Source: Blasia pusilla
Taxonomy: Eukaryota
Direction: 5' to 3'
Length of the DNA stretch: 64,000 bases
Assembly: GCA_050084515.1 (NCBI GenBank)
Contig: CM114271.1
Span: 21,328,001 to 21,392,000 of the forward strand
Program-made: the position numbers and the translations under genes
Notes under the pieces: model-generated
What the model was told of the DNA's origin: nothing
Database searches by the model: none
The model's input: only the letters and a program-made list of their open reading frames with translations
In this document: positions 1 to 64,000 of the stretch, piece by piece
Layout: every line of letters starts with the position of its first letter
How positions within the stretch are numbered: position 1 is the stretch's first letter

Positions 1-3000
1 CGTCAGAAAAACTAATGTTTACCCATATTTTAAATTTGATAGACGGTTAGTTTAAGATTCATCTTTCCAAGTTTCTCGTATACTTCTGGTCTTGTTTGTT
101 CTGTACTTATCATCAGAAGCAGGCATGCAAACTCCTTGATTGTCTATTTTGTGTTTAAAAACTTAAAACAGGTCAAGAACTTGCAAGTAACAAGAGATGC
201 GCAAAACCAAGACCTAATTCGGCTGCAAATATCGAGAAACAGGGTGTGTCCAGTCTGGCAGCAATCTGAATGGTTGAATTGAGCTGAACCTATTTTCCAG
301 GACTTAGACTTTGCACTACAGCTCCCGTTCATCACTCCTTCTGAATGGTTAAGAAAGTAAACACAATGGAGGAACTCTCACTCAACTGATTCAGAATTTG
401 ATACCACTTTTATTGTGGCACAATCTGCAAATCAAAGTCTCATGGCGTTTTGGGGTCCCCGCGGACAATAAAACACTTCATTCATTCATTCTCTCCTTCT
501 GGACACTTGTTCCTACCCATATGTAACACGCAGTTGAGTACCTATTCAGATTGAAGGCGAGGAGAGCAGGAGATTCTGGTCAACAGCACCCTCTCCAACG
601 TATTCCACTCAGTCGTTGGATTCGCATCCCCATCAAATTTCCAGGGATATCATTCTAGCTAAGGTATTCCCAGGGACTTCGTTCCAGAACCGAGTGGCAA
701 TATTCGCTGCTCTTTCATCTCACAATTTTTTAGAAATAAGTACCACCCTCTGGTTTCACGCATAGACGGCATAGCATCCTAAAGAGTGTGACATCAGTGA
801 AATCAATGAGGAAATGATAATTTCGCTACGAACACAGACCAAGATTCAGCAGTTGGAGATGAAGCTGGGTTCAGTTACCACAGATTTGAAAAAGACAACG
901 ACGCTGTACAAAGACTGTTTCTCAAAGCTGCAGAAAGCAGAGTCACAGTGAGACTTCTAACTCTCTGAATTCTTTGTAACCTATTTACAATTACTACGTG
1001 AGCTTTAATTTGGACAACCCAAGGCAACTCATCTTTCAAAGAATGTTCATTTTGAGGGATATTAATGTGCATAGGTTAGGCATGAGGGTTTCCTCAGGAA
1101 GGCCTTTTCTAGCTACCTAGCCACACGTAGCTGGTTGGTTTTCTTCTGTTCTTTCACATCACCTTGGTTAAAAGCCTTAGAATCACATTATGCAGTAAAT
1201 TGCCAACACTGACCTTTTTGCTAAAAGATTTAATTTATTCGATCTAGAAGTTTATGAACTAGTAGTTAGATGGGGGGAAGTACCTTCAATTCAAACTCTC
1301 AAAGATTCTCATGATCACGGCTTGTCAACGCGCAACTGATCTGACTTAGTCGATACTCGCGATGTGCCTGATCACATTGTGTAATGTATGTGATGAGCTG
1401 CTGACTTTCAAATTGGAGTGACTGCAGATTTTCAGAGTTGAAGAAGGAGTTCGACCAAGTATTGACTTTACTTTCAAAGGTATTGTTTTCTACCAATGCA
1501 CACTTAATCATCCATATTTTCCACTGAGAGAAAATGCTACTGATTCTACAAAGCCCTTGAAAGGAACTGACAGTCTCGAACTCCTCTGCTTGTGCTCGAC
1601 AGAAAGAAGTGCTGGAAGTTTGGAACTTCTCAACCGTTCATAGCTTGCTTGATCAAGCAGTCAATTAGAGAGAAGCATGAATTTTTATCTGTAACTAGGA
1701 TTTCGAAGAAAGTAGCAAACTATATTGAAACCGGATCTTGGACTTGTGACTAGGTTGAGGAAGAGAGGATACAGCTAGACCAGCGATGTAAAGAGCTTGA
1801 AGGAGCGGCCGTGAAGCAGCGTCAAGGTTCGGGGCACAGTAGTCCTACCCATCCTGAGATTGAGATGATGCAGGTAGCGTCTCACGAGGTCCCTTCGTTT
1901 CTCACTTTCTAAGCAATTTTTCCAGAAACTGAACCAATAGTTGAATCATCTGATAGAGTCCAATGCTTAAGGAGACTACCCTTCTGGATGGTAGCAAAAT
2001 GAGTGTCTTGTCCACTAGATCTGCAAGAATATGCACGATTGATTGGTGCTTGTAAGAGTGCACAAGCTCAGGCCAGGACATGCCGTGACTGTAAGGCACA
2101 GGCACCATGGAAACCTGCACATCTCTTGACTCTAGGCGCTCCCAATCTGGGGATCACTTAACGGTTCCCAGGTGAGAAGAGGTGGTGGTAATAGATGTGT
2201 GGGGACGGGGCGGGCCAAAGCCCTTGATCACTATGCACCATGGAAAGTCTGAGGTTGGAGGCCCTTGATAGATGGGAAATGATCAAAATTTGCCCAGAGA
2301 TGGATCAATTGGTCTGAAGGTTAAAATCAATTTATTTTTGGCAAGAATAGATGGGATCTGGATTTCCATGACATCCAGGCTTTCAAGCAGGCCAATACTT
2401 TGCGAGGTTTATTTCAATTTTTGCTACCTTCGAGGCATCACCAAGCCTGTAGTACTCCAATATGCTGATAACAGTAAGACGTAGGAAAAAAAATGAATGG
2501 AGTGAATCGGACTTACTGAGTTATGAGTATCTACAAAGAGGTTTTCTACTCTTTCATTTCACTTCAACTAGAGCTGTGCACACGTTGTATAACAGTTACT
2601 AGATCGACAAAGGAGCAATTAGGGTTCTGATCAGCCGAGTCTCTAAAGGTCAGGATCGAGTGGACTTCAACGATACTTGTTTCGACGCAATCCACCTAAG
2701 AAACGTGGAATCTGAGTTACTGTTAATCTCCAAGTCGTTGGAACCTTTTCTGAGGAAGATGTTCTAAATATCGCAGATCATAAGGTAATTACACATAGTT
2801 GGCTTACACATCTCATTTGATCTACAGAGAGAATGTCATCGGCTGAAGAAAGAAGGCGCTTTACCAGAAAGTCCAGAGATTGCCGTGTGAAGGTCCTGAG
2901 TAACTCAATAGTACCAACTGCTACAACTGCCGGAGATTTTGCTACATATGTACTGGTATGCTTCTGGATGACTACATTCTTTTCCTGCATCATACCCATA

Positions 3001-4450
3001 AGATTCAAGAACAATCGATTCACCAGACATCTTCAAGCCTAAAATCACTGGATAGTTTCCATCAAATGACCAATTTGAAAGGTGATTCCCTAGATCTCCC
3101 AACTGATCCTGGAGCTTAAGCTTACTAGTTCTCCGACGCTACCACTCGTTTGTCAAACAGCCCGTGTCTTCACGTGTCGCCTGCGACGATTTGCCCAATC
3201 TGGATTTGCGTCCTTTTGCGAGTATGACAAAACAATACCAACTGCTCCTACCCAAAATACCGAAACTTAAATAGGTCGCGCGGTTAGTTAATGAACGACT
3301 TGTAAGCTTGCGTATTTCGGTTCTACCTTAGTGCAGGAGACCAATGGTTTGGTATTCTAGCAGGTGGTTCATATTGTTCACACTTCAATTCGGTGAGTTT
3401 CTTCTGACTCATGTTGTCAGCTACAGTTTGATCAGATTGAGAGGACTCTCGGACGATCTTTAGCCACAACAAAGTGCATAATTTTGGACGGCGTATTGGC
3501 GGCTACTGAAGTAGCAATTGCTTAGTGTTCTGTGAGAAGAGGCCGCTTGGAAACCAGCTCTCCTCTTCTTCAGTCGGATTTTAGCCTGGAGGCAATTGTA
3601 TTCATTTTAGCAACACATGCTCGAGAGCTCCCAGAGATTCATTTTGTGCATGGAGTACATGAGTGGAGATGATAAGAAAGGCCGTGTTGTTACCCAGAGG
3701 GAAACTCTGTTGAATAAAACGATCGCTTAAACTTACTCGTCTCATAAGCGGAACTTGAAGACCGCCGTATCTCCCATGATAGTGATTTCCGTGAGACCAG
3801 CGAGTTAATGTGGCAACGATCCGTCACTCAAGCTGATAGCGAGCTCATCACTATCACGGAATCCAACCACAATGACGAAAACAGAGGTTTGGTACATCTG
3901 ATTTTGAACCAATTTCTTTCAAAGAATTTGGAACGAAACATTCAAGTTCTCGGAATTGCAAAGTGAACCTTGACGAGAACAGATGCCACGCATTGAGACA
4001 GCTTACAAAATGTTTTTCACTCCCTTTAATTCTAGAGTTGGAGCAAAGTGAAATGAGATGGAACACTCGTATCGTAGAAACAATTCGCTTGCTATAGCAG
4101 TTGTTGGGATCTCAGTGTCGTGCTTTCCAATTGTGAGAAATCGTGCCTCCCAATTCGGAGATCTCGGCATCCTCAACAGCACGACGCGAAAGATCGATAC
4201 AAAAGTACGAGTGTTCTTCCACTTACATTAGGTCCACAACGCCGTGACAGTCGATAGATATCCAGATCTTTGCTTGTGCTCCAATTACTATGGATTTGAA
4301 TACAGCTGTTTCTTTTACATGAATTTTCTTATGAGAATGGCATCTTACCCGTCCCACTGGTCGTCTTCACCAATCTCGTAGTTGCTTGATTCCGCATATC
4401 CTTATCAATCCTGTTCATTTTAAATCCGCGAGAACGCTTCCATTCATTCA
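1..4450 (+). mobile_element. Heavily degenerate non-LTR retrotransposon (LINE/L1-like) relic
   Basis: Scattered + strand motif remnants in the expected order: ORF1-like 'IPLSRWIRIP' (~600-630), APE-like 'FLARIDGIWIS' (~2335-2370), RT-like 'SVRRGRLETSSPLL' (~3530-3570; resembles RQGCPLSPLLF) and 'GDD' at the YADD position (~3665). No long ORF remains. Boundaries are approximate. Confidence 0.4.
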
Positions 4451-5149
4451 TTGTGGTCGAGATTGTTGTCCAAAGGCCTGGATCTAAATGGTCGCATTGG
4501 TGTTTTTCTTGGACAGATCTGTGGGTCAGGGTTCGGGAAGTTATTTGTCAGCCCAATACCGGGAAATGTCAAATTTCCCGGTTCTTACCGGCGGCGACCG
4601 AAACTTTTTCAGTTACTGGTTTTTTTCCGAAATTTTTTTCCCGGGCAGTTTAAATCTGACAGAATTTTTTTTCCTTTCGGTCTATTTCTGATACATTTTT
4701 TCCCCAGCCACATTTCTGCCAACTTTTTTTGGCCTAGCCACATTTCCGGTTGCATTGTTTCTCTTCAGCAACTTCAATTGCTTTTTTTCTGTCACTAACT
4801 TGAAGTTTCCTTCAAGTTTCCCTGGTACTCAACTTCCCAACCCTTTTCTCTATCAATAACTTCAAGTTTCCTTGGTACCCAACTTCCCAACCCTTTTCCC
4901 TCGGTTTCATTTCAGGTAACTCTTACTTCCAACTTCCTAACTTCCTAGTTCCTACATCATCATCCTTGGCAGGAGTTGAACCTGGCAAGCCTCCCACCCA
5001 TTGGGAGCCAAAGATCCTAAATTCCTAATTCCCTACAAAGGATTTTATCCTCATCCTTGGCAGGAGTTGAACCTGATTTCTCTCCCACCAGTTGGGAGCC
5101 AAGGATCCTACCCCTCTAGAATACTTGGAGCCTCATTGCTCCAAGCATT

Positions 5150-7400
5150 CTAGAAGGGTCATACTCCTAAATCCTAAAACACAAAGGCTAAGATGTATTA
5201 GTACCTTCCTCTTCCACAGCTGGGGAGACATATCTATATGGATTTGCAAACAAGTACCTAAAATGAGCAGAATTCTTCCACAAGACCACAGACTCAGACA
5301 ATATATCCTCATAATCAGAGGACGGTCCTTCCAAGGAAATCCTCAAAACTGCATCCAATTACTTGGTGGTCAACCTGTTACGAGATTTAGTCTTGATCAT
5401 ATTCTGAATGGAAAATGCTCTCTCACATATGGCAGTACTAACACACTGGACCCTAGCTACATTTGCCAAAATCAACAAATTAGAAAATTTACATTGTAGA
5501 GAGGGACTCCAACTCACCATAGCCCACAAGTCTTTGAAGTTGCGATCCTTCCACTCATTGGTAGCCATCAATTTGAAAGACTGAAACTCTTGCTTTATAA
5601 GTGGAGAATTAATGATTGCAGGTTGCAACTGACCTTGCAATGGCAACTGGGCTCCGAAAAAACCACACAAATCATCTAAATCTTTACATCCCTAGCTACT
5701 CAATCCCACTTGCCGTGATGGCATGTGCAAAGGATTATGGATTTTCATTGTACCAACGAGGTTGTTGTCTCGAAATCGATCATGTAAAGTTGCACACACA
5801 CTTTCAGCAAACCTTTTCTGAAAGAACAAGGCAGCCTCTAAGTCACTTCCTGTCCGATCCCGAGACATACATATGCTATGAAATTTGTTTCCCTTGATCT
5901 CAAACTGTAAACGACGAAGATAACCACCAAGTGGCCCAAAGTCAAGAAGTATATGGTAACCTGTTTCTTCAGAGAAGGTTGAAGCATTCAAGTCATGAGT
6001 TTCCATCACAAAATTCATGGTTATCCTAGCTATCTCAGAATTGAAAATGCTCCCAATTGTGCTAACATCTACAAACTGGTATTGAAATATCTTACTCAAA
6101 CTAGCAAGCATGGAAAGAATGTCAGACAAAAAATACAATTGATAGATCATTTGGAAAGATCTCAACTTGTTAAACAAGTTGGCAGCATTCCCATCATCCT
6201 CTGAAGAAGATATATCTCTGAAGTACGTTATTACCGATTCTAAAGAATCACACAATGTGGTCACAACTTGCCAACGAGATAACCACCGAATCTTGTGGTA
6301 TCTCTTCATGACTCGCTGGGAGTCATTTAATTTTTCCTAAAAAGATAACAAGATTTTTTTCCTCTTGGAGGACCTTCTAAAGTAGCTAGCTACAGCATTG
6401 CGAATCCAGTCAACTTCAGAGGAGATTGACTTATAATCAAGAGCTTTGGCAGTTGATAAAGCGGCCAGATTTGTTCTATGGGCTACACAATGAATTGAAA
6501 GAATGTAGGGATTTACCTTGTGCCTCAATTGAGAGGCTATCCCTGTTTGGCTACCTACCATTGTTGAGGCATCGTCAGAACCAAATGCAACCATTTTGGA
6601 GAATTCCAATCCTCCATCTTTTAGTAGTTGGAGCAAAATTTCGGTAATAGCATTAGAACATTTTGATTCGCAACGAATTAATCCTAGAAAACAGGATTCT
6701 GCTTGGCCCTCTTCAATGAAAGTAGCGAATACGACCAGATGCCCTATTACAGATATGTCAGTCGACTCATCGATCATAATTCCAAAGAAAGGAGAGGCTT
6801 CAACTCTAGCAAGACTTCTACTAAGTAGGACTTGGCTAATGAAATAAGACATTTCACTACAACTCTTCTCATCTTAGTATAGGTCTTTGGTAATGGGAGC
6901 ATCAACAGAAACTGACAACTTACAAAGACTAGAGAATTTGATAAATGGGATAGCCTCCTTTGCAAGGAAGTATGCACATTTAAGCAATGTCATCAGAGCG
7001 GCTTCGCAAGTTCGATTGGTTGTGGCAATGGCCTTGGCCATGGACTTCTTACCCCCATTTGCAGCCCATGCAAGCTTGATATGCTCATTAGACTTGGCAT
7101 GATCAGTAAAGGCTAAAACCTTACAATTAATTGCACCATCCTTGGCAAAGACACTCTTCCCCTTCCCCTTCCTACAAACTTTACAAAAGATTCTACCAAG
7201 GTCAGAATCAAATTCAATCCAATCATACATTGAGTACCATACATCCTTCCATGCAACACAAATTTTCTCAAGTAAAGCCCCACTGCTGCTTGATGGAGTC
7301 TACTCTTCTTTTTCATCAGAAGAGCCAGATAATGGGATAATGTCTGGCCCCTTGTTTCCTTGTTCCTTACCTAGGAAAGCGGTCATAGTTTTCTATCTCT
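5150..7400 (-). pseudogene. hAT transposase, ZNF862/DUF4371-like, with frameshifts and stops
   Basis: Consecutive ORF pieces: 6874-7230 (Zn-finger 'IFCKVC...H'), 6337-6852 ('FGIMIDESTDIS', 'GSDDAS', 'IHCVAHRTNL'), 5692-6309 ('IRWLSR'), 5359-5670 (hAT dimerisation 'VSTAICERAFS...KTKSRNRL'). Confidence 0.9.
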
Positions 7401-7499
7401 TTTCCATCCCTGATCCGATACTCCAGGTATCCGAGGGAGACCAATGTCTCCAAGAAATTTAGAATCCCAAATTCCCAGGCACTTGGCGAGAAACCGAGA

Positions 7500-7900
7500 C
7501 TTCTAGGAGCGAGCGAGCAGCAAGTGCTACGAGACTCCAGAGTCCGAGCGTCAGAGCAAGCACGGTCCGAGCAAGCAAGCAAGTAAGGTCTGAGAAATAA
7601 GCGTCCAAGCGAGCAAGCAAGGTCCGAGCAACGTCCGACCGAGCAAGCAAGGTCCCACCAACGTCCGACCAAGCAAGCAAGATGAAAACAAGAACTGTGA
7701 AAAAACAAGGACGGTCCGAGCAAGCAGCCAACGTCCCAGCGTCCCAGAGTCCGAGCAAGAAACGAGCGAGCGTCCAAATAGCAATCGTCCGAGGGACCGA
7801 GACTCCGAGGCTCCGAGCAGTACATGAAAAAATGAGGCAGCGTCTCCGCGTCCAAGAGCGAGCATCCGAGAGCGAGCAAGGAAGAAGCGAACGAGGAAGA
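7500..7900. repeat. Array of short degenerate motifs (GTCCGAGC / GAGCAAGC) upstream of the hAT transposase
   Basis: Many copies of gtccgagc and agcaagc are visible inside the hAT boundaries. Confidence 0.6.
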
Positions 7901-8345
7901 GCGAGGAAGAATGAGGGCTCAGAGGGGCCAGCGTGGGGTCTCCCCCCCTCGGCTGGGCCCCTCGACCCTCCGTGCTGAGCGTCCGATCAGGATCGGACGG
8001 CTTAGAATGAAGACCTAAAACGCCGCGTTGGGGGGAGGGGGGGGGGGGGTAAAACGTATACTGGATGGTCTTGACGCAACCTCTCCTCGACATCATCCAA
8101 CTGTCCCTTCTACTAGCCAATTAGAGGCTACCAAAATTTTCCGCCTGCCGGAATATGACATGGCCAAAAACCGACCACCGGAAACCTCTTTCTGGCTTAG
8201 AACCGGCAGCCCCTCCCGTCCGGCGTCAGATTCCGATACATTTCTGCCGGAAACCTCAAAAGCAGATCGGAAAATCGTAAAATCAGCCGGCCAGCACAAC
8301 ATGTAACCGCGGATCTCCCCGATCATTGCTGTGGGTGTATGGAGA

Positions 8346-8409
8346 TCCTCCTCCTACACTTGTAATATAGATTAGGCTTCTAATCTATATCACTAGTGTA
8401 GGAGAAGGA
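8346..8409. repeat. Near-perfect palindrome (30-bp stem, 4-nt loop)
   Basis: 8346-8375 matches the reverse complement of 8380-8409 at 27/30 positions; loop GCTT. Confidence 0.85.
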
Positions 8410-9185
8410 CCAATCACGTGGCATACAAATTCAAAATTTCAAAAGTTTCCAATATCATAATATAGATTAGTATTACCCGTGGAGAGGGCCTTTTATTTTG
8501 GAACTCCTTTCCATGTAAGGATGGGGTTTAGGAACCCCTTCTCTTGAGGTAGGTTTTTTGCAGCCTTCCCGTATTGACACGTGTACAAGAGGTATCTATT
8601 TCCCATATGATATTTTCACTCGTGCATTACACGGGCAAGATACTAGTAAGTTTAAATTTCCTCCTAAGTATATTAGGCAATTTAAACTCTTGCAATTCTT
8701 AACTATTGGAAAAGTTTGACTACCTTGGAATGGTTCCCTCTTATAATCCTTGGTCATTCTCTATGGGACACTATTTCTGTCCCCTTCTTTATCTCTTTTT
8801 CATGATTGAGCATGCACTTGCAATTGTTACAACTTTAACAATCAACCTATTAACGTTTGGTTTTATTGTTGACTTGTCGACAATGGTATTGGAAGCTCAT
8901 TTAGCTTCTCCCACATGGTGTCTATTTCTCCTCTCTTGTTATTCATAGATCCCTTAGCTTTTGATGATTGGTGTAGCACCCCTTTCACATCCATTCCCCC
9001 CTCCATGATCTCAATTTCACACAAGATCGCTCTATTCAACTGCAAAGATATAACTTTACTCAGCATTGATACACAAGATATTGACGAAAGTGATTCTTTT
9101 CTACATAGATTAAGCAAATTATGAATGGATTTGATGGCGGAAATTGAGGAGGTAGATATAACCCACGATCCATGGATTCATAACG

Positions 9186-9396
<211 letters not shown>

Positions 9397-9989
9397 TAGC
9401 CTCTTAGGAGTTTAGAAATTCCTCAGACCATAATCCTCCCAAAACTCTCTTGAAGCTCAAAAACTCCTTGTAAGAGAGCACTCCTCGAAGAAGATTGCTC
9501 TCTCTTCTTCTTCATCATAATCTCTCCTCATCTTCCACATCATCTCCTTATCCTTACACGAATCCCAATCCTCTTCATCCTTTTGGCGTAATCCAAAATA
9601 ATGCACTTTTATCCTTAGTGATTCCTCTAATTTATTCTCTATATTATATTATCTTATTACACAAAATACTTTCATTTTGCTATTTGTCCTAGTGGATTTC
9701 AGGAATGTAAAGCCACGTGGTTGGGCTTGTCATTCGTTATACAACGCTGAAGTATCTAAAAGTGTCGGCCGCCTCATTTTTATAGCATCAAATATGTCTT
9801 CCTCCCTTCAAGAAGATGATGGTATATTACCACATTTGGCTAAGGGTCTATGCTTTCAAAGTTGAGCAAAGAAGTAGGTCTTGGTCGTTTTGGGCTATGA
9901 CTATGGAGGTTTCTCCTCTTCTATTCATGGTCTATTTGTCTCCTCTTGAAGAAAAATTCTCCATATTGCCATATATAATGGACATCCAT

Positions 9990-10940
9990 TGTCGTGGCCC
10001 TCATAACCAAACGAGTGCCAAGCGGAACATCCAACCTCTAGCGAGCTCACGCTATGATGGCTTGCGCTTTGGGATTTAGAGAAACACAAGTGCGACATGC
10101 AAGCACGGAGAGCGTTTAAAGTATTTCATGCATTTACGGTCGCAACTAAGGAAACCAGAACCAAACGCGAAACCCAAACTTAAGGAAGATGAGTCTCAGA
10201 AGGAAACGCGGCCAAGAGGGAGAACCAGACTTGGGGCGCGTCTAGCGGTGGGAGTTTCTGACTGTACTTTTGACCATAACTTTTAGTCCCAAGATGCGTT
10301 TGGGACAAATAAGATATCATTGGAAATCTTATGTGGATCCACTTCCAACGCATCAAAGATCTTGGAAAACGCTCAAGCAAAGGCTAAGATATGGGCCAAA
10401 ACCAATTGTAAGAGGAGTCGGGTTGAGGGCCAAAAAGAGGGGCACGGGTGCTCTTTCCCAATGGTAGGGGGACCCCAGAGATCCCCAGAAGTACTAGTAA
10501 GGGGGAACTCTCCAAGAGTTCTTGGGACTTGAACTCCACTTTGGGGCACCGTGGCGTGACTCAATAGAGTGGATTTCGGAGGTCCCTATTGGATTCCAAT
10601 TCGCGACTCATATTGATGAGTCTCGGTTGAATTGGGGATTCATGCGAGGTCTGTTGGATAGTTGGGACCGCTAGGCACGCAAACGCCGTTTTAGGTGCTT
10701 GGACTAACCTGAAAGTGTGTCCCAAGTCACGGAAGACTTGCCCGTGTTGGGAACCTAGGAAAGAGGGAAGGTTGAGCTTGAGATGCCGAGTCGAGGACTC
10801 GGTGGTTTGGAAGGCCGCTTGACCCAAAGCCAAACTAACATGAGCGCGTTTGGGTGCAGGTTGGTGATGAGAGCGTGTCCTACTGAATGTACGCTTCCGC
10901 AACACTAAGATTGACGTTTGAGGAGAGTAGGCGCACGACA
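9990..10940 (+). repeat. 5' LTR of element A
   Basis: Starts TGTCG, ends CGACA, immediately followed by the PBS; homologous to 15218-15890 and 16642-17644. Confidence 0.93.
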
Positions 10941-10942
10941 TG

Positions 10943-10954
10943 TGGTATCAGAGC
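10943..10954 (+). promoter_or_regulatory. Primer-binding site (initiator tRNA-Met)
   Basis: TGGTATCAGAGC, 2 nt after the LTR end; the canonical plant iMet PBS. Confidence 0.92.
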
Positions 10955-11108
10955 TAATCCTTGGTGAGCGAGATTTTGGGGTTGTGGGAGTAACGGGACG
11001 CTTGGGGGGAGAACCCAAGGTAGCGGCAAAGCCTAGACGCTCGAGGAGGGACGCAAGAAACAAGGAGGAGATTTGAGTGCATTGGCATAAAGATGGCAAT
11101 CGAGGGGG

Positions 11109-14100
11109 ATGAACCACGGAAATGCCGAGTCAAGTGACACGGAGCGAGAGATGAACCGATGCCAGATGGGGAGCCGGTGGAGGAGACGCCGACTCCCGAA
11201 GTGCCAAACACCAGACATGAGGGTGTCCCGAACACATACCCTCCTGTGGAGCCAGTGGCTCCAAAATCAAGTGAACCGGCCTTCTATGCCCAAATGATGG
11301 ACTATATGAAGATGATGATTGAGCAAGTATTCATGCAAAACAAGCGGATTGCACAGCTCAAGTCGGACCGAGCTTTGAGTTTCGGAAAAAAGCTCTTCAA
11401 GACCTAAACCTGCCCGCGCCATTCACTAGAGTGGGACATTCTTGCAAGGTGAAAGATTTCCTTACAGAGATGGAATATTACTTCGAGGTGCATAGGGCAG
11501 TGGAGGAAGATAAGGTGGCAGTGGCGGTCAACTTTGTAGAAGATCATGCGCTATAGTGGTGGACAACAAAGCGGGAAGAACATCTGGCCGGTGGTTCACC
11601 TCTCACTTGGGAGGAGTTCAAGATGTTGATCGGTGACCAATCAGTCGGGTACCAAGAGATTCACATTAGGGTAGAGCTCGTGCGATTGCGGCAGTCTGGG
11701 TCCCTGAGCGCTTATGTGAGGGAGTTCAGCGCGAAGTTGAACTCCATTCCTAAGATGGATGAGGCATCTGAGATAGCGATCTTCATCGGAGGACTCAAAT
11801 TGAGTGCAAAGAAGGCCTTGTACAAGATGCCGGAGTTGCCGAACACCTGCGTGGAGCTTTTGAGGCGGGCGGAGCGGATTGGGGAGGATGAGGTCCAAAC
11901 ACCGAAGACCTTTGAGACGAAAAGTTTTTCCAAGAGTCTGAAAAACAAAGGGGCTCCCAAGAGAGTCTGGAGTGGGGTTGAGTGCGACCAAGGAGAGTCT
12001 CTGAACCTGGCGGCGGACCAACAGGAACGCCATGCTAACCCGAAGGGAGCGTAGCATCCAAAGTCGAGAAATGGCAAGGTGATATGCTAAAACTGTGGTG
12101 AACCTAGGCACATGCCGAAGGGATGCTCCAAACTGAAGGTTAGTAACATGAGTATCATTGCGTTAGCTGCTAAGCACTTGTCGGCAAGAGGTTTGGAGAC
12201 CTCCCTTCAAGTCACCAAGAGGACGCCCAACTTGGTGTACCTAAGATCCAAGATTGTTGATCGCGATGTGATGTTGCTTGTGGATACAAGTGCTTTGCAC
12301 TCCTTCCTAAACCCGAGAATCGTGAAGGAGTTGGGTTTGTCAACCTCTAAGGCAGACGAACCCACTTGAGTAGGCTTTGCCGGAGGCAAGTCTCATCAAA
12401 CTTCTGAGTTGGTGTTGGGTTTGACGATAGGATGCGGAGTATTCGAGTTGAAGGAGAATTTCAAAATGTGCGAGATAGATGGCATTGATGGAGTCTTGGG
12501 GAACACATTCCTGGATGCATATGAGGTGGAGCTGAGACAAAGACCATTGAGGTTGAGAGTCTTAGTGAAAGGCAATGAGTTGCAGGTGAGATTGGTTCGC
12601 GAAATGCCTGTGAGAAAGGAGTTGGTGAACGCCATTACGAGGAGGAGTCTGACCGAGTTGGAGGATGGGTTCCTTTGCTTAATAAGACAAGTGGAGGACA
12701 TCACAAGCTAGAAGCGTAGAGATCAAGATGCAACTTTGAGGGGAATCCCAGGATTGCTACAGAGAGTAGTCAAGGAGTTTGGTGATGTCTTGACGAATAA
12801 GCTTCCGAACGAGTTGCCAACACATAGGGCAATCAATCATAAGATAGAGGTCATCCCCGGATCTCAACCATCTTCTAAGGCACCATACAAATTGAATCAA
12901 GAGGAGCTTGCTGAGTTGAAAAAGCAATTAAGTGAGCTCTTAGAGAAGGGCTAGATTAGAACCAGCAAGTCATCATATGGAGCGTCTGTTCTCTTTGTGA
13001 AGAAGAAGGATGGAAAGATGAGACTGTGTGTGGATTACCGTGCGCTGAATAAAGTGACGATGAGAAACAATTATCCTCTTCTGAGGATCGATGACCTCTT
13101 CAATAGATTATCAAGGGCAAAGTTCTTCAGTAGGATTGACTTAAAGTCACGATATTACCAGATTCGGATTGCCGAAGCGGATGTGGAAAAGACTACGTGT
13201 AGAACGAGATATGGCTCGTTCGAGTTTGTGGTGATTCCCTTCGATCTGTGTAATGCACCTCCGATGTTCATCACATGGATGAACTTCATTTCACAATGAG
13301 GTAGATGAGTATGTGATCATCTACATTGGTGATATACTTATCCTCGTACTCATCTATTCAAAGTCACTAGAATAGCACACTCAACACTTGAGGGCGGTGT
13401 TGTCAAAACTAAGGGCGAACAAGTTGTACGCGAATATGGACAAGAGTGAGTTCGGGTTGCACAAAATCAAGTTCTTGGGTCATGTGGTTAGCAAAGATGG
13501 ATTTATTCCAGATATGGACAAGGTGAAAGCCATCGCCGAGTGGAAACCGCCTTCCACAGAGAAGGGAATGAGGAGGTTTATCGGCGCGGTGCAGTTTTAC
13601 CGAACCTATGTGAGGAATTTCTCGGGTATTGTGAGACCTCTCACAAATTGGAACGTGAAATACGCTTACACCCAAGAAGTGAATGATGCGTTCAACCGAG
13701 TCAAGGAGATCCTATCGCACGAGCCAGTGCTAAAGCAGCCGGAGTTTGGCAAGCCGTTCGAGGAGCATACTGATGCTAGTGATTCCGCAATTGCAAGAAT
13801 GTTGGTACAGGAAGGAAGACCTGTAGCGTATGAGAGCAAGAAGCTCAACAAGAAGGAGGTGGCCCACTCATGAGAAATATTTTTTTGCCGTGGTCCATTG
13901 CTTGAGGAAGTGGCGTCACTATTTGGGACTTCACAGGACTCGAGTGTTCACCGATAACGTATCACTCAAGTATTTTGAGACTCAGGATCGAGTGACACCA
14001 AAACAACTATGATGGCATGATACCTTGGCGTTGATGAATTTGGAACTAATCCACAAGCCAAGGAAGGATAGTGTTATTCCAGATGCATTGAGTTGTAGGG

Positions 14101-15217
14101 ATGAGGACATCCATCGACAACACAGGTCTTGAGAGCAATGTTTCCTAACGAAATCCATCTAGAAAGAAGGATTTGTGAGGGATATATGAAAGACACCCAA
14201 GCAAGCGAGTACCTAAGGAAGTTGAAGAAGGGAGAGAAGGTGGCCAACATAAGTTTGAGGCATGGTTTGCTAAGGTTCAAGCAGAGCAGGATCTATGTGG
14301 ATGAAGGTAGATTGCAAACCAAGGTGTTAGTGGAATGTCACGACGGATCATGGTCAAAACATAAAGGGAAGAAATCCACGTTGGCTATTCTGGCTAAGAG
14401 GTTCTTCTGGCCCAACATGAAAGAGGATGTTGCTCAATATGTGAAGACTTGTGTGACATGTTAGGCAAACAGAGCTTCTTATGCAAAGAGCCAAGGCTTG
14501 TTGCACCCTTTGCCGATTCCGGAGAAACCCTTGTAGAGTGTGAGTATGGACTTCATAACTAGTCTTCCAGAGTCTGAGGGATACAACGCTATACTTGTGA
14601 TAGTTGATCGGTTCAGTTAGTTGGGGAGATTCCTAAGGTACGTGAAGCATGCTAACAAGAGTAGACGCCAAGTGAGATTCCAAGTTGGGGAACAAGTGTG
14701 GTTGAGTGTGAGGAATCTCACTCTTTCGAAGGAGTTATCCGCGAAGCTATTTGCCAAGTATGTTGGACCGTATGTGATTAAGGCAAACCCGTTTGAGGAC
14801 GTGTATACATTGGAGCGACGAGAAGAGTTCAAGATACATCCCACTTTCCATTGTCATTGTTGAAGAAGTATCTTCAGGATAATGAGCGTCCCGAGCGAAG
14901 ACATGCTTTGAGACCGCAGCCGATAATCGCGAGTGAAGAACCGGACTTCGAGGTGGAGACCATTTTGTGTTCGAGGCGTAGGGCCAATAAGTACGAGTAC
15001 TTGGTCAAGTGGTTGTGGCGACTGAACGGGGGTTTAACAGGCGTGTATTCAACTCCCTTTCGTGAGAGTATTTGCCGTTGCAAGGTTTAGCACACTTCAC
15101 TGTCAATTCCTCTGAAAGCTTCGAGTTCGTGCGTGACAATCATGCGTGAGAAATTTTGGTACTACCATGTGAAAGAGGCAACTTGGATTGCGGAGGCAGA
15201 CGTGGAACACGTGCACA
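11109..15217 (+). pseudogene. gag-pol of element A (fragmented)
   Basis: gag 'LVRLRQSGSLSAYVREF'; CCHC knuckle ~12084-12126; protease 'LLVDTSA'; RT '[18 protein letters not shown]...YPLLRIDDL'; RNase H 'HTDASD'; INT Zn-finger 'ECHD...RFFWPNM...YVKTCVTC'; INT core mostly deleted after 'VDRFS' (~14617); chromodomain 'FEVETIL...YLVKW / EATW'. Confidence 0.93.
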
Positions 15218-15890
15218 ATTGGAAAGCTTATGTGGAGCTGATTCCAACGCACCAAAGATCTTGGCAAACGCTGAAGCAAAGGCTGAGATATGGGCCAGTC
15301 GTTTTATGCATTGTAAGTACTATTGCCCCAATGAGTGCTACTAATAAAATTAGACTAGAAACCAAAAACAAGAAAAAAAATAGCTTGTATATAGTAACAA
15401 AACCGACTATTACTTTATACAAGCTATAAAGTAATAGATTGAGGGCCAAAAAGAGGGGCCCGGAACGGATCGGGAGTTTGGCGTTGGGATTCGAAACCCG
15501 AACCAAGTCCAATAGAATGGATTTCGGAGGTCCCTATTGGATTCAAATTCACGACTCGTATTTTTGAGTCTCGATTGAATTGGGAACTCATGCGAGGTCC
15601 GTTGGACTGTTGGGACTGTTAGGAGCGCAAACGGCCTTTTAGGTGCCTGGACTAACCTGAAAATCTGTCCCAAGTCTCGGAAGACTTACCCGTGTTGGGA
15701 ACCTAGGAAGAGGGAAGGTTGAGCTTGATGAGATGCCGAGTCGAGGACTCGGTGGGTTGGAAGGCCGCTTGACCCAAAGCCAGACTAATGTTGGCGCATT
15801 TGGGTGGAGGTTGGCGATGAGAGCGTGTCCTACTGAACGTACGACTCCAAAACACTAAGATTGGAATTCGAGGAGAGTAGGAGCACGACA
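15218..15890 (+). repeat. 3' LTR of element A, 5'-truncated (first ~330 bp and PPT lost), with an insertion
   Basis: Homology to the 5' LTR begins at 'attggaaa' (5' LTR position 10319). Ends 'cacgaca' followed by the TSD. Confidence 0.9.
15298..15397 (-). pseudogene. nad6: Mitochondrial nad6 fragment (NUMT) inserted in the LTR
   Basis: The minus strand encodes 'FFLFLVSSLILLVALIGAIVLTMHKT', the C-terminal transmembrane segment of plant mitochondrial Nad6. It is AT-rich and absent from the 5' LTR. Confidence 0.85.
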
Positions 15891-16641
15891 TCCATCTTCC
15901 TAATCAACTTTGTAATTTTGAGCTTAACAAATGTCTAGGTCACTAACTTCTTCCTTTTTGGAATTTCCTAAAAATTTACAAAGCCATTTAACAAGGCCTA
16001 GTCCTTTTTTCCAATGGTCCTCCCTAAGTTTTGTGCCAAGTTCACCAATTGTACGATGTGGCCTTCTCAAGCTCCCTTTGAAGAACATTGTCACATCTGA
16101 GTAGCCAATAGGCCGAGATCTATCGTGGATAGGGCATAGGAGCCAACAGACTGTCTTGAGTGTAACTTTGTCCCAAGGTGTCGGATAAGGTTCAGGATAG
16201 GTCCGTTGTGTCAGGAACGTCATTTTTGACAACTTTCTTGTTGAGGTCTTTCATAGCCGGGTGACTTGTTGAGGAGGTCACCCACCCCTGGAAACATGTG
16301 TGCAAAGGTTATCAAGAGGATAGCTATTTTTAGGGGAAGAGCCTTTTGGCTCTTCCCAACCCTATATAAGGGAGGAAGATGGCTTTCCCAAGCCATCTTT
16401 CTCATGTTGGGCTGTTGGAGTATCATTCTTGCTGGTGTGTGTGAGTTAGGACTAGGTGCTAGAGTCTGGATTCCTTGATAGCACAGGGATGGACAAGGCT
16501 TGATATGCCGATGTAGATTGAGGAGTGGAGTTTTAGGCCGGGTGTACCATTTTTACTACTATTTATTTTTACATGAGAAAGATGTTAGGGGGCTGGTGGA
16601 AATTTGTTGTTTGCAGGTAGGCAAGCGAGTTGCCTCGGTGG

Positions 16642-17644
16642 TGTCGCGACCCTCATGACCAAACAAGTGCCAAGCGGAACATCGGAACATTAGCGGGCTC
16701 ACGCTAAGATGGTTTGCGCGTTGGAGTTGTCTCAAAGAGGAGACAAGAGACGAGACGCGAGCGAGGAGTCGCATTTCAGGTGTTATGGTCGCGACTGAGA
16801 AACCTGGACCAAACGCGGAATGAGACTTGAAAGAAGTCGAGTCTAGGAAGTGGGTTGCCAAAGGAAAGATCCGGATTTGGAACGCCACTAGCGTTTGAGA
16901 GTTTCCGACTGTATTTATGGCCATAACTTTTAGCGCCGACATGCGTTTGGAGCAAACAAGGGTGCGTTGGAAAGCTTATGGAGAGCCGGTCCAAATGCAC
17001 CAAAGATCGCTGCAAACGCATAAGCAGCAGCCGAGATAAAACCCAAAAACGACTGTAAGTGGAGTCGGGTTGAGGGCCACAATGAAGGGCCCGACCCTCT
17101 TTTCCCAAAGGGGAGGGGTAATTGGAGAACCCCATAAGTACTAGTAAGGGGGAAGGTCTCCGAGAGTGCTTGGAACCCAAACCCCACTTTGGGCGCCGCA
17201 GGGCGGCTCAAGGGCATGGAACGGAACGCGAGTTTGGGGGTTGGGTTGGAAAACCTGCACCAAGTCCATTGAGGCGATTTTAGACATCCCTCTTGGATTC
17301 CACCCCGCGACTCAATTACTTGGGTCTCGGTTCGGACCTCACCCGAGGACCGTTGAACAGTTGGGATCGCTAGGTGCGCAAATGCCGTTTCAGATCCCTG
17401 GACTAACCAGGAAGTCTGTTCCAAGTCTTGAAGGACTTGCCATGTTTTGGAAGCTAGGAACTAAGGAAGGTTGAGCTTGATGAGACGCCGAGTTGAGGAC
17501 TCAGTGGGTTGGAACGCCGGTTGGCCCAAACCCGACTAACGAGAGTGCGTGTTTGGGTGCAGATCGGTGATGAGTTCATGACCTTCTGAATGCACGCTTC
17601 CGCAACACTAAAGATTGACGTTCAAGGAGAGTAGGGGCGCGACA
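16642..17644 (+). mobile_element. Solo LTR related to element A, nested in the leader of element B
   Basis: TG...CA ends; TSD GGTGG at 16637-16641 and 17645-17649; colinear with 9990-10940; no PBS or internal sequence. Confidence 0.93.
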
Positions 17645-18199
17645 GGTGGGGAGCCCCTAGATACGCAAGTTGGCATTTTTTTGTCGTTTTTTTGTTCAAA
17701 AGGTTGTGCACGGAAGCGCTGTCCATTTCTCTTCTCAGATCTTGATGGTGCGGGTGACAAGGGACAGCAACAGAGTGGGGGTCGGGGCAAGACCGCTCAC
17801 GTGCAACGCAGAGTGTTGAAGCGGTGTATGACCCGAGAGTATGAGTAGTTTAGGTGAGTTAGTTGGGAGGCTCATGGTGAGCCCGAGTGTTGAGTGTGTG
17901 TGAAGACGGGTGTGTCGTCACGGGATTATCATTAGTGTAGGTGAGCTAGTGAAAAGTGTGGAAGACTCTTGGTGAGTCTGAGTGCTTGAGCGGGTGAGAC
18001 AAGGTTGTCATCACCGCGTTCTTCTCGGGTTTGGAAGAATGGGGTAATGTGAGCAGTAGTAGTGGTGTGACATGGAGTGGAGTGAGATACCGAGGGGTTA
18101 CGAGTGAGGAGCTACTTGAACTTCCATCCGTGGCTGGATCGTCATCACTGGACAACGGGTCTGGTGACGAGATCGCAGACGGAGATAGTGTCACTTGGT

Positions 18200-19450
18200 A
18201 GGAGATGGACGATATGGGCCACCAGAGCATACGTCATTTCTCGGGTGTAGTGGGCACCATCGACTTAGATGACTTCATCTAGGAGTTTGACACGTGGTAT
18301 GATTTCCTAGAGATACGGATCCCAACACGGTTCAACCCTTTCATGGCATGGAAGGGGTTGTTCCAACACTTGGAGGGTCCTCCGATGGATGATTACATGG
18401 ATCGCTATGTTTAGTATAGATTGATACCTGGAGGATGTATGGGGCTCCATGGTATGTGTCCACTAGTGATCGCTAGGCGTAAGATGGGATCGTGAGAGGA
18501 GAGAGACCCACACCATCAGCCCGGAGACTAGATGGAGAGGAGGGCAATGAAACAGGCGATGTGGCAAAGACCTTTGGTGGTAGAGGGCCACCCAGCTTTA
18601 GTCCCATATTGGAGTTCTTCCAAGAGTTAGGGAAGAGCTATCAAGGCGTATGCACGGACAAGCTGAAGAGTCTACACAATTTTCAGCGACGATTGGGTGA
18701 GAGTCTGAGAGAGGCGTTCACGCGCATGAGGAGACTGATCATTGCTACTTATGGAGTGATTGAGGCGCAATCATTCCAGTATTGGTACGGGGTTCTGGAT
18801 CGAGAACTACGGAGGAGAGTTCGAGATGCGGTGCTTATTTACACAGCAAAGCCCACATTGAAGGTGGTCTTCGAGTTGTCTGAGTGTATTGAGCTTAACA
18901 TGAGTGAGGAGCAGGTAGTGACCAGTGGATTTTTTCAAGCGTCGATGGGTCCACGAGTGACGATAAATCCACAAGAGCCACAACGAGCATTAGTACCACG
19001 AGAGCAAGCCAGTGTGCCCAGAGAGCAGGGCGAGTAGGGTGAGCCTATGAGGCAACGACCCGTGCCTACATATGTTGCCAAGCAGGGACCGATGTTGTCT
19101 TGTTGGACGTGTGGAGGGGCCCATAGGCAAAGAGACTTCCCACAGCATGGGAGAGGACCATGAGTGCCTCCGATTGCTCAGGAGCCAGAGAGGATGGCCC
19201 CACCACAATACCAATGTGACTATTGCCACAGATATGGTCCCACTAGGGATAGATGTTTTGACCTTTGTCAAGAGGCACATCCAGAGGTAGGCCGAGGGCC
19301 TGGGGGGTCGTCCTGGAGGAGGTCGAGGAGTTGTTGTTGGATGTGGTGGTAGAGGACTACTACTTGCCATAGGAGATGGAGCGGGAGCACCAGAGACGGT
19401 GCTTCTCTCACGCATCAATCATTTGGAGCAGAGGATTGCTACCATGATGA
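18200..19450 (+). pseudogene. gag of element B
   Basis: 'WKGLFQHLEGPPMDDY'; Retrotrans_gag-like 'LHNFQRRLGESLREAFTRMRRL'; two degenerate Zn knuckles 'CWTCGGAH' and 'CDYCHRYGPTRDRC'. Confidence 0.75.
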
Positions 19451-19995
19451 TGATGCAACTTAGGGAAGGCACGGAGCCGAGAGTAGCTAGTATGGCTCTA
19501 GCTTCCACCTCCTACCCTGACCCAGGTGAGGATCTCGCTAGCTAGTATGGGATTTATGTGTAGTGCAGCTCAGGTTGAGGTTGTTGCGGTGGTGACTCGG
19601 AGTGCTGCGAGAGGCTCTGAGCCCTCGAGAGGTGGAGTTCAGATTGACCCCCGGGAGGGGACCGATGGGCGGTAGGCCAGGGTTCCATAGTTGTTCACGT
19701 TGTTAAAGGCACTTCACACACTATCGATGGTGCCTTGACGACAAGTGGTGCCTACAGGTCAGGCAGGTGCATGGATGTCACGACGAGTTGGAGTAGCAGC
19801 TCCTATGCAAACTCGAGTGGAGTCAGTGTTGGAGGTGGCCACCAAGGTGACCCAGGATCCGTTATTTTCGGCCATAGAGTTGGCGACGTTGGGAGTTGGA
19901 TCAATTGACGTGTTCCAGCTGAGGTATTCTAGATGGTCGCCACGTTGTGTGAGTGTGGAGAGGTGACTGCCTCTCATTTCTAGGTAGTTTAGGAG

Positions 19996-21880
19996 GTGAT
20001 GGACTTGCCCTCGGTGCAGATACTTGGGACGTCCTCCATCAAGACATGGCATGCAGCGGCGACAAAGTTGGTAGATATGCCAGCTCGACCGGCCATAGAG
20101 CGGACCATGGTGACACTAGGTGTGGTGTTATTGAATAACCGAGCTGGAGTATTTTGCTTGGTTAGTCCAACATGGACAGTGTACCACCCGCAACGCGTCC
20201 TACTTGATTCGGGAGCACAACCCTTGATGTTAGGGAAGACGGCGTGTTTAGCGTTAGGGTTACAGAAGGCCGGCATTGAGCCTTGTCCCTTCCAAATCCA
20301 GACCTCGATTGGGGGCGTGTCATCCATGCAGTATATGACTCAACAGGAGATAGCTATCAGAGTCCAGCCAGAGCATGCAACATATAGCGCTATGTTGCAC
20401 ACACGTGCGATTACGACACCAGCTGAGTTGTATGATGTGTTGGTGGGGAGTACAGTGCTATATCCCCTAAGATTCATCCTTGACTTCTGGGAGGAGACCG
20501 TTGGTTATCGGCCACGATGGAGGTCAAGTGACAGGAAAATGAGTCAGTTATCCATGCAATTTGCGGGACGAGGTGGTCGACCACAAGATGAGTTTGTAAC
20601 CACGTTGGCAGCTTTCACAGCTAGTGTTAGCTGGCCAGGAGAGATGTTGGAGGGGAACGCACATGCAGAGGATGTCCCAGTAGCGGATAGTCCCACGAAG
20701 AGACAAGCCATGGCGGGTGTCTCTTGCCATGTTGGCGAGACCTTTTTACCATTATGGTTTACGACTCGAGAGTTACAGAGGAGTGTCGACGACCTTATGA
20801 GGCAGGCGTGGAGTCATGCCTTTATCCCGGAGCAGCAAGAGTCAGGTGGCGATCGGGCTCCTAGAATGGAGACGTTTACACCACTGGATACCACACCCAT
20901 TGTGTGGCAGTGTCCACAGGAGGGTGTTAGGGTATTAGATCTCTTTGGAGGGATTAGCACCGGATTAGCTACGGTGTTGCAGGCCGGCATACGGGTGCAT
21001 CAGTACTTTGATATGGAGAGAGATGAGACCGCACGGCAAGTATCATTACGTCACGTGGGGAGATTGGTCCACAGGTATCCTGAGTTGTTGCCGGTATCTG
21101 TAGAACGGGGGTATCAGCATACACTACCCGCCGACATCTCTTTGGTGGGGGCGCAGGATTTGGATAGAGTTAGCACCATTCATTTGATGATTGTTGGAGG
21201 GCCATATCAGGGTCATTCATCAGCTGGCCGAGGGTTTGGATTGCAAGATCCGAGGTCAGGGATGTTTTGGGAGATGTTACAAGTAGTGCGACACTTGCAG
21301 GAGCATCAGATATGTTCTCCGGCGTACATTTTGGAGAACGTGCCATTGTTGGGAGATACTTGTGCCCGTGTGATGATGAGTATGCATCAGGTGAGGTCCT
21401 CGTTAGGACCAGCTATGTTGTTAGATGCAGCGAGAGTTGGATCACGCGCCCACCGTCCACGGTTGTGGTGGATGAACCTGATACCATCAGAGGTATTGAG
21501 TTGAGCATACGATAGAGTTCATTGAGCACCACATCTCACAGTGGATGCTATTTTGGGCTTAGGGCATTGATTTCAGGTGGTGACGTGGGATGATAGACCA
21601 TCGTTAGCGATAGCCAATAGGGTGGGGGAGTTGAGGGCAACCTTACCTATATTGGTGAGCTTCCCAGCATCCCATGCCTTTCGTCAAGGAGGGCCACGCA
21701 TGATTTGGGATGAGGTGACCCGAGCATTGGAGGAGCCTATGGCAGATGAGCGCGAGTGCACCATGGATTTGCTACGGGTACTACGGCGGTGCCAGGTATG
21801 ACTAAGGCATCACGGAGACATGTGTTGGGGCAAGCAATGGATCTCAACTGTCTCACATGGATAGTCAGTCTAGGTATGGC
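19996..21880 (+). pseudogene. Aspartic protease fused in frame to a DNMT3-like C5 cytosine methyltransferase domain
   Basis: The 502-aa ORF (19996-21504) has the protease motif 'VLLDSGA', then MTase motif I 'VRVLDLFGGISTG', IV 'IVGGPYQG' (PC>PY), VI 'YILENV' and VIII 'AHRPRLWW.N'. After stops and a frameshift come IX/X-like 'ERECTM...RRHVLGQAM' (~21750-21850). Confidence 0.88.
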
Positions 21881-22239
21881 TGCGTAGAGATGGATGTGAG
21901 TGCCATCCATGCCGTCATGTCCACGAGTTGGAGCATTGCCTATAAGGTGTGTACATGCATTGGCTGGGGGCGAGATGAGGAGAGATAGGCACCCATGGAC
22001 TTCCTGGGATGTCATCCAAGCGGAGAGTGCGAAGGCGGCTAGAGCAGCACATGTTCATTTTTTCAGAAGTAGAGCATGGTGTAGGAGGTCAGAGTAGAGT
22101 GACTCTTGCAGAGGTGGCAAGGGTTGCTACATAGCAACTAAAGCCGGAGGTTGCGTCCTCTCCGAGTGAGGTCACGATGGAGACTTGGGAGCCAGTGATA
22201 TGTCTCAAGTTGATAGAAGGAGAGCGACGACGGGTTCAT

Positions 22240-24100
22240 AGGTTTCTGAGATGGCATGTCAGTTGTTTTGCCTTCAGTATGAGAGACTTGGGTACGCTGA
22301 AGGGTCGCAGGATACGGATTGAGTTGGCTAGTGATACGCCGATCTTTCGTTGATCCTACAGGTATTCCGATATGGAGCGAGCCTTGATTCAGAGTAGGAG
22401 TCAACACTTGTTGGAGGCAGGACTTGTGGAGTTATTGCATGGGGAGTATGCATCTGCCACAGTCATACCGGCGAAGAAGGATATGTATGGCAATTGAATG
22501 GAAGGCGGATGTGCAGGGATTACCAACCTATCAATCGATAGACAAAGTCGGGTCAATATGCCATGCCTACTCCTGAGGCGATCTTTGATGTGGTAGGACA
22601 TGCAAATATTTTCAATACTTTAGATCTCCGTGTTGGCTATCATCAACTCCCTATCAGGTGGGAGGACAGGGAGAAGACAGCATTCTGGGGGATAGATCGG
22701 TTCGGGAGAGATTGTTTGTATCAGTGGCGGTTCTTACCATTTGGGTTGAAGAACGCGTCTGCGGAGTTTCAGAGAGTGATGGATAGGATTCTTGCTGGCT
22801 TGGATTTTGCGCAGTATTACATAGATGATATTCTTATCTTCAATTCCACGGTTGAGGAGCATGAGCGACACCTAGAGGAGGTATTTCGGCGATTGCACTT
22901 ACATGGATTGAAGTTACATCTAGGCAAGTGCAGATTCTTTCAAGAGCAGATTGAGTACTTGGGACATACCATATACCCCAGTGGGTTAGGTGTTTAGCAG
23001 ACAAAGGTGGAGGCTATTGTGTAGATTCCACGCCCTACAGATGTGAGTCGGGTCCGAGCATTTCTGGGACTGCCGAACTTCTATCGATGGTATGTCAAGG
23101 GTTTTAGTGCAATCGCAAAGTCTTCGACCTTGCTGACAAGACTTGATCAGGTTTGTTGTGGGGAAATGATCAGGAAAGATCATTTCAGGAGCTCAAGGAT
23201 AGGTTGACTTCCTCACCCATTTTACAGAGACCGATTAGGGGTCACCCATTCCAATTACATACGGATTGGAGCATGTTGGATCTAGAAGCGGTGCTTACTC
23301 AGAGGGATGATGAGGAGAGGGAGTTTGTTGTGGTTTACGCGAGCCGATCGGACAATATTGCAGAGGCAAAGTACAACTCTAACGAGGGAGAGTGCTTGGC
23401 TGTAGTGTGGATCGTGGCACATTTCAGGTGCTATCTATTCGGCAACCCTTTCACACTTATCACTGATCAACAGCCGTTGAGATGGTTGATGGAGTCCGAC
23501 AAGCTTAGAGGAAAGCTTGCCATGTGGGCTCTATTACTATAGGAGTATGAGTATGAGTTTGAGGTGGTTTACAGGCTAGGTCGGCTGAACCATAATGCGG
23601 ATGGGTTGAGTCGTAACCCATGTCCGAGTCACAGAGACAACATAGGAGCTCGATAGCACGGAGAGAGTGATGAGGAAATTGTACTGGTTGGCATGCATCT
23701 GCCTATCTGTGTTGGTTGACTATGGTAGGTCAGCCACAAGTGGTGACTCTAGTGGCGGGGTTGGATGATGAGTCTTTGGATCCGAAGGTCATTGAGGAGA
23801 CGACAGGTGGTCGTGATATCCATAAGGATGTGGAGGTTGTTGAGTTCTTGCGTAGTGGCGTCATAGTGAGCACAATGAGTGCTAGGGAGCGGGATTGGAT
23901 CCTACAGAGAGCCAAGAGGTTTAGGTGGGAGGGGACTCACATTTTGCGGGTATAAGAAAATGGTAGGATACGAGTGGTATCCCATCCTTCCCAGCAAGCA
24001 CGTGTAGTGCGACATGCCCATGAGGAGTTGGGGCATTTTGGAGTAAAGCGTACTTATAGCTTACTCCATGTTCAATATTGGTGGCGCGGCATGCATAATG
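22240..24100 (+). pseudogene. RT - RNase H - integrase Zn-finger of element B
   Basis: 'LDLRVGYHQLPI...KTAF...FLPFGLKNA...YYIDDILIF' (RT), 'FQLHTDWS...YASRS...ECLAVVW' (RH), 'HAHEELGHFGVKRT...YWWRGM' (INT H2C2). Confidence 0.93.
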
Positions 24101-25981
24101 CACTAGAAGGAATATGGCAAATTTAGCACTAAGTCACTTACAACTAAAGTCCAATAAAAAAAATACAACTACATGTAACTAAAAAGTCATAGATGGCAAA
24201 TTTTAGTATTAATTAGTTACTAAGAATGACTAGAGAATATGACATGGAATTTTCTTTCTATATTTTTAAAATATTTTTAAAAATAATTACTATAAAGTAA
24301 TGACATGGCATTATAAATGACTAGATTAGTGCATAAAGGACGTGGACATGGCTTGTAGTTGCTTAAAATTGAAGTCCAATACAACTACATGTAACTAGAG
24401 AGGCCTAGGTGGCATACTTTAGTATTAATTACTTACTAAAAATGACTAGAGGATGTGATATGGAAATTTATTATCTAATTAAAATTTTTAATATAATTAC
24501 TATAAATTAATGGCATGTCATTAGAAAAGACTATATTACTCCAAAAAGGACTAAGACAAGGCATTTCTTATGAATTAATTAAAATTAAAATTTAATTCAT
24601 AACATGACATGTAAAAATAAGACTAGATTAGAATTGGTAGAATTAAAAAAACTTCCCTCCAATTTTTAATATAGTTGGTACATTAAAATTATTGCCAAGT
24701 TGGCAAATAAGATCCTAATAAAATGAAGCCACATCAGTTTGTTTAGACCCTCTTTTGAGTTTTGAGACGCTAAGTACTTTCCCGCACTCCTAGTACTTTC
24801 CCACACTCTTAGAGCTCGCGTCCCGCGGCCGTGCATATGCCTTAGGTTGAAAGTTTGAGAAAGCTCTAGGTTGGAAGTTTGAGAACTCGAGATCATAGCA
24901 TTGATCCTCAATCTGTATCTGTTTTCTGAAGAGTGTGGATTCATCCGTGGACAAGTAGGGATGAGCACGAAGAAAGGGCAAACAAAGCATTTGTGACTCG
25001 GGCTAGGAAGAGGACAAGGAAGAAATATTTGCCGCATCTGTGACTCACGCTAGAAAGATCGCATTAGAGCTTTTGAATGGGTGGGACGAAGGGCCTTTAG
25101 CTGCCAATGCCAACAAGGTAAACTATTAAATTTTAATTCTCACCTAGAATATCTATGATTTGTTAGGGAGGTTATGGCAATATATGGCCTTAACTAAACC
25201 CAGCTACACACATCTGTTAATCAAGGGAAAAAAAACAGAAATTCGAAGAGCATCTGAGAGGAGATAGAGTTAGAGAAGATTGACCAGATAGAAGCAAGAT
25301 TTAAGCAAATTGAAGAGGAAACGGCCCAATACTACATCTAATGTGCAATTGATGATACGGAGGAGTATGAATTGAGCCATGAACTCCATAAATTTACAGA
25401 TTCTTGTTGAAACGCACTCTATCACCATAAATGCACCCTATCACCAGGCTAGGAAGGAGGAAGAGTGGTATACGTGGAGGAAGAACATGAAGGAGTGGTC
25501 ACCGGATTGGTGAGGTAATATATGTCATGATGTTTTTTAGTATAAAGGGCGAGCAAGATTGATAGCTAGTGAGAGTGTCTTCCCATTGCTCTGTTATTCT
25601 CTATGATTCTCTCTTGTTTAATCATGTTCAATATATGACTTGTATAATTTTTTGTATCCAAGACGTATGAGGTAAGAGTAGAGGGCCCTTCTCTTCAAGC
25701 GAGCCTCTCAGCCTAATCAACCTATATTATAAATGATGTTCCACATTCTACTTATAAGATGGTATTTGGATCCATTATGCAGGTGATAGCAACAATCTTT
25801 AAATGGGGGAGGCAAGGAGAATCAGGGAGTTTATTTGTGATTTGACTAGTAAGTACCTATAGAGAAGAAAAACCTCCATCTTAATAAGTTATTTTGGTTG
25901 ATATCTTCTTAGACTATTGATAGAACATGGATATGACGTGAACTCCTATCACCCGTTAGAACACATAATTAATAGAAGTGA

Positions 25982-28900
25982 ATGAAGGAGAGTTCTATGT
26001 TATGTAGCCCATTTTCACACATATTGTTTGTTCTATTAGAATGCAGAGAACGGGAAATTAAAAGAGCTAGGCTAGGTCTAAGTGATGTTGGGAGGATCGC
26101 TGCCCATGACGAAAAGATATGGCGTAGTGAGAAGGAAGCAACAAGAGTTCTTGGGTTGAAGAAACTAAGGTGCCTATGTAGTGAATGCAAAGGGATAAAA
26201 TTGAGATTAGTACACATTGTAGAACAGTACCTCATTCAAAATAAGAGATATCCTCCCAAACGAATCTGGGTAAATCCTAATGATTATGATTCATCAGATG
26301 AGGAGTGGAAATCAAATGAAGGCCACCATGGTGATAATCACGTTACTCTAGATCATAGTGATGTTATAACTGATTTAAATCAATCATGTAGTGATCCACC
26401 TTTGGAAATTGACAAAACGTTAGATATCCATCAGATGATCAACGAGGCTTTCCATACCTTTGATATGGGACAAGTCCAAGATCTGCCAACAGAGATACAA
26501 CTAGATGCTAGAATCGAGGATGAGGATCAAGTGCCATTTGAGATGGGGATAGACGAATCTGAAAGGGAAGATGGTGAGGAGGAATGGGCTAAAGAGTCTA
26601 AGGTGTTAAGGGATGCTTGTCGACCCTTATTTACGGGTTCTAAAACTAGCAAACTTGCATTCACCATGTTGTTCTTAAACATATGTGGTACTCATAATAT
26701 CTCAAATATTGTTGTGGATAAGATCCAAAAATTCGTGGCAGTGCAAGTCGTGCCCAATGAGAATGTGGTTCTAAGAAACCACTATGATGCCAAAACATTG
26801 ATCAATAAGTTGGTTTTGAATTACATTCAAATTCATTGTTGTCCCAATGGTTGTATGCTCTTCAATGGAGAGCATAAGGACTTGTTGAATTGCTCAAAGT
26901 GCAACTCCCCTCGATATAAAGTGCAAGGGAAAACAAAGATTGTTGTAAAGGTTCTCAGACACTTTCCAATTATCCCACAGCTAAAACGTATGTATAGATG
27001 TAAGACCATAGCTGAACTAATGAAATGGACATCAGAAAACAAAAGTAGCGATGGTAAGGTGCGTCATGTGGGAGATTGCCGACAATGGAAAAATATAAAT
27101 GAGCGTTGGCCAGAGTTCATGAACGAGCCTCGTAATTGTCTATTAGGGCTTGCTTTAGATGGAGTAAATCCTTTTAGGGACAAGAGTTTAGTTTGGTCAA
27201 CTTGGCCTGTTGTTTTGGTGAACTGCAATCTTCCACCATGGTTGTGTACAAAGAAATTCTTTCTCCAATTGGCTTTGATCATTCCTGGTAAGGAGTCAGT
27301 GTCTTCTCATAACTTAGATGTGTATTTAGGTCCACTTGTAAACAAGTTATAACTACTTTGGAAAGGAGTTGTTGAATATGATAGTTCTCTTCTTGAAGGC
27401 CAAGATAAGTTCCTTCTTAAGCCATGATCATATGGACTATTAGTGACTATCATGGGCTAGGTGTGGTCTCTGGCCAATGTACCAAGGGAAAACTGTCATG
27501 CGTGGTGTGTGGACTACAAGTAGATTCATATTATTCTAAACCTTTGCGTAAGCCAACATTTCAAGGCCACTGACGGTATGAAGATATAAACGGTATAAAG
27601 ATAGGATCTTCCTTACAAGAAGATTCAATTTGCGCATCTTTTCAATCGATAGATTGAAAATCGTCCAACGCCCAACGTGTGACCAGTCATGACATATTGA
27701 GATGGGTTGAAATGAAGAAGATATTTGATGAAATGCCAAGACCTAGGCACAATTGGGGTTGATCCGTACAAAGAATATGGGGTCCAAAGAAAGAGCATTC
27801 TATTCGAATTTCCTTATTGCAAGGTGAGTAAAACCTATTGAAGATGTTTCCATTTTTTCATACTTGTCCGGCTTTCCATTTCTTGTGGTGATTGTGTTGG
27901 TTTGATCACCAACTGGTTTCTTTGTTGAGTGCATGGATAAACCCAAAATTCATATTATTCCTTCTTGATAATTTTTCAGGATTTATTGATCCGTCATTTT
28001 TCGTATGAAGAAAGAAGGACTCGGTTCAAGTTAGGCAAGACATGGAGGTTAGGGGAATTAGACGTCACTTATGGCTTCAAGCGCATCCTAGTAGAGCATC
28101 CGTTAAGTCAAAACCAAAGTCAGATTATGTGCTTACCCCTGAGAAGGTTAAGATATTTGACGCTAAGGTACAAAGTCTAAAAGTTGCTAGCGTTATGCTG
28201 ATGCTTTACAAAAACATCTTCTACGGAAGAATATGGGTGCACTTAAGTCCCTGACCATCATATTTTTATGCAACAACTCTTACTATTCTTTTTGCGAGGA
28301 CTCTTGAAAAGCCCAGTGAGGATGACTATCATGCGCATGTCCAAAATTTTCCCACTCCTTTGTGTTAAGACATACAACCCTGAGGATTTTGAATCCTTAA
28401 AAGAAGACGTTTCTACCACGCTTTGCCTCATGGAGATACATTTCCCCCTTCCTTCTTTGACGTGATGACTCACCTCCTTGTCCATTTGGTTGAAGAGCTT
28501 GATATTTGTGGCCTTGTTCCATGTCGATGGATGTACCCTGTGGAGAGATACTTGGGTGTATTCAAGAATTACGTCAGCTCATGTGCTAGACCAGAAGGCT
28601 GTATGGCCGAAGGATATCTACTTGATGAAGCTCTTGGTTTCATCACCGAGTACATGCAAAACTATGATGTCATACGAATAAGAGTTTGGGATGCGAGCGA
28701 GGACGAAGGAGTTATTGGCAAAGTGTTAGAAGGTGTCGGGACCAAGCGTCAAATGAGCTCTGAAATTCTTAAAGTGGCACATGAATATGTGCTCCACAAT
28801 AGTGAATATTTCACAATATGGTTGGAGTAAGTACTAGTGTTATGTAAACTCTTTCCATCTAGTTTCCTTCTAGCCTTTCTATTTCTATCGAATCAGATTA

Positions 28901-29867
28901 TTTGTCCAGGAAAAAAATAACTACCTTTTGTAGTTAATGTAGGGTGTTGGTTTTTAAAAGTTTGTCATCGCTGGTTATTGTGCAGAAAGTTCAGAGGGGA
29001 GGGCAATGGGGATTCCACATTCTCTCGATGGATCCGTCCAAAGATTATAGAATGGATAGCTTCTGGCCATGCCATTGATGATATGGTTGTAAAACTGTCG
29101 GTCCCACCTTCTCGGTTTTACTTGTCATACAAAAAGATGAAAGCTTATAGAAACCATTTTAGGTTAGATGATGGAAGTGATTATACAACCTTTGATTCGG
29201 GGATTGCATCAATCTTTGAATCTCATCCGTCGGAGGAAGAAATTGCAAACCATCACATGCCTTATGTTGGCCTCTTGTTTGATATTTTAGTTATGGATTA
29301 TGGCCGCTTAGAGCAGCCCATTATCTTGATGAGGGGAAAATGGGTTCTATCTACATGGGGCTCCCAAGAACCCAACATGCTTTATGATGAGAATGGTTTC
29401 CTACTAGCCAACTTTAGAAAATTCTTGCCCTTGAATTCTGATCCTTTTGTTTTTCCTAGCCAAGTAGAGCAATTATTTTATGGAGTGTAGAAGATAGGCC
29501 AGGATTGAAAGTTGTTATGCAAAAATAAGCACGATCAAGAAGGTTAGTGGGGGAGAGTATAGACTTATCAAGCAATGATAGCTTGCAACCTAGAGGGTTT
29601 GATGCTCATACACAACTAGAGAGTGAAGTTCCTGACGTAACACTGGTTGGGGCAATACAACTATCAGATGCAGAAATAGCACTAGCAAATATGGACTACA
29701 CTACCAACAATATAGAGGATGGAGATGAAGGACTGTATGAGGCTCCTACATTTGAGGATGAGAAGGAGCAAAATAGTAGCTCAAATAGTCAAGATGAATG
29801 GTCAATTCATGAATGTTGGTGTTATTCTACACAAGTAGGGCAACAACTTTACCTTGTAAGGTTTTAA
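25982..29867 (+). pseudogene. CACTA TnpD/Tnp2 transposase (Transposase_21, DUF4218, DUF4216), intron-containing, with stops
   Basis: 'IHCCPNGCMLF...CSKCNSPRY...VLRHFPIIPQLKRMY...LDGVNPF...STWPV...NLPPWLC'; 'FPPSFFDVMTHLLVHLV...WMYPVERY'; 'DPFVFPSQVEQLFY'. Confidence 0.93.
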
Positions 29868-30099
29868 GTGAGGAGGATTTTCAATGATAATAGTATGCCT
29901 TGGAATTGTGAAAAAATAGTTTTCTAAATGTTTTTTTTGGATTTTGGATCTATCTATTTCAGGTACTTTACCCAACTTGATGACATATATCTTTTTTGAG
30001 AAAAAAATTCCTAGAGAAGTACTTACAATCGGACCTTGTTTGTAGTTTTACATCAGGTCCAATTTCATTAGCGTTTGAATGATCATGCCATCGGAGGTG

Positions 30100-32976
30100 G
30101 GCAGAGACTCTGAGACCGATGACAAGATCCGCATTGTAGAGGAGAGTCCTTGCAGTAAATACCATCGACTACGTGAGGAGCGTGTGGCTTTTGTGAGAGA
30201 GACAACAAGGAAACTTGGGGAGGAGTTTTGGTAAGAAGTACTCTTTGAACTTGCATTTTGGTGGACTTACTTTACAATGGTTTCAATTTTCATCCTTTGT
30301 GACTATAATCTTACTAACATTAGAGGGATTGGCTATGAATTTGGTTTGAAGGAGAGTTCTTCCACCTCGTAACCAACCTCTTCTTCAAAAGAGTGCAAGA
30401 ACCAGCGAGAGTGATTGTTCATCAACTCCAAAGGCATATAACACTCGGAATGTTGCACAGAAAAAAATTATGTCGAAGGACTCATCAAATGATGAAGATA
30501 AAGGGTTCAGTAGTAATAGTGAGTTCGATAAAGACTATGATGCAACACCTCAACAATCTTTCCCCGAAGGTTTAGAACAGATTCGAGTAGCCAAGAGGAA
30601 GTCTCCATTAAGGCAGAAGAAGAATCGTGGCAAGGTGGGTGAAGAATGTGTGAGTAATAAGTCTCTTGATTGAAAACATTGAAATACTTGCATAGTACTT
30701 TATTCGTTCATAGCTTCTTTCTTGCAAATACTAAAATTACTCACTTTGATGAAATTGTTTGGCGATAGCGTCCTAGTCCAGACAAGAAGCAAAAAGAAAG
30801 CAAGAAGAATCCACTTTCCCATCTTCCCGGAGTCCTACAATGGTCGATTCTTGGGATGTACCCAGGGTTCCAAATGCCCATCCAATGGCCTTCGGGCATG
30901 TCCGGTACTCAAAAGGATCCTAAACACCTCCCATAATGTTTCATGAAGTTAGAAGTTTGAACAAGGGGTCATTTTTTGAGGGCTCTATGAGCCCTTACAA
31001 GCATATTGTTGCTGCATATTGAAGTATGGCATGCAGGTTCTATTCCTCCTGGATAGGGCCAACCCCCTAGCTTCTTTGGTGGATATTTCTTTGCCCCAAA
31101 TCCTGGACTTGCCCCACAGGTTCCACCAACTAATCACCAACCTGATCCACTTGGTAAGATAAGTCACTGTATTAATGGGGTCATATTATGTCTGATTGTA
31201 CCATGTAGTAAGGAGATCTGATTTTTCTAAAGTGTAGAAGTGGGAAATTTTTGGTTTAGAATCATCTATTAAAGAGATGAAGAGAAAGGAGGATTATAAT
31301 GCATGGAAGGCGGCCAGCAAGATTCGAGAGCGAGTTGGGCTAAAACTTTTGGTTGAGGACACAACAAAGGGTGAGATAGTATATGGTTGTGACGAAAAAA
31401 GTAGTTGGTACGATGAAGTGAAGGTTGTAGTGCATCGATACTTAGACACTAGCATTGTTGATGTTGCTAAACAAACACATACAGATTTGAAAGTTATGCG
31501 TAGGGATGTTGATGCCCACTATGAATACACGGGGTGTAAACTTAGTGAGAAATTTTGGCGTAACTCTCTCCAAGAACTAATGAAGAAAGAGAGGGCTCGA
31601 TTAAAGAGGATGTGGATAGAGGCAAGATGTTCTCCCGAATGCCTCTCTCCTCCGGATGTGAATCCTAAGAGTTGGGAAAGTTTGAAATCATATTGGTTGC
31701 CTCTTGAAGGACAAAACAAATCTAAGCGTATGAAGGCCAATCACTCAAAGGTGGAGAAGCCCAATCCCAATGGAAGGTGTGGTTATGCAGGAGCAAAGCA
31801 CACTTTGGTAAACTCGTGCTTTTGTTCTCATTATCTCTTCCAGCAAGTTTACATTATGTTTCTAAATCATCTACACATCTAAAGCTTAAATTGCAATCCT
31901 AACCTGATTTGATGGAATGTAGCAGAAAGAGATGGGCGGGAGAAGTTCATCACTACAAGACATTGAGGAGTCTTTGGACGTAGGAAAAGCATTCCCAAGC
32001 CAAGAAAATGTTAATAAGGTAAGCTAATCCGTGACCTTCTTGATAATTAGATTACAAAAAACAAAAGTTATCTTGGCATGGTATTCTAAATTGGCTTGCT
32101 GCAAAATCCTCTTACACTTTCAGAAGTTGTCTTGTTGTATGCTATTCAAAATTGGCTTGTTGTAAAATTCTCTTACAATTTCAGAAGTTGTCTTGCTGTA
32201 TGATATTCAAAATTGGCTTGTTGTAAATTTCTCTTACAGATTCAGAAGTTGTCTTGGCATAGTATTAAAAATTGGCTTTCTATAAAGTGAACTTATAGAT
32301 ACAGAAGTTTCTTTAGCATAGTATGGTGAATTGGCTTGCTGTAAACAAAACTTAGAAGTTGGTCATGTGACCTAATATTGTATCTTCATCCATTTTTTCT
32401 TACCAAAAAATTTCTCACTTGTATGTTGGTATTGTTTCTTAGAATGGTTTATCCACCTTGACACATAAGATACAAGTGGTGGAAAATGACTTGGGTGGTC
32501 TCAAATCAAGCATGGAAATCTTGATGGGAATGATGATAGAACTAAAGGGTATGGTAAGTAAGGGACAGAACAATACACCACCTCCTCCATCACCAGTTGA
32601 GATCCCTGAGGTTGTGGTGATCCCAAAAATTTGCAATTCTATTCTTGATCCTCTCGATGAGAACATGGCATCTGTTAAAGTTCAAGCATCTTCTTCACTT
32701 GACAATCTTATAGAGAGTCAAGATACTATGTCTATCTCTACTCTACAACAACCTCAGGAAGTTATCCTTGAGCCCAAGAATGTAGAATGTGTCTCTATTG
32801 GCATGGATCAGACTCTTGAATCCATGCTTGTTGCCCCTGAAGGTCCTCAACAAGAATCCAGAATGGTTGTGGAGCCACTTCAAAATCATGTTGCGGATAA
32901 AAAAAACGAAAAAGAATTGAAGCAAAATAGCAAGAGTTGCAATTGTCAATATATTAAAACTTACATCCTTTATTAA
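30100..32976 (+). pseudogene. Second CACTA gene (TnpA/PTTA-like), fragmented
   Basis: ORF 31277-31882 has 'ERARLKRMW...PPDVNPKSWESLKSYW...KSKRMKANHSKV...GRCGY', typical of CACTA ORF2, and is homologous to 35142-35621. Confidence 0.65.
32065..32365. repeat. ~61-bp minisatellite, about 5 copies, in a CACTA intron
   Basis: Repeated 'aattggcttg...cttaca...cagaagttgtcttg'. Confidence 0.85.
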
Positions 32977-35141
32977 TGTACAAAACCAAAAAAAGGAAGC
33001 ATGCTATAGTTTACCTTCTTGAATAACCATCCTTGTCTTGGTAGACTATGTGAATATTTCACGAGTTCTACACCATGAAGTAACTCTCCAGAGAAATAAT
33101 TATCAATAAATGTAGCATGAAATAATATGAATACGAAACCTATATGAAAGAGCTTACCTTTGTCTATTTCTTTGAACCTCCACATCGTGTATCACTTTCT
33201 TGCTCATTCCCAACATCTACGCTGTCGCGTCGAGAGTCTTTCTTCGAGTAAGGGCGGACCTTCTAGCTGCGGCAGACGTGGTCGATGCAAGGTGAACTCT
33301 CTAAGAAGTTCTCCTTTTTCAATACAAAATTATTATGTATACTCTCCATTGTCTCTCGATAGGTATCACAAATGGAAGTGCCAAGGCGATCACTTCTTCG
33401 TAACATCGGACCCCGAAATTCCTAACTATAAAACCCCTATAAACTACTTTACGCTTGTATACGAGGAAGATAGCACAACTAGTGTTAAACCCTACTTGTT
33501 GAGGCCTATTGACATCCATGGATCGCTATATAAGGATATACAAAGTATAATCCCATGTCCTTCCATATGTGACGATAGGAATAATCACTGGAGTTGGAGA
33601 TTGCATAACCTGGTTCATGAACATCTCCCCAAAGTGATAATCTAAATAACGACTGAATTAGTGCCTATCTACCAAGAGTACCTTGACATGGTAAGAATTG
33701 AGGAAAGGAAAGTTGGGCACAACTCGTGCTCCACCCCTATCCATGCTTGACAGACATTCTCTACTCTCCTCAAGAATGGGCTTTGGCGGAATTATTCTCC
33801 CAAGAGGGGTAGTCCACTCTCATTGGGAAAATAACAAGCCAAAACATTCAGAATTTTAGTATGACTAAACTCTTATAAGGTGATAAGCCTCGCATCTCCA
33901 CACACACACCACACTCTAGAAACCTCTCGAAGAATAGATTATGGTCAAGTTACTCTCCCAAGAGGGGCGATCCACTCTCATTGGAAGAGCAAGCAATCCC
34001 AAAGCCATACACTCAAGAATGACATGAGAGACTCTAGATATGAAATAGAAGGTGATGAACCCTTGAAGGTCCTTCCTTTTTATATACTCATAAGAGATCC
34101 ACAAGAGTATGAAATAGAGCTAATCTTATCTTGTGCCACATGGCTACCTCTCAAGGCTTAGCCAATCACATTTTAACACAAGTAGATTTCCTCTTATCTC
34201 TTCCAAAATATCCTCTTTTACCCACTTGATATTTTCCAAATTACCCCAACTAACCTAGCCACCAACCAAGACTACTTTTGTTTTTATAAAGTCATCTTTA
34301 TTTATTATCTCTTTTCCTAAAGTTGGACCCGCATAAATGAGGCACCATAAAGAGGTTTAAACATGGGAATTTCCTTTTCCTAGGCTAATTTACATAATAC
34401 TAATAAAGCTCTATCTAACACTGAATGAGGAAGGAGTTTACACACTGGCTAATTTTATTATACGACAACGTGTCCTTTTGCCTTCTGCCTTTTCTTTGGA
34501 GAGGACTTATCCTCGCTGTCTACACTTTGATATTCTGAACCTTTCCACCAATGATTGAAAGCAGAAAATAATGTCAAATAGAATCCCATATAATCACAAT
34601 TCATAACAATATACAAGTCATCAACTTAACAACATTTGAAACTATAGAATCCTTACGAAGTGTCAATGTCATATCTCTGTCATCACTCTTTGTGGAGCTC
34701 TTCCTCCGTTGGCAAACCACACTCTTCACATACAGAAATATTTCTCAATTCAACATTCAGATATCAAACTAGCAACAATAAAGGTGATAGTTTATACCAA
34801 CACCATAAATTTGAGCAAATAGAAGACTTAGTTTAGGAAATTTTACCGATGAGCTCATATTTTTTAACGTTCGACGTAGGGGGGATGGATTCAAGCTCTA
34901 CTCCTTCTGTCCTGCATGCAACAATTTTTTATTTTGGGCCCTACACAATATACAATGTCCCAAAGCATTTTTAGGATCCACACCAATAAACAATTGATCA
35001 AACATTCTCTCTACAAGTAGGTATAAAGAAATAAAAATCAAGAGTGCATTTGTACAATAAGAGAATGCAAAGGAAACTTACCTCAAGTTCATCTAGACCT
35101 CCATAGCCTGAGTGATTTAAAGTTTGGACTTTAGACCTTGC

Positions 35142-35621
35142 TCAAACCATCTTTCCAGCTTTCACTTTACCCTCCTCAGAAAGCCAATAATCTACCAATC
35201 TTCCCCATAAATCTTCATTTGTGTTCGGATGGGGTGAGAGACCACAATGAGCCCCATGGTTGATCCAATAATTCTTGAAATTAGACCACTCTGTCTTCAA
35301 CAATTGATCAATCTTCTTTCTTAAGAACTCGAGGGAGAGAGAGGGGCCACCAACGTAAGTATATGCCTCAAGGATATGATTTTGTATAGTCGCCATATTC
35401 ATGGCATTCTGCTTTCTAAGCTTGACGCGAGACAAGTCCAAATATCTCATTGACCATACCTTTAACTCATTCAACCAAGGTTCATAACCAGGAACCTTCG
35501 TGGAAGGATGGTTGTTGGGCATCAACTCACACCTAGGCTTGAGATTCTGCTCCTTACGAGTAGAGACATCCTGTGCCCATAAGTCATGCTTGGTCCTACT
35601 TCTTCCTTCTCCTATTGTCAT
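35142..35621 (-). pseudogene. CACTA TnpA-like exon
   Basis: 'LLKTEWSNFKNYW...PHPNTNEDLWGRLVDYWLSEEGKVKAGKM' is homologous to 31277-31882. Confidence 0.7.
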
Positions 35622-37663
35622 TGGATTCCGAAGAAAACAATCGCAAGTTAGATAAATACTTGGTAATTCAGGCTTATTACTGACAAAATGTAAAACATTG
35701 GAACTCTAAGAATCCATGGCTACTACAATGTATTACCTGCAGAAGTACCAATAGGGATGGTTGCAGCCTCTGTATGGCTTGGCGTAGTACAAGATTGTGT
35801 TATACTTGGAAACCCTGGGTATTTGTCATCCTCGACACTTGTAGTCTCTACACGCATTGGTGGACGAGATGGAAATGGGAACGATGCCCCGCCCTACAAG
35901 GGACCATGGATATAAGTTGCATAATATGAGAAGAACTAATACTATAATGCATAAGTGAAAGGTCCTCAAATACCCAAGGTGGTTGTTGGGATATATGAGC
36001 ATTTGTCGGCCATGCTTGCTGAGGTTGAGCATTTACAGGCCAGGTTTGTTGGTTCCCATAGGGTAATGGTGATTGCATCACCATTGGAAGCCACCAAGGA
36101 ATTCCACTTTGAGACCAAGGTGGAGGAGGGAATGTTCCTGTTTGTGGGGTGGCTTGTGATGTAGAACCTTCATATCCCTACAATTGCAAACATAGAATGT
36201 TAACCATTTGTTTCTTGTGAAGTAACGTATGTAGATAAACACAAAATCCTCCAACACAGAGATGAATGGCTCCTTGGAATAGGAGCAGATTTGTACCATG
36301 TCTAGTGGAGTTGAATGTTTATGACCATGTTGTGGCTTTTGCATTTCTCGTCTTGGGGATAGGGAACATTCTCCCTTCGGTGTATCCTACAAAACATTCC
36401 ATAATTCAAACAAATCAGCGAGTTGATTCTGATCCAAAATCTTCAAATAGAAGAGTGTATTTAACATTAATTGGTTGGAATCCAATTACCCTCCCATCCT
36501 CTAGCCATGCCTCATTGTCATCATCATCGGAGGCGTAATGTCCCATCCTAGCAAAGGAACTGTCTTGTACTTTTGCTTTGCCCGCCAATCTTGAACTGCG
36601 CCTTTGGGGTAGAATAGAGTCCAAACACCGCGCTACCTTCCTCCTCTTGTGAGCCCTTGGCGCCTTAAACCTTACAAGATAAATATGTAAGACAAAGGGG
36701 CCCAAAACTTGCAATACAAAAACTAAAATGCACATGCCCTTCACCTTTCCATTTATACCCACAACAAGCACTACATGTACAAGTCTAAACTTAATGGGCA
36801 AATAATAGTTATAGTGTCTTACCAATCTGTCAATCCGCCAAACAAGAGAGCTTCTCTCGCCTTTCTCTCCCTCACTTTACAAGCTCGCTGTTCCTCATAA
36901 GGGTTTGGAGCAGACCGTGGACTCGAGGAATTATTCACCTCTGGATTTGGTACCATGGCAGATATATAAACATGTTCTCCCCTAACGTGAGAAGAGGACT
37001 CACGTGCACACTTTCCCTTGCTGAATTCCCCTCCAAATCCAGCCCCACTATATGAGCTTGGAAGTTGTTTAAAGTACCCGTCTTCTAAATCGCTGAAATC
37101 TTCGATTAGATTCAACTCCCCTCCTGCATCACAAAGGCCTTCAGTGTAGATCATAGCCTCTAGATGAAGGTGATCTCCAAGATCCTTGCAATTCATGATA
37201 ACAGGAATATTGCCACCACCTCCTCTTCCACTTGGACAAATGGCTTGGATATCTTACCAATCTAAGCCACGATGCCTATCAACGCCAAAAAAAACAAAAC
37301 AAACCTGCAAAGGATCTTCAAAGAAACCACTTATACAATGAATACAAAAGAAACAAATTTGCATAAACTAAAAAACGCATGGTCAAATGAGACATGAGAT
37401 GCAAGAATTCATTACGGTATGGGCCAAGTCTGGTCCCTTGCAAACCAAACAGTTTAATCCTACCCCCCTTCATCATCCTCTGAATCTAGATCCTCTTTTT
37501 CTGTTCCAACCTCGTCCGAAACATGAATAATTGGGATATGTTTAACATCTGCTCAAGCTGCAATGAGCTCTGATTCCCTTGCTCCAAGAGTATTGGTCAC
37601 TTGTAACCCTCTCGGCTCTGATAGTGGCACCGACATATTAGGAATATCACTTAATGGTATATC

Positions 37664-38270
37664 TCATGCTCTTTCATTATTGCCAAAAAACATTCGGTGA
37701 GATCTAGCTTCATTCTTTAAGACTACTCTCCACCCATCACCCTCATGGCAATCCCCATAGAACACCTGCTCAACTTGGGATGGAAACACAAATGGCTGGT
37801 GGTTAAGAGGGTCACATGATTTCAAGTTAGCAAGAATGAATCCTTCCTTATCCATCTTCATCAAAGGATTTCTTCCTCCCCAATTTGAACTCACCTACCT
37901 CCCTCTCATCAATGTAATAGGCTGGCCCACAATTCCATAATCCAAAGCAAGTATCTCTACCAATACCCCGACGTACGAATATGCACAATTTCGATGGGTT
38001 TTGGAATCATCAACAAATATGGCCCCGATCCCACTATCGTAAGTAGAGAATATACTCACACCATGTGGTCCCTCTACTCTATAATTTTTTCCATAAGCTT
38101 TCATACTTTTGGCGAAGGAGTAGGAAAATAGTTTGGTTTGTGGAGTAGTATCCCACAAGTACCCCACACACTAGAGTGGGTGTTAGAATTTGTACATACC
38201 TCTACTCCACAAACCAAACTATTTTCCTACTCCTTCGCCATATTCATCCAATGTAGTTAAGAAACCACCT
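37664..38270 (-). pseudogene. CACTA TnpD C-terminal fragment (DUF4216 region)
   Basis: 'MKAYG...TYDSGIGAIF...YVGVLVEILALDYG' and 'GFILANL...PFVFPSQVEQVFY' are paralogous to 28978-29490. Confidence 0.85.
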
Positions 38271-39679
38271 GCAAATACAACCACAATAGATATGTAAATC
38301 AAACTGATCTAATTGTCGTAACGTCAGCTGATTGAGCAATGAACAAAATGAAAAATAAAATAAAATGACAAGGAGCTAGAGATCTACCTCACGAAGTGCT
38401 GTTGCTAGATCCTCTATTGTAAATATTAGCCATTTTTCTGAAAAGTTGAAGAATCATACCACGGGAACAATGATTTTAAAAAACAAACTCATTATGTAAG
38501 GCATGCAAATCAAACTCACATCTTTGAATTATTTGGTAGGTAGTAAATATTTTTTTTTTGGACCCATATAGTCATTAATTTGATCACAAACACTACAATA
38601 TTAGAAGCAGTATGGATGGTTTAGGAGAGAACCTTGGTTGAAATAGACAAAACGCCCAACACTAACAAGTCACCCCCATCTAAATCAATTAAGAGAGTTT
38701 TTGACCATCTTCTACAACACTAATTACATCCAAAAGATCATTAGCAGGCATAAAGACAAATCAAATGTCTGGTTAGTGATTTGGAGGCCCGTGTGGTTGG
38801 GCTTTAGGGGGCCAATGAGGAGAAAGATAGAGATCTCCAAGTCTCACAAGAAGAACTCAAGTGGGAAAAGTAGGTGCTTGATGACGTCCTCGCAGCGTGA
38901 GGATGCAAAACTGAAATCCGAGTTCACTCAAAGGAATCCAAAATCCGAGTCCGAAATCCAAAATCCAAAATCCAAGGAATCCGAAATCCGAGGATGCAAA
39001 AACTGAAATCCGAGTTCACTCAAAGTTCACTCATTCAAAGGAGGACACCCAAAGGCAGCACAGAGCAGTAGAATCATTTCAAGAAGAGCTCAAGTGTGAA
39101 TATCATGTGCTGGACTTGAAGTAGGTGGAGTTGGAGGATCTGAAAATGAAGTTTCAGTCCTGTGCATAGAAGAATATGGAATTGAAGAGCGTAGTGGCGA
39201 CGTTGGAGGAAAGAGTTGTTTCTCTACAAGAGGACATTGAAAGGCAGTGCCACGCAGAGAAATTGCTTGGGCAGAACTCAAGAGTGAACGTCACGTGCTA
39301 GACTCAAAAGTGATGGAGTTAGAGGATCTGAAGAGTCAGGGCTGGGACTGAACACCATCCGAGTTCCTTTGGGCTACAGGATGGAAGACATCGTGTACAC
39401 TAAATGCTGCAATTTCCTCAAGGCACATTCAAACACTAGAAGAAATGGGTAGTTTTTATGACTAGACTTTAAATGACTCATCAAAAGAATGACTCAAATA
39501 ATGACTTAAATGGTTTAGTCATCAAATTTAGGGTCGTACAACTCACCAATTCATCTGCTTATGACTAACGTAGTTATCAATACCCTTTAGTAGAGACAAG
39601 TCATACTTGTTTTACTCGCCCAGTAAAGATGAGTCATAAACAAGGACTGATATGTTTAAATGATTTCATGCTCTAATGT

Positions 39680-42080
39680 TGGTAGGAATTATTCGAAGCT
39701 GTTGTGTCATTTTCATGTTAACATGAAGACATCTTTTCATCTAACCATTAGATAGAGATAAAACTTGGCACTAGCATTGTGGTTAATTCTTTGCACTACT
39801 TGAACGGTTTGGATCTTCTATTTAACACCCCATGCTCCTACCAAAAATGAAACACCTACTTTGGGATTTACGATTTTTAAATCCATATGTGAGTGGTCAT
39901 TGGGAGTTTTTTCTTTCCCCCTTGGTTCTTGGTGTTGGGGTGCCCTTGTGGAAAAAGTTTCTTGATTTTTAGAACCCTTGGTGAGGGGAGGGGGGAGAGA
40001 ATGGGATGTTAAGAAGGAGGAGGAGGCCTTTGAGTACGAATGTTGGGAGTAGTTTGTCATATTAACATGTAGCTATCTTTTCATCAAACCATAATATCGT
40101 GATGAAACGTGGCACTGAATTTTCTCTTAATTATTTGCATTACTTGAACGGTTCTGATATGCTATTTAGCTCCCCATAATTCTACCAAAAATGAAACGTC
40201 TCCTTTGGGATTTATGATTTTTAAATCCATGTATGAGTGGTCATTTGGAGTTTTTTCTTTTCCTCGTTGTTCTAGGTGTTGGGATGCCCCTCAAGGAAAT
40301 GTATCTTGATTTTTGGCATACTTGGTGAGACCTGGTGATGAAGAGGAGGGCCAACAAAATGGATATGCAAGAGGAATAAAGGCAAAACACAAGTAATCTT
40401 CCAAGAGTTAGTTGAATTTTGATGTTTGCAATCTAGTATCTTGACTTACCACCGTTGGATGGAGCTGAAACATAAGGACTATGGAGATGAGAATGCCCTT
40501 TTACTTTTGGACGGTGTGGATTTTCCATATCCTCCTCCATGCTGAATTTATAATTAGTAAACCAAGTTAAGGGTTTTTTTATTTTTTATTCACTGGCCGG
40601 GCATTGATTTCAAGATTTTATTTTTCCATTGGTATAATAACACACAAGTACATCTTGTGACAAATTTTCAGGATTTATAGACATGGTGATGAAGAGGAGG
40701 GCCAAGCAAATAGAGATGTAAGACAAAGAAAGGCAAAACACGAATAATGATCCAAGTGTTTGTTCAATTTTGATGATTGCACTCTAGCATCTTGACTTTC
40801 CACCGTTGGATGGAGCTGAAATATAAGGTCTATGGAGATGCAAAGGCCCTTTTACTTTTGGACGGTGTGGATTTTCCATATCCTACTCCATGCTCAATTT
40901 AAAATTGGGAAACCTTATTTAGGGTTTATGATTTTTTATTCCCTGTTTGGGTGTCCATTTGGAGATTTTATTTTTCCATTGGTATAGTAGCACATAATTT
41001 CATCTCGTGAAAAATTTTCATGATTTATAGACACGATGATGAAGAGAAGGGCCAAGCAAATGGAGATGAAAGACAAAAGGCAAAACACGAATAATGATCC
41101 AAGTATTAGTTCAATTTTGATATTTGCACTCTAGTATCTTGACTTCCCACCATTGGATGGAGTTGAAACGTAAGAACTATGGAGATGAGACGGCCCTTTT
41201 ACACTTGGGCTGTGTGGATTTTCCATATCCTACTTCATGCTCAATTTAAAAATGGGAAACCTTGTTTTAGGTTTATAATTTTTAATTCCAAGGGTGGGGG
41301 TTCATTTGGAGATTTTATTTTTCCATTGGTATAGTAACACATAAGTACATCTTGTGACAAAGTTTGAGGATTTATGGACTTGGTGGTGAAGAGGGGTGCC
41401 AACAAAATGGATATGAAAGAGGAATAAAGGCAAAACATCAATAATGTCCCAAGAGCTAGTCAAATTTTGATGTTTGTATTCTAGCATCTTGACTTCCCAC
41501 CGTTGGATGGAGCTTAAAAATAAGAAATATGGACATGAGAAGGCCCTTTTACTTTTGGACCGTGCGGATTTTCCATGTCCTACTCCCTGATCAATTTAAA
41601 AATGGGAAACCTTGTTTAGGGTTTATGATTTTTTATTCCCTGTTTGGGTGTCCATTTGGAGATTTTCTTTTCCCATTGGTATAGTAGCACATAAGTACAT
41701 CTCGTGACAAAGTGTCATGATTTATAAACACGATGGTGAAGAGGAGGGCCAAGCAAATGGAGATGAATGCCGAAGAAAGGCAAAACACGAATAATGATCC
41801 AAGTGTTAGTTCAATTTTGATGTTTGCACTCTAGCATCTTGACTTTCCATCATTGGATGGAGCTGAAATATAAGGATTATGGAGATGAAAAGGCGTTTTT
41901 AATTTTGGACGGTGTGGATTTTCCATATCCTACTCCATGCTCAATTTAAAATTGGGAAATCGTGTTTAGGGTTTATGATTTTTAATTCCCTGGTCGGGAG
42001 TCGATTTGGAGATTTTCATTTTCCATTGGTATCGTGACATTGAAGTTCATTTGAGCTCAAAGTTTCAGGATTAATAGAGT
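39680..42080. repeat. ~350-bp tandem repeat array (about 7 units, two subtypes)
   Basis: The anchor 'ggatggag(c/t)' recurs at ~40458, 40809, 41155, 41505 and 41855. Two related units lie at ~39730 and ~40075. Confidence 0.9.
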
Positions 42081-42618
42081 TGGTGGTAGATGAATGGATT
42101 GCGTGGAGGGCCTGAAATGGAGAAAGAAAGATGATTGGGTTAAGGACGCTGATTGGAAGATTCTACAATTGATTTGGCTTTAGTAGTGAAGAAACTCATC
42201 ATATTGGAAGAATGTTCAAGATCACCGGTGTATTGTGGCTGCAAAATACCCGTGTAAGTAGGCTTGTGATACTAATAAATGATTTGTGTGCATTGTAAAT
42301 GATGTGGCATGAGAGAGAATGCTAATGGACATCCACGTGGCATGCAAGGAAAAATGCTTAGTGTCCCTCTAGTTCTTTCGTCTTGAGTAAGGTGTGTTTG
42401 GCGGGAGAGAGTGTGCACTAGAGTGGGATGTTAGGAGTTTCTGCACGAGTGGGAAGTTCAAATTCAAAGATTAGGGGATTTGGGAGGTCCGAGGTCGGTG
42501 TTTCTGAAGGAGTGAGAATTATGGAGATTAGGGATGTCCGAGGTCGATGTGTCTGATCCTTTTACTCTTTCCTGAAGACTCTGCCAACTGAAGATTGTTC
42601 AATCTTCTGGCGATTAAT

Positions 42619-42821
<203 letters not shown>

Positions 42822-43713
42822 AACAAGAGGACTTTGCAATATTCTTTCTTTGCGCAACATTCAGAAGTCTCTTTGCGCAACATCCGAAATTGCTTCTTGT
42901 CTGTAATTCCGATGCCTATCGAGTCCATGCTCGATGAGCTGCAACACACTCGAAGGACTCTCACCATTGCAGTGGCATTACTCATCTTTTCTATCCTCTT
43001 TATTTTGATCGCATTTGCTGCAGCTTCCATTATAGGGATTCCGACTCTAGATTTTGGAACCATAATTTTCTCCCCATAAGCATCACCATTTTAGGCGGTT
43101 TCTTCTGCGTTGTGGCTATATACCTTTGTTTGCTTTGGCTACTTCGTCTCGCCTTCTACAAACACCGCACATTCAGGAAACTCTACACTTTCCTTTCACT
43201 TTTGTAAAGCTTTCGATTGTCGACATGTCCGGAGCGCCGCGAACCGGACTTACGAATTCATCCCTCCCATTCAGAAGTATCTATTTCCGCGCTGAAGTGC
43301 AGAGTGAGATTTATGATATGAATTGACTGATTTTAGTATTATTGTGAATTTCACCGCAAAAGTTTGGAGTAAAGAACTGGCAAAATTCTGGTATCTGAGA
43401 CTATGAACTTCTCTCCATGTAATCTCTCCTCAACTCTTCATGCCTTCCTCTCTCACAAAAGACCAAACTCGCATCGCTACTCTTTGACAAAAGAAATTTG
43501 TGTGATGAAATTTGCTGTTTCTTAGGGTAGTATGTGTAGGTCGGTGCGCTGCCCATTCCTTTTTCATTCAAGAGTGAGAATTGTGGAGATTAGGGGATTG
43601 GGGATGTCTGCGAGAGGTGTTTTTGGTCCTTTCACTCCTAGACCGCAAGGTGCAAGCTCGTTCTAAAGACTCTGCCAACTCAAGATTGTTCGATCTTCTT
43701 GGCCGTGGTTTGT

Positions 43714-43869
<156 letters not shown>

Positions 43870-44176
43870 AGTGCTTCTTTTCTGTAATGACTTATTGTCT
43901 GCAATGTTGACTTGTTGTTGCCTCGATCATGTTTGAATACCTTGGTGAAGAGTACGTCCTTTTTGCCCGACCCCAATTTTTGCTCATGCGCTCTAACCCA
44001 ATGCGTTGTGTGCAATGCTATTTTAATGTTGTCTATAAGCTATTTTCGGATTTCAATGAATCAATGCCACTGAATGTATTGAACAATTCTGTTATGACCA
44101 GCTTTTCAATATCAGTATGTGCACTTGCTCTGTGTGTTTTGAATTCACATCAGGAGAACATAGAGTGGGACGCGGC

Positions 44177-44333
<157 letters not shown>

Positions 44334-45629
44334 CTACTTAAGGTTGGTATCTACGAGTACATTGCAGCTAGTATACAACAATGACAATGACAACCCAACA
44401 TAGTAAGTCTCTTCAGTCAAGGGTACTATCTTGTCGCTTGGGCCTGAAGGGTCATCAGCATGAACTTGATCCATCTAACCTGACTGATCACCGGCACTCC
44501 TCTCCTAATCCTACTCCATAGACCGACAGGCTCCAATCATGTCTACAATTGTTCATTTACCTCTTCTTCCTCAATCGCTCAATGAACCCAATGCGCATGC
44601 TACCAAAAACATGTGCACTAATATACAAGGCATATGCCAAGGTAGGTTTAGCAGACAAAGCTAGAGAATTCTCTAAAGTAATACGGAGCACGGGCTAAGT
44701 TTCAATGAAGGAGAGTTTGTCAGTTTTGACTGGGAAGCATTGGCTTCGAGTGGCATTTGACAAGACGAGTCTCACTCTTTTCTCCAATGATCAATGCTTC
44801 TCTTCTCTCTCTGCTTCTTGTGATGAGTTTGACACATTACTTCAATGCTTTGTCTCTGTTTGGAAAGTGGATCTTTCTTCATGATCACTGCTAAATGTGT
44901 TAATATGTAGTGTAGGTATAGTTTTCACTAAAAGGGGAAATTCTGGATTTTAAGGAGAGAGTGTAGGTTGGATGTGGTTTTGGACCGGACGATTCTTGCT
45001 CCCTTTTCTGTGGCGATCAATGCTTTTATGCCTTGTCTTCTTCTGAGAGTTCAATGGATTCTCTCCATGTCTTCTTTCTCTTTTGACAATGGATCTTTCT
45101 AAACGGCTATTCCCTGATATCTTAATCCATTGAGTGACATAATTTTCAGTGAAGGGGAGTTTCTCAATTTTCAGTAGGAGGAAGTGGCTATGAGTGATGT
45201 TTGACTAACTAGTTGTGTTCTTTGTCTGTTTTTCATGATGAGTTCAATAGTTCTCTCAATGATGAAGTATACATATCAAAGGATTGAGTCATTATCTAAA
45301 GTTGGGTATGTTACATTTGTCATTCAGGAATGTCCTTGGAAAAGTTGGACCACATCGGTGAGGATTCTTAGTGACGATTGAAATCTCCATCGAGATAAGT
45401 CCCAGGTTAGGTATATGTGCCTTATCATACTTGTCTTGACTTCCCGCGGGTATGCATTCATCTAAGATGATAGCTCGTCCAGCTGTGGTTTATGGAATTC
45501 GTTATTGAGGCAAGATGTCATGGTTTTAGATGTGTTTGGAATATTTCAGTTCACAGTTTGCGGGAATTCAGTTCCAATCCCCTTAGAATGGATTTGAACC
45601 ATCCAGTTAGAGTAAAGGCACACGATTCC

Positions 45630-48600
45630 AAGTTGTGTCTGGGCATATGCGAAAGACTGAAGAACCCTACATAACCCACTGTATTCATACGGCTCGAATT
45701 CTGGCAGCTTTAGTTCCTTCAAAAGGAAAAAGGGTAATAAATTTTTCAATTGCGACGAAAGAGTCAAAGAACCTTTCCATCCTCCAAAATTTTCAGAGTA
45801 AACAAAATTTGTTAAAAGTGGATGAGAGCTAAAAGAAATAATTGAAATAACAAGAGATCAAGAATACCACTGTTGGAACTTTCCAGCTCCGTAGTGTCAC
45901 TTCTTTGGTTAGTGTCATCATGCGCGACGCTATGAGAGTGTTGACTCAGTTCCTTGCGGAATGTGTACTCGCTCTCGAAGACACTATGAGGACACTCAGG
46001 GGATTCTCTTGGTTCGAGTACGCTTTACCCACAAAAATTTGGTGAGATTGATGTAATGCAACTGCCAGTATATTAAAAGTAGTTTTTTTGTACTGTTTAC
46101 ATGTTCACAGGTAGTTCAGACTGTCGTTGCAGGGGTGCTACATGATGTGGTTGATGACACAGGTCGATATCTGAAGGATGTGAGGGAGCACTTTGGTGAT
46201 GATGTGGCGAGACTAGTGGGTGGTGTGTCAAAGTTAAGTCATATCAACCAAGTATGTCCCAACCTTGTTCATGCCTATTTCTGATGAGAGTTGGTGATTT
46301 GAAAGGTTTTTATGAATACAAATTATAGGTCAAGTTCAACAAACATGTAGGGTCCTGTCCAAGAAAGAAGGCTTGCTGCAGATATATCTAGCAAGTGGAG
46401 GGATTAATGAAGATGTGAACAGGAAAGCAGAATCTTCAAATGTTTTTTGTAGCTCTGTAGGGCGGCGGGCTTTGCTGATTGTACAATCCTCGTATCTTGA
46501 ACAAAATGAATAGAAAAGAATTCAGTGATCAACTGCAAATGTGGCTAATAGGTAGGGATCTCATACTAATCACAATAGGTATAGAGGGCAAGGGGGTTCA
46601 AGTCAAGGAATATTCAACTGGTTTCCAAACTCTGATTGGTATGATGGTTTAAGCTTCATTCTCAGGACCTGTCTATCAAAGTGAGGAAATGAAAATCCTT
46701 TGAACATTCCGATGAGTTGGAAGAGCCAGAGTTGGAGGGGCAAACGTGGTTCAAATAGACTTGTTATTCGTTGTCAGTTCCATTTTGCTAAATTTCAAGC
46801 CCAACATCACCTTTTTCAAATAAAGCTGGCATTTGTTCTCCCTTAAAATAATTCCCCATGTGAATTCATATGTTTCATAGGAGGCAATTCTAGGTCTATA
46901 TTTGGGTATTGATCTACAATCTGGTACTCACTGCAACTTTTGAGGAGGCACCGAAGGATAACAGCTTGTCAAAATTCAACAGAGGCCGGTGGTTTGAGTC
47001 CAGCAGAGGTAAGTGCACCTTGTCCCCTTGAAGTAATGGCTCTGTTTTGTGTGTCATCTCTTCATTTAGTATACAAGTCATGAGTAGACTTGTAAAGAAC
47101 TTAAGACTTTCTCACTAGGGGAATGCTTTTTCGTTCCTCAACCGACAGGTAACATTTTACTGAAGATTTTTTTCAGGGTTTACTCTAATAGATGGTCCAG
47201 AGTTAGTTGTTTAACTTTGGAGTCCAAAATAGACTTATCTCTTGGAGTTATGACAACCTCTAAACAGTGTAGCCTTGGTTATTTACTTGGCAACCAGGTG
47301 AACAGTTTGCGCGTTATGCTACTGGGAATGATCAATGATCCTCGTGTGGTCCCCATCGAACTGGCCGATCGTCTATACAACATGCGAACAATGTTAATAT
47401 CAGTAGAGGAAGTCTCGTTCGAAGTTCCCTCTTGATTTCAAACCAGCAAAAGCTCACTACTTTGGCAACCTTTTACATGCTATGAAGTACATATTCATGT
47501 CAAAGGACTTTCTCGGAGGATATCATGATGCTGACGGTCGAAAGCACATGCTATAGCACAAGAAACTTTGGCAGTTTGGTGCTCACTGGCATCAAGGCTT
47601 GGTGTGTGGGCCGTGAAGGCACAGCTAGAAGATCTCTGTTTTGCTGTCTTGCAAGTATGTCCCAAATTCTATTTCAGATGACTTTCCACGCTCCCCTCAG
47701 ATGTTTTACTGTCACTTTGATGCGTGGGGGTAGTCAGTGGGTGGTAACTAATTCTAGTTATCACTAGTTTTAAAGTTATGATGTATTGTTCTTCTTGAAG
47801 GCCATCTCATAATGTGCCTCCAACATGTCGGTGCTAGCCCAAAACCTTTCGGAGACTACGAGCTGCACTAGCGCCATATGGAGTCCACACAAAGGCGGAG
47901 GTATTTAAGGAGAATGACCAAAAGAGCTAAACGAAGAGCACTACTCTATGGTGATCTGGTGCAAGAGGAATTGAAACCCAAACCGGATCTAGAAGATGAG
48001 GAAGAGTTGACAATGAAGGTGTGCATATCTCCCATAGCCTTGCAATAAAAGATGAAGGTGTTTTCTGAATGAAGAACACCTTTAACTACATTCTGTCATC
48101 GGGTTGAAGATACTTGGGTCGTGCAATATTCATGGTGTCAGTATGTCGGGAATTGCATCGAGATCATTTCAGATCATATGTTACTTATTCTCATTGCCCA
48201 CCTTTGATTCTTGAACGAGAGAAAATTTGGTGTACTTACATGTTGATTGGTGATCAACAATAATGCAAGATCTTCTTGAAGCGGTTGTGCCATTTGATAT
48301 ATTATTAGATCGTAATAGGCGCTGATCTTTGGACTTGGTTCCCCGGCAATCAATGAGAGATAAGTAAGAAGAAAACAAAGGTGATACGTGATCTTTGAAG
48401 TTGCCCTTCTTTGCTTTAGGGTGCTGTGAGGATGCTCTTGACAAGGAGCTTCTTATTTCAACCTGGTAAGTCCTCTGTTTGTAGTGTCAAGGGACATGAG
48501 CTCTATTGTCCAGATACAAGAGAAAGATGTTGTATGTGGCGGTGGTTGGTGAATCTTAACGTGAAGAGAGCATCTTTCGGCTTTTAAGCCAAGAAGTTGT

Positions 48601-49591
48601 CTTGAGACATCGCACACGAAGTATCGAGGAGCTCCTTGATTATTTTATGTGAACAAAATTGGAATGAAGGATCTTCCTAAGAAGGAATGCTTCGCATATG
48701 ACTAAACCAAAAGAATCGACCGCTCAAACTTCCTGTGATCCATGTCCTCAAACCTCGCCTCCAAACTATTATCTTTGCAATTCTAAGAGTTCAATGCATT
48801 CTCTAATATTTCTTATCCACGGGAACTTGGACATAGAAGAGTTCTTAGTGTCTCAAGTCTGAAGACAAAACGAGTTACATCGTGTGGATTTTTGTCTTAT
48901 CGGCTAAATCGATAAGCTGTGAAGTTTCACCAGTCTCCACATCTAGAATTGTAAGGGCTCACAAGTCTCTACACTTTGTCGATCTGTGAGATATGTTCGT
49001 GGAATGGAAGTGATCCTATCGGCCGTCTGAAAAGCCTCTACAAAGTACACACTGCAAGGTAGGCTGCTACATTTAAAGGCCTGCTATTTGGTCTATGCTG
49101 TTTTAAGTTCTAGTCTTTTGGTTTGACATTTTCGAACTTGTGTGCTCTAGAGATGAGGAGGAAGGGTATAGGTTTGGATGAAGTATATGATGCAAGAGCA
49201 TTGAGGGTAGTGGTCGGAGATGGTGCCGGAAAACTATATGTGGGCTCTTTGTTGAGGGATGCTATAGTCTCCTCAATGTTGTTCATAGGTATAGTAAAGC
49301 ATCAATTGCGGAAGAGACTTTGGTCCTATCTTATGTTACATATCTGTAGGGGAATTTGCTCTAGGAAACCAAATTCAAGCTCTGAAGGTTTGAGATCATG
49401 GCTAATTTCTTACCCTAGATTTTGTCTAAAAAACACTTGTGACTATATTTTGTCTATCATGTTTGTTCTTTAGAGACCTTATGTTGGCTTTGACTTGACT
49501 GCTGATCTTCTTGTCCTAGGACACACTTTGGACTCCAATTGGTGGAGAGTTTAATGATTATGTTGTCAACCCAAATCCAAGTGGCTATCAG
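45630..49591 (+). pseudogene. RSH: RelA/SpoT homolog (plant RSH; HD domain plus partial synthetase domain), intron-containing captured fragment
   Basis: About 10 exon remnants in order: 'RKTEEPYITHCIHTARILAALVPS'; 'VVAGVLHDVVDDT...FGDDVARLVGGVSKLSHINQ' (46111-46251); 'LLRRHRR'; 'LRVMLLGMINDPRVVPIELADRLYNMRT'; 'AQETLAVWCSLASRLGVWAVKAQLEDLCFAVLQ'; 'DLLEAVVPFDILLDR'; 'GRLKSLY'; 'VYDARALRVVVGD'; 'DYVVNPNPSGYQ'. It has stops and frameshifts and no downstream exons. Confidence 0.88.
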
Positions 49592-51397
49592 GTTACCCTT
49601 GATGTGTTCATTCTTGTAACTCATTAAGGTTTTTTTTCTCTTGAAGCTGGTTAGTCATTCGTACTTTGGATGATTCTTAACTTATGATGTAGACAAGCTT
49701 TTGTGACAAGTTTTCACGTTCTGTTTTGCAACATTTGGTGATGCTCTTGGCTCAAGCATGCTTTTGTCAGAGATGCATATGAGAAAGGTGGTTCAGTAGA
49801 GTAGTCTTTTCTTTTGGTACCCAACTATCTAAGGTGCAATAACTTTGTTTTCATGGATGATATGATCTCTCTTGCTATTTCAAGATGAGATCATAAACCC
49901 TACTATATTTGATCTTCGTTTTGTTATCTATTTGGATTATAACCCCATGTAATAGTGATTCATTTTGTAATTTGGTGTATGGAAGCTACTCTTTGGTGAC
50001 ATTCCATTCCTCAAAATCTGTTTTCATTATTTGCTTGGTTAATTGCTTGCGTATGTTTCGTTTGTAGCAAGACATTCTTATTACATCTCTTTCTAAACTT
50101 AGGGAAAATATATATTTAGTTTCTTGATTACTTCAAGATGCCACTATTCAATGTAACAACATAGTGCTCATGCGCTACTTCCATATAGTTCAGTTGACAT
50201 GTTTCTGGATATATTATGTTGTTTTATTATTTGCGTTTTTTTAATTATACTATGTGCTAAGGTGAACGCTTAAGTGTTCACCATATAAATGGAAAAGAGG
50301 ATTTCAATAATTCAAATCCATTAATTCTTGCATCGTTCAAAAGGCATAATATACATTCCAAAGTATCCAAAATTTATTTTCCCACTAGTCATATCGATAT
50401 AACTAGTACAATACAATTCAAAAACTAAAGTAGTAAGCTTTAAGTTCTCTCAAGTCATAATTGTATGACTCATGCAGTTCCGTTGCAATGACTACATAAT
50501 TTCCGCAACTCACATAGTCATATCTTTGTGACTAAACCAATTATGTCCGCTTCTATAGTAGTCATGTAACTCTACTCTTCTAGTCATAATATATGACTAT
50601 ATGAGTCCATACCAACATTTCAATAAAATAAAATGACTACATGAGTTGCCAACTATAACTGAATGGAGTACACTTTGGTGCATTTTTATAGGATATTCTA
50701 AACTTTTGCACACCAACCATGACTAAAGGAGTTGTTGGTGGTAACTAGAAAAATATACACATATGACTAGATGAGTCGTAGTCAAGTCCATATCATCATT
50801 GACATGTCACAACAATAGTCCATGTCATCAATGACACATCATACTAAATAGTCCATGTCACTGATGATGCGTGATTATTCCACGTCATCTAAGTGACGTG
50901 TTAGTCATGGCCTCAAACCTACACCCTTGAGTCATATACCAACCTCCACCTAAGCTGACCATCCTAATTAGCCTAGTCGCCAAACAAATATGACTTGGCT
51001 TTTGTGTCTAAAGTAGTCGTCAGTCATTGTTAGTCGTGGTATCTAAAGTATGACTCATATGAGTCATATAACCTAGTCATAAAACCAGGGATTTCTTCTA
51101 GTGAAATACCTAGAATGGCTGTACGGATGGGCAAAGGATGCATACCAGTACGTCATTATCGGCCTCCATGGTGCTCCTAGAGCTCAACAGGCGGACCAGA
51201 TTTTCACCGGTCAGTACGCTCCCAACATAGGCTTCTATGAGGCCTAAACTCATGAAATCTGAGTGTGCAGGACTGATTCCATCTCTCCCCGAGCGAATCA
51301 AGGTGGGGAAAAGGAACTCACCGTGACCAAGAGGCCGGACACTGGAATCTGCTCGAAGGCCGTATTAAGATAGAGAGAGAGCATGCTCAAAGGCCGC

Positions 51398-51400
<3 letters not shown>

Positions 51401-51483
<83 letters not shown>
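51401..51483. repeat. (GA)n microsatellite
   Basis: Directly visible. Confidence 0.99.
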
Positions 51484-51486
<3 letters not shown>

Positions 51487-52149
51487 AGGTTACAAATCTA
51501 TACACTCACCCAATACGGTAGTGGTTTCTTCCCTCAGACGGGCTCTGGTTCTTCCTTGGACGCACGCTCTATCTCCGCACCTCCAATCTTGGCTCCTTCG
51601 TCACCAAAATTTCATCATCAAGCTCAAGATCTCCTTGCCTTTGACACCATACACCAACGAGACTGTACTCAAGCACTCTCTCTGGCCCACAGGCTCTCTC
51701 GACTCCTTTCCTTCTCTTTCTCACATTCAGAGCTCTTTCTCGTAGGGTTTGTGAAAGAAGAAACACGGGAATGCGACGGGACAAGACCATACCATTCCCC
51801 TTCCGAATAGCTAAATGAAGCGCCAAGTATGGAATCTCGCATGACAAGCCACCTAGGACTAAACATGCCACATCAACCTAGAACCCCACTACTGAGACTC
51901 CCTCGATCCATATGAGCACAAAGTTTCTAGGTCAATACAATAAGAGCCCCTTCATAATAGGAGTGATAACCATAACTTGTCGAGTTTTGAGCCTCGAAAA
52001 CTTCTCAACCACATCGACTTAGTTATAAATGGATCCGGAGGTACTAAATATGCATCCTAGCATCTTGTCAAATCGTCCATTAGCAAATAGGTACCGAACA
52101 CTTTTATCAAATTGGCCGTGACATACATGCGTGTCCATGAGTTGAGGAT

Positions 52150-53400
52150 CACAAATACATGAGCATAAACACCTTTTTTTCAATGACATGAAATTGCCAT
52201 AAGGACTAGAAAGAATCCTACTCAATGCCCTCTTCCGCCTTCTTAACACCTCTCTTTCTACCCTCCCCCTTCAAGCAGGGGTCCAAAAAATCTAAAGCCT
52301 TTCCCAGACATCTAACCCAACCCAAGAGACACATGGCAAAATAAAAAGCTTCAAATAACCACTCACACATTGAATTAAAAATCGTAAACCCTAAAAACGG
52401 TCTTTCATTTTTGGTTTGAGCATGGGGAGAGAATTGGTAGATCTGAACCGTTGAAAGTGTGGAGGGACATAGTGTCTTGGCTTGTGCTAAGTTTCAACAC
52501 CATCCAATGGTGGCAAGAAAATTTAACTCCATGATAACATGGAAATGCCACAAGGACTCCAAAGAATCATGTAAATGCCCTCTTCCTCCTTCTTGACCCC
52601 TCTTTTTCTACCCTCCACCCTCAAAAAATGGACCAAAAATCATGAAAATTTTCCCAAGATGGAAATCCAAACACAAGAACACAGAGCAAAAGAAAAAACT
52701 TCAAATTACCACTCACACATTGAATTAAAAATCGTAAACCCTAAAAATGGTCTTTCATTTTTAGTTTGCGTATAGAGGGAGAAGTGAGAGATCTGAACCG
52801 TTGAAGATGTGGAGGGATACAATACCTTGGCTTGTGCCATGTTTCAGCACCATCCAATTGTGGGAAGAAACTTTAACCCCATGATAACATGGAAATGCTA
52901 CGAAGACTCGAAAGAATCTTACTCAATGCCCTCTTCCTTCTTCTTGACCTCTCTTTTTCTACCCTCCACCCTAAAAAACAAGACCAAAAATCATGAAACT
53001 TTTCCCAGAATGGAAATCCAAACACAAGAACACAAAGAAAAAGAAAAAACTCCAAATGACCACTCACACATTGAATTAAAAATCATAAATTGTAAAAATG
53101 GTCTTTCATTTTTTATTTGAGCATGGGGGGAGAACTGGGAGATCTGAACCATTGAAGGTGTGGAGAGATACAGTGCCTTGGCTTGTGCCAAGTTTCAGCA
53201 ACATCCATTTGGTGGGAAGAAAAGTTAACTTGACGATAACATAAAAATGGCATAGAGAGGTGGAACAATCCTAGCCAAATTCCTCCTCTTCATTCTCCAA
53301 CTCTCTTTTAGTACCCGCCCCTTGAACCAAGGGTCCAAGAATGTTCAAAAAATTTCCAGAGGGCAACTCAGCCCCAAGAATGCATGACATATATATCCCA
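52150..53400. repeat. ~350-bp tandem repeat (about 3.5 units), inverted homolog of 39680-40330
   Basis: 'ccactcacacattgaattaaaaatc' recurs at ~52359, 52709 and 53060; its reverse complement resembles ~39870-39900. Confidence 0.88.
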
Positions 53401-53667
53401 ACAAAAAAAAACACGGTAACATTGGAGCATGAAATCACTAAAACACACAAATTGTTAATTATGACACATTAGTATTACTAGGCAAGTGAAACAAATACGA
53501 CTAGTCTTGACTAAAGGGTATTGATAACTACTTTAGTGAGGAGCATATGACTGTGTGAGTTGTGCAAACATTAATTTCAGGACTGAACCATTTTAGTCAT
53601 AATTTGAGACATTCTTTTAATGAGTCATTTAAAACCTAGTCATAAAAACCACACATTTCTTCTAGTG

Positions 53668-55400
53668 TATATGCTGGCTTGGGTGGATCCAATGTGGACC
53701 ACATTGTTGGAGGTGGCCACTATGGTGAGCCACACTCCATTTTTTTCCGCCATGGAGGTGGCGACAATGGGAGTTGGACCAACAGGGTTGTTTTGGCTGG
53801 CCACCACCTTGTGTGAGCGTGTAGAGGTGATTGCCTCTCATTCGGAGGTGGTTGGTGAGAAGGTGGTGGACTTGCCCTTGGAGCATGTGCTCAGGGCGTC
53901 CTCCACTCAGTAATGGCAGGCTGCAGTGGTGAAGTTGGTAGATATGCTAACTCGACTAGCCATAGAGCGAGCCATGGTGATTCTTGGTGTGGTGTTATTG
54001 AATAACCAGTCTAGAGTGTTTTGCTTGGTTAGTCCCGCACGTATAGTGTACCACTTGCAACGCGTTCTACTTGATTCAGACGCACAACCCCTTATGTTAG
54101 GGAAGGCAGCGTGTTTGGTATTGGAGTTATGCAAAGGCAACATTGAGCCTTGTCCCTTAAGCTTTGAGATGCAGACCTCTATTGGAGGCGTGTCACCCAC
54201 GTAGTACATGATTCGACAAGAATTAGTTGTTAGATTCCAGCCAGAGCATGAGTTATCCTTGATTTTTGGGAGGAGACGGTTTCTTATCGGCCAAGGTGGT
54301 GATTAGGTGATGGACGGATGAGCCATTTACCTATGCGGTTTGCAAGGCATAGTGTTGGTCCACGATGTGATGTTATGACCACGTTGAAAACATTCACATG
54401 TAGTGGATAGCTAGCGGGAGAGTTTTTGCAGAGGAGCACCCATGTGGAGGACGTACATCCTAGTACCAGATAGTCCCACAAAGAGACATGTCAGGGTGGA
54501 TGTGTTTTCCCATGGTGCGGAGACCTCTTTACTGTTGTGGGTATGAGCGTTGAGTGAGAGTAGTGCAGACAAGCTCATGAGGCACGCATAAAGCTGTGTG
54601 TGTGTCTTGGAGGAGACAGAGTCAGGTGACGGTCGTGCTCTTAGACTGGAGACTTGATATCTTTGGATACCACACATATTGCGTGGAAGCGTCTAGAGGG
54701 GGGTGCAAGAGTGTTAGATCTCTTTGGAGGGATCAATGTTGTAGAATGATATCCAAATACATCCATATCTCTAAGTGGAGATAGATGAGATGGATCCGCG
54801 GACGAGCATGTGCTAGGAGATGTTGCAGGGATGACGGCACCAACGATGCTCGATGTGTATAGAGTAGTAGATCATATCACTTAGATGTGATGTCTGCTGT
54901 CCGAAGTTAGGGGGACTCAACTGCCAATTAGGGGGAAATTGTGTGGTCCCGATGTATATGTGTGAGTACATTTCGTTTATGAGTGGATCAATCCATGTGT
55001 TGGAAAGATCAATGTTGTGTGGTGTGTAGATACCACCATCGTCGTGGGTTGTGTAGCGATATAAGTGTATATGCACAAAAATTGTTACATCTTAGTTAGC
55101 CGACAGGTAAAGTTCTACTGTGTTGACAAAATAGAGGGTCAACGGGCTATTTGGGAGTAACTTCACCTTGAAATATCGGGTGAGGTTGGCAACAAGTCCA
55201 TTGCATCGGGAATATCATTTCTGAAGATGTCCTTCTTTTGATCTTTGTCAGCCAGATGTTCGGCTGGATGATCCATTGACCAAGTCCAAAATCACCCGAT
55301 AACCTGTGCACGCATATGTAGGTTACCGTTTGGAGGCTATTTTTTGGGGAAGATCTTTTTGGCTCTTCTTAAGGCTATAAGAGAGGGAGATATCTATATT
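53668..55400 (+). mobile_element. Second, internally deleted copy of the DNMT-bearing Gypsy family
   Basis: 53668-54830 is colinear with 19800-21060 (PR 'RVLLDSDAQPLMLGK'; MTase motif I 'RVLDLFGGI' ~54708-54735). A PPT-like AGGGGGAAA at 54930 precedes TG at 54940. 55100-55400 is homologous to the LTR-like 16110-16380. Confidence 0.85.
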
Positions 55401-58248
55401 ATTATGGGAGAGTGCCTTCTTGATTTGCAAACACTTCTCTAATTGGCACGTGGCAATTGGGCAACAATAAATTTGAATTTGTGTGGATCATCATTAGTCC
55501 CTTCACGTCCCTTCCTTTTACGGATTGCACACTAGCAAACACTATTCAAACATTTTTTATTTCCCCATGCATCGCGCAGACACCTTACTAGTATAAATTA
55601 TTGGAGAATGCCTTCTTGATTTGCAAACACATCTCGGTCTGACACGTGGCAACTGGACAACAAGAAAATGTTTCACATGCTATGGGCAATAAGAAAAAGA
55701 TTTGAATTTATATGCAACATCGTTAGTCCCTTCATATGCTATACATTAGCAAAAACTCTTCAAACACTTTACTAGTTTTAGCAAACACCAACCATGAGAG
55801 GAAAAGAGAGAAACCTAAAGTTCAAAGATTTATAAAATCACACTTAAACCTTCTTCCCTAATCATCCTAACTTGGCTGGACTCCTCTTGGGAATGAATTC
55901 TTGTATGGTTCAAAGTTCTTCACAATAAACATTTCCCGTATAAGGAGATCCGTATAAGCCACCTAGCTATCTTTGACTCCCCATAGTTTGTATCCGCGAT
56001 ACGGAAGCCCTTACTCCCGCTCGTTCTAACGGCACTATGGGTAGCTCCTACGGAAATCGGAACCTCACCCCTAGTTCTCCTCCCCGGCAGCGACCGGCTG
56101 GTGACCGTAGTTATTACGAGCAGGGTTCTGTCGAACGGGCCGTTGAACCTTGGTGGGCCCTCCCTTTCTGCCCGGCTCCTCTGGCCCATTCCTCAGGAGG
56201 CTGGAGCTGTGTGGATCTATTTCCGCTTTGGTCACTCCTCTATCTTTCCCTGGTCTCCTCTTCGCCCCTTGGTGCTCCTCGCGTCCATCGTGGAACGATT
56301 TGGGCGAATCGCTGCGGGATTTTGACTGTGTCGTGCGGGGGACGGTTTCTCGTAGTCGCACTCGAGCGCAGCTGGCACCTTGGACCGGATCGTGTTGGAC
56401 TTTCCGCTACCGCCGGTCGTCGTTGCTCAAGGAGTGGGGGGGCGGAGGAAATTCTGCAACGCTGAATCGGGCCATTTGTTTTTTCTGGTTAAACATTTTT
56501 TCTCGTCTCCGCGACCGAGCACAGATTGTTTGCTCGATTGCGGAGGGCATTCTGCTTTCGCTGCTGCCAGGCCGTGCCACGAGGAGTGAAGGCGGGCGAA
56601 ATTTCGCTACGAGCAATCAGAGCATCGCTCCTTCAGGTTCATTTTGTTTTGCCCACTCCTTAAAAGTTCTTGGGGAGTGCAAGAGATTAGGAGCATAAGG
56701 CGGAGGGAAGAGAGAATGCTGGAGTTGTAAAGCTCCGTGTCCAAAGATTCCCCCGAGTTTTTGTGGAAGAGTGTGAGCAATTATTGATATGTTGTCAGGC
56801 CGCAATTTTCGTTAGGGCGCCGGGCTGATTGGTGCGTGAGAGTGCCACAAAGTTTGCTTAGGTTTGGAAACACACGCGTCGTAGGGGGATTTAACGTAAA
56901 TGTACAGTGAAGGTGAGGGTTGGGGTGATTAATGCTCGGTTTTCATGTGTGGAGGCTCCAGTCGTGGATTCCACAGTCTGATGTGTCTTTCCCACGGACT
57001 CGTCGTGTGTGCTGATTTTAATAGCGATGGATTTTTTCCGATCGCAGAAGTGCTTCAAGAGGTGCTCTATGTTCCTCAGAAGTCGTATCGAACTGCTTCG
57101 GTGGCATATTCACCTGTATTGAACTTCGTGATTGTTGATCCTTCTCATGTAGAAAGTCTGCTGAGCAACATAAGGACCTCGCCTTCTGCAAGTGGTGGTC
57201 TCTTTTCTTGGTCAGCAGAAGGTACACTATCTTTCCTACGTTGAAGCCCTATTGTCATAACGTTGAGCCACGAAGGTGCAGAGAGTAACCCCGTAGCAAT
57301 GCCACCAATTGGAGTTTCATTCCCTCTAATGTAGGCAACAAATCAAACAAGAGGCTAAACAAAATGTCCGACTGGTTTGATCTAAGGATTTTTGCATTCT
57401 TTGTCTCGTAAACGATTCCAGAGGTTTCTTTTCAACGGAGATCAAACGCTTGTCCGGTGTGAACACAGAAATGACATTTATCCTGGTAATTTCACTCTGA
57501 CGAAATTGAATTGGATAAGGAACTCTGGTGAACACGTTCTGAGGTTAATCAAGTGGTTTTAGTTGGATGTCCTAAAGAAACCCTAGCACTAGATGCGGTT
57601 TTTAGGGCTGGGCAAGTAGTATTTGGGCTGTTTCTACGTTCGTGACGGAATATGTATTCACTCTCATCCTTCCTGACGGAAATGTGTGTGGGTGTGATTA
57701 ATGTGCCTTCCTGAAAGTGGAACCTTCAAAGATATAGCTTTAAGTGACGCTGTTGTGGCTACAGCCTTTTCATCTCTCTACCAGTATCGTGCTTGGGAGT
57801 GAATTGGTGAATTCCGACCCTGGAAAACTGTTCTACGGAAGAGTCCTTATTCCCAATTGAGTTTATCCTTACTTCTTAACGAAATATATCTTCATATGCA
57901 ACCTGTGTATCACTTGTATGACCTCCTGTGAGAGTAGTTTGTACATGTGGTTTCTGTGCTGTCCATGCTCACAAGAATTCAAAGGGCAGTTCAATTTATT
58001 ATCACTACTTTCCAGGTTAAACACTCATTAGGTTGGTAGAATTGAATGAATGTCACATGCTCAACAGTAGCAGGTCTGTTACAATACAGTAATGTTGGAT
58101 ATATACGTGTAATACTTGCAAGATTAGAGTAGGTTGGCTTTCAAAGTTGTGGTCTGAGTCGGTGGTAGTTTATTAATGTACCACATGATTTTCAATTTTA
58201 TGTGAGTGGCTTGATATGGTGAACCATCTGACCGTGATTGCTGCAGGC

Positions 58249-61200
58249 ATGAGTGCCGGAGTACAGACTCGAAGCGCCGTGAGAGGAGCAAGATCGCAGT
58301 CTCTTTTCTACCGAGACTTGTCTGCATCCCCTGCGACGAGATCTTCCACAGTCCGTGGAGATGTGAACTCTTCCAATCCGGCAGCAGCAGCAGCTCTGTG
58401 GAGAGATAATGTCGGAGGAGGGGTAGATCCTCCTCCTCCTCCGTTCTACACCCTTGAGGATCGAATTGAGCGCTCTCCAGAAGCCACCACAGATCTCTCC
58501 TTTCGCTCTCCAGATCCGAAATTCACTGAAAACAAAGTTTCTTTCACAAGGACAATCCACTCACCTCCAAGTGGAAGAGGAGGTTATGGACTACCTTATG
58601 GAGATAGCTCAGCACTTCATGGTTCACCCAGTACTCCTCAAACTCAAACACCTGCCACCAACTCTTGGTGGTCTCCTCTACGAGAAAGAGTAAATGTGGA
58701 CAGTGGGCGTAATAGGGATTCTGCAGATAGAGAAGGAAGCAGTCCTGTATCTGGTGTCGTACAACAACAATCTTCAGGGGGCTTGCTAACGCTGCCTGCA
58801 CCAAGGGAGATTATCCGACCTGGTCTACACAGTAGTGGACCCTTTGAGAAGGGCGTCGAAGGTGAAGAATGGGTGACAGTTTTTGGGTAATACTCGGTGA
58901 CCTCTTTGTTAGGATTTCATACAAATTTGTCTGCTATTCTAAATCTTTCCTCCATTGTTTTTATTTAGTTTTAATTATGGTTAGTTCTGCAAACTATGGT
59001 TGGAAGTTCACCATGGTTACAAGTCTCACTTCAGTTAGATTACTAATTATTTCTTAACCATTCTTGTTGGTTCTGGTTATTTTAATTGTGCTCATGGTGT
59101 GCTGGCCTGCCCCTGTTGTGCTTGCCTGCTCCTGTTGTGCTGGCCCTTCCCTCCAGCTCCCCTTCTAGGAAACTAAATAACTCTCTCTTTTACCTACTTT
59201 GATTCACTTCTACTCCTGCTTTCTAAGGCAGTATGTCTTGAGATTAGCTCTTACACACCTGAACCCCTGCTGGTGCCTTGATCAACTTAGAAGACATGTG
59301 TGTTGGTGTGGAGAATGTTCCAAGAACCAATCTACCACATACTCCTGCATCTTGGTTTCAACCACCTCTCTTCAGGTCTTGTGTATTCTGATAAGGTGTT
59401 GCTTTGCCAAGCACCCAGTTCTTATTAGACGCTGCAGACTAGTTCTGTATGGAATCCATTTCAGATTTGCTCTTTCAGGATTGTAAATGATTACCCTCAT
59501 GTACATGGTTCAGTGGAAGATTGTGTTGGGATCTACTATCTTTCTATGCTTTTAAAGTTTTAAAAGTGAGATCTGAGAGAAGTAGAATTGTGATTTCAAC
59601 ATTCTTCAAATCATTCACAACGGACAATCTATATGAATGGAAGAATTGTTTATGCAGCCCTTAAGAATTATTTTCACATTGGTGATATATGCTGTCTGTC
59701 CTAGTATGTTGTCTCGCTTTGCTGGGAAGCCTCTTCCCAGCAAAGCGAGACAACATACTAGGTATCGTAGAATAGATAGTGTTGGTACAGAAGATGGATT
59801 ATATGTCAAGATGTGGCTACAAATCAGATTTTATTGCTATTTGAGGGATTTTTTGAAGTTTGGGTGTGATAGATGTTTCCTCTACTATGTGAGGTGGCAC
59901 AATGATGTCTTCGTTCATTATCTCAAAATTGGGGAGCATTTTTCATTACAGGATTGCCAATGGTCTGTGTCGTGTCCTGTGGATTTCACAGTATTTATAT
60001 CAGTTTTCCTTTCACCCTTAGAAGCTCAAAGGACTGGAGGTGAGCAGGGTGGATTCTAGTAGTTTGGGCTTCTTTCCAGTGTCGTTGAACATGCAATAAA
60101 GCACAAAATTAGAACTCCCGTCTCATGGAGGATTTGAAGTAGAGAACCCAGTGTTTCCAGGACATAGCATTGAAATGTGTAGCCCAGGCATGAACTTATT
60201 TTAGTCTCTGCTGGTGATCAAGCAGATTTGGTGTTGAAGAAACAAATGCGATAATGCGAGAGTTTGAGAAATGTGGCCCAATTGTAAACCATGTTTCAGG
60301 TCCAGGTGGTGCAAACTGGTTGCACATCCAGTATCAGGTATGTGGGTTGATGTTAATGTCTGTGAAGGGAACATTTTTACATGTTGAACATGTGAAATTG
60401 ATATTTGTACGCTGATTGTCACTCAAATAGGTTCCCATGTGAATGCTCCTGAAATTACTCTTTTTATTAATGCGAAGGAGACGTGAGTTCTCTTGAATGT
60501 TCCATCTTCTCATCATTGGATTCATGTTAAAAGTCTTGAATAAAATTATGATGTCTGCCATGGGTTCTTTCTCGTGCAAGAAGCACAGGGTAGATTTAGT
60601 GAGTGAGTTTTATGAAAGCTTCACATCCATCTTTCCATCCAAGTTATGTATAAATGAGATGGTTCAGAATCAGTTTCATGATTGAAGATATTAGAAAATA
60701 CAGTTACTCTGATGAGTTGTCTGTCATGGGCTCTTTCCTGCCGGAAAAGCACATGGTAGACTTAGCCACATGGGTCAAGAAAGATTGAGTACACTTTGTG
60801 TTCAAATTTAAATATATACCTTTCCATTCAAGTCATAGAGATATCTGTCCTTTGTATTACTGGTTAATAATAATGAGAAGTCCTCAATTTGTGTAACTTC
60901 CAGATGAGCTGTTAAACTTGTTTAACTTGCAGAGTTGATCCACACGTGTTTTGTTACCTTCTTCACCAGGGTTGAATTCTGTCTTACTCTGCGACGATTT
61001 TTGTTTCTTCTTGGCAGAATGCATATGATGCTCAGAAGGCTTTACAGAAAAATGGGATTCAACTGAATGGCGCCCTCATAGTGGGTGTTAAGCCACTAGA
61101 TCCTGTTCAGCGTCAAGCCCTCTTGGAGAAGTTGAATAGGGGCGGCCTTTCATTCATGGCACTTCCACCTCGAACACCCGTGAGGAGCACCACAGCAACT

Positions 61201-61332
61201 GTCAAGCCCTCAGGATGGTCTTTTGCTTCTCAACCTGCAGAATCTGGACAAGCAGCACGTACTGTTGCTGCAATTGCTTCTCCTGCAAAGTCGACTCTTT
61301 CTAAGCTTGTCGACATTGTTTTCGGCATGTGA
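58249..61332 (+). CDS. NUP35: Nuclear pore complex protein NUP35 (MPPN/Nup53 RRM-like); exons 58249-58886, 60226-60337, 61018-61332
   Basis: GT-AG introns join in frame: 'MSAG...SQSLFYRDLSASP...PPPPFYTLEDR...EEWVTVFG|FGVEETNAIMREFEKCG...NWLHIQYQ|NAYDAQKALQKNGIQLNGALIVGVKPLDP...LVDIVFGM*'. The ATG sits just after a CTGCAG acceptor, suggesting a 5'-UTR intron. Confidence 0.93.
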
Positions 61333-63129
61333 AGTAAATCCAGTACTGTCGTTGAGGCAAAACCTGAAGAATATGCTGGTGACTTACTTTATCGACTGGC
61401 AAATCTATTAGAAGTAGATGCCTAGATGGGTGCAATTACTATTCAATTAGTGGTACTAATATCTCCTTTATACTTGACCAATAGGTCACAGAGTAGGAAG
61501 AGGGTCCTCTCTCCACATTTAGGATCAGATTCAGTTAACTGTCCTGCAAGATGTTTGATTCCTGTGGCAATTCTTGACCAACTTATTGAGTTCAAATTTT
61601 AGTTCAGTGCCATATGTGCAATGTTAGGGCTGGGAGTTTTCAGGAGCATTTTTTCATACAGCATTTTTGGCGCGCGGTGTGAAAGCTCAAGTAACAACCT
61701 TGAGTATCTTGGGCAACCCTCCGTGTGACCTGATTGTATCGTCTGAGGTTGTCAATCAATTTGTGGAACATGACATCTTGAAACATGTCTCTGATCGGGA
61801 TGTGCAATTCTATCTTTGGATTGTGATTGTGATCTACTCTTAGGTCATAAACTACCCTCTGAATCTTGTGATGTGTGGATTGAGACCAGCCTGCCTTGAT
61901 CCTTTTATCTGCAGAGACACTTGGCTAGCAGGATGTGAATTTTACTTGTTGGCAGTGTTTTGCAATTCAAGTGTGTAATAGTAGTATCTCGGATTCAACT
62001 GAATCAAATATGTTTCCAGAGCCCTTTTACAGGCCCAAACTGGGATTGGGAGCATTCTTCTGCTGAGAGCTGATTGGAGAGCTAACTGGGGAATTTTAAT
62101 TGAATTTGTCTCAAGCAAGTGTTAGGTAAAGTAGCTAACTACTTTGAGGAAGGGTAACTCTTGAGGCGTTTAATGCTCATTGGAATTCCTGGAGTTGAGT
62201 GTGCTAAGCAGTGTCACGTGAGGAAAAAAATCAAGGGTTTAGAGAGGTGCGGGGAGCAAGTGAACTGATCAGTAACTTGGGAAAGCAAAGCTGGAAGGTT
62301 TCCGCAGGAATGTACGCAGAAGCTTTAGGAAAGAGGGGTCTCCGGAATGGTTAGCAGTGGCATGGCAATTTGTTAAGAGTGTTTCTCTTATGGATTAAAT
62401 TGGTGGGCCCTTTCCATGTCGCCTTGTTATCTTATTCCACTTTGAATGATGAGTCTATGTTGTTGTGTGAATCCCTTCGAGTTTGGGGGGGATTCTCCCC
62501 TCATGCTTTGGTTTGTGAAAGGAAATCCTCGAGCAAGAAGTAGAGAGAGATTATTAGCTGCATTCTGATTAGTTGTGTAGGATTGCTCTTGCTTTTAAAT
62601 GAGAAACCTGAATGCAAGATGGAGATAGGCATTCAAGGTGTTGGATGTCATTGCTATCACTATGGGAACATTGAATATTGAACTTCCAGTTTTTTTATCT
62701 GCAAACCTCTCATCTTTATGTGCAAACCTCTGTGATTGGCATACGCAGATACCCTTTCATTTGTTTGTTTCGTAAAAAATGAAAGGAAGTCTATTTGTGA
62801 GATCTCCATTGTGAGTAGCATGTAGCTCTCGAGACACTAAATGTGGAAAGTGATCAAACGTGTCTCTAACTACTTGCGCCACACACTTACAAGGCCATTG
62901 CAATTCTCAAGAACCACAAAACTAGTTTATGTCGCCACCATATGGCTATGGGGAGTTATTAAAACTATGGTGTGGATATGCGAGATGCTACAAATTAACA
63001 CAACACTTCATAGTGTGATGGGAGTGTCAAAACTCATGAGACTAAAAAAGGGACTTACAAGGCAAAAATTGCACTCAATTTTTTACTCTATAACTTTTGG
63101 AGATGAGTAGCCACTCTTTTATAGAATAC

Positions 63130-64000
63130 CATTTTGTGATGCCCGTTGTCAATTGTTGTGCCATGCCACTTGAGGCCCTACCACCTTGTGTTGTTGTGAA
63201 GTCGCACCATGTTGTTGAGTAATGTGTGGTCATAGCTGTAGCCGCCTTGTATTACTTGTGACCACATCACGTCATTGAGAGAAATTGTATTGTGTCAATA
63301 TTGGGGAGTATGATTGATTGGTGAGTGGAGAAGTTTGGTCAGTTGTATCAGTTGGCTCCTGCCTAGAAGCGACATCGACATTGTGTTTCAGGTTATCCAT
63401 CCTAGGCCCTAGGCCTTTTTGGAGGAAAAGTCTGGTACCGCATCATCTAGAGCATTGAGTGGTTCCAAGTTGTGGGCATACGAGATGGATAATCTAGTCG
63501 TAAGACCTCAAAGGTTTTCAAGGGCCGTGGGGACCATTGAGTTGGACCACTTCCTTGCAGAGTTTTGAAGGTGATGTGACTTCCAGAGGGCAAGGAACTC
63601 CCAAGAGTAAACCCCTTTATAGATTGGAACGACATGTTTCAACATTTGGAGGGGTGGCCTATGGACAACTATCACAAGTTCTTGGCCTCGTTTCAACGGT
63701 AATCAAGGCTTGGAGACATTATTACAATCCACACTGTGTATCGTGGGCAAAGTCGTTCGCAGATGATGAGGAGGAGATGGGAAAGGCTACCTCATGTACT
63801 ACTAGTGAGATCCAAGGAGGGGTAGCCCACTTTGGAACAATTGCATCATCTTGTCAAGTTTGTTTGAGGTTCAACCCCTCGGTTAAGTTCTTCTTCGAGC
63901 CAAAGAGGAACTACGAGGCTCGGGGACTTTACTCTTCATTGGATTACTTGCCCCTGTGCGAGCAAAGATAGGGGCACTTTTATTAAAAAATGGCCAAATT
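63130..64000 (+). mobile_element. Third divergent fragment (gag 5' part, possible LTR piece) of the element B family; runs off the window
   Basis: 63510-63680 aligns to 18235-18400 ('WNDMFQHLEGWPMDNY' vs 'WKGLFQHLEGPPMDDY'); 'RFNPSVKFFFEPKRNY' vs 'SFSPILEFFQELGKSY'. Confidence 0.7.

Follow-up and report, generated by a model that had tools for sequence, protein, structure and literature searches.

An integral DNMT3-like cytosine methyltransferase in a Ty3/Gypsy retrotransposon family of bryophytes

Introduction

Some retrotransposons carry an enzyme of the class with which hosts silence them, as is known for dinoflagellates and for a single charophyte alga. Does the 64-kb stretch of DNA analysed here (64,000 nucleotides; the window) hold such an element, or an accident in a single copy? 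In this window one reading frame joins a protease to the motifs of a C5 cytosine methyltransferase (DNMT). The initial annotation read the locus as a gag-PR-DNMT-RT-RH-INT element with the DNMT inside pol, from an apparently bryophyte lineage and outside the usual land-plant Gypsy repertoire.

Results

The frame at issue runs stop to stop over 503 codons (19993–21504, forward strand, as are all features below) and encodes the protease, a linker and DNMT motifs I, IV (defective), VI and VIII. It is 53% identical to amino acids 543–1163 of the Marchantia protein P0152 by tblastn, and the 502 residues from 19996 that had been annotated are the same frame. Upstream lies a degenerate gag (18206–19990), in which P0152 amino acids 12–547 align to 18232–19918 at 38–75% identity across four frames (tblastn) and an ATG start is read at 18206. 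Downstream come the broken C-terminal half of the DNMT with motifs IX and X (21505–21890), an in-frame stop at the DNMT/RT junction (TAG CAA CTA, 22132–22140), reverse transcriptase (22135–23120; Pfam RVT_1, 98.6 bits over the open piece 22542–22997), RNase H (23147–23659; RT_RNaseH, 98.2 bits at 23147–23542) and the N-terminal part of integrase with its H2C2 zinc finger (23779–24126; Integrase_H2C2, 42.5 bits at 23956–24126), where the element stops. By tblastn with P0157 and L076 ORF2, the RT region is 58–63% and the RNase H region 62–66% identical to these relatives. Pfam and tblastn together bear out the annotated domain order, and the Ty3/Gypsy arrangement PR-RT-RH-INT is present in the window copy and its relatives, RNase H being of the Gypsy type and the integrase finger H2C2.

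A sequence at 16642–17644 with TGTCG...CGACA termini, delimited by repeats and blastn, is the putative 5' LTR. The assignment is probable but unproven and ownership is uncertain, as the sequence resembles both LTRs of another Gypsy element nearby (9990–10945 and 15219–15890; 72–77% identity). No clear tRNA-iMet primer-binding site was seen after it, and its 3' partner is absent from the window because the DNMT element is truncated. Two more fragments of the same family were found in the window: one from the protease to the start of the DNMT (53683–54733; 71–75% identity to 19824–20954 by blastn, and matched by P0152 amino acids 510–796 in tblastn) and one of the gag N-terminus at the window edge (63506–63917; tblastn with P0152 amino acids 11–150). 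When the region upstream of the latter was compared with the 16642–17644 region, the gag start alone aligned. The window copy is surrounded by nested transposons. A search of sequencing runs listed six, each with a small share of the words searched (0.05–0.12), and no RNA run among them.

The copy has decayed. Motif IV reads GGPYQG (21196–21213) where relatives have GWPCQG or GWECQG, so that the catalytic cysteine is replaced by tyrosine, and a preceding tryptophan by glycine; because of the tyrosine the window copy is not a functional DNMT member. The region 21505–21890 is interrupted by three in-frame stops (the first being 21502–21504) and one frame change near 21765–21775, past which motif X is found in the shifted frame (GFATGTTA...LGQAMDLNCLTWIVSLG). 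At least nine frame changes occur in the remainder of the element. The CpG observed/expected ratio is 0.59–0.71 and that of TpG+CpA is 1.19–1.35. Past the element end at ~24126 the GC content falls from 0.48–0.52 to 0.36, and AT-rich sequence starting CACTAAGTCAC extends over 24127–27352, with a 216-bp repeat in 1.9 copies followed by a Transposase_21 ORF of the CACTA/EnSpm type (25982–27352; PF02992, 114 bits). Insertion of this DNA transposon at 24127 probably removed the 3' end of the DNMT element. The integrase core was not found elsewhere within the 64-kb window (tblastn, E<=1e-3), nor was the opposite terminal inverted repeat of the CACTA-like sequence. The interval from ~16642 or 18206 to 24126 is therefore an old, inactivated, 3'-truncated Ty3/Gypsy copy.

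The DNMT motifs could nonetheless be classified. The protease motif LLDSGA (20200–20217) is followed by motif I (LDLFGGISTG, 20935–20964), motif VI (ILENV, 21328–21342), motif VIII (AHRPRLWW, 21448–21471) and then IX/X, the canonical order, unlike that of the rearranged DRM. Pfam PF00145 (DNA_methylase), the profile to which the initial annotation had tied its reading, matches the window frame with 24.9 bits against a cut-off of 22 (E 1.6e-5), five scanned relatives with 25.6–46.1 bits and L076 ORF1 with 51.1 bits. When window positions 20893–21504 were searched against the PDB by phmmer, the first 29 distinct sequences were all DNMT3A, 3B or 3C (best E 4.5e-6); HaeIII and HhaI came next at E>0.27. 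A family profile of 30 rows (A2) ranked PDB chains in the same way, with DNMT3A/3C/3B at 3.3e-28 to 3.7e-22, DRM at 1e-14 to 3e-11, M.HhaI at 1.8e-8 and DNMT2 at ~1e-6, and retrieved no DNMT1 or CMT chain at E<=1. An AlphaFold2 model of the domain from an intact relative, L054 (pLDDT 94.3, pTM 0.93), was compared with known structures by Foldseek. Among the matches listed (ranks 1–50) all were DNMT3A/B/C chains, with a best E of 6.3e-20 and target-normalised TM scores mostly of 0.77–0.82 against isolated catalytic-domain chains. Since DNMT3A/B/C come first in sequence, profile and fold searches, the domain is of the DNMT3 type in sequence and fold, in agreement with the likeness first noted. 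It does not sit as a host DNMT3 orthologue would: its flanks are protease and RT, and no PWWP or ADD reader domain gave a Pfam hit in the window frame or the family proteins scanned. A search of the ESM Atlas returned generic DNA_methylase clusters alone, one of them streptophyte.

Is the DNMT a regular part of the element? It might be a fragment of a host DNMT3 that was captured by, nested in or mis-assembled into a single Gypsy copy, as the copy is degenerate and sits in a transposon nest, where chimeras are common. Against this, protease and DNMT share one 503-codon frame, and that frame is not a product of chance because phmmer against 1.84 billion representatives gave 1485 matches at E<=1e-3 and 27 at E<=1e-30. 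Its 22 longer homologues comprise 15 proteins of Marchantia polymorpha, one of Sphagnum fallax and six others. Most span 94–100% of the query (three span 34–70%) at 34–60% identity, a divergence that excludes assembly copies of one locus. One of the relatives, P0019, is an uninterrupted polyprotein with zf-CCHC, PR, DNMT, RVT_1, RNase H and integrase. Relatives are also encoded by 363/530 metagenome pattern matches. In the 35 metagenome loci of at least 9 kb, PR precedes the DNMT in 34 and RT follows it in 27, and no other domain order within one element was seen (0/35). LTR pairs of ~340 bp flank ~9.1-kb elements in four loci (L019, L004, L075 and L015). Moreover, the window copy groups with the same relatives in the RT-RH tree and in the DNMT tree, the latter rooted on a single, long-branched host-type DNMT3 (P0267; PWWP+ADD+DNMT). 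Capture by a single copy is accordingly very improbable, and disruption of a host gene by a transposon was rejected along with it. As the initial annotation had supposed, the DNMT is an integral, long-conserved domain of a Gypsy family and not a one-off insert.

Among named relatives, the nearest come from bryophytes, namely Marchantia polymorpha (45–55% identity) and Sphagnum fallax, which supports the lineage proposed; the PR-DNMT-RT type has Marchantia, Sphagnum and the charophyte alga Closterium as its named hosts. In a second clade the DNMT lies between RNase H and integrase, its named members being gene models of Monoraphidium neglectum, Scenedesmus sp. PABB004 and Chromochloris zofingiensis. 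Nor is the family rare: annotated bryophyte genomes contain multiple copies, and it is part of a wider green-lineage clade. The bryophyte proteins could instead be domesticated host genes, of which the window would hold a pseudogene, and they are indeed annotated as protein-coding on chromosome-scale assemblies. This is scarcely credible given that the proteins are numerous and diverged and include parts of gag, PR, RT, RNase H and integrase, that several are marked 'partial', that LTR pairs occur at related loci, most of which have decayed, and that the window alone contains three family fragments. Most metagenome copies are dead, since only 5/43 with a full-length DNMT match are stop-free. 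Intact relatives (L076 and L019) carry a PHD finger at the integrase C-terminus.

The catalytic motifs are under constraint. The catalytic cysteine is kept in 134/139 family DNMT rows, the arginines of motif VIII are conserved, as is motif I, and motif VI is E-N-x in most rows (ENV in 61, ENT in 55, ENA in 8). dN/dS is 0.12–0.16 between subfamilies versus 0.89 between two near-identical copies, showing purifying selection between subfamilies. The residue before the catalytic cysteine is the canonical proline in 56/139 rows and glutamate in 75, a change that could alter or abolish DNA C5-methylation.

On the strength of these motifs, members of the family are predicted to methylate DNA. Alternatively, the domain may be real and conserved for another purpose, acting on the RNA of the element as DNMT2 does on tRNA, or serving as a non-catalytic module like DNMT3L that binds DNA or chromatin or oligomerises. 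The glutamate would fit such a role, as would translation together with Gag, the RNA-packaging protein, and a domain ~55 residues longer than the catalytic domain of DNMT3A (341 versus 285). So would the one published assay found for the Klebsormidium counterpart, in which the isolated DNMT domain gave no detectable methylation in yeast; its authors judged the assay inconclusive because human DNMT3B failed too (PMC5890265). A pseudo-enzyme like DNMT3L, however, needs none of the conserved cysteine, motif I, motif VI and motif VIII arginines. The bryophyte clade retains the canonical GWPCQG, and the top sequence and fold matches are DNA-bound DNMT3A/B rather than DNMT2. The related SymbioDIRS-Dnmt3 domains of dinoflagellates, as described in the same source, methylated CG de novo in yeast (PMC5890265). 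A role other than DNA methylation is for these reasons unlikely, and DNA methylation remains the preferred reading.

An in-frame stop stands at the DNMT/RT junction in 41/44 junctions examined (TAG in 29, TAA in 12). The window TAG at 22132 shares its frame with the 503-codon ORF and the RT frame resumes directly after it; in L076 an intact ORF1 (1369 aa) and ORF2 (1047 aa) lie in one frame with a TAG alone between them. The full CAR-YYA context follows the stop in the window copy, L003, L076, L079 and L020, while the abundant moss-type copies have CAA CCC (35 junctions), in which the last base departs from CAR-YYA. About 20 of 39 PR-DNMT proteins end 57–137 aa past the DNMT, including the Marchantia models P0152, P0156 and P0165. 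Because this conserved stop separates the DNMT from RT, the DNMT belongs to the gag-PR reading frame. The annotated position 'inside pol' has to be refined accordingly, since in this clade the DNMT closes the gag-PR frame. The context suggests that the UAG is read through.

Discussion

The window very probably contains a dead, 3'-truncated copy of a Ty3/Gypsy family organised as gag-PR-DNMT3-like-(putatively leaky UAG)-RT-RH-INT, with the DNMT integral to the element and the family multi-copy in bryophytes. Retrotransposons with an enzyme of the class that hosts use for silencing thus extend to Marchantia polymorpha. Because the family is multi-copy in this tractable model, any benefit that a transposon draws from its own DNMT is directly testable in a land plant. 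There is also a warning for annotation, in that bryophyte gene models called 'DNA (cytosine-5)-methyltransferase' can be transposon genes.

An active element would translate Gag-PR-DNMT as its main product, and occasional readthrough of the UAG in its CAR-YYA context would yield Gag-PR-DNMT-RT-RH-INT. The protease would free the DNMT, which could then methylate cytosines in the cDNA of the element itself or in DNA close to where it integrates. Target chromatin may be chosen through a histone mark read by the PHD finger on the integrase. The window copy is capable of none of these steps because of its Cys-to-Tyr change, stops, frame changes and missing integrase core and 3' LTR; the proposed activity applies to intact family members only.

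A broader interpretation is offered tentatively. A bryophyte Gypsy lineage may have inherited from streptophyte algae a complete epigenetic kit, consisting of a DNMT3-like writer in the Gag-PR frame upstream of a tobamovirus-like leaky UAG and a PHD reader on the integrase, and may methylate its own cDNA before or at integration. The sister lineage, whose named members are chlorophytes, would have shifted the writer to between RNase H and integrase. In the bryophyte lineage, its position in the abundant Gag-PR frame would have the writer made and packaged at Gag-like levels. If so, cDNA methylation would be a form of self-marking, by which the element passes as resident methylated DNA or limits its own expression. 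Two features that go beyond the initial annotation, the conserved stop downstream of the DNMT and the PHD finger of the integrase, yield testable hypotheses on dosage and targeting.

The open full texts searched named neither the Marchantia gene ids nor any DNMT-bearing retrotransposon of bryophytes, liverworts or Marchantia, although these sequences may already figure in the DNMT trees supplementary to papers of 2018, 2024 and 2025, and the available portions of PMC6453930 and PMC5784723 make no mention of such bryophyte elements. A further search yielded only a paper on Penelope-like elements.

Several known systems share parts of this design. In gammaretroviruses (gag-UAG-pol) and tobamoviruses (UAG-CAR-YYA) the downstream pol or replicase is expressed through a leaky stop, and the readthrough product is rarer than the abundant one that ends at the stop. 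Here too CAA/CAG and a YYA codon come after one in-frame UAG. This stop, however, does not directly follow gag but lies beyond protease and DNMT, the moss-type copies carry CAA CCC, and readthrough is putative. Chromoviruses likewise fuse a chromatin reader to the integrase C-terminus, which is a chromodomain there and a PHD finger here. The EpiLTRs, as far as the available part of a 2026 preprint describes them (10.64898/2026.05.21.726589), also combine a reader on the integrase C-terminus with several epigenetic modules in one element; their DNMTs are placed next to DNMT4 and are accompanied by an adenine methyltransferase, whereas the writer here is DNMT3-like.

Elements that carry a DNMT3-type domain inside a polyprotein include SymbioDIRS-Dnmt3, which in the available account differs in its DIRS backbone, tyrosine recombinase and unrelated host lineage, and which its authors regard as an independent acquisition (PMC5890265). 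The green-algal RNase H-DNMT-integrase elements, on which no publication was found in the literature searched, belong to the same DNMT clade by sequence and mostly have a PHD finger at the integrase end. They keep the catalytic cysteine in 63/63 rows, with motif IV mostly GWECQD. They differ in that the DNMT follows RNase H instead of protease, in forming their own clade in the DNMT tree (17/17 rows, SH-aLRT 99; 82 versus 57 rows, support 99) and in standing largely apart in the RT-RH tree.

Of the known kinds, the streptophyte Gypsy-DNMT3 comes closest. It is represented by KnitGypsy-Dnmt3, a Gypsy-type element with a DNMT3-type domain in the charophyte Klebsormidium nitens (de Mendoza et al. 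2018, PMC5890265). The likeness is drawn by description from the available sections of that report, and no Klebsormidium-named protein was among the matches to the window frame or family in protein searches. The hosts here are land plants, with Marchantia and Sphagnum the nearest named relatives, and the relatives have plain direct LTR pairs, whereas the K. nitens repeats are DIRS-like according to a figure legend (PMC5890265). Both place a DNMT3-type domain within a streptophyte Gypsy element. As far as that account goes, they also share an unrearranged catalytic domain in the Ty3/Gypsy coding region with its catalytic residues kept, and purifying selection, with Ka/Ks <0.2 there and 0.12–0.16 here.

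Results

Anatomy of the window copy

The initial annotation had claimed a Ty3/Gypsy element in which one reading frame joins an aspartic protease (PR) to methyltransferase (DNMT) motifs. That frame is present as a stop-to-stop frame of 503 residues at 19993-21504 on the plus strand. It contains the protease signature LLDSGA (20200-20217), a linker of ~240 residues and then motif I LDLFGGISTG (20935-20964), a defective motif IV GGPYQG (21196-21213), motif VI ILENV (21328-21342) and motif VIII AHRPRLWW (21448-21471), all on the plus strand. A Pfam scan of the frame matched DNA_methylase (PF00145) at 24.9 bits, above the cut-off of 22. The coding sequence for motifs IX and X (21505-21890) comes next, interrupted by three stops in frame and, near 21765-21775, a change of frame. 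Pfam matches to RVT_1 (22542-22997), RT_RNaseH (23147-23542) and the integrase H2C2 finger (23956-24126) follow, and a gag region at 18232-19918 was recognized by its homology to gag sequence in a Marchantia protein. Because gag homology lies upstream and the RT, RNase H and H2C2 matches lie downstream, the proposed order gag-PR-DNMT-RT-RH-INT is correct.

The DNMT is an integral domain of the element. Twenty-two longer relatives of the 503-residue frame were found (15 Marchantia polymorpha models, 1 Sphagnum fallax and 6 others) with 34-60% identity; most span 94-100% of the frame and three span 34-70%. In protein P0019 one unbroken polyprotein carries zinc knuckle, protease, DNMT, RT, RNase H and integrase. 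Of 530 pattern matches in metagenome contigs, 363 encode relatives, and 80 loci (L-numbers) were retained. Among the 35 loci of at least 9 kb, the protease lies 5' of the DNMT in 34 and RT lies 3' in 27; the remaining eight have a contig end or an internal deletion in place of the downstream RT, and no element among the 35 has another domain order. In L019, L004, L075 and L015, direct repeats of ~340 bp (86-95% identity) flank a ~9.1 kb unit with all domains. Further family fragments lie in the window at 53683-54733 and 63506-63917. A one-off insertion of the DNMT, which the initial annotation had named as an outcome that would refute its reading, is ruled out by the recurrent PR-DNMT order in relatives, the LTR-bounded units and these further fragments.

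The methyltransferase domain is of the DNMT3 type

Three independent measures, using the window sequence, a family profile and the fold, agree on a DNMT3-type domain, and the DNMT3 likeness noted initially is thereby borne out. A 203-residue piece of the window copy was compared with solved structures. The top 29 distinct sequences were all DNMT3A/3B/3C (best 4.5e-6), and the next matches came only at E>0.27. A profile of 30 family domains matched DNMT3A/3C/3B at 3.3e-28 to 3.7e-22, plant DRM at 1e-14 to 3e-11, M.HhaI at 1.8e-8 and DNMT2 near 1e-6, with no DNMT1 or chromomethylase chain at E<=1 among solved structures. The DNMT domain of an intact relative gave a confident AlphaFold2 model (pLDDT 94.3, pTM 0.93). 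The best 50 Foldseek matches listed for this model were all DNMT3A/B/C chains (top E 6.3e-20); most of the isolated catalytic domains aligned with a target-normalised TM of 0.77-0.82. Whereas the motifs of DRM are rearranged, those of the family are in unrearranged order. Pfam scans found no PWWP or ADD domain in the window frame or the family proteins scanned. By sequence and fold comparison, the family domain is a DNMT3-like catalytic module and not an orthologue of host DNMT3.

The catalytic cysteine is kept in 134/139 aligned family domains. Nei-Gojobori dN/dS of the DNMT domain in diverged intact copies is 0.15 (L054/L003), 0.16 (L004/L003) and 0.12 (L076/L079), ratios that are rough because dS is saturated (1.4-1.9). 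Two near-identical copies gave 0.89. The contrast is consistent with selection acting on the active lineage and with copies decaying neutrally once inserted. The sampled copies are mostly decayed: only 5/43 full-length DNMT matches in the loci are stop-free, and 26/43 retain GWPCQG.

Motif IV also bears on an alternative that we consider improbable, in which the domain has an RNA-directed or non-catalytic role. Counting against a simple DNA-methylation model, glutamate replaces the canonical proline ahead of the catalytic cysteine in 75/139 rows, mostly as GWECQD of the RNase H-DNMT-integrase type; the bryophyte clade is free of this substitution. The Klebsormidium domain likewise produced no methylation in yeast, a null result that the authors called inconclusive because DNMT3B failed too (PMC5890265). 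DNA methylation remains the preferred reading for the family domain.

Two architectures

A domain scan of 228 homologous proteins (P-numbers) revealed two element types. The first, PR-DNMT-RT-RH-INT, is represented by 7 complete proteins, 33 PR-DNMT proteins and other partials, with Marchantia, Sphagnum and Closterium as named hosts. The second, RT-RH-DNMT-INT, is represented by 51 complete proteins plus partials, with the chlorophytes Monoraphidium, Scenedesmus and Chromochloris as named hosts. This second Gypsy clade is large (among P0040-P0260), and no description of it was found in the literature searched.

FastTree analysis of 139 DNMT domains separated 57 from 82 rows with support 99. 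Rows of known architecture all fell on the expected side, bar one Marchantia model without RT. A 49-row IQ-TREE of DNMT domains was made with a host-type DNMT3, P0267 (PWWP+ADD+DNMT), as long-branch outgroup. The second type forms one clade (17/17, SH-aLRT 99); 31 rows carry the PR-DNMT-RT label, 6 of them lacking a protease/RT match and labelled by clade. The window copy groups with L003 (96) within a seven-row clade (100) that also holds Marchantia P0152/P0163, L004/L054 and P0153. Because the root is uncertain, no claim is made on the ancestral DNMT position. In an RT-RH tree of 99 rows the architecture types are largely separate (2 and 3 label changes), and the window RT lies beside Marchantia P0157/P0166 (97).

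A PHD finger (PF00628) ends the integrase of the intact relatives L076 (E 2.6e-10; frame 5086-8226) and L019 (2.7e-8; frame 14096-15217), and a chromodomain is absent from both. Chromoviruses, in contrast, have a chromodomain at the integrase end. PF00628 is listed for most longer relatives of both architecture types. The window copy ends upstream of the PHD position.

A stop codon between DNMT and RT

In the window copy a TAG (22132-22134) lies in frame with the 503-codon ORF and is followed by CAA CTA, with the RT frame directly after. The junction was compared in 44 copies (41 found by pattern, L003, L079 and the window copy). A stop is present in 41/44 (TAG 29, TAA 12), a Tyr codon occupies the position in 2 and the junction is shifted in 1. 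The full CAR-YYA follows the stop in the window copy, L003, L076, L079 and L020; the hexamer after the stop is CAA CCC in 35 copies, and a single copy has CAA CTC. The intact locus L076 has ORF1 (gag, PR, DNMT; 976-5082, 1369 aa) and ORF2 (RT, RNase H, integrase, PHD; 5086-8226, 1047 aa) in one frame with a single TAG between them. Among 39 proteins with an upstream protease and a complete DNMT end, 11 continue into RT and 28 stop short; ~20 of the 39 terminate 57-137 residues past the DNMT, including Marchantia models P0152, P0156 and P0165. The earlier-branching P0019 group has a single ORF.

In tobamoviruses UAG-CAR-YYA serves as the leaky-stop signal, and gammaretroviruses express pol by reading through a UAG between gag and pol. 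Because of these matches, we infer that the stop may be read through in the DNMT family. If so, Gag, protease and DNMT would be the major product and RT-RH-INT the minor one.

Decay and surroundings of the window copy

The window copy is dead. Its motif IV reads GGPYQG versus GWPCQG in the bryophyte clade, two additional stops lie past motif X, and protein-to-DNA matches over 18232-23949 require at least 9 frame shifts. Its coding parts are poor in CpG (o/e 0.59-0.71) and rich in TpG+CpA (1.19-1.35), consistent with decay of methylated cytosines.

The element ends at ~24126, within the integrase; the integrase core and 3' LTR were not found within the window. A CACTA/EnSpm-type DNA transposon occupies 24127-27352 and beyond. 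Because its AT-rich start (first bases CACTAAGTCAC), a 216-bp subterminal repeat (1.9 copies, 24162-24562) and a Transposase_21 ORF (25982-27352) come next, its insertion probably cut off the 3' end of the DNMT element. The opposite end of this transposon was not found in the window.

Positions 16642-17644 hold an LTR-like sequence (TGTCG...CGACA), possibly the 5' LTR of the DNMT element. It shares 72-77% identity with the LTRs of a neighbouring Gypsy element (9990-15891); the RT-RNase H of this neighbour and that of the DNMT family share only 30-36%. The neighbour is a separate, fairly complete element without DNMT. Its LTRs (9990-10945 and ~15219-15890, TGTCG...CGACA) are 88-89% identical over aligned repeat segments, and it has a tRNA-iMet-type primer-binding site (TGGTATCAGAGC) 3' of the 5' LTR, Retrotrans_gag (11557-12054) and RT/RNase H (13376-13873).

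An ORF at 6337-6873 on the minus strand has a weak, sub-threshold DUF4371 match (24.3 bits, cut-off 32.1). DUF4371 is frequent in hAT-type transposases, and the ORF may be another transposon remnant. Between 10 and 32 kb the GC skew is mostly positive. GC content is ~0.50 within both Gypsy elements and drops to 0.36-0.40 across the CACTA region. As a whole, the window is a transposon nest with no evident host gene, and no Rfam family matched in it.

Discussion

The observation in the initial annotation is confirmed, and its interpretation as a Gypsy element with a DNMT3-like domain built into its coding region is supported. The anatomy, DNMT3-type fold, conserved catalytic residues and selection are shown here, and a scheme for active members can be proposed on top of them. 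Gag-PR-DNMT would be translated, with readthrough into RT-RH-INT now and then. The protease would free the DNMT from the polyprotein. The DNMT could then methylate element cDNA or insertion-site DNA, and the PHD finger may guide target choice.

The full-text literature searched names no DNMT-bearing retrotransposons of Marchantia, liverworts or bryophytes and none of the Marchantia gene ids. An earlier mention may exist in supplements or subscription journals. The available portions of Marchantia and moss methylation papers (PMC6453930, PMC5784723) do not mention such elements. For PHD fingers in green-algal LTR-retrotransposon integrases, the single paper retrieved dealt with Penelope-like elements. 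Two family features look undescribed, and neither is in the initial annotation: the conserved stop that follows the DNMT, and the PHD finger of the integrase.

De Mendoza et al. 2018 (PMC5890265) describe Gypsy elements of Klebsormidium nitens that carry DNMT3 and, from Symbiodinium, DIRS/LINE elements that carry DNMTs; bryophyte DNMT3 is handled solely as host genes in the part of that paper available. 'Streptophytes (Gypsy-DNMT3)' is cited from the 2018 work in the accessible text of PMC12344493 (2025) and preprint 10.64898/2026.05.21.726589 (2026). Compared with the Klebsormidium elements by their published description, the window element, a dead and truncated copy, belongs to this known streptophyte Gypsy-DNMT3 kind and extends it to land plants.
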